Assembly: GCA_951406725.2 (NCBI GenBank)
Contig: OX597814.1
Coordinates: 13,206,001-13,270,000 of the forward strand
Origin: Octopus vulgaris
Taxonomy: Eukaryota
Length of the DNA: 64,000 nucleotides
Direction: 5' to 3'
Shown piece by piece: positions 1 to 64,000 of the stretch (within the stretch, counting starts at the first letter, position 1; every line of letters begins with the position of its first letter). The notes below the pieces were generated by a model. The model searched no databases and was not told the origin of the DNA. It was given only the letters and a program-made list of their open reading frames with translations. The position numbers and the translations under genes were made by a program.

Positions 1-164
1 TCCAAAAGTAGAAATATTGATTCAGTATTTCCATAAATTGAGAATGTAAAGTTTGAGATATTCGTATAAATGAACAAGTAAGTTGTTTCCATAGTAACGA
101 ACTTTGAAACATATAAGATTTCACATACACACGAATTACCACAATTCCACCATCCACATAACCA

Positions 165-612
<448 letters not shown>

Positions 613-1196
613 ATATGTATATGCATACTTACACACATATACACACTTACACATAAAAGCAGGCATACTAGAAGATCATGGCGTTGTTTGTACTATCTAA
701 TTTTAATGAACATTTTATTTTGGAACTTGACATTTCATTTCCAAGAGATGCTGATTGTCGCATTACCAATGATTGATAACGTTACTAATGTCAGCAGCTA
801 GGGAGAAAAAGCCTCAGTTTATAGACAATTTTCAGAGCTGTCACAATCAGTGCCAAAGTATTGTCGTTATGATCTGTACTTATAAAGTGGAGTAATTCAT
901 AAATGTTTCTGTCTAAATGTTAATATTTCATATGTTTCAAGCAATTTGTTAAAATTTTGTCATGGCGTTCTGAAATAACATTTCGGAGGGAACATAACTG
1001 TACATGATTTTTGTATCCTATATATATATATATATATATATGTATGCGTGTTTTTCTATGTGAGTATGGATGTGTGTGTGTGCTTTGTGATGCAATTTGA
1101 AAAATATTAGGAGAAATTTTCAGATTTAATTCATGATTCCAAAACAACATACAGTAAGTCATCGTGTATCGCGGGTGTTATTTTCTACCTACACCC

Positions 1197-1412
1197 TTCT
1201 TCTTCTTCTTCTTCTTCTTCTTCTTCTTCTTCTTCTTCTTCTTCTTCTTCTTCTTCTTCTTCTTCTTCTTCTTCTTCTTCTTCTTCTGCTCCTCCTCCTC
1301 CTCCTTCTTCTTCTTCTTCTTCTTCTTCTTCTTCTTCTTCTTCTCCTTCTCCTTCTTCTTCTTATCATCATCATCATCATCATCGTCATCATCATCATTA
1401 TCATCATCATCA
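1197..1412. repeat. (TTC)n/(TCA)n microsatellite
   Basis: Directly visible. Confidence 0.97.
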
Positions 1413-2515
1413 AATGCGAAACAACACCACAGAGGAATCGACGTAAGTTTAAATAATAAGCCACGATAGGTAAATCGCGTTATGGCGAGAGATTATTGTA
1501 TTTGGATTTGTATGCCAAAACAGTTTATAAGTCAGCCGTTCTCCATTGTCAAATTCCCCACTTCTTTTATTTTTGTAACAGAGGAATTTATGATAGCTCT
1601 CCGTGGGAATTATTGTGTGCGTGTGAATTATCCTTCAGATGTCACCTTGTAAGTAATGGAGGAAAACTTTCCAAATGTAGCATGAAAAGTTCAAACAGAG
1701 ACATATTTACACTATTTTAGTTCCTCTTGCAAATACAAATGAAAGACAAGACTCCACTACCAAGCAGAAAGTGGAAGATAATGGAAATGAGTAAGAATAA
1801 CATATATTGCACACTATATAAACTATGGGTAGCACTGTCACGTGCAGACTAACCTAGAATAAGGTTTGCTATGCACTACGTGCACATGATGTATGGTTTA
1901 TTGTAAGCGTATCCCTCAAAAGAATGCTCTCGAATGCACAGAAATTTCCCGAGAAATTGTGGATAGCTAAATTTCTCTAAAAGGTAGACTAACAGTGAAG
2001 GGGAGTCTTCCGAAACGGTATTACTTAAATAAAAACTTGAGTGGAAAAATTCAGAGGTTTTTACTTCTACCTAGAACAAATAGATTCAGTGTCTAAATTG
2101 AAGCCAAAATGGATAATGCCAGGAAACAATATGCAATATTTCTTAACCGGAAAATGTAGCCGAGAGTGAAAATCATATGGAAGCTTTTCAAATATATATA
2201 ATTTAAAACCATATGATAGTATAGAGCAATGGACGGCTGAGAAAATAGATGCTGAAAAAAGACTGCCCTGTATAAGGGGTATCAGATAAAGCGTTTTTGC
2301 GGTAACAATATAGTCAATTAAGTAGTTTCTCTTTAAAATCACAGACCTGAAGGCATCGTCAAAAATAGAAATGAAAAAATCCTGTGGGATTTTATGATCC
2401 AGAGCAAACTTGAGATTGTGAATAGGAAGCCGTACATAATAACGATTCTGCTCGCCGCATTCAATGATAACAACAACAACAACAACAACAACAACAGCAT
2501 TAACAATAATAATAA

Positions 2516-3200
2516 TAAAATAGACAACAGAGCAGAAAGTGATAAATACAGAATCTGTGAACAAAAGGGTGAAACTGTATGGCATATTATTAGCCAATGT
2601 ACGACACTAGCTCAGAAGGAATATAAGAGACACTACGACAATATAGCCAGGTTTGTCCATTGCTCACTCCGTGACAAGTATGGCCTTCACAGAGGAAAAA
2701 AAAAGGTACGACCACAAAGCTGAAGGCATCGTCGAAAATAGAAATACAAAGATCCTATGAGATTTTATGATCCAGTGCAACCTTGAGATAAAGAATAGGA
2801 AGCCGGAAGTCTTAATTGAGAAATAAAACAAACTATGCTGGATCATAGATATAGCATGCCCAGCTGAAAACAAGGTATGCGATAAGGAAGAAAGAAAAGT
2901 TGAGAGATATGACTGGTTAGCTTGGGAGGTTAAGCAAATATGGTCGATGAAAAAGGTAGCAGTAGTATCAATAATTGTTGGAGCCCTGGGAAGAGTGAGC
3001 AAAAATCTCGAGAAGTAAGTGGAACAAATAGAGGCTGCAATAAGGGTGGAGCACTTGGAGAAAGCAGCACAGCGTGGTACTACTCGAATACTCCGGAAGA
3101 TGCGCGAAAAATAAGAGGCGTTACCTTAGTTCACTGGTAGTGAACAGCTAAAAGTGTAGTACATCTCGAACGTTAGAAGCTGTGCAAAAGCAATGGTAAT
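2516..3200 (+). mobile_element. R4/Dong-clade non-LTR retrotransposon 3' remnant (zinc knuckle plus restriction-like endonuclease), frameshifted
   Basis: Translations give KYRICEQKGETVWHIISQCTTLAQKEYKRHYDNIARFVH, then KIL*DFMIQCNLEIKNRKPE, CWIIDIACPAENKVCDKEERKVERYDWLAWEVKQIWSMKKVAVVSIIVGALG. These match the CxxC-H-C, RHD, KPD and D-K-KY motifs of RLE LINEs. Flanked by (AAC/AAT)n. Confidence 0.85.
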
Positions 3201-3214
3201 AGTAATAATAATTG

Positions 3215-3421
3215 TTTCAAATTTTGTCATAAGAGCACTCTGTTGGGGAAAGGAATCAGTCGAATACATCGACCACAGTGTTGAACTGGTACTTATTTTA
3301 TCGACTCTGAAATGATGAAAGGTAAAGTTGACCTAGGTGGAATTTGTACGCAGAACGTAGCGACGGGCGAAATAACGCAAAACATTTCGTCCTTCGCTGT
3401 AACGATTCTGCTCGCCGCCTT
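3215..3421 (-). mobile_element. SINE family C (degenerate), related to 36767-36999
   Basis: Shares gtacttattttatcgac...gatgaaaggtaaagttgacct...ggaattt with the other family C copies; head abuts (AAT)n. Confidence 0.8.
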
Positions 3422-3422
3422 C

Positions 3423-3484
<62 letters not shown>

Positions 3485-4439
3485 ATGTTAAATTAAGATT
3501 GAACTAGACAGAAAAAGACGTAGGAATTACAATTTGAGTTGGCGTGTGGCTAACCTAATTGGTTTTGACATATGTTTGAGATATTTATTAGATTAATCTA
3601 TTCGATTTTCATTGGAAAATAAGACAGCTTAATTCTATGCAGACTCAAAACTCCTTAAGTAGAAAATTCAATAAATATGGAGCAATTATGAATAAACACG
3701 TGGAGAAAAATTTATACATTTTCCTTTAATATATAATCTAATTGCAGTGAAGTCATAACCTGAATTTTGAAAAAAATATATTGAAATTAAATCTAAAATT
3801 CTGAAACGTAAATTAATTACCATTTAATATTCTTGGAGAGTTAATGCGTTTATGGTGCTGAATGTACAAGTAAAAAGAGTAGAAGCATAATTATTCATGA
3901 ATGCAGAGTTAGTAATAATATATGTGGGTGTCAGTGCGACATACTGGAAGAATCATTGATTCGACGCTCATCATTTTAGGGTCGGTTATAAGTACTATTT
4001 AATTATTCTGAGTGATGTGTAATTTACTTATACCAACACTCGAAATTTCTGGTTTTGTAACAAAACATGATTTGTAGGTATTAATAGATTTATTTTAGAA
4101 TCGTGGGTAAACATATGAACTAGTATGTGATCGCGATATGCAGTCATCCCTATGCATTGTGTCAATGATTAAGCCATTTGAATCCAACGTTTTCACACAT
4201 ATATATAATACGTTGTATGTCAATATTTCATTGTCTAAGCTTAAATATTGTAGCTAAAATATTAAAACTGATGCAATATGTGCATATTATCCCGAAATAA
4301 TACTACATGAGATGGACAAAGTTATATTTCATCTGTATTCTATCTGAAAACTCCAAAGGGGGTTATTGTCTTTACCTCCCAACGTTAACCTATTTACCGC
4401 ACTACAGAATGACATTAACGCATTTATAACTCACCTCGT

Positions 4440-4760
4440 TTTCTTTACCTATTTAATCGTAGTTGTGTCGTGGGGGTAGATTCCACAGCCAAGCTTTCCA
4501 TCAGCTCCTGGCCGAAGCAATGAATCCCCAAACGAGACCAACGGAGCGCTATGGATATTATCCTAACATATTGTTCTTGGTCTAACCTTGGGTCCTGTCC
4601 GATTGTTTTGCCCGTAAAACCACTCCAACAGTTCTTCCTCGAGACATTCCAACCACATGTCTGTAGTTTCGGATCTCCGGCCAGCAGGTATAAAGGGGCA
4701 CCTGTATTGCTAAGAACAATAGAAGTCACGAAAACATTGTAACTTTCTGACTGGACCAAA
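4440..4760 (-). mobile_element. Probable RTE-clade LINE 3' end remnant
   Basis: Minus-strand peptides HVVGMS, RPRTIC*DNIHSA and WSRLGI resemble the RTE C-terminal GHV.RM...GRPRTRW.DNI pattern. Confidence 0.5.
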
Positions 4761-4855
4761 ACGACATCATATAATGTTCTTTTATGCTTTTACTTGTTTC
4801 AGTCATTTGGCTGCGGCCAAGCTGGATCTCCGCCTGCTTTTATAAACTCATATAC

Positions 4856-5446
<591 letters not shown>

Positions 5447-5635
5447 TAAGAATTATCAAAGCAGTTGCAAATTTACCGTTAAATTAGCAGTTCATACGTG
5501 TGCTGCTATTTGGTCATTTTGATAATAGTTGGTTAATTTATACTGCATAGAAAAAAAAAGACATATTACATACAACTGCTTAAAATAATAGAGTTTACTG
5601 TATTCATAATTTGTGGTTCACAGAATTGAAAAAAT

Positions 5636-6680
5636 ATGCCACCAAAGAATAGACGTAACTTCTCCAGAAGCAAGGATGAAGGAAAGAGGATTGTAGAAAA
5701 CCGAAGGCGAGAGTCTCAAGAGAGAGAGGAGATTAGACTTTCCCAAGATCAGCAAATGCATGCTGAAGCTTGTCAGATGGAATCTCAATACGGAAGTGAG
5801 ATGAGCCTTTCTCAAGATCAATAAATGCGTGCAGCAGCACATCAAATGGAGTCGCAAGAGAGAAGGAAGTTGAGGCTTCTCCAAGATCAGCAAAGGCATA
5901 CTGCAGCACGTCAGAGAGAGTATCAATGCAGAAGGGAGATAAGATTTTCCCAAGATCAGCAAATGCGTGCTGCAGCAGCACATCAAATGGCGTCTCGAGA
6001 CAGAAGTGAGTCGAGACTTTCTCAAGATCAGCAAAGGCATACTGCAGCACATCAAATGGAGTTTCAATGCAAAAGTGAGATGATACATTCTCAAGATCAG
6101 CAAAGACATGCTACAGCACGTCAGATCGCGTTTCAATGTAGAAGGGAGATGAGACTTTCCTAAGATCAGCAAACGCATGCTGCAGCTCATCAAATGGAGT
6201 CTTAAGACAGAAGGAAGGTCAGACTTTCCCAGGATCAGTAAAGGCATGCTAGAACACGTCAGATGGAGTTTCAATGCAAAAAAGAGATGAGACTTTCTCC
6301 CAAGATTAGCACTTAATATTGACTCATTAAAACACTATTTTAATGACTAGATAGCGGACTAAACTCAAATTGTCATTTCTGAAAATCCTTAAAATTTCCA
6401 AAAGAAACTAATGGCATGCACTGCTCAGGCGGTAAGGTAAGATTGCCCTCACTATCAGCTCCTCTTCAACCTTTTATCTGGATCAAAGGATTTTTTGCAC
6501 AATATCAGAAAATATAAGACATCGTTTGGTACATCTAAGGAGATAGTTGAACATGGATTTATGTCAGCGTTCAAAGTTGAAAGGCAAGTCTATCACCTCA
6601 TTGGTTCCCTGTTGCACACAAACGAACAACTACAGTTCCCCCAAATTTACTTTATGAGAGATATAGGACCATATATCTAA
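5636..6680 (+). pseudogene. Helitron Rep/helicase N-terminal remnant
   Basis: MPPKNRR start and a charged repeat region, then KFPKETNGMHCSGGKVRLP and FLHNIRKY..TSFG...GFMSAFKVERQVYHLIGSLL...QFPQIYFM, characteristic of the Helitron RepHel N-terminus. Contains stops and deletions. Confidence 0.85.
5710..6310 (+). repeat. About 9 copies of a 69-bp (23-aa) coding minisatellite (RLSQDQQRHAAARQMESQ..) within the Helitron ORF
   Basis: A caagatca-like anchor recurs at 5744, 5813, 5882, 5951, 6023, 6092, 6161, 6230 and 6301. Confidence 0.9.
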
Positions 6681-6886
6681 AGGTGTCAAAACTTCAGGTG
6701 ATGGGTCATGTTTGACACAGTGCCGACTGCCGCAAAAGGAGATTATATCCAGCCACAGCTTTTCGGTGCGATCAAAAATCACATACCACCGCCCACACAC
6801 GTGTCAAGTTTCGACGAGACTGGGTAGTCTAAAAGACGTTAAAGTAACAAATTCACAAACCCACACCGCTACATTATGTGTGCATA

Positions 6887-6972
<86 letters not shown>

Positions 6973-7049
6973 CACACATATATATATATATATACCCTTT
7001 TACTTATTTCAGTGATTTGACTGCAGCCATGCTGGGGTACCGCCTTCAG

Positions 7050-7086
<37 letters not shown>

Positions 7087-7116
7087 GTAGAGAGAGAGAG
7101 AGAGAGAGAGAGAGAT

Positions 7117-7940
7117 AGTATTTAATCATATCAAAGGGAAATGGAATTTAATTAAGATTTACATTTCCAGTGGCCTAAAGTGTATAAAAATTTAGTCAAA
7201 AAGACTATATATTAGTCAAACGATATAGTGTATATCCTAATATATGAGGAATCAACTTATAGGGATTCTACACGCTAGAAAGAAGAGCTAGGTTCTATAA
7301 CCACAAAAATTGGAGATAAAATTCGACATTTACCATCTAGTTTCCTGGACCAATTGGTCCAGGAATAAATTTCATTTCCAAATTTATTCCTGTCGAATTT
7401 TATCCCCAATTTTAGTGGTTATAGAACCTACCTGATCATTCTAGCGTATAGAATCTCTATAAGTGGATTCCTTATGTGTTTAAATATACACTATATCGTG
7501 TGACTAATATATAGTCTTTTTGACTAAATGCTTTACACGTTTGACCACTGTAAATGTAAATGTTAATTAAATTCAATTTCCCTTTGATATTATTAAATAC
7601 TGTAAATTTTTGGATAATTTTCGGTTAAAATTTGGCGTTTTTTTTTTATTGTAGCCAGCGAGGGACTGCGACTGCGCAGTAAAATATGTTAGGTCGAATA
7701 AACACGAGTCAAGTAGTCTTGTTTGTCTCGTGGGTATATGTTTAACCCTAGGTTGGACCTGCTGAGAAAGATCAGACCGTGTGAGTTCTCCTTGACTCGC
7801 TAAATTGGTCCCGGAAACTAGATGGTAAATGTTTTTCATTTCCAAATTTATTCCTGTCGGATTTTATCCCCAATTTTTGTGGTTATAGAACTTAGCTGTT
7901 CTTTCTATCGTGTAGAATCCCTGTAAGTGGATTCCTTATA
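7117..7940. mobile_element. Foldback element: inverted arm (7117-7330 vs 7390-7600) plus a ~464-bp direct monomer; PLE/retrozyme-like
   Basis: Arms are reverse complements. catttccaaatttattcctgtcg recurs at 7373 and 7837. Sits between (AG)n and (TA)n; decayed HHR-like core at 7758-7814. Confidence 0.75.
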
Positions 7941-7957
7941 TGTTTATATACATATAC

Positions 7958-8018
<61 letters not shown>

Positions 8019-8104
8019 AGTAGTTGAATTTTTCGCTATGGGCTCCGTGTGAGCAATCATCTAAAAGTGTTTTGTGCATTTTGATGTTGACATAAGTTCC
8101 TTGC

Positions 8105-8187
8105 TTTTCCTGATGAGAAAGCGGCATAATGTATTCCTTATTCCTTCGCAATTAGGAATATGCAGCCTTCGAAACATATGTCGAAAA
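8105..8187 (+). ncRNA. Type I hammerhead ribozyme in a solo PLE pLTR (~8040-8235)
   Basis: ttttc-CTGATGA-[gaaagcggcata...tatgcagccttc]-GAAAC-ATAT-GTC-gaaaa. Stem I ttttc/gaaaa. Same family as the pLTR of the GIY-YIG PLE at 39679-40650. Confidence 0.85.
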
Positions 8188-8248
8188 TAAAGGAATTTTG
8201 TTAATTCGTCGTTCAGCTCCATTCTTTCATATATTTATATATTTTTAA

Positions 8249-8292
<44 letters not shown>

Positions 8293-8298
<6 letters not shown>

Positions 8299-10150
8299 TA
8301 GATATATTTCGAACAATGATTGGTCCAGGCCATGTCTAACTTAATAGCACCACCTGATAGGATTATTTGAATCCTGTTTAAGTTAAGTTTTGTTTATGGT
8401 CCATTCAAGTAGTGAGTTTTTGTTGGGTGAGCTGTACCCAATTATGGGTGGCTTATCTGGTATTCCTTGAAGGAATCTATCCAGACTCCGTTTAAAGTTG
8501 ATGGGATCCTTTTCCTCTTTGATCTCTTTCGGGACAATGTTAAATAGGGCAGGGCCTGTTGAGGAAAAGATATTATGTTGCAGTGTACATGCATGCTGTG
8601 ATCTTGAATTGGGCAGGGGACGTATGGCCCGTGGTCCCAGTCTTGGATGAACCTTGAAGCTAATGTTCAGGTCGTTTGGGCAAAGTTGGTGGTATATTCT
8701 TCACAGCGTACAAATGATGTACCGCTCACGGCGACGCTGGAGAGAGTAGAGTTTCAAGGCTTTAAGGCGATCCCAATAATCGGGAGCAGCTATGCCTTCA
8801 ACTCGTTTAGTGAGTGCCCTCTGGGGTGATTCAATCCTCGAGATGTTTTGTCTTGTATGGGGAGACCACAGTGGGCAGCAGTATTCGAGGTGTGGCCGTA
8901 TAAATGAGGAGAAAAGTCGTGTGATGACACCTTGTTCTCTGGACCGGAAAGTTGTTGAGATCCAGGAACTCATCCTACGAGCTATATCGACCTTATTGTT
9001 AATGTGTGCACTCCAACTGAGATCGTCATCAACAATTACACCAAGGTCTCTGATATTGTTAGAGGCTGTGAGCGGTTCCCCTGAAGGAAGAGAGTATGGC
9101 TGTTTTAGTGAGGAATTTCTTCCAAAATGCATCAGCTCAAATTTTCCCTCGTTCAGTTGCATTTTGTTTCTGTCTGCCCATTGACTCACAGCATATAGAT
9201 CAGACTGGAGTTGAGTTCGGTCTGCTTCTTCATTGACGATTTGCTGGAGCTTAGTGTCATCAGCAAATATTTTCACTTTGCAGTAATGTACGACACTGGA
9301 AAGATCGTTTATGTAAATTATGAAGAGTAGCGGACCCAAAACAGTTCCCTGGGGGACACCGCTGGTAACTTTTACTGGGCTTGAGTGGATTCCATCAACT
9401 ACAACATGTTGTGTTCTATTCGCCAGGAAATACTTAATCCAGTGTAGAACATTTCCACGGATTCCAACATTTGCCAATTTTGAGAGTAGGATATTATGGT
9501 CTACCTTGTCGAACGCTTTACTGAAGTCAAGATACATGACATCAGAGTTCGAACCTGTTCCCAAGGCTTTGAGTACATCTTCAATGTGGTATAAGGGCTG
9601 TGTTAGACAGTCCCTGCCACAGCGAAAGCCATGCTGATTTGCATTTAGGAGTTTGTGGGTCTCCAGGAAGTCAGCTATCCTTGATTTTAACACTTATTCA
9701 AACACTTTAATGATGTGGGAGGTGAGTGAGATTGGGCGATAGTTGAGTGCGAGGGATCTGTTTCCCTGTTTGAAAACCGGGATGACTGACTGGGATAGAA
9801 ACTGTTTCAGTATATAACCTGCGTCTAACGAATTTCTCCAGAGGTTGGTCAGTGGGACTGCAAGTTGGTGTTTACATTCCTTCAGGAGACTAGCGGGGAA
9901 TCTATCAGGGCCTACAGCAGAGTAGTATTTGACCTCATTTATTGCTGCTATGATGTCAGTGGCAGTGAAGGTTATGTCTGAGATTTTATGTTGAGAGTCA
10001 ACTTCGTTCGCTTCTCTAATGTCAATATCAGTGGGAACACTAAAGACAGAGCAGTATTGTTTCTGCAGTATTTCTGCCATTTCTTTAGCATCGTGTTGGG
10101 AAATGCCGTTATCATCAATCAATGGCCCAATGGGTGAGACAGTGGTTCTA
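8293..10150 (-). mobile_element. CR1-like LINE, 5'-truncated, with reverse transcriptase ORF2 remnant (ORFs 9694-10122 and 8701-9693)
   Basis: [66 protein letters not shown] and YWDRLKALKLYSLQRRRER. One in-frame stop at 9694; 3' UTR to ~8293. Confidence 0.95.
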
Positions 10151-10152
10151 TG

Positions 10153-10261
<109 letters not shown>

Positions 10262-11298
10262 ATGTGTATATGTATATATATGTATATGTGCGTTTATTGA
10301 TGGGAGTCTTTTGTTACCATATAATTCCACGCACTCGCATGTGTTGAGAAACCGTTATGATTAGATATTTTCTGACACGCTTAAACCCATGTAATTTAAA
10401 TTTAAATTTCCCAACCAATGGGCACTGATTAAAACATAGGGTTTGTATGTTAATTTTCTTATTATATGTCTATAATTGTTCCCGTATGTAGATGCCTGTA
10501 TTTACTTTTTTGCATATATCTATATGTATATATGTATGTACGTATTTATATATACATATGAATATTGTATGCTTTCTCATTTCATACTTTTTATTTTTAT
10601 TGTATTATATTTTTTATATAGTTTTATTTCATTCTACCTTATTCATTTGACTAACTTTCTTATTATATCCAAGTTAAATCGTTACACTTACGCGCACACA
10701 AAAACCGAATGTAAAATAACTCCATATATTTCATCTGCCAGTGTGAGGTCAACATGTAATTTTTTTTATTGTATATCTTTTCTCTTATTATATTTTTGCT
10801 CTTAACTTATAAATGCAAATTTCAAACATAAAAGAACACTCACACTCACTCACATTCACACACTCACTCACACATACCTTCATAGATAGTACTTCGAGTA
10901 TGTCTGTAAAGTCGTGAAATAATGGGATTGAAAAGAACTGATGTAATAAATATGGTTTAAGAAGGAAAGGACTTTAACATTTGCAATTATCTTTTGCCCA
11001 GCTCTCTGTCTCTGAGCATGAGACATTTACCGGTTTTGTAATGTCCATTGTCTTGGGGCATTTTTCGTCCTGTTGTTTCTCTACTTGGAACGTAATAGAT
11101 TATATTCTTCCTTCACTTTTGCTAAAGTGAGCATCATATTGAGACTAGAATTACAAATATGAAAATATTAATTCCATTGAAATTCGCTTCAAGCGGCTGT
11201 ACGGAGACACGACACCACTTGAATAAAAGGAATAATCTTTATCGGTTACGAACTAGTTTATTGCATAATACATCTAGTACGCCTGTATTAAACTCTCC

Positions 11299-11329
<31 letters not shown>

Positions 11330-12649
11330 AGAAACAAAATACGAAGAGAATTCAAAATATGATATTCATATAACTTATCTCAAGATTAACTGCTAGACTG
11401 ACATGAATATATAGTATTTCTTATGATCTGTGAAGAGAGAGAGAGAGAAAGAGAGAGTCGTGGTCGTAAATAAATTCTTTCTATAAAATGTATCTACAAT
11501 TCTGTCTTATGCTGATAATTCAGAAGCTATCTCGACCTAACTTCGTTTATAATAATTAACATGTTTAAATGTTATAAAATATAAAATATAACATGTTTAA
11601 ATGTTATTTTTTGTATCCCGATATAAATCGACCTTTGTTCTTTATTAGAACTTAGTTATTGCTCCTGGTATATGAAAAATATTGATCCCGGTAGTTAAAA
11701 GGTATGAATAGATGACACAAAAGTTTTAAACCTGAAATGTTTATAAATGCATTCTTAATGTAAATGTGGCAGTAAACGTTACAAAATTTACTTCCTACAT
11801 TGGGATTGTCTTTTTATTTTTTTTCGTTTATTTAATGAATTTATATTTAGCAACATATGTACGGGAAGAAAGACAAAATGTTAAAAATATAAAAGTTAAA
11901 ATTTTCAAGAGAAGAATTCTGGAAGCACAATATATTAAAAACTTTCATTCTCCCATATTAGGGGCTTCGAAGTCAGTAGGTCTACTTCCGGCCTTCCATA
12001 CACTTGTTTGTTGATCTATTATAATAAAAACCACAAATCTTGTTACGTTCAGCCACCTAGACTTTCCTACTCGAACAAAGAAAATAAGACATTTCAACAG
12101 GAAAACGAACGAGAAAAATATCGAGAACAATATCAAGCAATTGCTTGTTTGAAGGAATTAAGCCCTGAAAGATTGGGGAAAGAGAATATCAGGTTAAACA
12201 CCTCAGTCCGAATTGTATGTTCAACCGCGCCACACGGTCTTGTTGCGACGAATGGCCAGTAATACTCGCTGCAACAACTATCCCGCTTTCTGGGTCTCAT
12301 TTTGAAGACGTGTTGCTATTATCCCGATTTTGCGGAAGAAATCAGTAGTGCGAAATCCAAGAACACCACAAGCCTCGACGTTGCCCAGCACAAACAAATA
12401 GCAACTGGTTATGCTTCGAGAACTTTTATTATCTTTATTACAGAGAGATAACAGGGTTAGTAGGGTGATGAGAAAGGGTGCTATGCTAAGAGAAGTAAAG
12501 CTAAGTTAGGAGGAATGAACAGGTAGAAGGAAATGATATTTGAGAAGTTAGGAATTAGCGATGAGGAAACAAAAAGCTAAGAATGAAATATGACAGAACT
12601 GAACAATGAAGAAAACACGATGGAAAATGTAGAAAAAGAACAAAGAAAA

Positions 12650-13900
12650 TTTTAAAATTAGAAAAGCTTTTTTTTCATCTTCCTCTCCTCTGTTTTCCGG
12701 TCATCGATACCCGGGTTAGTGGCCGATGAAGCAAGATAAGAGATGGGTAACATTTCGCAGTATATCGCGTACCAGAGTAGGGATTTACCCTTCTTGTATA
12801 GGAAGTGAGTTGTTTTGTCGGGGCGCTCACCATCGCCACCCAATGATCTACTGTCTCCAGTTATTACAGGAGTCGAGATCTCTTCAGATGATATCGTTCA
12901 AAATGGCGTGTGAAGGAAGTGGTTCGCAATATAGCTGCAGAAAAGAAACGAATGTAGGTCAAATTCTTCGGCTGAAAATTTACAACAGCATTTATGCAGC
13001 TTAAACACGTGGAAAAACGAGATGGTGGGCTAGTCCAGTATGAGTGCATTCATCCTCAAGAAAGGTACTGTTGATGAGGAAGAAACTGAATTGAGGCCGC
13101 GTAGCAGAACGGAGGCAGATGAGGTGTTGCTGTTGTAAGGTAGTCTCAATCTTCCTGAAGACAGATTTGCATTTGATTTCACCCCAGTTACATAGGATAT
13201 CTATGTTCTGGAGGACGGCAAGGTATTCAACGGCCCAACTGGCCATAGCTGACTACAGTTCAAGGGACACATCGAATTCAGTTATCCCATGACATAAGTC
13301 GTCGATGAGTGTATAACTGGGGATTGAGGGAAGTCAGGCCTGTCACGCCAGGTTCAAAGTAGAAAAGAGGTTAAAGAATTTCGTGGGTAGTCAGAACTAA
13401 CATTGCAGAGCAGCTCAGCAGAACACAGAAAAGGATATCTGTTTCACTGGGGCGATCTGTCAAAGGGTGGCATGCTATACTGCATAGAGTGACATCTATT
13501 CCTCGGCGTGAAGACCACTGGGTGCGCAATATGAGACGACGTCCCTCTGTGTGGGACGAGGGACGCTGACACTGAGGCGGGTTGGATGATGAGTATGACG
13601 TCCTGGAATTCAGCCTCCTCATAGCTCAAGTTTATCTCCTTTATTTTGGACCGCTTCTCACCAAACCCAAAGAGCTTTAAGGTTGAGATGTTTGCTGATG
13701 ATCTTCAACCGCAAACTCATCCGAACCACCAAAAACCTGTCATCCTGTCATTGAAGTGTAACTGGACAGATAGGGAAAATCATGGACAGCCAAGGCAAAA
13801 ATGAGTGGGCAAGATAGTCAGCCTCCTAGTCAACTGTGGCATAAGCAATCCCCTTGTCAGCATCCATGAGTGATCCATGCCCTGAGATAACACGGGTAAC
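12650..13900 (-). mobile_element. Possible highly decayed Ty3/Gypsy integrase region
   Basis: Minus-strand fragments SIACHPLTDRPSE (cf. STAYHPQTDGQSE) and NALILD*PTISFFHVFKL (cf. NAYKLDLP..VFHVS.L) occur in the expected order; weak. Confidence 0.35.
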
Positions 13901-14951
13901 TGGTACTGATAGTATATATGGATATTTTATCCCTTAGTCGGATATTGTAACCGCTAACTCTGCTTACCTATATATACACATATATATTAGGCAGGATTTT
14001 TAGAATTAAAATTAAGATTTGATTTAAAGTGAATATTGTTTCCTTAGAATTTGAACTCTCTTATATATTATGCCATTTTGAAAACCAGGTTTACTATTGT
14101 CTAGATCCAAAATTACCAGAAAGTATACGAGATGACAGCAGCAAATTCAAGAATAGATTCTCTACAATTTAGCTGATATTCGCTCTTAACTCTTTAATGT
14201 ACATCTTAATATGAAAAATTCCCCTTGTAGAATCTACATATGAAATAGAATTTTAAGCTTCATAATCGAAACATTATCAAATTTATTAGCATAATTTCAC
14301 TGTCATAATTGTGAAGTTGCAGCACATTGTAGTGAAAAGTTACTAAGCTCTCGACAGTTTGATGTGATGATTTTCTTTCATTTGAGCAAATGAATATCAG
14401 TTCAAATGCAACAATCAAAAAATGTGCGTATGTAATAATATATCTCTCTGTCTATCAATCCTTCTATACCTACCTACCTACCTACATTACATACATACAT
14501 ACATACCTACCTACATACATACATAAATATATACATACGTATAGAACTATATTATCTATATCAGGATATGTTATTAATGAATATGTATGCGCAAAATATA
14601 ATACAGACAAAATAAGTTCATATCGGTTGTACACAAAGACTTATGCAATATGATGGAATATATTGCAGATTATGATAATAAATTGAAAGATCTAGGATAT
14701 TGATAAAAGGTATTGGATTTTACTATTGTTCAACATGAGAGGGTAATATATGAAAAAAGTACGCAATCTATTTTCCTGTTGGCAAAGCGTAAATGACTCT
14801 ATATAATATCATTAATAAATATTACTAACACAAACAATGTAATTTCAGTTAATAATGCAGATGTGTGTATGTGTGTCTATATAGATGTATGCATATATAT
14901 GTATTATATATATATATATATATATATGTATACACATACACACACATATTC

Positions 14952-15029
<78 letters not shown>

Positions 15030-15167
15030 CATTATAGAGACGTAAATGTATCGACTGCCATTTCCGGTAAACATTGGGGCCTTTTTGTACCAATACCTTA
15101 TATTTATATTTATACTTCTAACTTTACGGTGATTTATTTTACTGCAAGGTAATACATTTGTATTATG

Positions 15168-15199
<32 letters not shown>

Positions 15200-15220
15200 A
15201 TGTATACATATACATATATA

Positions 15221-15294
<74 letters not shown>

Positions 15295-15296
<2 letters not shown>

Positions 15297-15693
15297 CGCA
15301 GGAGTAGCTGTGTGGCTAGTAGCTTGCCAACCAACCACATCGTTCCGGGTTCAGTCTCACTGCGTGGCATCTTGGGCAAGTGACTTCTGCTATAGCCCCG
15401 GGCCGACCAATGCCTTGTGAGTGGATTTGGTAGACGGAAACTGAAAGAAGCCTGTCGTATATATATATGTATGTGTGTGTGTGTCTGTGTTTGTCCCCCT
15501 AGCATTGCTTGACAACCGATGCTGGTGTGTTTACGTCCCCGTCACTTAGCGGTTCGGCAAAAGAGACCGATAGAATAAGTACTGGGCTTACAAAGAATAA
15601 GTCCCGGGGTCGATTTGCTCGACTAAAGGCGATGTTCCAGCATGGCCGCAGTCAAATGACTGAAACAAGTAAAAGAGTAAAAGAGTAAAAGAA
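15295..15693 (+). mobile_element. tRNA-derived SINE family A, full length
   Basis: A box tagctgtgtgg, B box gggttcagtc, internal TA/TG tract and (aaagagt)n tail. Near-identical to 18167-18567 and 52302-52710. Confidence 0.92.
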
Positions 15694-15718
15694 TACACAC
15701 ATACACACACACACACAT

Positions 15719-15766
<48 letters not shown>

Positions 15767-16466
15767 TTTTTCCATTCTTATAAAGATATATATATATATA
15801 TATATATATACATAAAGAGATATATATATGTGTATATAACGGTGTTTGTGGCGTCTGAATAATTGTGTCTGTTTCTGGTCTATATCTTAATATTTAATCG
15901 TGCTGTCATATCTGAGTTTGTCGCTATGTCCACACTAACTGCTTCGAAGCGTACTTATCATACAAAATAATTGAACATTTCCGCGCATTTATTTTCAATT
16001 GATCCATGTCGCTGGTTTGTGAACTCTGCTTCAAATAGTATGATTAAGTGAAAACTAAATGTAATTATTAGTTTATGCACTCAACAAAACAATTATAGAT
16101 CAAAAAGAGAGCTTAATCATAATGAAGAAAGTACATATTGGAAAGAAAATAAAGCAACATATTTTAAAAATGCAAACTATACAGACATTTGTATCTGACA
16201 GTGTCAAGCCATATTAAAACACATCGGTTGCTAGAGATTCTCGGTTTAACTGTTTATGGGGGAACCTCGCATGCATGATCATATTCGTTATCATATTTAA
16301 GTGTTGGTGGGGAATATAACATTTTGTGCAAACGTATATTATATAACGTTTTCGTGATGGGGCATGTTTGCGATTATGTTGCTGAATAGTTGCTAGGTGT
16401 GCATGTCTTTGCAGAATGAGTTTTGCTATCGTGTGTATCAATGTGTAGTATGTTTCTACCGCAACC

Positions 16467-17680
16467 TACGAGGGTAGGTGGAAAACGTCTTAGGTTGAGT
16501 ATGAAAGGCTGATGTTAGAGCCGTGAAATTTTGCATGCATTGATTTTAACGCTTCTTATTAATAACTTCATAGTTTGGTCCAGGTAAACTGACATCTGTC
16601 TCTTCAAAGAAGTCGTCAAGTGTAACTTACTATCGACTCGTCTTGAAACTGAAATCAATGTGGCATCGTGTTGTTATCATAATACCTACATAACCCCCGA
16701 AAACATTCAGGCAGACACGGTTGCTACAGTAGAGGACTACGTTCCAGCTTTATCAATAGTGTAAACGTGGGTAGCTGAATTTAGGAGAGGAACAGACAGT
16801 CCTGAAGCTGACCAAAGGTCTGGACGTCCTACAGCTGCCACCACTGACGAAAACGTTGATCATATTCACCACATTAAGATGGAGGACAGGTGACGGGCAA
16901 TAAATCAACTCGCCATTAGCATTTTCCGTAATAGAGTGGAAAACTTTTTCTACAATGAATGCGGCACATTGAAGGCCTCTGTTCGAGTGTTACTACGTCT
17001 TCCGGCGCATGATCAAAAGCGCAACAGGCTGATCACAACAAGCGAAAATCTGACATTGTCTGATGAAGACCCAGCTTGTTACCTTGGGTGCTCCTGAAAC
17101 TAGGATGAGTCTGGGATTCATCAATTTGAAACAGTGGCGTTTCCATTGCATTCAGAGAATCCATGTCGTTGAAACGCCACTCCTCACCTCTTCTAAATGT
17201 AAGCAAGAGCCATTTCCTCTCATAAAAGTTAGTTTGGTGGAGTGCAAACAGCGCTGTGTCTATTGATTATCATCAAAAGGACCACACATTTAGAGTGTAC
17301 TGTGCCAGCTTGCTGACATAATTACGAAAGGCTATCAAGTCCAAACTGCCAGGAAAAAGCTCCAGCAACAAATCTTTGCTTTCGATGGCTGATATGCGTC
17401 ACTGTCGCTTGGCGCTGGTTGATCAACCTCCCTATTATCTGGATTTGGCCCCATCTGACTATCATCAGCTCGCCAACATTTAGTTGTAATGCTGAAGTTA
17501 TATATGATGTTGAAGATATTTATGACCCAAAAAATGAAAGCTTTGCGCCAGTGAGGTCTAAGAATTGCATCTCCGATGGAAGTAAATCGTGGAACGCATG
17601 GTGTATTATGCTGAAAGATAAATCCCATTTCGTCATGTTCTATGAGTGTATACTGGCCAACCTATGACCGTTCGATAGTA
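16467..17680 (+). mobile_element. Mariner DNA transposon, decayed, near full length
   Basis: TACGAGGGT terminus with a partial inverted match at the right end (aacg.tc.taggttg). Peptides VIKYLH, WVAEFRRG...RSGRPTAATTDENVDHIH and PPYYLDLAPSDY (cf. YSPDLAPSD). Confidence 0.88.
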
Positions 17681-18166
17681 TTTGGATGGAGTCCACACAA
17701 ACATGATGTGCAATATATTTATTCTCCATGGTAGGTTTATTCCATAATTCGATCGGGTTTCACATCCTGACGTCTCATGTTGTAAATGAACAATAATAAT
17801 TTTATAGTATATATTTTATATATATATATAAAATACCCACGCATGCAGGCACACATGCACCCACAACATATCTATATATATAAATAAATCTTTAGTTAAA
17901 TATATTCAATGAGAATATTATATACTGAATTTATATTGAGTGCTCACTTGTAACAAAGTATTAATACTATTAGAATATTTATATATTTATTACAAGCGAT
18001 TATATACATATATATTTTTTTAATAATATATTATTATTAATATTACGAAATCAATATCAAAACTCCTCACAAAGGAGTAAATATGTATAAGTATAAGTAT
18101 ATAATATATATGACAGTTTAAACGTTTTGAATTAATTTCCTAATATTTATAATATATATATATATA

Positions 18167-18722
<556 letters not shown>

Positions 18723-19758
18723 TGTATCTGTAATCTATGAACTTCCTATATTAACAGAGCTAATTAACCTGTTTATCCGTAGATCGAAACACGACGATTA
18801 ACCGTAATTGATTTTCGAAACTTACGTCTTTCCTAACTATTAAGTTACAGGTATGTAAACACACCAGTACAAGGTGTTAACATATTGAAGTTCGTGGACT
18901 AACTTTAAATTATATTCGTGACTTTTCTTTTAACTTACACGAAATCTCTCTTATCATCATCTCGTTAAACTACACAAGCACACTGTTATAATTTCTCTTT
19001 CGCACAACTACCATTTCTCAACATATTTTCTTCCCCATCCTTACGTACATTGAACATAAATTTCATAGGGCAGATTACTTCCTTTCAGCCGTGTTTCTAT
19101 TATCCATTATAGTTTTGAGGATGCGCCCTGTCGTATATGCAGACTTGTTACATAAATACAGTATCCTCTTAGAACACTAGTTAGTTCAATCAGGAAATAC
19201 GAAACTCACTTCTCTTCGTGCGTGCTATGTGTAGCACACATATTACATATAAGAAAGGCACAAACTTTTCATATTTGAAGAAATATGTATATATACACGT
19301 ACTGTCACATTAAAAGGAACATGTAAGCGACGTATATTTCCAAGATCATGTATTACAAATAGTAGCAAAACATCCCACATACGCATACGTGCATTTAAAT
19401 ACAATGCAGATAAACGTAACAAGCTCAAACATGTACGATCAAACATACGAGGTTGTATGGATACATTCATCAACAACAAAATAAAGAGCAGTATATTGTT
19501 TAAACACTCGCATATATAGATGCATTCAACTGTCATTAAATTAAACAAAAATTACACCCGCATACGCTATAAATACACATAGTGTGTAACCATATGGTTA
19601 CATATGGATAAGCATTTACCCAAGTAAAATGACTCTCCTGTAGGTTTTGCGAGAATAAAACTTCTTAGCATTCCATAATAATTCCCATTTCTTTCCATCT
19701 TGACGTAATATATAACATGCTTATTTCTCCCTATTCTAAATACATTTTGTATTTCTGT

Positions 19759-19794
19759 CTTTCCGAAGAAGCTCGCGAGCTCGAAATGTCAAAG
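19759..19794 (+). ncRNA. Candidate ultra-minimal hammerhead motif (variant core)
   Basis: cttt-CCGAAGA-agctcgcgagctc-GAAAT-GTC-aaag. Stems I and II pair, but the core has U4C and stem III is almost absent. Confidence 0.5.
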
Positions 19795-19958
19795 TTCAAA
19801 GTAACATATATATTTCTAGTGCGTAACAGTATGTTCTTTGAAATTTTTACCTAGTTGTTTTCTATTTTTCGTCATTTTGTGCATATACGCACATATACAC
19901 ATCCACAAAAGCATGCACACTCATACTCGGGCATTAAGATCTGAAATGTAAGATCTTT

Positions 19959-20079
19959 ACTCTGATGACGAAGACTCGTCTCATCTAGCAGTAATTGCAT
20001 CCATACAGCTGCATATTGTGATGGACTAAATCTACCAAAATTATTATGGATCACCGAGATCTCAGAAACAACTGTAGGT
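19959..20079 (+). ncRNA. Candidate decayed hammerhead with long stem II insertion
   Basis: act-CTGATGA-cgaagactcg...cgagatctca-GAAAC-AACT-GTA-ggt. The 3' half resembles GAAACAGCTGTA of the 43368 motif. Confidence 0.5.
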
Positions 20080-20327
20080 CTTATAACTACCTTTCTATTC
20101 ATTTTCTTTGTCGTTTGAACTCTATGTAACTTGAGCCTATTAAAATAAATATCTATATATTTATACATAAAAGTCCATCATCTGAGCGATTCCAGCATTT
20201 GCTTTTACACGTTTTGCATGCATACATATATGCATATTTTGTACTTGAGTTACCAAATATATTTCATAAATTTGATTTGTATAAATTGTTTATCCCAATG
20301 ATTTCCTCTTTCTCTCTCTCCCTCTGC

Positions 20328-20915
<588 letters not shown>

Positions 20916-23112
20916 TATTTATATGCATCTGTGTGTATGATCATTTATATGCACGCAATGATCATATTAAAATCATGCGTCAGCTGACTTGAGATATTTA
21001 GTTCAGGAAGAATAGCTGCACGCCATGATAAGTAAGTCAAATTTTCAAAATCGGTGCATATATAACTTGACATTTTCATGAGAGAAATCTGTCAACAGTT
21101 TACGAAAGTAATCTTATAATTGATGTAAAATCTATCTTTTCTTAAAATGATTGATGTTACTGTAAAATGTAATGATGTTTTTCTCTAAATCTTTCTTAGT
21201 TTCATTCATTAAACTGTCGAAGCAAAACAACACTGCGCACATTAATACGTTATTTATGTACGCAGTATTATTTCTAAATTCCGTACTGGGATACATGCAT
21301 AAATGTGGTTTATATTAAACAGAGATTCGTAATTTCGAGGCAGACTATTAATCAAAATACAATTTCTCTAATGATGTGCATTGCACGATTTCCCCCTCGT
21401 TACCCTGTATAATTCCAATATAACAATACTATGTGCCAGCTGCAAATTCTCTGTCTACTCTACTTAAATATTGTTCTATGAACGGTCTCTCTTCCGCTAG
21501 CCACTGGCCCTTTAGATACCGATCTTTGAAATACCCACTCAGCAATTTCTGTATGTTTAATTCAGTTCCTTGCTTCGCAGATCCAAAGATTTGTTCAAGT
21601 CTGACCTTCAAGGTTTTATTGCTCATTTATTGCAATAAATTTATGCAAGTCTTCTGACGCAAGCATATCTTTTTAACAGTTTTATGCAATAAAATTCCAA
21701 TACATCTTTCCCTATATATATTAAAGTGAATTTCCCGAACTATTTTATGTAGATTTACCAACGACGAGATATCACTGCTGTTGCTGGAGGTGGTCATTGA
21801 TTAAATAAATATCAGTATTAAATGTATGTAACACAATACTAGAAGCATCGTTGGGAAAATACCTCACTATCTACAAGTTAATTAGAAAATTTTGGAAATA
21901 TTCATTGAGTGAAATCTGTATCTGAAAATTAATTCTCAACAGCATTCATCTCCTCGAGATTTTATGCAACATCAAAACTATCTTCAAATGACTCTCATGT
22001 GCTGCATTGGTTAAATGGCATACGCTTCTTTTTTTTATAGTTCAATGGAATACAATTCCAATACATCATTCCTTTGATGAATTAAAGTGAATTTCTCATT
22101 GAATGACATTCTAATAGAAAACTTCCTTTTCTGAACTATTTTATGTAGATATACCAACGATGAGATATCACTGCTGTTGCTGGATGTGGTTGACAGTGTA
22201 TTGATCGATTTCATCTGAAGGTCATGGATTAAATATATAACAGTATAATACAGCGGTTTAACTGTAGTAGAATGTCTGATTTACTCGGAGTTGGATTAAT
22301 AACTCCCAGTATTGTGTAACATAGATTTGAATTGTGATTAATACTATGTCACCATTGACTGGAACTTTCATTTCCATCAATCTAATAAACTATTAATCCT
22401 TAAGCACATAAATCTGATTGCATTGAAAGTACCTTTTTGCACTAATTGCGGTGTCTCGTGTCTATGAAATACACAATTAACATATAATTTTATCAGATAT
22501 TCTATATAATTGTCTTTCAATTATTGCGTCTGCAAGCATTAGTTAGGGTGCATTCCATTTTTTTTGAAATTCAAGTTTGGTAGCATATACTTAATGCGTA
22601 CTTTGATAAATATATCTTTCACCTCTTGGTCGGGGGCTAAATTGTGATGTATTGCGTTTTTCTAAACGAACAAAGTTTATCTAGATCTATCCAGAGAAAA
22701 TTTATTCAGATTCATTTGGATAATTACACAGCGTCCTCTCAAGTCAGTAGAAAAAATTAGGGTATGCTTTCACCCAGCTAAATAAAAAAGTAAATTAATT
22801 AACGCATCTCACTAACATGAATTATGTACAAATTAAAATCTGAATTGCTTGTTCATGAAAATGTGATTATTATTTGTAATACTAATAATTATTTCACTTA
22901 ACGGAGCAAGATCAGAAATTATAGTGAAGAGGGATTTTTTACAAAGAGACGGAAAGTTATGGCATAATCGATAAATGTATTTGAATAAATTAAATATCAA
23001 ATATATTTATGTATATATGCATTTGTCTGTGTATACATACATATATGTATGTATATATATATATATATATTATATGTATATATGCATTTGTCTGTGTATA
23101 CATACATATATG

Positions 23113-23169
<57 letters not shown>

Positions 23170-24314
23170 GTGTGTGTATGTATATATTTAGTTTCATACA
23201 GATACGCGCATACATATATGAGTATGTTTGCATGTGTGTGTGTGTTGAGACTTGTCAAACGATTAAGAATTATTTGGTAGCTTGACCGAACAGACATTCT
23301 AGTCTAATTTTACCTGTTAATAATATATATTTAGCAAATGCCGTGTTAAATATATCTAATTGTGACGTGAGTGTTGTACCGTAATTTGTGACCTTACTAG
23401 ACAGTTTATTCTAAATTTCTCTCTCAGACATTAATGAAACGGTAGCAATAATTTCGTTTTTTGCATTGAAATTATGCTGACAATAAAGAATTACATGTTT
23501 TTCTTGTATTCAGAAAGTCACTGATACCAAGGAACATTATTCTTAAATTAAGCTTCCCTATTTCTATTATCATCTATCTACATTATGCGCACTCATACAG
23601 CGAGGGTGCTCATTAAAGCAAGGTTTCCGACATTATGCAACTTATCCATTTCATAACCTAATATATGCCACCAAATATATTTTGATTAGTGTCTCGAGAA
23701 TATACTTTAAACTGAAAATTGTAGACTAAACTATATCTGCTGATTGTACAAATTCTAACTGCATCATCACAGTTTTCCTGATATAAACATCAACATTGAT
23801 TTTACAAATAGCTTATATAGACGTTAATATAAATTTGGAAGTTTGATTGAGGAGACGCTTACAATTTCGACCATCATTAAAGCTTGCTCTATGGAGTATA
23901 TTTACTCGCTATTATTCGACATTTAGCAAAATCATTTCTCTATGTCTGTAAATGAACTAGTACCGCATAATAATTAACAGACTTACATGAGTGATTTGAT
24001 TATTCTTACTGATGCATGGGCGTAATGTGCTCGTTACGTATATTCTAATATTCAAGCAATAGAAATTTCATCTTAAATCTACATGAACATAATTTATTAA
24101 CTTGAGGATTCAAAAATATATTTGATACATTTCTACGACTACTGTATACTTACAAGAGAGTGGTATACTACTGTAAACTTATAAGAGAAATACGTTTATG
24201 ACGACTCAGGTCTTTTTGGTTACCAATATTTCTCAGGTCATTATCTGATGTATGTGAAGGGCATTATTCAGTTTGACGATAAATAGGAATATACATGCAT
24301 ACATACATACATAT

Positions 24315-24386
<72 letters not shown>

Positions 24387-24594
24387 AATAATGAATCTAA
24401 TGAATCTCAGTAGATGACCACAGCATCTTGTTTTGGCTACACGCGGGTGGGAAGGGGCTGGTGACACAATCTTCTCATTCACACATTGAATTTGGTGATA
24501 CTAGTTGCGGATTCTAGCTCGCTCTGATACTGAGTTGAGTTGATGCCTTCTAGTATCTCAAAATTCAATATATAATCATTTATGATTATAGTAT

Positions 24595-24695
24595 TCTACG
24601 CTGAAGAGAAAAGAAGTTCTTGGTAAGATAGAATTATTTAATATTTAATTCTTATGCTTTCCTAAAGACTTGATTTCGAAACGTACGTCCGTAGA
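24595..24695 (+). ncRNA. Type I hammerhead ribozyme within a ~500-bp element between two (TA)n tracts (24382-24888)
   Basis: tctacg-CTGAAGA-[gaaa...tttc long stem II]-GAAAC-GTAC-GTC-cgtaga. Perfect 6-bp stem I and palindromic ACGTACGT stem III. Confidence 0.88.
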
Positions 24696-24885
24696 TAACT
24701 TAAAATTGTATGATAGATTGCCGTCAATTCATTCCCTCTTACCTGTTTGTGTCTGCCTTCCAATTGCTGTTTTTACTGAGATCTCCTTTTTAGTAGAAGA
24801 AATAGCTATAACTCTTTGACTGCTATTTCTAAATTCGGTATGTGGTAAGGCAATTCGTTGCCAAACCCTTTATTGCTTAGTATTA

Positions 24886-24950
<65 letters not shown>

Positions 24951-25177
24951 GTAGTTATGTAATGTATGTATATGTGTGTATGTGTGTGTATGTGTGTACT
25001 CGATTAGAAGTTGAGTTAACCTGATGAAAGGATGGTTTCACCTAAGGATATACTGGTCCAATACCTAGTATTTGGGGGAATTAATTTCGTTAAAATAATA
25101 GGTATATGCATATAAAATATACAGTTTATATTTATATAAAAGAACCAAAAATGGAGAATTATTGATTATTATCGACT

Positions 25178-27070
25178 ACTTAGATATCTTTCCGCTGAAG
25201 CTGGTCTTGTCAAATTTAATAGAATCACCTGAAAGAGATACACAGTCAGCGCTTGGGCACCATAGTCCATTCGAGCACAGCGTTGTTGTTTTCAAAGACA
25301 TATCCGAGTGTGGGTGGTTTGTCATCTAGGGACCGTTTGACTGCCGTAAAATCACTTTCCTCCTTTATGTGAGCTGGCACGAAGAGAGCAGGGCCATGGT
25401 TGTTAGAGTGCAGTCCCTTTACCGAAGTGGATTAGGTTGAAGTTTCTGTCGTTAGCTGCATATTATCTTTCTCCGCCCATTTGATAACAGCTAAAAGATC
25501 ACTTTGAGGATTTGTTTGGTCTTCAAACTTGTCAACAAACTTCAGTAACTTAGAGTCATCCGCGAAAATATGTATGCTATGTTTGATGACGTCAGTAATA
25601 TCGTTATTATAAATTATGAAAAAGGAGCGAGTCCAATACAGTGCATTGTAGGACTCCACTTATAACCATAGCTGGTGACGATCGGACACCATTAATCACC
25701 ACAAGCTGAGTTCCGATCATCAGAAGACATTTAATCCAAGATAGCAGTTTTGCTCAGACTCCAGTTTTGGACAGTTTCTTGAAAAGGGTGTAGTGATCAA
25801 CCCTGTCAAAGACTTTGCTGAATTCAAGGTATATGGCATCTGCATGGGAGCTCCCTCCCATGACCTGGAAAATGTCATTGAAATGATGCAAGAGCCTGTG
25901 TTAAGCAGTCCCTTCCTTGGCCGAAGTCATGTTGGATGGGAATAATCCGACTGTAATATTCCAAGAAGAGACCTAAAACATGTCTTCTGCAACACGAAGG
26001 AGAGTGTTGTCTTTGGCAATGAGAAGTCCGACAATTGAGAGAGTGACCTTATGTTTTTTGGCGACTGAGAAGAAAACTTTGGGATTGAGTTTAATTTTCA
26101 CGATGGTCCACTTCTCAGTTATTCTTTCATCGGTAATGACAAACTGCAAACAATTTTGAAGACCAAATTTCTTTGATTCCAGTAGAACTATCTCTGGCAA
26201 ATTGGAATGATGTAGCTGGCAATATTTTAGCCGGTTATTATTTTTTATATATATTCTTTTCATTTTTTTCTTATGGGCGACTTAAAATTTTTTTAGGCAG
26301 CCTTCACTTCGTTTTGTCCATGGACCGTAGTGGAGTGCTACTTGGCGAGAGAGAATCTGTGAAAGACCAATCAACGAGCGAAAGATCGTGGGCGATTTCC
26401 TTTCCTTTAGCCTTGTGGAGATCCAAGAAATCAAAAGGGTGGACTGGTGTGTGCTAGTCAGTTTTTTCTTTAGACTGCCGATACCTCAGGCTACAAAGAA
26501 AAATATCGTGGTCTGCAAGGAGAGTTTTCTCCACTGCAATATCATATACAGTGTTTGTATGTTTACTTAAGAAAACAGAGATTGGGAAGTAATTATTGTT
26601 TATTAGAGATTACTTAGATACGTTTCAGCGGACGTTGGCCCGGGACATGTCTAATTAAATACAATCAGCTCTTGGGCACCATAGCCTATTCGAGCAGAGA
26701 AATATTTTTTCAGAGACATATCCGGTTGAATTTCGAAGGCACGAGCATGAATTTTCACAGTGAATCCACTGCTGCTTTCTCTGGGGTTGAAATGTACACA
26801 CTTGTTTTCAGCGTATAAGTAGTCCACTCAATACAAGAGAGATTGAAATCACCCATCATTAAAATGCTACTGGTTTTGTAATGGTTGATGAAAGACTTGG
26901 CTTTCTGAAGAATTCATCAAAGAACACTCGTGACGCTTGGGATGGCCTGTAGAGCCCAATTATCACTAAGCCGTTTGTTTTATTATGTACGGATACTAAT
27001 TCAGAGTAACCATTGGAGAATGAGATATCCGTATCTGCAGTAAATAATCGTGCAGGAAAATGACAACTTC
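25178..27070 (-). mobile_element. CR1-like LINE remnants, heavily decayed (RT and APE endonuclease fragments)
   Basis: IYLEFSKVFDRVDH, IHIFADDSKL, IKLNPKVFFS and SELVSVHNKTNGLVIIGLYRPS. A second 3'-end-like copy at ~26612-26725 resembles 25178-25310. Confidence 0.85.
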
Positions 27071-28097
27071 AATTCCATTTTTCTGCCGAAACGGTACACC
27101 CGAATAGGGGTAAATAGTGGTCAATTATAATGTATAATATGTATAAAGAATTAATAGGTGCATTCGCGTTTTGATTTTCGCTATTCTCCTTGCACATTTT
27201 ACTTTACAATTTGTGAAAAGTCATGGCGGTCGGATTTGCCTCTCATGCTTTCGGGATCGATGAAATAAGTACTTGTTGATCTCTGGGGTAGATGAAGTGA
27301 CACATGCTTGCCTCTCACAATATATCAGGTCATGCACCTTCTTAGAAAAGTTTGAGATAGAGCTTAAACTGTTACCTATATTTGACAATTATTCAGAAGT
27401 AGAAAGGTATTTCATACAATTATACCGTGATTGAATTTTAGCCTTATAGCAGTTTCAAATATTGCTCATAATATAATACACAGCATGAAAGTTTCAAATG
27501 GAAACTTGTACGTGACATTGTTAACCTCATTTTATTATGTTAATTTCACTGAAATAAAATGGACTTAGAATTATTAAAAGCATTGACATGGATACGAACA
27601 CAAAATATCTTACATGAAAGCGATCTCATGTATATTCAAATGCACCACATAAGTGCTCTCAATGCGTCTTCAGTGATATTCCAGGAATGAGTATGGGATC
27701 TTCGGACATCATTTCATCTTACTTATCTGACCTGGCCTTAGATATGCAAGTCATGGTTTGCAATGCAGCAGAAATAATGCATGTGACTGCATAGTTATTC
27801 CAAGATTATTCTATAAGATTCTTGTCTGTGACAATGAAAGTTGTGCTGGATTCTTTCCCGCCCCAGTAACTCCGACCATTGTTAAAACTTTGAAGTGTGA
27901 TTACCACACAAACATACGTCAGCCTATTCCGATTAACGCCTATAGCTCGACAGCTTTACTTCGTAGCTCTCTCTCTCTTCATCTCTCTCCCTCTCGTTGT
28001 GTATACATTTACAAATAATTTATCTTTTTACAACTATTACGTGCTTCTTCCAGAGAAAATACTCGCTAAATTGTTCTGATATTGAAGTGGGAACGCC

Positions 28098-28149
<52 letters not shown>

Positions 28150-29003
28150 ATTCATTTCACACTAGAATATTAGAAGCAATCATTTTGATGGATGCGTTTA
28201 TGCTTAATCCCGTCTTTTGAAGTTTATGACCAGAAACAATCATACCGAATTTACTGCAATCTTTCCAATGTAATATCGTACTAAATTTTCCATATGTATT
28301 GTACATTGAAGGCATAAAGTGACCCGAGAGTAATTTAACTGCTCAGAAACATTCCGTTGAATATCACACACGGACATTTAAAACTGTGTCAGAAGAATTT
28401 TAACGAATAAACATAAAGTCATTAATGAAATATTTACAAATGCATTTATCCTCCTTCATCTTTTATGATTTTAAGATTGAAATATTTATACAGTAATGAA
28501 TCATACCACATATAGCTACTAAATAAGTACAAATACTTTTTTGTAATATTAACTTTTTTTAACAAATCAAAACCGCGTAGCCTCTCAACCATGTAGAAAG
28601 ATAGTAATTAAAAATAAATAACGGAAATAATTTTCTGTTGTTTTTTTTTTAAATGAAACTAAATGGGTAATTAAATCTTCTGCATATCATTAAATATTCC
28701 ATAATAACGCTATCGTCTTTAATAATTTAGTAATCTTCACATCACTTTGTAATACAGTTACATTATTATCATTATCATGGTATTAACGATATCTTATTGA
28801 TTACCAAAATGGTTCTGATTATCCTATTTATAAAGACGATTGTCATTTTGACACTTTAGGGTTTTAAGTATATTTTTCCCTTGAGAATTTAAATACAAAT
28901 GGCATAGCATAAGACAGTTCTATATTTAAGAGATGAGAAATTATATACATTATTTACATTATTTACAATTGACGGATATTTCTCCTCATCTTGTTTGTGG
29001 TTA

Positions 29004-29048
29004 ACTCAAAAATTTCGGCTGATATACCCTCCAGTCTTCATCAGGAGT
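29004..29048 (-). ncRNA. Hammerhead motif (partly decayed) in the left arm
   Basis: actc-CTGATGA-agactg..cagcc-GAAA-ttttt-gagt. The sister copy at 31470-31513 (+) reads acac-CTCATGA-...-AAAA-CGTT-gtgt. Confidence 0.65.
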
Positions 29049-29164
29049 CTTCAGGAAATTTCGAACCTGGGTTCTCATTGGTAAGGTATTTTTCGATGTT
29101 GTTGTTGTTGTTGTTGTTATTGCTGCTGTTATTATTATTATTTATATTATTATTATTATTGTTG

Positions 29165-29231
<67 letters not shown>

Positions 29232-29389
29232 CATTATTCCTGACGTTGACTGGAATCGAACTCAGAATATTTGGGTTAGTATCCCGCGCTCCTAACCACT
29301 ATGTCTCAGGCATATGACATAGTGGTTAAGAGTGCGGGTCACTAACCCCAAGATGCCGAGTTCGATTCCAGGCAGTGGCCTGAATAATA

Positions 29390-29456
<67 letters not shown>

Positions 29457-29504
29457 CAACAATAAAAAAAAATAATAATAATAATAATGATAATAATAAT
29501 AATG

Positions 29505-29574
<70 letters not shown>

Positions 29575-29577
29575 TAA

Positions 29578-30328
<751 letters not shown>

Positions 30329-30367
30329 TAATAATAATAATAATAAGAATAATAACAATAATAATAA

Positions 30368-30700
30368 TGTGGCATCTCAAGGCGACTACAGTACCAGTGA
30401 TTGTAGGATCTCTAGGAATGTTTTAAAAAAAGGTTCTGAAACCTATTTGAAAATGATACCAGGCATACCATCCCTACAGGTAGTACAAACATTTATGTTA
30501 ACCTGAATGGCTCATGTACTGAGAAGAGCATTATCGCTGTGAAAACAACATCCATTCATGAATTTATTTATTAATTTTTTAAATATATATTTTACGTGTG
30601 AATTTGCGTGTGTAATCTGGGAATGCATACAATGAGCTTATCTGCCCTAGGTGTACGGAAAACACTCGGCGAGAAACGGAAAAAGAATTTAAGAATGAAA
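30368..30700 (+). mobile_element. R4/Dong-clade LINE extreme 3' end plus UTR, in (AAT)n
   Basis: MWHLKATTVPVIVGSLG...TYLKMIPGIPSLQVVQTFMLT*MAHVLRRALSL* matches the RLE C-terminus pattern. Confidence 0.8.
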
Positions 30701-30727
30701 ATAATAATAATGATGATGATGATGACG

Positions 30728-30786
<59 letters not shown>

Positions 30787-31311
30787 TTGTCTTGGTGTCA
30801 AAGATGGGCTACAGCAAATATTCTGCTCAATACCACATGTCTTGGTGTCAAAGATGGGCTACAGCAAATATTCTGCTCAATACCACAGATTTGCTTGTCA
30901 GTTGTTTAACCATAACCAGTTGAGCATGTCCCTCGGTGGCTGACGATATGTGCATCTCTGATCAGGAGCAGAAGTAGTAGTGGAGCATCATAACCACGTG
31001 TTAAGAGGGATTATTTGGGGTTTGGATAATTCACTTCTGGAAACATGGGTGTTTCATACAACATCCTTAAACAACCCTTAATGAGGGACCTTTTGAGAGG
31101 GATGGGTTACCCTACCAGAAGAAAATTCTAACTGGGCCCCAGCTGCAAGGTCATGCGCTGTTTATCTCGATATGAGATCACCATGTCGCGCACATATGGT
31201 TGTGATGCATGTGCCTGGTGTACTCTTATCAGACGGGTAATCATGATGGGTATACTGGGCTTCGTATATTTTACCCCAGTGTCACTTTGATGGCATGCAC
31301 TGCTCTCTCAC
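30787..31311 (+). mobile_element. Second copy of the (AAT)n-inserted ~530-bp element
   Basis: Direct similarity to 29690-30142. Confidence 0.8.
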
Positions 31312-31326
31312 ATAATAATAATGATG

Positions 31327-31403
<77 letters not shown>

Positions 31404-31603
31404 AACAACTATAACAACAACATCGACAAATTCCTTACGAATGAGAACCCCGGTTCGAAATTTCGCAAGACACCTCATGAAATCTAGAGTGTATATCAGT
31501 AAAAACGTTGTGTTAACAACAAACAAGAGGACAAGTATCTGTCAATTGTAAATAATGTAAATAATGGACATAGCATAAGAATTAGTAATATTAAAATTCA
31601 ATT

Positions 31604-31665
<62 letters not shown>

Positions 31666-31675
31666 GCTGCTGCTG

Positions 31676-31710
<35 letters not shown>

Positions 31711-31711
<1 letters not shown>

Positions 31712-31905
31712 ACAAGGACAGACAAACGGATTAAGTCGATTATGTCGACCCCAGTGCGTGCGCAACTGGTCTTTAGTTAATCGATCTCGAAAGGATGAAA
31801 GGCAAAGTCGACCTCGGCAGAATTGGAACTCAGAACGTAACGGCAGACGAATTACACCTACTTATTTCACCCGGCATGCTAACGTTTCTACCAGCTCGCC
31901 GCCTT
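31711..31905 (-). mobile_element. SINE family C
   Basis: Matches 36767-36999; lies between (CTA)n and (AAT)n. Confidence 0.85.
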
Positions 31906-31918
31906 AATAATAATAATG

Positions 31919-31954
<36 letters not shown>

Positions 31955-31977
31955 TTAATAATAATAATAATAATAAT

Positions 31978-32045
<68 letters not shown>

Positions 32046-32964
32046 TAATAATAATAATAATAATAATAATACCACCACCATATTAATCATGTTAACTTTC
32101 ATTAGAACCATAACAGCTAAGTACATATTTTAATTATCACCTCAACCATATAGACTAGGCTTAACACAGTAATAATTAATGTGCTGAAAATTACAACATT
32201 AAACACAAAAAGTAAATAATTCCGATTTTGCAACTTCTCAAAAGGATGCCTATTTATATATCTAATGGAATGAATTAACAAAATGTTGCGCAAACCAATT
32301 TAGAGGCTGACTTTGCAAATAAGCTAAATTGAAAATATCAACAGCTAATGTTATATGAAGAAAGACAAAATCCAGAATGATTACCATGAAGAAATAGATA
32401 TGCTGGTAAATGTAGTTAATTATTTAGTCGTGCGTGATGACCTCTTCATTGTACTTTGTTAGCAAGCTAATTAGAAAAGTTGCTTCTCTATTAATGCTTC
32501 GATATACACGATGCAAGTAAGTAAAAAGAAAAAACGAGAAAGAGTATATGCGAAATGCATTTTTGAATTAAAACAAGCCAATTACTTAATATAAGAAGAT
32601 ATAAATAAGTAATAAACAATCACAAAAAACAATCAAGAAAACGCAACGCGTTTAATTATGTTTCCTTTAGAAATAATTTGTATGGAATTCTTCAACTGTG
32701 ATTTCATTAGCGAGGTTGTTCACACTCGGTGAGGGAAGATTAATATAGAATTATATTCGGAGCGTGGTAATTCATAAAATAAGAGAAAAAAGCATATCTG
32801 ATATATTGTTAATTCACAGACATTAATGTTGGAAACAGAATATAAGCATTCTAAAATGTATATCGACAAATTATGTGTGAAATATCGCGTGAGAGATAGG
32901 AAGTTCATGGAAGATGCAGTTTAGTTAAGGTACTCTAAACTTTGAATAATTTTGGTCTTTTTTT

Positions 32965-33350
32965 TGTGAAGCACTCCGTCGGTTATGACGACGAGGGTTC
33001 CGGTTGATCCGAATCAACGGAACAGCCTGCTCGTGAAATTAACGTGTAAGTGGCTGAGCACTCCACAGACACGTGTACCCTTAACGTAGTTCTCGAGGAG
33101 ATTCAGCGTGACACAGAGTGTGACAAGGCTGGCCCTTTGAAATACAGGTACAACAGAAACAGGAAGTAAGAGTGAGAGAAAGTTGTGGTGAAAGAGTACA
33201 GCAGGGATCACCACCATCCCCTGCCGGAGCCTCGTGGAACTTTTAGGTGTTTTCGCTCAATAAACACTCACAACGCCCGGTCTGGGAATCGAAACCGCGA
33301 TCCTATGACCGCGAGTCCGCTGCCCTAACCACTGGGCCATTGCGCCTCCA
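32965..33350 (-). mobile_element. tRNA-derived SINE family B, full length
   Basis: Minus strand begins tggaggcgcaatggcccagtggttagggcagcggactcgcggtc...gtttcgattccc (A and B boxes). Near-identical to 50559-50940. Confidence 0.92.
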
Positions 33351-33609
33351 CTGGAAACAGAATACAAGCATTCTAAAAAATATATATCGACAAATTATGT
33401 ATGAACTATCGCGTGAGAGATAGAAAGTTCATGGAAGATGCAGTTTAGTTAAGATACTCTAAACTTTGAAGTATTTTGGTCTACAGACGTATGCATACAC
33501 CCGAATGTATTTCACTACCTAGGACATAGAATAAGGAATGCAGTAATTATACGATTCTTTTCATAGGATAAATACTTGTTTTGTATAGGATAAGTACTTG
33601 TTTTGAAGG

Positions 33610-34660
33610 TAGGATGGAATGTCAGACGAACGATCCAATGAATAACAACGTTGAGAAGTTTCGCTGCCAGGGTGAGGCAAACCAGTGAAGAAACGCACTT
33701 CTCGTGAAAATTTAAGGAAATGGTGCTTAATGTGGTATATAAAGAGAATTAGAACGTGGGGTTGCCTCTACCAGAAAGCATCGTGGAAGACGTAAGGAAG
33801 AAAGCTATAATTTATAGAACCCTGGCGCTGGCAATGGGAAGGAGAGAGATGGCATCTAGGGATGCCATCTTCAGTTGCTTGAAACCAATATGACAGGATA
33901 TGAAATATATCAACAAAGGGAAATGTTTTGGCACTGTGGAGGTGAGGTTCGCTTCCGAAAAAAAGCAAAAGAATACTCAAAGAAAACTTTAAAGTTAAAA
34001 GAACTACTGTTGCTTCCGACTTTCCTTGGAAGAAGAACCTCCATAATTAAAACAGGGGCGATCCTCCAGAACTGCCCGATGCACGGCTGATAGCAGCCTT
34101 ATTGTTCAATCAAAAAGATGAGGTCTGTCTCATTTCAACTTACAGAATGTTACTGCAAAAGTAGCAGGGTCGTGGCGTGGAATTGTCAATCGTGGCCACT
34201 CAAAGATCTGGACGAAATTCCAGAATATATCATATTGTCGCTTGAGACAGAATAAAGGGTTATCGTTGAAGGTGGAAGCCCAAGGTGTTTCGGTTGGAGA
34301 TAGAAGGTCCACATAAAATCTAAGTGTCCACAGGGTATGCAGCCGAAGACACGCCCTCCAGTCAGCAAACCATTACAAACGGAAGAACCAACTGGTATCG
34401 AAAAAGATAAACCTACCAACGTACCACTGACTAACAAGCCTAACCTAGCAAAAGAGAACATCCCCAAAGACAAGAAGTCATCTAAAACTACAACAAAGAA
34501 GGCCAAAATAGGGGGGAAGTCTTACAAGAGAAACCCAAGTAGAATCAACACCGGCCGAAAGCAGCGACGAACGGACAAGGGTAAAGATAAAAAAGAAAGA
34601 AAAGAAAGAAAAAGACACCATTCCTTCCGCTCAAATACATGTTCAAAAGTCAGTAGACTG
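33610..34660 (+). pseudogene. Probable LINE ORF1 (gag-like) remnant with decayed zinc knuckle
   Basis: GTVEVRFASE, KTLKLKELLLLPTFLGRRT and VIVEGGSPRCFGWR*KVHIKSKCP (CxxC-x4-H-x4-C decayed), followed by a K/T/P-rich tail. Confidence 0.55.
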
Positions 34661-34677
34661 TGCACACACACACAAAC

Positions 34678-34712
<35 letters not shown>

Positions 34713-35300
34713 CACACATCTTTAAAACAATTAACCTAGATGGTCAAAAACTCCCATTCCACTCACAAGACGCCAACAGTTTGTTTGCTAAATAAATATA
34801 ATCCATGTACACAGTAGATATCACCACCATCATACCCGAACAAACCAAACCAGATGCACAAATGCATATATTAAACCCTCTCCATTTGAACAGAAGAACG
34901 AGCAATAAAGATGAATTGAAGAGTTATTTCAAATATGTGTTACAAACCCTTCAAAAATAAGTATGAATGAGAACAGTATGTTTGAGGTATTAAATATAAT
35001 GGACGGCAAATTTAGGAGTGTTTCAAAGGAGAATTTGAAAGGTTTTTCTTATTTGAAATGTTTCAGGTGTTTGTTAGAACGTTGTTCCAAACTTACGTTT
35101 TAAATATTTTAATTGTATTTTACCACAGAGAAAACTCTAATCTGGATAAAGTTCAGTGATGATGCGTGGTTGGTGGGGTCCCCCTTATCTATCATTACAT
35201 TTCCCCCTCTCTTTTCATCTTCCATGTTTATACTTGCTGTTTTTTAACCTCACCCTTTATTGTGTGTATATCCTTGTGCTGTCCCATCTTTATTTGACCC

Positions 35301-35716
35301 TAAGTGGTTCATCAAAAGTAAAGTTCGTGCTAGTTCCACAGTTCGTGTGTTGATAGATCAAAAATACAGTTGAAAGTTTACAGATCGAATTAGCTTGTTG
35401 GGGTGTTGGTTCCTAAAATATTGTTGTTACGCTTCGTGTGGTTGCTGCCGTTTGTTTCCATTATATTATTATATTGTTGCAGTGTGTTCATTCATCCATA
35501 AGGATATTAAGTGGTTAATCAAATATAAAGTTCGTGCCAGTTCCACAGTTCATGTGCTGACAACTCAAAGTTGTAGTTCAAAGTTTAAAGCTCGAGTTAG
35601 TTTGTTGGAGTGTTGGTTCCTAAAATATTGTTAAGTTCCGTATGATTTCTGCCATTTATTTCGATGATATTGCTATTATGTTGTTGCAGTGTATTCATTC
35701 ATCCATAAGGGTATAA
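35301..35716 (+). repeat. Two diverged tandem copies of a ~207-bp unit
   Basis: taagtggtt.atcaaa..taaagttcgtgc.agttccacagttc at 35301 and 35508. Confidence 0.9.
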
Positions 35717-36465
35717 CAGTATCTAGGTACACACACAAATACGAATATATACATACATACATACATACATACATACATACATACATACTATATACTCATA
35801 GACGTATGCCGTCTCCTTGTGTTTTTTCATTGTCAGTGAAATTTCTGATTTTCTGTCCATGACCTCTTAGTTAACAATTCAGTCTCGCTGGATTTTTAAA
35901 TAGTTTGAAGCACATGTAACAGACAAAAACTGTGACTTACTCTGAGCTTCCACCAGACTAGGTCTGCATATATCGTTACTCTTCCATCGTCATGGGACTT
36001 CAAATTATTTGGATGACAAATGAGGACATAAGAAAGAGATCCCTATACGTGATTGGCTTATAGTGTTAAATGCATGTATAAAACAAGTACTACTCTCTGA
36101 ATCTTCGCAGTTACTATTTGTGACAGACAGAATCCAAAATACAAGTAACCATGTGAAACCCCAAGTTTTATATCAGATTCTTTCTCCTAGGAAAATGGTG
36201 TGGAAACAGCGAGGTTTCACTCACTCCCAGTAGTTTTATGAGCACCAAGACACTAGCGAAGTCATTTTATCGCATCCACGCACTCACAAGGATTGTCGTC
36301 ACGCATGCTAATTAACCAATTGCTGGGACTCAGAGAAGTGCTACTACTCCGGGTCAAACTAGACTTGGGAACAATAGTGTCAACAAGTTCATCATTCCTC
36401 AAAACACCGGAACACCCGAAACAGGACCTAACTATCGGATGCAGTTCGGTCATAAGCAGGATACA

Positions 36466-36547
<82 letters not shown>

Positions 36548-36766
36548 GTATATACACGCGCATGTATACACACACACAGACACATACATACACACATTTA
36601 TATATATAAAATCGCCGGTTGTACAACACGAAATCAGCGGCAATTTCTGGATGTCTCCCAATAATTTTAACACCTTAACTATACTTTAACTAGATCCTTG
36701 ATAGATATACCCGTGTATACTAAACATGCAAGTTACGTCTACTCTTCGCCCAACTACATAAATGCT

Positions 36767-36999
36767 TATTTCTTTACTACCCACAAGGGGCTAAACACAG
36801 AGAGGACAAACAAGGACAGACATAGGAATGAAGTCGATTATATCGACCCCAGTGCGTAGCTGGTACTTATTTAATCGACCCCGAAAGGATGAAAGGCAAA
36901 GTCGACCTCGGCGGAATTTGAACTCAGAACGTAACGGCAGACGAAATACGGCTACGCATTTCGCCTGGCGTGCTAACGTTTCTGCCAGCTCACCGCCTT
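36767..36999 (-). mobile_element. SINE family C, full length, with 12-bp TSD tacataaatgct
   Basis: Head aaggcggtgagctggcagaaacgttagc and B box gagttcaaattcc. TSD at 36755-36766 and 37003-37014. Confidence 0.9.
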
Positions 37000-37324
37000 A
37001 ATTACATAAATGCTGTGGAGCTGCTCGATCAGGTCTAGCTTTTTTCCTCATTATGAAATTACTTTTGATATGAAAGTTCCCAAATCAGTTTGCTAAAAAA
37101 CAATATTTTTTTGAGAACTGATTAAATCCAAGAAGGACACCTAATGCAGTGGTTATACTGATTATCCCAGCAAAGTCGCAATGCCATCGAAAAGTAGCCA
37201 CCTACAGATCTTTAACAACAAACTCGAACAAAAATGTACACCAATAATTATTCAAAATCACTTTAACAATCGTTACAAAAATATCATTTAAAGTATTTCC
37301 ATCACGACTCTACACCAATTTTGG

Positions 37325-37500
37325 TTTCAAATTTTGGCACAAGATCAGCTGCTTCGGGGAAGCGAGCACGTTGTTTACATCGGCTACAGTACACAACTGG
37401 TACTTATTTTATCTACCTCCAAAAGGGATTAAATGTAACTCGATGGAATTTGATCTCACAACATTAAGATAAACGAAATGCCACGAAGTATTTTGATTGG
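37325..37500 (-). mobile_element. SINE family C, old decayed copy
   Basis: caactggtacttattttatc...ggaatttgatctcacaac similarity to the other family C copies. Confidence 0.65.
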
Positions 37501-38462
37501 CTCAATGCCTTCAGTTTTTGCATTATTTAAAGCGCTTCATCTCTGACGTTGCTACTATTGCGAATATATTTCATAGGATAATGCAAGATATACACAAAAT
37601 GAAATTGTACAATGCCATCATTAACTAAAATTGATTTTATGTAAATGCATAAAAAATACACTTTAATAATGCTGATGTATGAAACCAAAAGATCTGCGAG
37701 TAATCAAAAGTTCCAAAGAAATGTAGAAAGTAAGAATTAATATTCAATCGAAACCATTAAGCTTAAAAGAAAAGTGTGCAGTAAATTGCAGAGTAATTAA
37801 CAGCAGAAACTGTAACCTTCTCCCCGAGCGAACATTCTTCTAAATCTCAAAGAAATCCTACTCTACCGTCTTGAAAAAAATAACGCTTTTCATAATGAGA
37901 TTCAAGATAATTGGTTTTTGAGAAACATCGCCGGTTGTACGCACATGACAAATTGAACGTTTATAGTGAAAGAATGTGGAACTTACAGCTCTTGTGCTCC
38001 GTCTATAAATTTTAATTTCTACCTATCATCATAGATGCATTATGCTATGTATTAACGGATATAATAATAAAATGAACCTTAGAAATACTAGTTTATTCGA
38101 CGAAAGGCAAAAGAAACTAACGCTTCACCTCCTAAAAACAAACGTATTTATACACAAAAGAATTCATGTGGGAGATATAATGATTCTCTCGCATCAGCTA
38201 GCAATATGCAATTTTGTAGGAAAAGTGACCGCATGTTCCTGAGATAGTCGTGTATTTAAGAATTAGAGGCTATGTGACATTTGAGTATATCCCGTTGGCA
38301 TATATTGAACATGTTTCTCATATCCTGATCACATGCAATGCGAGAATGTTTCTTTTCCCATGAGCATTGAAAGAAAGGTTTTATATGTATTGGATGTCAT
38401 ATGTTCATTGAAAAAAGGCTCAGGGTAGGAGGACTCTAACATGAAAGAAATAATTTTTAATA

Positions 38463-39509
38463 TATTGGGTTATCCGGAAAGTCGTGCCGATTTATAACAG
38501 CTTACATTTCGACTAAATTTAGAACATGGTGGGGCCAATGAAATAAGATTTGACGACACTTCCATTTAGAGCACAGTTTAAGCTATCTTTTCGTGGAAGA
38601 AAGCTTATGTTCCTATAACCTGTGTTAATTCTGTAACCCTTAAAATTTGAAGATAAGAAAGTTCATTATCGGCACTTGATGCTTTACTTTTTCCGTAAAG
38701 GTAAAAATGCCTCACAAGCAACCAAAGAAACATGCGCGGTTTACAGTAGTGTTTCTTTATCTGAAAGAACTGTACGGATGTGGTTCGCAAGGTTCCGAGC
38801 TGAAGATTGTAGCCTTATTGATAAAGAGCGATCAGGCAGACCATCCACCACAGATGATGACCAAATCAAGTCATTAATAACCCACATTGCACAACCTGAG
38901 AATTGGCAGAAAGCCTCAACCTATCAAAATCCGTCGTTCATGAGCACCTGGTAAAGCTTAGGTACACAAATCGCTACGATGTTTGGGTACCACACGAGTT
39001 GAGTGAGAATCTTTTGGATCGCATTTCCATCTGTGATTCGCTTTATAAACGGAATGAAAACGTGCCTTTTTTAAAGCAAACTGTGACAGTTGATAAGAAA
39101 TGGATTATCTACCGAAATGTTCAGAGAAAGTGATCTCGGAGGAAGCGACATGAGCCACCCTTAGCCATCCCAAAAGCGGGTCTTCACCCTAAAAATGTCT
39201 TGCTTTGTGTCTGTTGAAATTGGAAAGGAATTCTGTACTATGAGCTTCTCCCAAGTAACCAGACACTAAATTCTGAGAATTACTGCACAGAACCGGACGA
39301 GTTAAAGGCCGCAATTCAAGAGAAACGCCCAGTATTGGCCAACAGGAAGGGTGTTGTTTTCCAACATGATAATGCAAGACCGCACTTTTCTTTGGGAACC
39401 AGACAAAAATTGCATTGGCTCGGCTGGGATGTGTTACCTCACCATCCATATTCACCAGATATTGCTCCTTCGGATTTCCACTTATTGAGGTATCTGCAGA
39501 ATAGCCTTA
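38463..39509 (+). mobile_element. Mariner transposon, 3'-truncated, frameshifted transposase
   Basis: TATTGGGTTATCCGGAAAGTCGTGCCG terminus. MLYFFRKGKNASQA, WFARFR...ERSGRPST, WVPHELSE, VTVDKKWIIY.N, FQHDNARPH and HHPYSPDIAPSDFHLLRYLQNSLN. Confidence 0.95.
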
Positions 39510-39733
39510 ATATATATATATGTATATATAAATAAGTGAATGAATTATGCTATGTTTATCGTCAGCATGGAAAATTCGTTTAACCGAAACCTGGGTAGCA
39601 AATTCACGTCAGAAACACGGTTGAAGTGACCTGTCAAGGGTAGAAACTCCGGGTTCATGTGCAGAAATTTGTGTGTTGTATATGAATAAATGAAAGAATG
39701 GAGTCGAACGAAGATGTTAACAGAATTCCATTA

Positions 39734-39815
39734 CTCTCGACATATGTTTTGAAGACAGCATGTTTTCATTCCAAAGGAATAAAGGGTGCATTATGCAATC
39801 TTCTCACCAGGAAAG
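39734..39815 (-). ncRNA. Hammerhead motif in the inverted pLTR (mutated core)
   Basis: ctttc-CTGGTGA-gaaga...tcttc-AAAAC-ATAT-GTC-gagag. Confidence 0.65.
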
Positions 39816-39821
39816 AAGGAG

Positions 39822-40235
39822 GACAACCCCAACAGAATTAAATTTTTGTCCAGTAATTCTAAGATTAAGAAGTATGTTTACCAGTGTAGAATTTCTTCCG
39901 GTACCGATGTCTTCTTCTATATAGGAGCGTCCACTTCCCAGTTATCCAAGGGAATTTCAAACCATTATTCAGCATTCAAGGATAGTAAAAAACGACATAG
40001 TACAGGGCTAAGAGAATTAGTTTGGTGTCTTAAAGACAACAATATAAATTTCAAGTTAGATTGGTTCATACTGTCTGTATCCTTTCCTTTTGATAAGGGT
40101 AGGAGATTTTGTAACATTTGCAACTCTGAACTCTTCCATATTCTCTTCTCTGAGGTTCCCCTAGTAAACACACTCATAGAAAAATCATACAAATGTAAAC
40201 GCTGGCAGAAATATACTTTCTCCTCATATAAATGA
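39822..40235 (+). CDS. PLE GIY-YIG endonuclease domain (Neptune-like), open to its stop but lacking its 5' part
   Basis: YVYQCRI...FFYIGASTSQLSKGISNHYSAF...HSTGLRELVWCLKD...W.IL...CNICNSE...KCKR. GIY-YIG hairpin plus C-terminal CxxC. Confidence 0.85.
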   Translation, partial: DNPNRIKFLSSNSKIKKYVYQCRISSGTDVFFYIGASTSQLSKGISNHYSAFKDSKKRHSTGLRELVWCLKDNNINFKLDWFILSVSFPFDKGRRFCNICNSELFHILFSEVPLVNTLIEKSYKCKRWQKYTFSSYK

Positions 40236-40513
40236 TAACGATAGTCACAGTGGTTTGAACAATTAGCTTCACGTCCACCCCACTTCAATAGCAAAATTCT
40301 TTCCTAAGCCTTCGAACATTCTTTCAATCAACGTACCCTCCCCTCTCCACTTGTTCGCTACCTATTATTCCTTTAACCCTTCTCTTCCTACTACTTATCT
40401 TTGACGTCAATTCTTCTAATGGTTTTTTTAAAAAACACTCATTATCGTTTTGTTTACCATGTAGGCAGTCATCGAAATTTTTGTTTGTCTTGTTGTCGAG
40501 AGAGGCTCCCTTT

Positions 40514-40595
40514 CTTTCCTGGTGAGAAGATTGCATAATGCACTCTTTATTCCTTTGGAATGAAAACATGCTGTCTTCGAAACATATGTCGAGAG
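40514..40595 (+). ncRNA. Hammerhead motif in the 3' pLTR (A6G core change)
   Basis: ctttc-CTGGTGA-[gaagattgcat...atgctgtcttc]-GAAAC-ATAT-GTC-gagag; homologous to 8105-8187. Confidence 0.75.
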
Positions 40596-40734
40596 TAAAG
40601 GAATTTTGTTAACATCTTCGTTCGACTCCATTCTTTCATTTATTCATATATATATATATATATATACACGTGTGTGTGTACTTTGCGTGGGCGTGCTTGT
40701 GTGCGTGTTTTTGAGAGTGGGTGTATGTACTATA

Positions 40735-40793
<59 letters not shown>

Positions 40794-40796
40794 CAT

Positions 40797-41441
40797 AAAA
40801 GACCGTAGGTAAGGCCAAAACAATGCGAAGTAGATGTAAGATAAATCACAAGAAAAGAAAAAAAATGTCAATTAACGTATACTTAACTTGTATTCAATAT
40901 TTTGGGGGTTATGACCTCATTTTCAAGAAATTGATGATTGTTGCCGATGTACAACTTCTACATATTCTTCCCCATCACCATCTTTACCACCATCATCAGC
41001 AGCATCGTTATTATCTATGTCTTTAACTCCTACCTCCTTTTCCTCCTCCACCGCCTCTTCATCTTCCTCAACGTCATCTTCAGCGACTTTATCATTATCG
41101 TCATCTCTTTTTTCTTCTACTTCCTCCTCCTCTGCTACATTTAGATTTCACGTCTACCACATCGATAACCCACTAGTGTCCCTAGCAAGCTCTCCGTAGA
41201 GTATGTCCTTGGGGATTCTGCCATCTTTCCTACGGCTAACATGTCCAAGCCATCTCATACGTCTTTGAAAGAGGAGTGCAAACACGCTCGGTATTCCTGC
41301 TTGCTTGAGGACATCTTTGTTGTGGACAAAGATATGGGAAATATCGAATACAAGGTAGTCTACATTAATACATATATTTGTTTTCTTGTGATTTACCTTG
41401 CATCTACTTCTCATTTTTTTGTCTTAGCCACGATCGGTTAT
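40797..41441. mobile_element. ~645-bp element with ~85-bp imperfect terminal inverted repeats, between TA tracts
   Basis: aatgcgaagtagatgtaagataaatcacaagaaaa on the left versus the reverse complement aatgagaagtagatgcaaggtaaatcacaagaaaa on the right. Confidence 0.7.
41150..41330 (-). mobile_element. RTE-clade LINE 3' fragment
   Basis: NKDVLKQAGIPSVFALLFQRRMRWLGHVSRRKDGRIPKDILYGELA. Confidence 0.88.
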
Positions 41442-41999
41442 ATTATATATATATATGCACACGTGTGTGCGTGTGCTTCGGCGTATTATGTGCGTGTGTG
41501 TGTGTATGTGTGTGAGTTTGTGTGTGATATGTGTGTTTGGGAGTGTGAATGTAAGCATGAACAGAAAAGAATATCAGTCATATTTAAGACTATTCATTCT
41601 TTCGGTTGTTGGAAGAGCACAGTGCGCAACATTACAGTAATCAATCATAATTGTTGTTTTAATGACACATAATGCATTTTGCAATTAGCTGCCCTAGAAA
41701 CAATTTTGAAACTCCACTAATATTGATTGTTTGGAGATATTAAATATCCCAATGTATACATAGAGAAACACTACTGTTGGAATACACCAATTATAACCGC
41801 AGCCCGGTGCGAGCGCAACAGAACTATTACTGTTCTCTGGCATACGAAACAAAATTCATACATCGTTTTAGGCGTCCGCTCCCAATGAAAAATCGAAAGA
41901 TTATAGTAAAATATTTTGGAACTTATAGCGCTTGTGCTCTGTATTTCGCATATCTAAAAGAACTGAGATGTGCAGAGTATCTCTGTTTAAATTTCAATG

Positions 42000-43450
42000 G
42001 TTGACCCTATTATATATGTCTGTGGAATTGCGTTGCGTATTGAGAATGGTGTAGTTCTAAATTGCGTTAGACCTTCTGCAATGAGTTTGTAGAGGGCATA
42101 TACTCCCCAGGTGGCGGTTACATGGTTGTGTATTGTGCGCATGAATCTCAGGAGTAGGGAGAGTTTAGAGATAGAGGTAGATTGGTTCATGTTATTAACA
42201 GTAGTATTATTTGTATTATTATTATTTCTATCGTTGTTATTATTTCTTATTTCTATCGTTGTTATTACTTATCCTATTTGTGGTAGAAGTCAGGGTATCA
42301 GTATTCTGGTAAGTGTTGTTAGGATTGGTTGGGTCTTCGTTATGTTCTAAATTATTGGGTTCGATGTTGAAGCTATCTATGTGTATTTAGAGTTGTTTCG
42401 GTGTGTATTTTGATAATAGAGTGAAAGTTTGCGTCTATTAGAGGCTGTTACGATAGACTCAAAATTGGGTGGGGACGAGTTGGAGAACTTTAAAGTAAAT
42501 ATATCAAAGATAGAGTAATATTTATGTTGACCAGGGAAGTTAGAATCTAACATATTAAAAAGAATTTGGTAAAGTTCTTAACATTTAATAAGATAGGAGG
42601 CATATACCATAGAATTAAGCGGTTGCCGCTTTCTTTGATTGTTTAGGTGTACTATAATGTATATTTTTAGATAATTGAGGCGGGTTATAGGGCCCGTTAT
42701 TTTTAGCTGCTTTAGAGTTTAACCTAGTGTTATACACGTGTGTGTGGCGGGGTCTAAGCTATCTTAATCTGTGTTCTACCGGAGTTGTAGTATAGTGCAC
42801 GTATAGACTGTTACAGTTATGATGGTTATGATGTCGTGGTGATATGGCTTGAGATATATGTTGATTGAGTCTTGTACTAGAGATGTATTTTATTTGTTGG
42901 GAGAAGCCACTGACAGCGAGTGATTGGTTGTAATATGGGGCCTGGTAATTGAATTAAGTGCATGAGGGGTCAGATATACGAATCGAAATGCCACTAACTG
43001 TGTTATCGAAGGTTGATTTGTGGTGATTGGAGTTAATGTTTAAATGCTTAAAGTACTGGTTGGGTTTATGATATGGGAAGTATTGGGAGGTTTCTATGTT
43101 TAAAGTAACGTCTAAAAACGAGCGGTTTTAATAGTTTTCAAATATAATGCAAGGAAGCAATAATATGACACATTTTGGTATCCAGAAGACCCTAAAAGGC
43201 AGGTAAAGTTATGTAGGTGCAACGGAAGGACCGCTGTTAAACTCTCGGTTCAATAGTAATATGATTGAGGAGACTAAGGCGGGTCGTGTGTGAGCGTCCT
43301 TATCTTAAATAAAATAAGATAACAAGGTCAAGGAAATGTTTCGAGGATATTTATAAAGAGAAAGGTGGTCTTACAGCTGTTTCAGGGAAATAAATGACAT
43401 CCCATCATCAGAGACGAGTTAAGGGAATTTCAATAGAAGGAATATTCGAG
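42000..43450 (-). mobile_element. Penelope-like (Neptune-type) remnant: pLTR/HHR, RT thumb, linker
   Basis: Minus strand reads FLDVTLNIETSQYFPYHKPNQYFKHLNINSNHHKSTFDNTVSGISIRISD (~43120-42970), then ILWYMPP...NMLDSNFPGQHKYYSIFDIFTLKFSNSSPPNFESIVTASNRRKL (~42620-42427). Confidence 0.8.
43368..43415 (-). ncRNA. Type I minimal hammerhead ribozyme
   Basis: gtct-CTGATGA-tggga..tccct-GAAAC-AGCT-GTA-agac. Stem I gtct/agac and palindromic ACAGCTGT stem III; upstream of and in sense with the PLE RT remnant. Confidence 0.85.
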
Positions 43451-45513
43451 TTCACTATAGAAGGTATTTTGAAAAGAGGGAGATAAAGTATATATAAACG
43501 GAAATATGAAAATATAAAAAAAAATTAAAATATGAAAATAAAAATACATGTTGGATGTTAAAGTTGTTGTTTCGTTATCCAAGGAATGTGCTGTGTAGAA
43601 TGGGTAAAGAGGTTTCTTGTCCATGGTGTGTAAATTCCAATAGGAGTTCATATATTGTTATTTCAAATGGATAGTGTGCAGATATTAATTCCATCAGCTA
43701 TTCATTCAAAAGTATCCTCTAGTGTAAATGAAGATTTGAGAAGATACTGGTAGTAGGAAGTAGATAGAGAGATGACAATAGATAAAAATATTAGAACTGA
43801 AAATGAACTGCTAAAAATAACAGCTAAATGTCTGGAATATCTCAGTCTTTTGAGTGCACGTGAGCAACAATTGCTACTGTTTATGTGAATGAACAGAGAA
43901 AGTAAACAAAAATGTTTTATATACCTGTCATTGTTTTCGCTTTAAGTTGTAAGCGATTATGATAGAAACAAACATGATATTGAATAATTCACAGTCATAC
44001 GTCTACGACTCCACCTTTTTTTCTTTAAAGTAAAAATAAATACTTTTAATTGTGATAATGAAACAGGGAATTTTGTGCTTACCACCAAAATTAATTTCTC
44101 TTCCAAAAGAGAGGGCGGAATTTTCTCTCTTTTTCAATAATTAATTAGAAGAGGGGATATGTTGTTACTAAAAACGTTAAATCTTTACGAATTTGATCGG
44201 TTTGTCACTGAACCAGTATTTTAATTTCATTTGATGGATATATATACTTTCCTATCATTTATATAGAGAATTGCAAAAGTGGCATGTAAAAAATTATTTA
44301 AATGCAATTTTTATGAGTGCATTTCTGTAAATATTTTGTACGCACTACCCCCTACCCACACCTACACATATACGCACACAGATACACATGGATGAAGTCC
44401 AATTTTGGAAGTATGTTAATTTTTTTATTATTATTTTGTAATAAAAAACACAAACATAGTTGGTGAGATAGTGACTAGTAGTATTTGTGGGAATTAATCC
44501 AATGAATTGACAACTAGATGTTTAAGAAGTACTGTTCTTAAACAAAAGTTCTTTGTACGGTCCTGTCACGCGCGCATTAACACCAAAACCTTCACAGAAA
44601 GGTTGGTTGCTGATAAACATAATGTGACTGCATAGACATTTGCTAAATATTTACAATAATACTATACTCGTTATATGCCGACCCTAACTAAACCTTCAAT
44701 TCATTTAGAGCTGGGGCGTTGCTAATCTCTTTTAAGCATTCCGTTTGCAGGAGGCCTCCATGAAGTACCGGAATTACTATAATGTAAAACTTAAAATTCG
44801 ATCTTACAAACATCTTATGTAATTTTCAGAAGAAAATAAACCGTAGGCTTTCTAAATAACGAAAGGTCTTCATGCGGAGGCACGCCAGGTGAAAACTCTT
44901 ATTACGTTGGTATAAGTCATTCATTCATTCGGTCATTTAGACAACATACACTGTAGGATATTTTTCAATTTATACGGTAAACTTTAAAATTATTAAAGTT
45001 CAATATTCCCGTGACATAATTTAGACATCGACAAGAGTTATTCAAATAATTGTTCATGGAATGGACCTAATAATATTAGCTAGAGTACACTCGATAATTC
45101 ATATTTAAATCCAGTGAACCTATTTCTAACTGGATAGAGACTAGAAAATGTTATATCTTGATAAGCTTCCATTACATATTTTGGATATTTTGGGAACAAC
45201 TCGATTTATAAACACTTGATATTTCACATTTAAATCCTATGTGGGCATTTATTTTTGGATACAAATTTAAATGTATTATATGTTGATAACGTACATTACC
45301 TGTCTTTAATATTCATGGAGCAACTCAACTTATCACTGGATATTTCTATTGTAAATCAGATGTGAGCAATTATACCCTCGATAGAGATTTTAAAATATTG
45401 CATGCTGATAATTAACATTACATACTAGATGGTAAAGGGTGGGGGCGACGCCTCACCTGCCAGAAAATATATATATACACACATATATATGCATACATAC
45501 ATACACACACGGA

Positions 45514-45576
45514 CGCCCAAGATGCCATGCAGTGGGACTGAACCCGGAACCATGTGGTTGGTAAGCAAGCTACTTC
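45514..45576 (-). mobile_element. SINE family A head fragment
   Basis: gcccaagatgccatgcagtgggactgaacccggaaccatgtggttggtaagcaagctactt. Confidence 0.85.
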
Positions 45577-45604
45577 TATATATATGTATATGTATATATA
45601 CATA

Positions 45605-45650
<46 letters not shown>

Positions 45651-46169
45651 GGTGGTTGGTAAGCAAGCTACTTACATATGTATATATATATACTGTAAAG
45701 GAAATAGGGAGTGTGAACACAGAAATCAATATATTTATATAATAGTCAATTTCACGTCGCCTACGTACGTTTCATTTTCTCACCTTCATTAATATTTTTC
45801 CATTATCATTGCTCTATGAATTTAAAAGGTAGAAATCTCTTCAAACGAAATTTACATATATTTATTTACATCCTAATGAAAGGAGTGTTCATTGCATACT
45901 AAATAGCAGCATGTGTATGTGTGTCCGTTTGTGTCAGCACGTGTGTCGTTGGATTCCGTTCTAAAAATAGCTAGACGTTAAACTACGATTATGGAGGACA
46001 ATGGCTATTTGCAACTCTGAAGAACTACGCCATACCACATTTCCCCCTTTATGGAATTTATTTCGTGTTATTTAGAGGCCCACTTACTTTCGAAAAAGAA
46101 TTGTAATTTAAGCATGAGTGAAATCAACATAATTCTAGCAGTTAGGAAGACAAGTATAAAATTTGATAT

Positions 46170-47200
46170 CAAATATTGGGTGGGAAGGGCACTAGTAATA
46201 GCATTGACATTACAATAGGATCTGCTGACTCAGAAAATATCATAAATTTAGTGAGAGTATATATATTATTTAACTTGGGTAAGGAGTTTCCGTTGCTCCG
46301 AGGCAATCTATGCAGGGATGATGCACTTTTTACAATTGATAACCTACCTAATAACAGATTATGCATCCATAAGGAATATATAAGGAATATAGGCATATAT
46401 AATATAAAAATTCTTCAAGACATATAGCCATCCATCACTATCGAAAGCGAACGTAATTCACTCAATTTCTTGGACGTTAACCTTAATATAGAAACAGTAA
46501 CCACCCAAGACGCATTACACATAGATTAGTTGAAAATATATCAAAAACATTTCTAATCTTTCGATCGATAAGTAAAGTTTTACTGAAGGTTGACTATTAC
46601 AACTTAACACTAAGTAAGGCAGGATATCTGCAGAAATTAAAATACGTTAGACCAAACGAAAAATCTAATTGTAAGAACTATAAGCATTAAGCAAGATACA
46701 AACAAGAATTATAATAGTATGGACGAAACGTAAATTTTAATATGAACTACACACAAAATGGAATTCACAATAGTGAGGTGAAAATAGAGGAAAACATACA
46801 TAAGAATAACATATTTACAGCTGAAATTCCATATAAAATGGATAACATTAATTTAAGAATAAACACCAAGAAACAAATAGAAGGCATAAATAAAACAAAA
46901 CACCTATAACAAGGATAGAAACAGTGAGAAACTAAAGATTATTCAATAGATACGAGGCCAAAAACAAAATACTTAATAATGAAAATTGTGACTACTTAAA
47001 TGAAAACCTAAATAGGATAGGAAATAACAAACGGGTATCAATTGGGAACCATAAGAGTAATATTCATAACAATTCTATAAACCATTACGCCCCATGTCTA
47101 AATATAATTAACTTCCAGACAAATTACTCTAAAAAGAAATTATTATGAAAATAATATGCTATGGTTCATAATAGCATTTGTGTTTCTGTCAAACTACATT
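46170..47200 (+). mobile_element. Penelope-like reverse transcriptase remnant
   Basis: IDITIGSADSENIINLVRVYILFNL...GNLCRDDALF (cf. DVTMGSYDGAE.CELVG.YIL..GLYRDD) and ITIES...LNFLDVNLN; later NNMLWF. Confidence 0.75.
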
Positions 47201-48553
47201 TTCATTAAATTTTCTCATTTCCCATAGAACTATATTCAGCAATATTTCAGTGTATATCATTTCCAATTCGTCTTTCATCGATACAATGGTCGTAAGAACA
47301 TTCCTTAAATCAAACATTTTAAAGGCTTTACTTACGTAACTGGTATTATCTCTTTTAACGAGATCGATACACATATTCTATAGAAAGATAACGCATGACT
47401 AATATATACTGGTCGGTGTGTAGAAAATTCCGCAAATATAACTGCAATATAAACATTCGTTACTTTTAAAAACATAAAATTATTTATAAAACAGGTTCGA
47501 ACATATTATGGCAAAAAAAAAAATTAATGGAAACAGAATAAAAAATGGAAAATGAATACTTTTTGTCTTAATATATATGAACATTTTATTTTTGAAGATA
47601 CTGAAATGAAAAGTGAGGAAACTGGGATTGACATTATTCATGATATAAAGATATAGATATAAAATCATAACAGAACTTTTTACAGCCATAAGAATAGTAA
47701 TAAAAGATTTATATACTAAATATGAAATTCAGCTACAAGCAATTATCAATAGTTACGAGTTCAGAGAAATAAAAACTGTGAAACATTTTGGTAAACTTTT
47801 AGGAAATACGACTTTCTGGCAAAAATAAAATCGAGATTTAAAGAACATGTTTCAACCATTCATGCAAGCATAGAAATATTAAATTAAGTATAACGAAATA
47901 GCAAATGTCAGATAAAACATGCAGTTTGTTATTTGTAGAAATGAGGATGTTTGTACAAAGCTAACTAATGAAAATAACCGTGCTAATGAAAACGAGAACG
48001 ATGCAGTAACGAAGTGGAAATCAGTAATAACGTCGTCGTTACCGCTGTCATCATCAATCATCATCAATCATCCTCATCATCATCATCATCATCATCATCA
48101 TCGCTGGTAGATCTTTCCCAGAAATTTGCATTTTTTTTTTTTGGTATTTTTTAAAACGTATTAAATTACTTTCATATATTTTATATTTATAATTTAAATG
48201 ATGAACAAATTTTTACGTCCAATATTGGCGCATAACGGTGACTCTTTTGCAAGACAAAAAGAAAATTTCTGGTGGTGATTTATCGATATTAAATGTGTTG
48301 AAAAATTAAATGGAAACAATCTTATATTTGTATTTTTAATTAATAAATAAGATTTACGATTAGAATAATTTTCCAGCGTTGTAGGATTGTATTGAATATA
48401 AAATGTATAAATGCAGACTTACATACCTACACATATAGTCATTTACATGAATACCTGCGTGCATAGATTTACACATATAAAAGTCTATCTGTCTATATAC
48501 ATATATACTAACACAAACCTCTCTCTCAGTGCGCATACAAACACACACACACA

Positions 48554-48593
<40 letters not shown>

Positions 48594-48594
<1 letters not shown>

Positions 48595-49632
48595 TTAAAA
48601 TAACACAGGGTAGCAAAAGTTTTAGAAATGTTTCTACTAGTGGCTTACCATGTATAAATAGTCAATAGACAACATATTTTCCATATAAAGTTAGTGTACA
48701 TTTAAACGCAAAAAGAGATGACCCTTAGCAGACCGCCTTACATTCTGGAAGGTGAAGTCAAAGAGTTCAAAACCACATTTAAGAGCAATTTCCAAGGGAA
48801 TGAAAAATAAACAAAATTTACCATGTTTTTTTACAGCCAGACGAGGTTTCGAAATTTAATTAGCAAATAAAATAATTTGGTAGGCGAAGTTCTCATCAGT
48901 GGGTTTGCCAAACATTAGCACATAATTTAAACACAGAATAACACGCGTCTCATTATTATATATTATAAGTTTTCAAATTCACGGCGCAAGCGCAGTTTCA
49001 GTCGGCAGCAGATAAAAAAATGCCGACTGGGTCACCTGATTTTTGTGTTTAAATGTACACAAATTTTATATGGAAAAATTTTTTTTCTATTCACTTTTTA
49101 TACATGCTAGGCCTCTGGTAGAAAGATTTCTAAAAATGTTGTGTTTAAATGTACACAAATTTTATATGGAAAAATTTTTTTTCTATTCACTTTTTATACA
49201 TGCTAGGCCTCTGGTAGAAAGATTTCTAAAAATGTTGCTACCCTATATTATTTTAAGAATATGATTTTAGTTATTTCGGAAGTTAGTAGGCATTTTAAAA
49301 AATTTCCTGCCGACTGAAACTGCGCTTGCGCGGTGAATTTGAAAGATTATAATATATAATGAGGAGACATATGTTATTGAGTCTCTAAATTATATATTAA
49401 AGTTTGGCGTACCCATTGATGAGAACGTCGCCTAGCAAATTATTTTATTTGCTAATTTAAGTTCGAAATGTAGGTCTGTCTGTAAAAAACATGGTAAAAG
49501 TTTTTATTCTTCATTCCCTTGGAAATTCTCTTAAATGTGGTTTTGGACGTTTCGACTGCTCTTTCTAGCATGTAAGGTGGCCTGTTAACGGTCATCTCCT
49601 TTTGTGTTTAAATGTACACTGATTTTATATGG

Positions 49633-49636
<4 letters not shown>
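48594..49636. mobile_element. Foldback element with a 463-bp permuted monomer and a hammerhead in each orientation
   Basis: 48594-48712 is the inverse of 49139-49257, and 48677-49030 is the inverse of 49283-49636. ttgtgtttaaatgtacac occurs at 49043, 49139 and 49602 (a 96-bp exact tandem, then a 463-bp period). Flanked by (TA)n. Confidence 0.85.
48837..48902 (-). ncRNA. Type I hammerhead motif
   Basis: cca-CTGATGA-gaactt...aatttc-GAAAC-CTC-GTC-tgg. A decayed sister copy lies at 49413-49479 (+): cca-TTGATGA-gaac..gttc-GAAAT-gtag-GTC. Confidence 0.78.
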
Positions 49637-49685
<49 letters not shown>

Positions 49686-50558
49686 ATTGATGCCATATTA
49701 AACGGAAAAATTAAAAATGCATTATTAATAATAATCGATAAAAGGTAATTATATTTAGTGACCGTATACAGAGGTGCGAATCGAAATTAGCGTGTTTATT
49801 GCTCGATATTTTAAGTAAAACGGCACAAGAAATTAATAATTTATGTGATCTCTCAATTAATGTGTTCATTTTGACAGTTTGCCATAAACTATAAGGTAGG
49901 GCTTAATTGGTTTTGTTTCTAAAAAAAGAAAAACCATCGGAAACTATATTTAATTCTCTTTATATATACCAAATTAAAAATGTATTTTATAAAAATATTG
50001 CAAGAATTATCTCATATTTCTAAGTTATATTTATGACTAAGTCACTGTAAATATAATTAAAGATTATATAGAAATAAAATTGGAAGAACAGCATATAGTA
50101 TAGATACAACACAAATTGTATTATGGAAAAGAAGGCTACTATTAAAAGTGTCGTGAATATTTACTTAGAAACACTGGTTAAGATGTATAATATAAATACT
50201 GTAAGAGGGGATGAGTGCCAATTGATTTGTCATCTGAAATACCAAACAATATCTACCTAAAAAGAAAGGAAGAATCTTGTAATTATAATTATAAACATCG
50301 AACGTATTTTTCAGATATTTAGATAACCATATGACCTAACAATGTACGATTAAAAAATAGGCAAACGAAATCAGTCAAGAAAACAACTGAAAGCCCAGAA
50401 TCTGACGACTTACCCAACATATCTTAATTATCATGACTTGATACGCTGCTCATATATACCTAGAAAACTGACCTTGTATTACGTACTCGGAAAAATACGC
50501 AGACCACGTAACCGTCCGCAAAGATTGTGAATAAATCGGAAATACAGGTTTTAGTGGA

Positions 50559-50940
50559 TGGCAGCACTCCATCGGTTACGACGACGAGGGTTCCGGTTGA
50601 TCCGATCAACGTAACAGCCTGCTCGTGAAATTAACGTGTAAGTGGCTGAGCACTCCACAGACACGTGAACCTTTAACGTAGTTCTCGGGGATATTCAGCG
50701 TGAGACAGAGAGTGACAAGGCCGGCCCTTTGAAATACAGGTACAACAGAAACAGGAAGTAAGAGTGTGAGAAAGTTGTGGTGAAAGAGTACAGCAGGGAT
50801 CACCACCATCCCTGCCGGAACCTCGTGGAGCTTTAGGTGTTTTCGCTCAATAAACACTCACAACGCCCGGTCTGGGAATCGAAACCGCGATCCTACGACC
50901 GCGAGTTCGCTGCCCTAACCACTGGCCCATTGCGCCTCCA
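50559..50940 (-). mobile_element. tRNA-derived SINE family B with ~12-bp TSD (acagg(t/g)tttagt)
   Basis: Near-identical to 32965-33350; TSD at ~50544 and ~50942. Confidence 0.92.
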
Positions 50941-52301
50941 CACAGGGTTTAGTAATGCCTGAGGCATTCAGGTGGAGTGATCCGAAGTTGCTCAGCACAA
51001 GCTCTTAATTTCATGACAGTGGAACAAATGTATAAAAGTATAAAATTTGTAGTGTAAATGTCAAATATATTTATACTGTCTAGCTTCATCAAAGGTAAAT
51101 CTAAATCCTTTCTTCAAAACTGATTCATTTTTGGCTCACTGTGGCAATAAACTTAGTTCAGAATCTGAGAAACTATGAGATTAAACGTTCTTTTCGGATT
51201 TTAACTGCTGCTTAAAACATGCAAAAAGATGTCATTAATAGGTGCATACTTTTAAAAATATATTTTAAGTTACTTACTTAGTATATGAATCAAAATTTTA
51301 GAATTACGTTCTATTCTTCAGTGATATCTTTTAAACTGTTAAAATCGAATTCATCAATAACTTGAAAATTTGAATCCCTCAGATAACTGTTTCTTCACTT
51401 TAAATGCTCAATATATCTGTTTGAGGTTCAGTTGGCTTGCACAGAGCGACTTCCCGCCCCCAAAAGGAAGGACTGTGTAATACGAATTTGTTGTGACAAA
51501 ATCAACAACCTATCTCAATCCACTACTGTGCGTTAGTGAATTACATTTTCTCGGGCAATCGAAGGACGCTCTGATATTATGGAGTCAAGTAATAGGGACA
51601 AATGCCATAATTCGAAGCCCTCATAATCCGTGACGTAACTGAAAGCAAAATATTTATACTGCGCTAGGGCTCCTGTATTCTGATTTTCGACAACCGCATT
51701 TCGTGACTGTGCCTCCAACATAATAGGAATTTTCAACCCCAAAGAAAATATTACTAATATTAATAATACCCAAAGAAAAATTACTGAATTAATGTGCATC
51801 ACTGTTTAATCATTAAGCGACCTTCACTCTCCTCCAGTCCTGTACATTAATCAGCGGTTGATGACCCTGAACCATAATAAAAGAATACCTTTGCTTAGAT
51901 TTTAAACACCTTCAAATATAGATAAAAGAAATGAAGTACGCTTTGAAGTTTGCTATATTGAACTCTGTATTATACCTCGAAAATGGATCGCATCAAATAA
52001 CTGTGGTTCTCTGAGATTGCTTGGCCTTCCAGACCTAATGATAATTTCACCTGTGACTTGTGGGGCTATTTCATGCCATTTCGCGAATGATATCCTGTAA
52101 CAGGCTCAAGATTTATGTCAAGCTTCCCGATCCTATTATTTAGTATAACGTGCCAGGTTTAAGGTAATGTAAAATATATGATGTTGTGGTGACAATTGTC
52201 TATATTATAGAATGCATTATATATTTCTAAAGTTATATAAGAAATAGTAAAATGAAAAATCAATGTAAAAAAATAAAAGCAATATATTTTACACACACAT
52301 A

Positions 52302-52709
52302 GGCGCAAGAGTGGCTGTGTGGTAAGTAGCTTGCTTACCAACCACATGGTTCCGGGTTCAGTCCCCACGCGTGGCACCTTGCGCAAGTGTCTTCTACTAT
52401 AGCCTCGGGCCGACCAACGCCTTGTGAGTGGATTTGGTAGACGCAAACTGAAAGAAGCCCGTCGTATATATGTATATATATATGTGTGTGTATTTGTGTG
52501 CCTGTGTTTGTCCCCCTCAACATCGCTTGACAACCGATGCTGATGTGTTTACGTCCCTGTAACCTAGCGGTTCGGCAAAAGAAACTGATAGAATAAGGAC
52601 TAGGCTTACAAAGAATAAGTGATGGGGTCGATTTCCTCGACTAAAGGGTGTGCTCCAGCATGGCCGCAGTCAAATGACTGAAACCAGTAAAAGAATAAAA
52701 CGTAAAAGA

Positions 52710-52710
<1 letters not shown>
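52302..52710 (+). mobile_element. tRNA-derived SINE family A, full length
   Basis: Same head, body and tail as the 15295 copy. Confidence 0.92.
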
Positions 52711-52784
<74 letters not shown>

Positions 52785-52871
52785 TATTAGAGACAAAACC
52801 ACTATTTTGCAAAACAAACAAGGAAAGACTTAATCAATACATAAAATTTTAATAAATAGTCAAAAAAACCG

Positions 52872-52914
52872 CCACTACAATCGTTTCTTGTCTTGATCGA
52901 CAATCTTCAGGTGG
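52872..52914 (-). ncRNA. Type I minimal hammerhead ribozyme, intact core
   Basis: Exact reverse complement of 61744-61786. Confidence 0.9.
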
Positions 52915-53501
52915 ACTTCAATCTAAAATATCAATATTTTAAAATATACAAATAATAATTTTAAAATAATTAAAGTATGAATGAAAAAATATAAATATAT
53001 AATCCATATATAACCTATATATAATCCATATATAATCAATATATAAACAATATATAAACTAAAATAAACCTATCAACAAATAAATATAAAATATAAAATA
53101 TAAAATATATAACAAAACAAAAAATAATAATAATATAATAATAAACTATATATACACCCATACACATATACCTAATTATATATAACCATATCTAACTACA
53201 TACACTAAACCACACACCTATATATATATCCCTATACATACACATAAAAACGTCTAGGCAACTATAAATAAATAAAATAGCTAAATACTTCAACACAATA
53301 CTTATTCATACTCCCACACACACACACATACAACCCACATTCACGCTCTAGAAAACGGACATCACTCAAAATTATGAACGGAGAAATGGAATAAATGGAA
53401 TTAAAAATTATATTCACTTGGTAAAACGAACACTACTTAAAAATTATGAATGAAACAATGCAATAAAACAACAGACATCGCAAATATACACAAATTACTA
53501 C

Positions 53502-56500
53502 GAATTCCTTAACAAACCTACCATGATAAACCAAAACTCACAAAAACATATAATGATAAAATCTCCCTTTACTAAACTCTATAACATACCTATATAGCAA
53601 TCCCCCTAACCTAAACATTCACACACAAATACACACACGTAAACCACACACCCACGACATATACAAATACCCACACCACTTACACATACCAATACATACA
53701 TATAAACCTCAACATATACTCCAAAAACCCACTCAACCCCACACAGACAAATAAACACAAAAATTATGAATGGATTCTTTTATAAAACTACCATGATAAG
53801 CTAAAACTCACAAAACAGAAATGATAAAACCTCCCTTTACTAAACACTATAACATACTTATATAGCAATCCCTTTAACCTATACATTCACACACAAAAAC
53901 ACACATGTAAACCACACACCCATAACAAATACAAACACCCACCCCACTCACACACACCCACAAGTACATATAAGCCTCAACATATACACGAACAAAATTA
54001 CTTTACCAAGGAACTTAACATATGTATAAAAAGTATAACCGCTCCGGAAACGAACATCTCTAAATTAATGAATGGAGAAATGGAATAAATGGAATTAAAA
54101 ATAATATTCACGTGGCAAAACGAACACCACTCAAAAATTATGAATGAAACAATGCAATAAAACAACCAACATCGAAAATAGACAAATTACCACGAATTCC
54201 CTAAAAAAACCATGATAAACCAAAACTCTTAAAAACATATAACGATAAAATCTCCCTTTGCTAAACTCTATAACAAACCTATATAGCAATCCCCCTAACC
54301 TAAACATTCACACACAAATACACACACGTAAACCACAGACCCACGACTTATACACATACCTATACTAACTTATAAACCTCAATATACACCAAAATCCACT
54401 CCCTCCACACACAGACAAATTAACACATACATCCCAAAACCTAAATAACAAACCCATATACACATTCACACACAAACACACACACAGGCAAAACACACAC
54501 ACACAACAGATACATATACTCCCTCACATATACGCATATACATACTCACTAAACTCGATATATACAACAATATTTACACACCCACACTCATACAGATAAA
54601 TAAATTATACAACTAAAAACTCACACACAATCTCATATACATAAACACTCCTATGAAAACAACATTAAATACATCGTAATTAACCAGAATATCAAAAATA
54701 ACAATATGACATAAGGATAAATAAAATACATACTTACAAGTCAGTTTCAAATTATAAAGTGAAATTAAATTCTTAGCCGTTAAAAAAATCAAACCAAAAT
54801 TACGTTACCATAGAAATAACTTATGTAAAAAAAGAATACGCGTCATGGAAAGTAAACGTCATTTAAAATTATGAATGGAGAAAAAGAATAAATGGAACTA
54901 AAAATTATATACACGTGGCAAACCAACACTACTTAAAAAAATTTATTATGAATGGATTCTTTAAAAAACTACCATGAAAAATCATTATATACATTTATGA
55001 GCTTTAGCTCACCTTAGCAGCTCTAACAAACAACTTGCAGCAACCCAAACCTATTCTCGATGCCTACCTCACTACTACACTATTCCACTCACAATTCCAA
55101 GCAACGCTAGTCCACCACCCGGTTACAATTCCCAACTCCACCCATTCATTCACAATTTCAACGACGTTCGCCTCCACAGCGCTACATATAAGCCTCAACA
55201 TATACACCGGAGATTCACATCCGTGCGAATGGGTGAGAGTAATTCCTTAACAAACCTACCAAGATAAACCAAAACTCACAAAACATATAATGATAAAATC
55301 TCCCTTTACTAAACTCTATAACATACCTATATAGCAATCCCCCTAACCTAAACATTCACACACAAATACACACACGTAAACCACACACCCACGACATATA
55401 CAGATACCCACACCACTTACACATACCAATACATACATATAAACCTCAACATATACTCCAAAACCCACTCAACCCCACACATACAAATAAACACAAAAAT
55501 TATGAATGGATTCTTTTATAAAACTACCATGATAAGCTAAAACTCACAAAACAGAAATAATAAAACCTCCCTTTACTAAACACTATAACATACTTATATA
55601 GCAATCCCTTTAACCTATACATTCACACACAAAAACACACACGTAAACCACACACCCATAACAAATACAAACACCCACCCCACTCACACACACCCACAAG
55701 TACAAATAAGCCTCAACATATACACCAAACAAAATTACTTTACCAAGGAACTTAACATATGTATAAAAAATATAACCGCTCTGGAAACGAACATCTCTAA
55801 ATTAATGAATGGAGAAATGGAATAAATGGAATTAAAAATAATATTCACGTGGCAAAACGAACACCACTCAAAAATTATGAATGAAACAATGTAATAAAAC
55901 AACCAACATCGAAAATAGACAAATTACCACGAATTCCCTAAAAAAACCATGATAAACCAAATCTCTTAAAACCTATAACGATAAAATCTCCCTTTGCTAA
56001 ACTCTATAACAAACCTATATAGCAATCCCCCTAACCTAAACATTCACACACAAATACACACACTTAAACCACAGACCCACGACTTATACACATACCTATA
56101 CTAACTTATAAACCTCAATATACACCAAAACCCACTCCCTCACCACACAGACAAATTAACACATACATCCCAAAACCTAAATAACAAACCCATATACACA
56201 TTCACACACAAACACACACACACGCAAAACACACACACACAACAGATACATATACTCCCTCACATATACGCATATACATACTCACTAAACTCGATATATA
56301 CAACAATATTTACACACCCACACTCATACAGATAAATAAATTATACAACTAAAAACTCACACACAATCTCATATACATAAACACTCCTATGAAAACAACA
56401 TTAAATACATCGTAATTAACCAGAATATCAAAAATAACAATATGACATAAGGATAAATAAAAAACATACTTACAAGTCAGTTTCAAATTATGAAGTGAAA

Positions 56501-56981
56501 TTAAATTCTTAGCCGTTAAAAAAATCAAACCAAAATTACGTTACCATAGAAATAACTTATGTAAAAAAAGAATACGCGCCATGGAAAGTAAACGTCATTT
56601 AAAATTATGAATGGAGAAAAAGAATAAATGGAACTAAAAACTATATCCACGTGGCAAACCAACACTACTTAAAAAAATTTATTATGAATGGATTCTTTAA
56701 AAAAACTACCATGAAAAATCATTATATACATTTATGAGCTTTAGCTCACCTTAGCAGCTCTAACAAACAACTTGCAGCAACCCAACCCATTCTCAATGCC
56801 TACCTCACTACTACACTATTCCACTCACAATTCCAAGCAACGCTAGTCCACCACCCGGTTACAATTCCCAAATCCACCCATTCATTCACAATTTCAACGA
56901 CGTTCGCCTCCACAGCGCTACATATAAGCCTCAACATATACACCGGAGATTCACTTACACATCCGTGCGGATGGGTGAGAG
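53502..56981 (+). repeat. Two tandem copies of a ~1.74-kb unit, itself built from ~190-240-bp subrepeats; mirrored in the right arm
   Basis: aattccttaacaaacctacc at ~53503 and 55241. The subrepeat ctccctttactaaactctataac...tagcaatccc occurs three times per unit. Confidence 0.93.
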
Positions 56982-59900
56982 TATACATTGAGTGTAGTGA
57001 TAGGGCTCCCATTACTATACACATTTATACCTGTGTGGTAGTCTCCATGTGTATATTCACGCACGGGTATAAATGCAGGGGGTACACGCGCACGTCATTA
57101 GCGTGTACCCCCTCACATGTACATATGCATGCTATTTGGGCTCGATATATGCAACAATGTAATCGCGCCCGCATACATGCATATGGGCGAGTTGCACAAT
57201 CAAAAAACGCACACATGTGTGTGTGCGTTCCCCGGTTGTGCAATTCACCCATCTTTGGTGTTAGTGGGTGTAAACGTATCGCTGTAGATGTCAAGCTTGA
57301 TACGTATGTATATGAGTGTGTATTGGGGGGTTGTACGTATTTATTGTATGCATGTGCTTCACGCACGTGCGTCCATGTATGGATGAATATATTGGGATTG
57401 CTATGTGGGTGTAAATTGGGTATGGAGTGGGGAGTTTTGTCATTGTATGGGTGTAGGTTTCATATGTGATGGTGGTTAGTTGGTAATTTTTGGTATGTTC
57501 TGTATATTTGGGTTAGTTATGTATTATTCTAGTGTGTATAATTGTATACATATGATTTGTGTGAGTGGGATTACGCCCATTTTTGGGGATGTATGTGTTT
57601 ATTTATCCATATGGGGTGGGAGTGGCCGTTAGGTGTATATGTTGAGGCTCACATGCAATTCCAGGTACAGCGAATGAAGTGGGCACTTATATTTGTTATG
57701 GGTGTGTGTACTTTATTATAACAGACAATACCCAAATAAAATCTGTCAATTCAACATACCAAATAAAAAACAAAAAACAAAGGGATCATAAACATTCACA
57801 CATACATACAAAACTCAATAAAAACACCACTAAATAACACCCATCAACATATAAATATATCCTCCAAAATACATATAGCAAATGCATTATAAAAATACAT
57901 AATAAAATAAAATAAAAATAAAAATGTATATAATGATTTTTCATGGTAGTTTTTTTAAAGAATCCATTCATAATAAATTTTTTTAAGTAGTGTTGGTTTG
58001 CCACGTGGATATAGTTTTTAGTTCAATTTATTCTTTTTCTCCATTCATAATTTTAAATGACGTTTACTTTCCATGGCGCGTATTCTTTTTTTACATAAGT
58101 TATTTCTATGGTAACGTAATTTTGGTTTGATTCTTTTAACGGCTAAGAATTTAATTTCACTTCATAATTTGAAACTGACTTGTAAGTATGTTTTTTATTT
58201 ATCCTTATGTCATATTGTTATTTTTGATATTCTGGTTAATTACGATGTATTTAATGTTGTTTTCATAGGAGTGTTTATGTATATGAGATTGTGTGTGAGT
58301 TTTTAGTTGTATAATTTATTTATCTGTATGAGTGTGGGTGTGTAAATATTGTTGTATATATCGAGTTTAGTGAGTATGTATATGCGTATATGTGAGGGAG
58401 TATATGTATCTGTTGTGTGTGTGTGTTTTGCGTGTGTGTGTGTTTGTGTGTGAATGTGTATATGGGTTTGTTATTTAGGTTTTGGGATGTATGTGTTAAT
58501 TTGTCTGTGTGGTGAGGGAGTGGGTTTTGGTGTATATTGAGGTTTATAAGTTAGTATAGGTATGTGTATAAGTCGTGGGTCTGTGGTTTAAGTGTGTGTA
58601 TTTGTGTGTGAATGTTTAGGTTAGGGGGATTGCTATATAGGTTTGTTATAGAGTTTAGCAAAGGGAGATTTTATCGTTATAGTTTTTAAGAGATTTGGTT
58701 TATCATGGTTTTTTTAGGGAATTCGTGGTAATTTGTCTATTTTCGATGTTGGTTGTTTTATTACATTGTTTCATTCATAATTTTTGAGTGGTGTTCGTTT
58801 TGCCACGTGAATATTATTTTTAATTCCATTTATTCCATTTCTCCATTCATTAATTTAGAGATGTTCGTTTCCAGAGCGGTTATATTTTTTATACATATGT
58901 TAAGTTCCTTGGTAAAGTAATTTTGTTTGGTGTATATGTTGAGGCTTATTTGTACTTGTGGGTGTGTGTGAGTGGGGTGGGTGTTTGTATTTGTTATGGG
59001 TGTGTGGTTTACGTGTGTGTTTTTGTGTGTGAATGTATAGGTTAAAGGGATTGCTATATAAGTATGTTATAGTGTTTAGTAAAGGGAGGTTTTATTATTT
59101 CTGTTTTGTGAGTTTTAGCTTATCATGGTAGTTTTATAAAAGAATCCATTCATAATTTTTGTGTTTATTTGTATGTGTGGGGTTGAGTGGGTTTTGGAGT
59201 ATATGTTGAGGTTTATATGTATGTATTGGTATGTGTAAGTGGTGTGGGTATCTGTATATGTCGTGGGTGTGTGGTTTACGTGTGTGTATTTGTGTGTGAA
59301 TGTTTAGGTTAGGGGGATTGCTATATAGGTATGTTATAGAGTTTAGTAAAGGGAGATTTTATCATTATATGTTTTGTGAGTTTTGGTTTATCTTGGTAGG
59401 TTTGTTAAGGAATTAATCTCACCCATTCGCACGGATGTGAATCTCCGGTGTATATGTTGAGGCTTATATGTAGCGCTGTGGAGGCGAACGTCGTTGAAAT
59501 TGTGAATGAATGGGTGGAGTTGGGAATTGTAACCGGGTGGTGGACTAGCGTTGCTTGGAATTGTGAGTGGAATAGTGTAGTAGTGAGGTAGGCATCGAGA
59601 ATAGGTTTGGGTTGCTGCAAGTTGTTTGTTAGAGCTGCTAAGGTGAGCTAAAGCTCATAAATGTATATAATGATTTTTCATGGTAGTTTTTTAAAGAATC
59701 CATTCATAATAAATTTTTTTTTTAAGTAGTGTTGGTTTGCCACGTGTATATAATTTTTAGTTCCATTTATTCTTTTTCTCCATTCATAATTTTAAATGAC
59801 GTTTACTTTCCATGACGCGTATTCTTTTTTTACATAGGTTATTTCTATGGTAACGTAATTTTGGTTTGATTTTTTTAACGGCTAAGAATTTAATTTCACT

Positions 59901-61743
59901 TTATAATTTGAAACTGACTTGTAAGTATGTATTTTATTTATCCTTATGTCATATTGTTATTTTTGATATTCTGGTTAATTACGATGTATTTAATGTTGTT
60001 TTCATAGGAGTGTTTATGTATATGAGATTGTATGTGAGTTTTTAGTTGTATAATTTATTTATCTGTATGAGTGTGGGTGTGTAAATATTGTTGTATATAT
60101 CGAGTTTAGTGAGTATGTATATGCGTATATGTGAGGGAGTATATGTATCTGTTGTGTGTGTGTGTTTTGCCTGTGTGTGTGTTTGTGTGTGAATGTGTAT
60201 ATGGGTTTGTTATTTAGGTTTTGGGATGTATGTGTTAATTTGTCTGTGTGTGGAGGGAGTGGATTTTGGTGTATATTGAGGTTTATAAGTTAGTATAGGT
60301 ATGTGTATATGTCGTGGGTCTGTGGTTGACGTGTGTGTATTTGTGTGTGAATGTTTAGGTTAGGGGGATTGCTATATAGGTTTGTTATAGAGTTTAGCAA
60401 AGGGAGATTTTATCGTTATATGTTTTTAAGAGTTTTGGTTTATCATGGTTTTTTTAGGGAATTCGTGGTAATTTGTCTATTTTCGATGTTGGTTGTTTTA
60501 TTGCATTGTTTCATTCATAATTTTTGAGTGGTGTTCGTTTTGCCACGTGAATATTATTTTTAATTCCATTTATTCCATTTCTCCATTCATTAATTTAGAG
60601 ATGTTCGTTTCCGGAGCGGTTATACTTTTTATACATATGTTAAGTTCCTTGGTAAAGTAATTTTGTTCGTGTATATGTTGAGGCTTATATGTACTTTTGG
60701 GTGTGTGTGAGTGGGGTGGGTGTTTGTATTTGTTATGGGTGTGTGGTTTACATGTGTGTTTTTGTGTGTGAATGTATAGGTTAAAGGGATTGCTATATAA
60801 GTATGTTATAGTGTTTAGTAAAGGGAGGTTTTATCATTTCTGTTTTGTGAGTTTTAGCTTATTATGGTAGTTTTATAAAAGAATCCATTCATAATTTTTG
60901 TGTTTATTTGTCTGTGTGGGGTTGAGTGGGTTTTTGGAGTATATGTTGAGGTTTATATGTATGTATTGGTATGTGTAAGTGGTGTGGGTATTTGTATATG
61001 TCGTGGGTGTGTGGTTTACGTGTGTGTATTTGTGTGTGAATGTTTAGGTTAGGGGGATTGCTATATAGGTATGTTATAGAGTTTAGTAAAGGGAGATTTT
61101 ATCATTATATGTTTTGTGAGTTTTGGTTTATCATGGTAGGTTTGTTAAGGAATTCGTAGTAATTTGTGTATATTTGCGATGTCTGTTGTTTTATTGCATT
61201 GTTTCATTCATAATTTTTAAGTAGTGTTCGTTTTACCAAGTGAATATAATTTTTAATTCCATTTATTCCATTTCTCCGTTCATAATTTTGAGTGATGTCC
61301 GTTTTCTAGAGCGTGAATGTGGGTTGTATGTGTGTGTGTGTGGGAGTATGAATAAGTATTGTGTTGAAGTATTTAGCTATTTTATTTATTTATAGTTGCC
61401 TAGACGTTTTTATGTGTATGTATAGGGATATATATATAGGTGTGTGGTTTAGTGTATGTAGTTAGATATGGTTATATATAATTAGGTATATGTGTATGGG
61501 TGTATATATAGTTTATTATTATATTATTATTATTTTTTTGTTTTGTTATATATTTTATATTTTATATTTTATATTTATTTGTTGATAGGTTTATTTTAGT
61601 TTATATATTGTTTATATATTGATTATATATGGATTATATATAGGTTATATATGGATTATATATTTATATTTTTTCATTCATACTTTAATTATTTTAAAAT
61701 TATTATTTGTATATTTTAAAATATTGATATTTTAGATTGAAGT

Positions 61744-61786
61744 CCACCTGAAGATTGTCGATCAAGACAAGAAACGATTGTAGTGG
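61744..61786 (+). ncRNA. Type I minimal hammerhead ribozyme, intact core
   Basis: ccac-CTGAAGA-ttgtc(gatcaa)gacaa-GAAAC-GATT-GTA-gtgg. Stems I and II are perfect; predicted cleavage after GUA at 61782. Confidence 0.9.
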
Positions 61787-61962
61787 CGGTTTTTTTGACT
61801 ATTTATTAAAATTTTATGTATTGATTAAGTCTTTCCTTGTTTGTTTTGCAAAATAGTGGTTTTGTCTCTAATAATATTTTATAATATTTTACTATAAAAT
61901 TGGATTTAATCCTAAATCCGATTTTTTTCCCTGTAAATTTGGATTTATTCCCTAATATTTAT

Positions 61963-62023
<61 letters not shown>

Positions 62024-62729
62024 TGTATATATGTATGTTTGTATGCATGTAGATAGGTATATAATATAAAATAGATTTTGGATCACCGTGTTGAATACAG
62101 AAAAACGAGACCCTAAACATGGATAGAAAGACTGTTATGTATCCCCCCACACACAAACATAACAAAAACGTGCAGATTATAACAAATACGTTAAGAAATC
62201 AATAGAGTTTCTTGAAGATGGAAGAGCGCATCAGAGAGAAAAATATGAAAAGTACGAAGAGATAGGTAAGAAAATTGAAAAGAAATGTCAGAAGGATCAT
62301 AAATCAGGCCAACATAATAGCAACAATAATTATCGTATCGATGGTAAGGTATATTACAAAAGAAGATACAAGCTTACCTCATCATTTCAACGTGACATGG
62401 AACAGATTCAGAACGAGATCTCATGTATTAAGAGGGATATTATTAACGAAATCAAAGTTGAGAATATCTCGTATAAATGACCTCGTATATTGTACTGCTT
62501 ATCCTCAGTTGGCATGTATCGTGTTAAGACAGAGAAAAAAGGGTCAAACATATACGGCAAAATCAAAAATTTGGGAATGAAGTTAAGCTTTTCAATAAAA
62601 GACTTCAAAGGGGAATAGAAGATTTTAAAGAAAAGCTTTCGTGATGTGATTTAAATGGTTACAGCTTACAAGTGAAGTAAAGCGTTATATGCACAAGTGA
62701 AGCAAAGCGTTCAAAGAGATTTATAAGAA

Positions 62730-62895
62730 AATATAAGATAGGCAAAAAGATTGATCAGAATATGTAGAAGAGGTTTCTCAGAAATATATAACGAAGATTT
62801 TTTTTTCCAAAAAAGAAAATATAAGATAAACAAAAATATTGATCAAAATATGTAGAAGAGGTTTCTCAGAAATATATAACGATGACTTTTTCCCA
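62730..62895 (+). repeat. Two tandem copies of a ~89-bp unit
   Basis: ttgatca.aatatgtagaagaggtttctcagaaatatataacga occurs twice. Confidence 0.85.
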
Positions 62896-63672
62896 AGAAA
62901 GTAACATTAAGAGAATGACATAATAAATATTAAATCAAAAAGGAACTCTTTGTCAGATACTTGGACTAATGAGATCCAGCACAAGAGTGACGCAAATTAT
63001 TTATAAGTTTTTGAAATGTGAATTCAAAATCGTCAAGGCAAGTGAATATAAATTTTTATGGAGAGAAAAAGTTCCTGAAAAATTATGCAGAGCTGGAAAG
63101 CTATATATCCATATATATTCGGGGATTTTAATTTTGAAATGCTGTAAAACTGCTCAGATTCGGAATGGACACCCAACATAGAAACAATAGGTAACTGTAT
63201 TAATACAAAATATTGAAGAAAGGAAAGAAAAAATCGGTAATTGTACGCCTAATGGAGACTTGGAAACTGGTAACTTGTCCCAGGAACGGGAAATGCATAT
63301 TTCCAAGAACGAACAGACTGTTAACACAAGTCTAAAACTGATGCGTGGAAATAAATTGGTATTGTTACTCTGTTGTATATTAATGAAAAGGACATACATC
63401 TATCTTAAATAAACTTCAAAAAAGCATAAGATACCTCGTATGCCGGCTGGCCCTAGCCTATATTAATATTAATATGTATTGTAAAAATAATAAGAATGTA
63501 TGTTATATGTGCATACGTATCCATATATAAGTAGATATATGTGGGTATATCCTACTTTACTCATACATCAGTATAATATATTTTATTACATTCAAATTTA
63601 TCATATTGTATTATAAATTTCCGTTTTTTGAAAACAGTAAGAATGTACACATACACACACACACACACAAAA

Positions 63673-63707
<35 letters not shown>

Positions 63708-63716
<9 letters not shown>

Positions 63717-63998
63717 CAAAATGGGACAAGAACACAAATCATCCAGACATTTAGTTAACAAAAGAAAGGGACAACAAAACATCCAGATAGACGATACAAA
63801 GAAAATAAGGACGAGTCATTCGGAGTTTTCTTTCCTCAGTCGAGTTCCAGATTATCGTTGCAATTTCGGCTGTTTGGAACTCACCCGAGGAAATAAAACG
63901 TCGATTGACCCGTCCTTGTTTTCTTTGTATCGTCTATCTGGATGTTTTGTTGTCCCGTTCTTGCATCACCTAACTACCATTCTTGTACTATTTTATAT
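63708..63998. repeat. Small foldback (MITE-like) element
   Basis: gggacaacaaaacatccagatagacgatacaaagaaaa at ~63768-63805 is mirrored at ~63920-63957; inner ttcctc.g..gagttcca and tggaactc...gaggaa also pair. Confidence 0.85.
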
Positions 63999-64000
63999 TA

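Follow-up and report, generated by a model that had tools for sequence, protein, structure and literature searches.

The reverse transcriptases (RTs) of Penelope-like elements (PLEs) form the sister group of telomerase, and the cycle of these elements is poorly known. The available part of Craig et al. 2021 (PMC8557442) describes head-to-head PLE insertions with one tailed end and lists as open the retention of introns, the tandem and inverted structures, and the function of the hammerhead. For rotifer PLEs, antisense self-priming was proposed to account for both head-to-head repeats and intron retention (PMC3846280), and the available text on Penelope of Drosophila virilis ascribes intron retention to selection or to an antisense template (PMC2377424, PMC4209133). 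In vitro, as the accessible portion of one account has it, both strands are extended by a Poseidon PLE that starts at two internal sites flanking the tail; cleavage is unnecessary, and initiation occurs at sites not homologous to the target (PMC11167929). The locus described here, a 9.1-kb palindrome within a 64,000-nucleotide window of Octopus vulgaris contig OX597814.1, belongs to a family that is young, as first supposed, and whose roughly 900 recent insertion ends bear on these same questions.

Structure of the palindrome and its source element

The palindrome is a single insertion in which two 5'-truncated copies of an autonomous Hydra-type PLE, both with the intron retained, meet head to head. 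Its features are as follows.

52711..52778, no strand: (TA)n target, left part (right part at 61955-62036)
52771..57924, minus: left copy, a 5'-truncated PLE 3' region of 5.15 kb (matches 3056-8225 of element copy L033, 98.8%)
52872..52914, minus: mirror hammerhead, by inspection
53503..56983, minus: pair of 1.74-kb units in tandem (97.8% alike), each bearing a start and a donor; mirrored in the right arm
57922..57924, no strand: head-to-head junction, a 3-nt overlap
57922..61965, plus: right copy, a 5'-truncated PLE 3' region of 4.04 kb (L033 4245-8203, 98.6%, plus tail)
59898..59920, plus: putative exon 1 of 23 nt, running from TCACT, an initiator-like start, up to the splice donor (second copy at 58159-58181, plus; mirror starts at 54760 and 56496, minus)
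59921..61735, plus: putative GT-AG intron of 1815 nt, retained here (49% T, 5% C)
61744..61786, plus: type I minimal hammerhead by inspection, predicted cut after 61782
61884..61887, plus: start site A, where tail-less arms end
61888..61965, plus: tail, which runs to start site B (the ATG of the ORF lies ~55 nt further on in full copies)
61896..61925, plus: hairpin within the tail, between sites A and B (folding z = -3.1 for 61880-61965)

Alignment of the arms (52775-56733 and 57922-61883) gives 15 differing columns out of 3963, comprising 10 substitutions and 3 indels (99.6% identity), and GC skew is mirrored between them, from -0.3 to -0.8 on the left and from +0.3 to +0.8 on the right. The original prediction had recognized these near-identical 3.96-kb arms, their strong strand skew, the insertion into (TA)n and an extension of ~80 nt confined to the right end, all of which hold; (TA)n is present on both flanks, with no target-site duplication discernible within it. 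It overlooked that the 1188-nt centre (56734-57921), part of the left copy, carries on the element order from the left arm, and it also missed an internal duplication: the 1.74-kb unit, single in other copies of the family, is tandemly doubled in each arm. The left copy begins 233 nt past the stop codon of the autonomous ORF and terminates at site A with no tail, and the right copy terminates at site B with the tail present. The reported lack of a credible ORF is also correct, in that the arms hold no open frame of at least 90 aa and the two stop-to-stop frames of the centre (243 and 144 aa) fall within the 3' UTR of the element. Arms and centre alike are collinear with the 3' UTR/pLTR of the autonomous element at 98.6-98.8%, confirming the suspected PLE origin. 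The tail hairpin may be a candidate RT-positioning element.

The coding partner that had been postulated exists in full copies elsewhere in the genome, which encode an 838-aa RT and GIY-YIG protein in an ORF directly after the tail (309-2822 in L033); the full-length frame is open at no fewer than six loci. The ORF contains YRDD and VYIG motifs together with the Hydra-clade signatures SDKT, a CTCRDKSNC linker and CYLC...E...N...CRH, the endonuclease (EN) being C-terminal. In an alignment with 40 homologs, protein P0001 has KWK where the homologs have RW in the same columns (the Hydra-clade motif is RWK); no CCHH is apparent by eye in the aligned protein. Searched against Pfam, P0001 gave no significant match, and among 21 aligned members RVT_1 and GIY-YIG each matched one; a profile search found no solved relative, and prediction of a homodimer of P0001 residues 1-490 scored 0.00. 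The unit between hammerheads measures 6.3-8 kb. The family has the structure of PLEs: its pLTRs derive from partial tandems, a 5'-truncated copy lies inverted, and one end is tailed. A hammerhead is present in the pLTR, and insertion is into (TA)n. As judged from motifs and architecture, the source is an EN+ PLE of the Hydra type. Assignment to Naiad/Chlamys was rejected, the endonuclease being C-terminal and a hammerhead present.

The hammerhead motif

The motif comprises CUGAAGA, a 16-nt spacer with a 5-bp stem II, GAAA, a self-complementary stem III (-5.8 kcal/mol as a duplex), GUA and a 4-bp stem I, and conforms to CUGANGA-(7-17 nt)-GAAA, the descriptor in the available text of PMC8557442. 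There are 452 exact copies in the genome, so that, as anticipated, other loci share it, and the diverged copy L057 carries a compensatory change in stem II. A type I minimal motif is thus present by inspection at both ends of the palindrome, and the description of these ribozymes as intact applies to the motif only. The Rfam hammerhead models, proposed as a check, returned no match at the gathering score and none at E ≤ 10. In single-strand folding, the ribozyme fold is not the lowest-energy fold of the monomer (-5.9 vs -7.5 kcal/mol). The only hammerhead tandem seen is L128, with three 107-nt units.

Cleavage in vivo is suggested indirectly by where some arms end. All seven arms that lack the A before the cut (six loci) are true truncations exactly at the predicted site, as against 0 of 2 at a control position; both arms of L194 stop there, and L177 also begins there. 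With 893 arms running through the site, hammerhead cleavage probably affects about 1% of templates. Self-cleavage of a read-through transcript of the palindrome itself, as originally envisaged, is doubtful, because transcription would reach the antisense arm first, that arm would base-pair with the hammerhead, and comparable minimal motifs are not cleaved as monomers according to the available text of PMC4209133.

Ends, splice state and template

Genomic copies of the family fall into unspliced and apparently spliced forms. The exact donor-acceptor junction occurs in 455 genomic copies and 38 more use a GT 4 nt downstream, with the acceptor context kept in 425, a pattern that points to an origin from spliced RNA; counted from the upstream donor at 58182, the intron would span 3554 nt. 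Transcription probably starts 23 nt upstream of the donor, the position reached by 64 spliced arms, with five more reaching 27 nt. A few extend well beyond (48, 140 and 300 nt), suggesting that read-through RNA is sometimes spliced. Where a pLTR precedes the ORF and extends to the acceptor, it is unspliced in all 11 cases, and tiny dead-end copies are probably all that spliced RNA produces. If only unspliced read-through RNA gives rise to long copies, the retention of introns in PLEs would be explained.

The ends follow a rule across the family. Among 58 head-to-head loci, 57 combine a tail-less end A with a tailed end B and one (L041) is B+B; these were drawn from 86 loci, of which 28 were left out as not simple pairs (single arms, partners cut short of the hammerhead, the older diverged L057, L085 with three hits, and L031+32, which has no inverted arm). 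When the lists of spliced and unspliced arms were combined for C1, C2 and C3 to 108 Mb (181 arms), the pairs so identified were concordant in splice state in 44 of 44 cases, 24 unspliced and 20 spliced with none mixed. About half of the arms lack a detected partner (88 of 181 have one), suggesting that priming often occurs only once or leaves a very short second arm. The rare +4 donor, used in 8% of spliced arms, is found on both arms in 12 of 13 informative pairs. Substitutions per 1000 nt average 2.0 between the arms of one locus, compared with a median of 23.5 between loci (14 pairs). Both arms are therefore likely to have been copied from one RNA, although similar arms could also result from later gene conversion between them.

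We place at roughly 0.8 the probability that reverse transcription, primed by both ends of the cut (TA)n target, began at two internal sites on a single uncleaved sense RNA and left the intron-retaining palindrome. The two copies, their source element, the pairing of one A with one B end and the same build across the family are observed; the steps would be the following. The GIY-YIG domain would cut both strands within (TA)n, and two RT active sites would initiate at A and B, flanking the hairpin, with the cDNA begun at B displacing the first. The two same-sense cDNAs would then anneal at a short overlap and be filled in. Copy size would be set by the template: spliced mRNA primed near its 5' end would give minis of ~200-260 nt ending at the transcription start, and unspliced read-through RNA primed at a downstream pLTR would give kilobase arms or full copies. 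Hammerhead cleavage would not be required.

The best surviving alternative, an unlikely one, is that the two target ends were primed on separate RNAs that one source locus produced in a single cell, for example a hammerhead-paired dimer, one subunit being dedicated to A and its partner to B. Such dimers are plausible given the self-complementarity of stem III, and they would account for the A+B ends and the similarity of the arms; the exceptions to copying from a single RNA, namely the B+B locus L041, L133 with its discordant +4 donor, and L142 and L143, whose arms differ by one G near the acceptor, fit two molecules. Two molecules would, however, have to agree in splice state in every pair and in the rare donor in nearly all, and both arms of L194 would have to stop at the hammerhead cut. 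Much less probable, and largely refuted for this family, is construction of the inverted arm by self-priming or foldback on an antisense template, the mechanism suggested for rotifer PLEs (PMC3846280). Near-identical arms are expected from it, and mini junctions are often centred on short self-complementary words, but an antisense template can produce neither the 493 copies whose splicing follows sense GT-AG sites nor those that stop at the sense cut site. Nor can foldback supply the tail where the tail-less arm is the longer, as in 11 of 24 simple unspliced pairs including the palindrome; in these the tail cannot come from copying the first cDNA.

Three further explanations are very improbable. 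The original prediction of a non-autonomous foldback element moving as a unit would suit an insert lacking an ORF in a family with many other long palindromes, but it fails on a junction with a single exact match in the genome and on 27 unspliced pairs whose junctions all differ (inner lengths 0.5 to 14.6 kb, several with ORF parts). An assembly artefact from foldback-chimera reads, suggested by the near-perfect palindrome, is hardly credible when the ends differ in the family-specific A and B manner, the centre, collinear with the element, is present in one copy, 10 substitutions separate the arms, and 57 further loci, ranging down to ~450 bp, show the same build. That the short copies form a separate SINE-like family derived from one DNA deletion, which concerns the splicing claim only and draws on their abundance, is scarcely tenable with breakpoints exactly at GT and AG, use of the second donor at +4, and four haplotypes all common to spliced and unspliced copies.

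The two-site, one-RNA reading extends to a broader proposal, somewhat better than even in our estimation, in which one RNA is copied twice under the A+B rule, spliced mRNA gives ~200-nt dead ends at the cap site, whole elements are transmitted solely through unspliced read-through RNA, explaining intron retention, and about 1% of templates are cut by the hammerhead in vivo. The palindrome by itself is an ordinary product of the insertion process of its family. In this family the evidence speaks for a sense template rather than the antisense self-priming proposed in the literature, and, if the broader proposal is true, the family constitutes a genomic record of the PLE life cycle.

Comparison with described systems

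In L1 twin priming, two primings on one RNA produce a 5' inversion; the second primer anneals anywhere upstream, and the resulting parts do not overlap. The octopus arms, in contrast, overlap as a palindrome because both starts lie at fixed neighbouring sites. Non-LTR retrozymes are likewise short non-coding type I hammerhead sequences from PLE pLTRs, but they are head-to-tail tandems thought to spread via circles, as the accessible text has it (bioRxiv 10.64898/2026.07.22.740005), whereas octopus copies are head-to-head pairs or singles. A retrozyme was ruled out for this locus, where the hammerheads are inverted and 8.9 kb apart with no head-to-tail tandem.

With the Hydra clade, as set out in the available part of Craig et al. 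2021 (PMC8557442), the octopus family shares a single ORF with RT followed by GIY-YIG, the DKT, CxCX5C linker, CxxC and CxH motifs, the pLTR hammerhead and (TA)n target, and the partial tandems, inverted 5'-truncated copy and tail at one end. It differs in unit length (6.3-8 kb vs "generally <3 kb", a typical rather than defining value), in tail length (~80 vs 30-40 nt), in a kilobase T/G-rich intron with internal repeats, and in an Asn-rich insert and KWK for RWK in the ORF. Penelope of D. virilis, in the available text (PMC2377424, PMC4209133), also has a short first exon and a 5' UTR intron that is kept in genomic copies and whose 3' end abuts hammerhead helix I; its intron is 75 bp, compared with 1.8-3.6 kb in octopus, and no intron-less genomic minis are described there.

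The closest mechanistic parallel is Poseidon_Ac of Anolis (Frangieh et al. 2024, PMC11167929), for which the available sections report that the RT starts at two internal sites flanking the tail, at a stem-loop, that each strand is cut and extended, and that uncleaved RNA is the main template. The Poseidon start sites lie within the ORF and 30-40 nt apart, whereas those of octopus precede the ATG and are separated by ~80 nt; octopus ends, unlike the Poseidon initiation sites in vitro, are TA-rich and merge into (TA)n. The same sections note that RNA-seq ends at the hammerhead cut were not seen, and they make no mention of one-A-one-B pairing, spliced copies or hammerhead-cut ends. The octopus family extends the two-start-site result obtained in vitro to a genome-wide one-A-one-B rule.

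Structure of the window insertion

The palindrome in the window maps in two pieces onto L033, a natural autonomous copy of a Penelope-like retrotransposon (PLE) located elsewhere in the genome:

52771-57924, minus strand: copy running from 233 nt past the stop codon to site A, centre included
57922-61965, plus strand: copy ending at site B

Here, A is the start site of tail-less arms and B the start site at the end of an ~80-nt tail. The copies overlap by 3 nt. Because both map to L033 and the junction between them occurs once genome-wide, the palindrome is one insertion of truncated PLE copies and not, as originally predicted, a non-autonomous foldback element. The predicted architecture holds: the inverted arms (52775-56733 versus 57922-61883) are 99.6% complementary, with 10 substitutions and 3 indels; the strand skew is present and mirrored between them; and (TA)n flanks the palindrome left and right. 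Insertions built of truncated copies are already described in sections of PMC8557442 and PMC3846280. A common dispersed repeat that looks like a SINE has copies at 15152-15679, 18167-18710 and 52301-52700, one of them immediately left of the (TA)n target. Fragments of a non-LTR retrotransposon RT (330 and 199 aa) occupy 8701-10293 on the minus strand.

Hammerheads had been placed at both ends. A type I minimal motif is present at 61744-61786, with its mirror at 52872-52914, but an Rfam scan does not detect it, and in folding predictions the monomer alone does not reach the ribozyme fold. Its stem III is self-complementary (-5.8 kcal/mol), a trait described for dimer-dependent motifs in part of PMC4209133. 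A duplex of ~4 kb would arise in the proposed read-through transcript, yet the hammerhead there would probably pair with the earlier-made antisense arm instead of cleaving; the element's own predicted transcription starts face outward, and transcripts from them would not take in the opposite arm. Another type I minimal hammerhead, distinct from these two and well formed (CUGAUGA core, palindromic stem III), lies at ~43365-43415 (minus strand), 3 kb from an endonuclease remnant at 39783-40235 (plus strand); weaker candidates occur near 17060 (plus) and 29044 (minus).

The source element and its family

A search of the 2.8-Gb genome (227 contigs) with the palindrome's last 276 nt returned 1303 first-look candidates, of which 40 were scored and proved 99-100% identical; exact matches to the hammerhead core number 452. 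The anticipated RT/GIY-YIG partner was recovered in 3 of the first 30 loci as a single ORF beyond the tail, 838 codons long, in which an RT (YRDD) precedes a GIY-YIG-type domain. Full-length open frames exist at L031, L033, L039, L179, L180 and L186, and named homologs come from Argonauta and Octopus, pointing to a probable octopod host. The protein, P0001, agrees with the Hydra clade as characterised in PMC8557442 (section 11) in its DKT, CxCX5C, CxxC and CxH motifs; in this motif-based, putative assignment the Hydra RWK reads KWK. Between RT and endonuclease (residues ~500-600) lies an Asn-rich low-complexity insert, as reported for rotifer Penelope ORFs in part of PMC3846280. The remnant at 39783-40235 derives from another Hydra-type endonuclease domain; across 138 aa it shares 30% identity with P0001 (E 1e-17).

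Putatively spliced and unspliced copies

In short copies (minis), the word preceding GT (window 58182, 59921) is fused to the base that follows the AG ending at 61735, upstream of the hammerhead. Exact patterns give 455 spliced copies, 38 whose donor GT is shifted 4 nt downstream (+4) and 425 unspliced; reversed-pattern controls give 0 matches. Spliced arms stop at a wall: 64 extend to 23 nt upstream of the donor but just 5 to 27 nt, three of these continuing to 48, 140 and 300 nt. The wall is the A of TCACT, an initiator-like word also noted in a rotifer pLTR (within PMC3846280). All 4 exon-2 haplotypes occur both spliced and unspliced. Among 29 exact tail-to-ORF junctions, 11 extend to the acceptor, all unspliced (11/11), while 6 loci and a 12-unit array stop short of it. 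These sequence patterns suggest that minis derive from spliced mRNA, which would be primed near its 5' end and run off at the cap, and long copies from unspliced read-through RNA. Such a model would supply a mechanical reason for PLE intron retention, called unexplained in PMC8557442 (section 15). In this family, it also speaks against an antisense template such as PMC3846280 proposes. One locus, L128 (G000:C5:64451610-64451854), comprises 3 head-to-tail units (107-109 nt) of a +4-spliced hammerhead mini and looks like a nascent retrozyme-type array.

Most templates were uncleaved, since 893 arms pass the predicted hammerhead cut with the normal A before it. Arms with another base there are truncated exactly at the cut in 7/7 cases (6 loci, one contributing both arms), and locus L177 starts at the cut. 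The one control position gave 2 matches and 0/2 truncations; the background, estimated roughly from arms that were fetched (24 of 220 anchors truncated, 10 loci, ~105 positions), is ~0.3 expected per position. Judged against that single control, this is indirect evidence that templates may occasionally be cleaved.

Arm pairs, start sites and relation to known elements

When the spliced list (81 arms) is crossed with the unspliced list (100 arms) for C1, C2 and the part of C3 up to 108 Mb, 44 pairs stand head to head and none tail to tail; both arms are unspliced in 24, both spliced in 20, and 0 are mixed; 93/181 arms have no partner within the exact-match lists. The +4 donor is on both arms in 12/13 informative pairs (chance expectation ~4%), 3 further pairs being uninformative. 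Over 1000 nt, mates differ by a mean of 2.0 substitutions versus a median of 23.5 between loci, and in 27/28 arms the mate is the nearest or tied nearest sequence. Such agreement most likely reflects a single RNA template per insertion; conversion between the arms, or a pair of RNAs transcribed at the same locus, could possibly produce it too.

Of 86 loci inspected, 58 have one outward arm per strand: 57 combine A with B and 1 is B+B (P ~2e-16, given independent end choice at 0.5). Six were first picked up by searching with a sequence that includes the tail; this predetermines one end and leaves the other free. A and B flank a hairpin at 61896-61925. The 27 unspliced pairs include 24 simple A+B cases; the longer arm is A 11 times and B 13 times. 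Where A is longer, as in the palindrome studied here, folding back on the first cDNA could not have yielded the tail, so the arms were probably primed separately. At L176 (G000:C9:50396400-50399600), head-to-head arms with A and B ends are tandem arrays of 3 and 9 units of one 250-nt piece that covers A, B and the beginning of the ORF but lacks the hammerhead. This points to a circular template or to repeated template jumping. Two large insertions, L060+L061 (14.6 kb) and L037+L038 (8.8 kb), contain inverted ORF segments, showing further template switches.

The insertion type is known, and the family is Hydra-type, new and unusually long. The literature searched holds no report of spliced PLE mini-copies, of one-A-one-B pairing as a rule, or of copies that terminate where the hammerhead cuts; older Arkhipova/Evgen'ev papers (2003, 2005, 2006), outside that scope, may describe intron-less copies. 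With family-level evidence, open questions of PLE mechanism become directly testable. The A/B pattern corresponds to what a Poseidon element does in vitro, where both strands are extended from two internal start sites (part of PMC11167929), and the proposed arrangement, with a short exon and an intron ahead of the hammerhead, agrees with D. virilis Penelope as presented in portions of PMC2377424 and PMC4209133.
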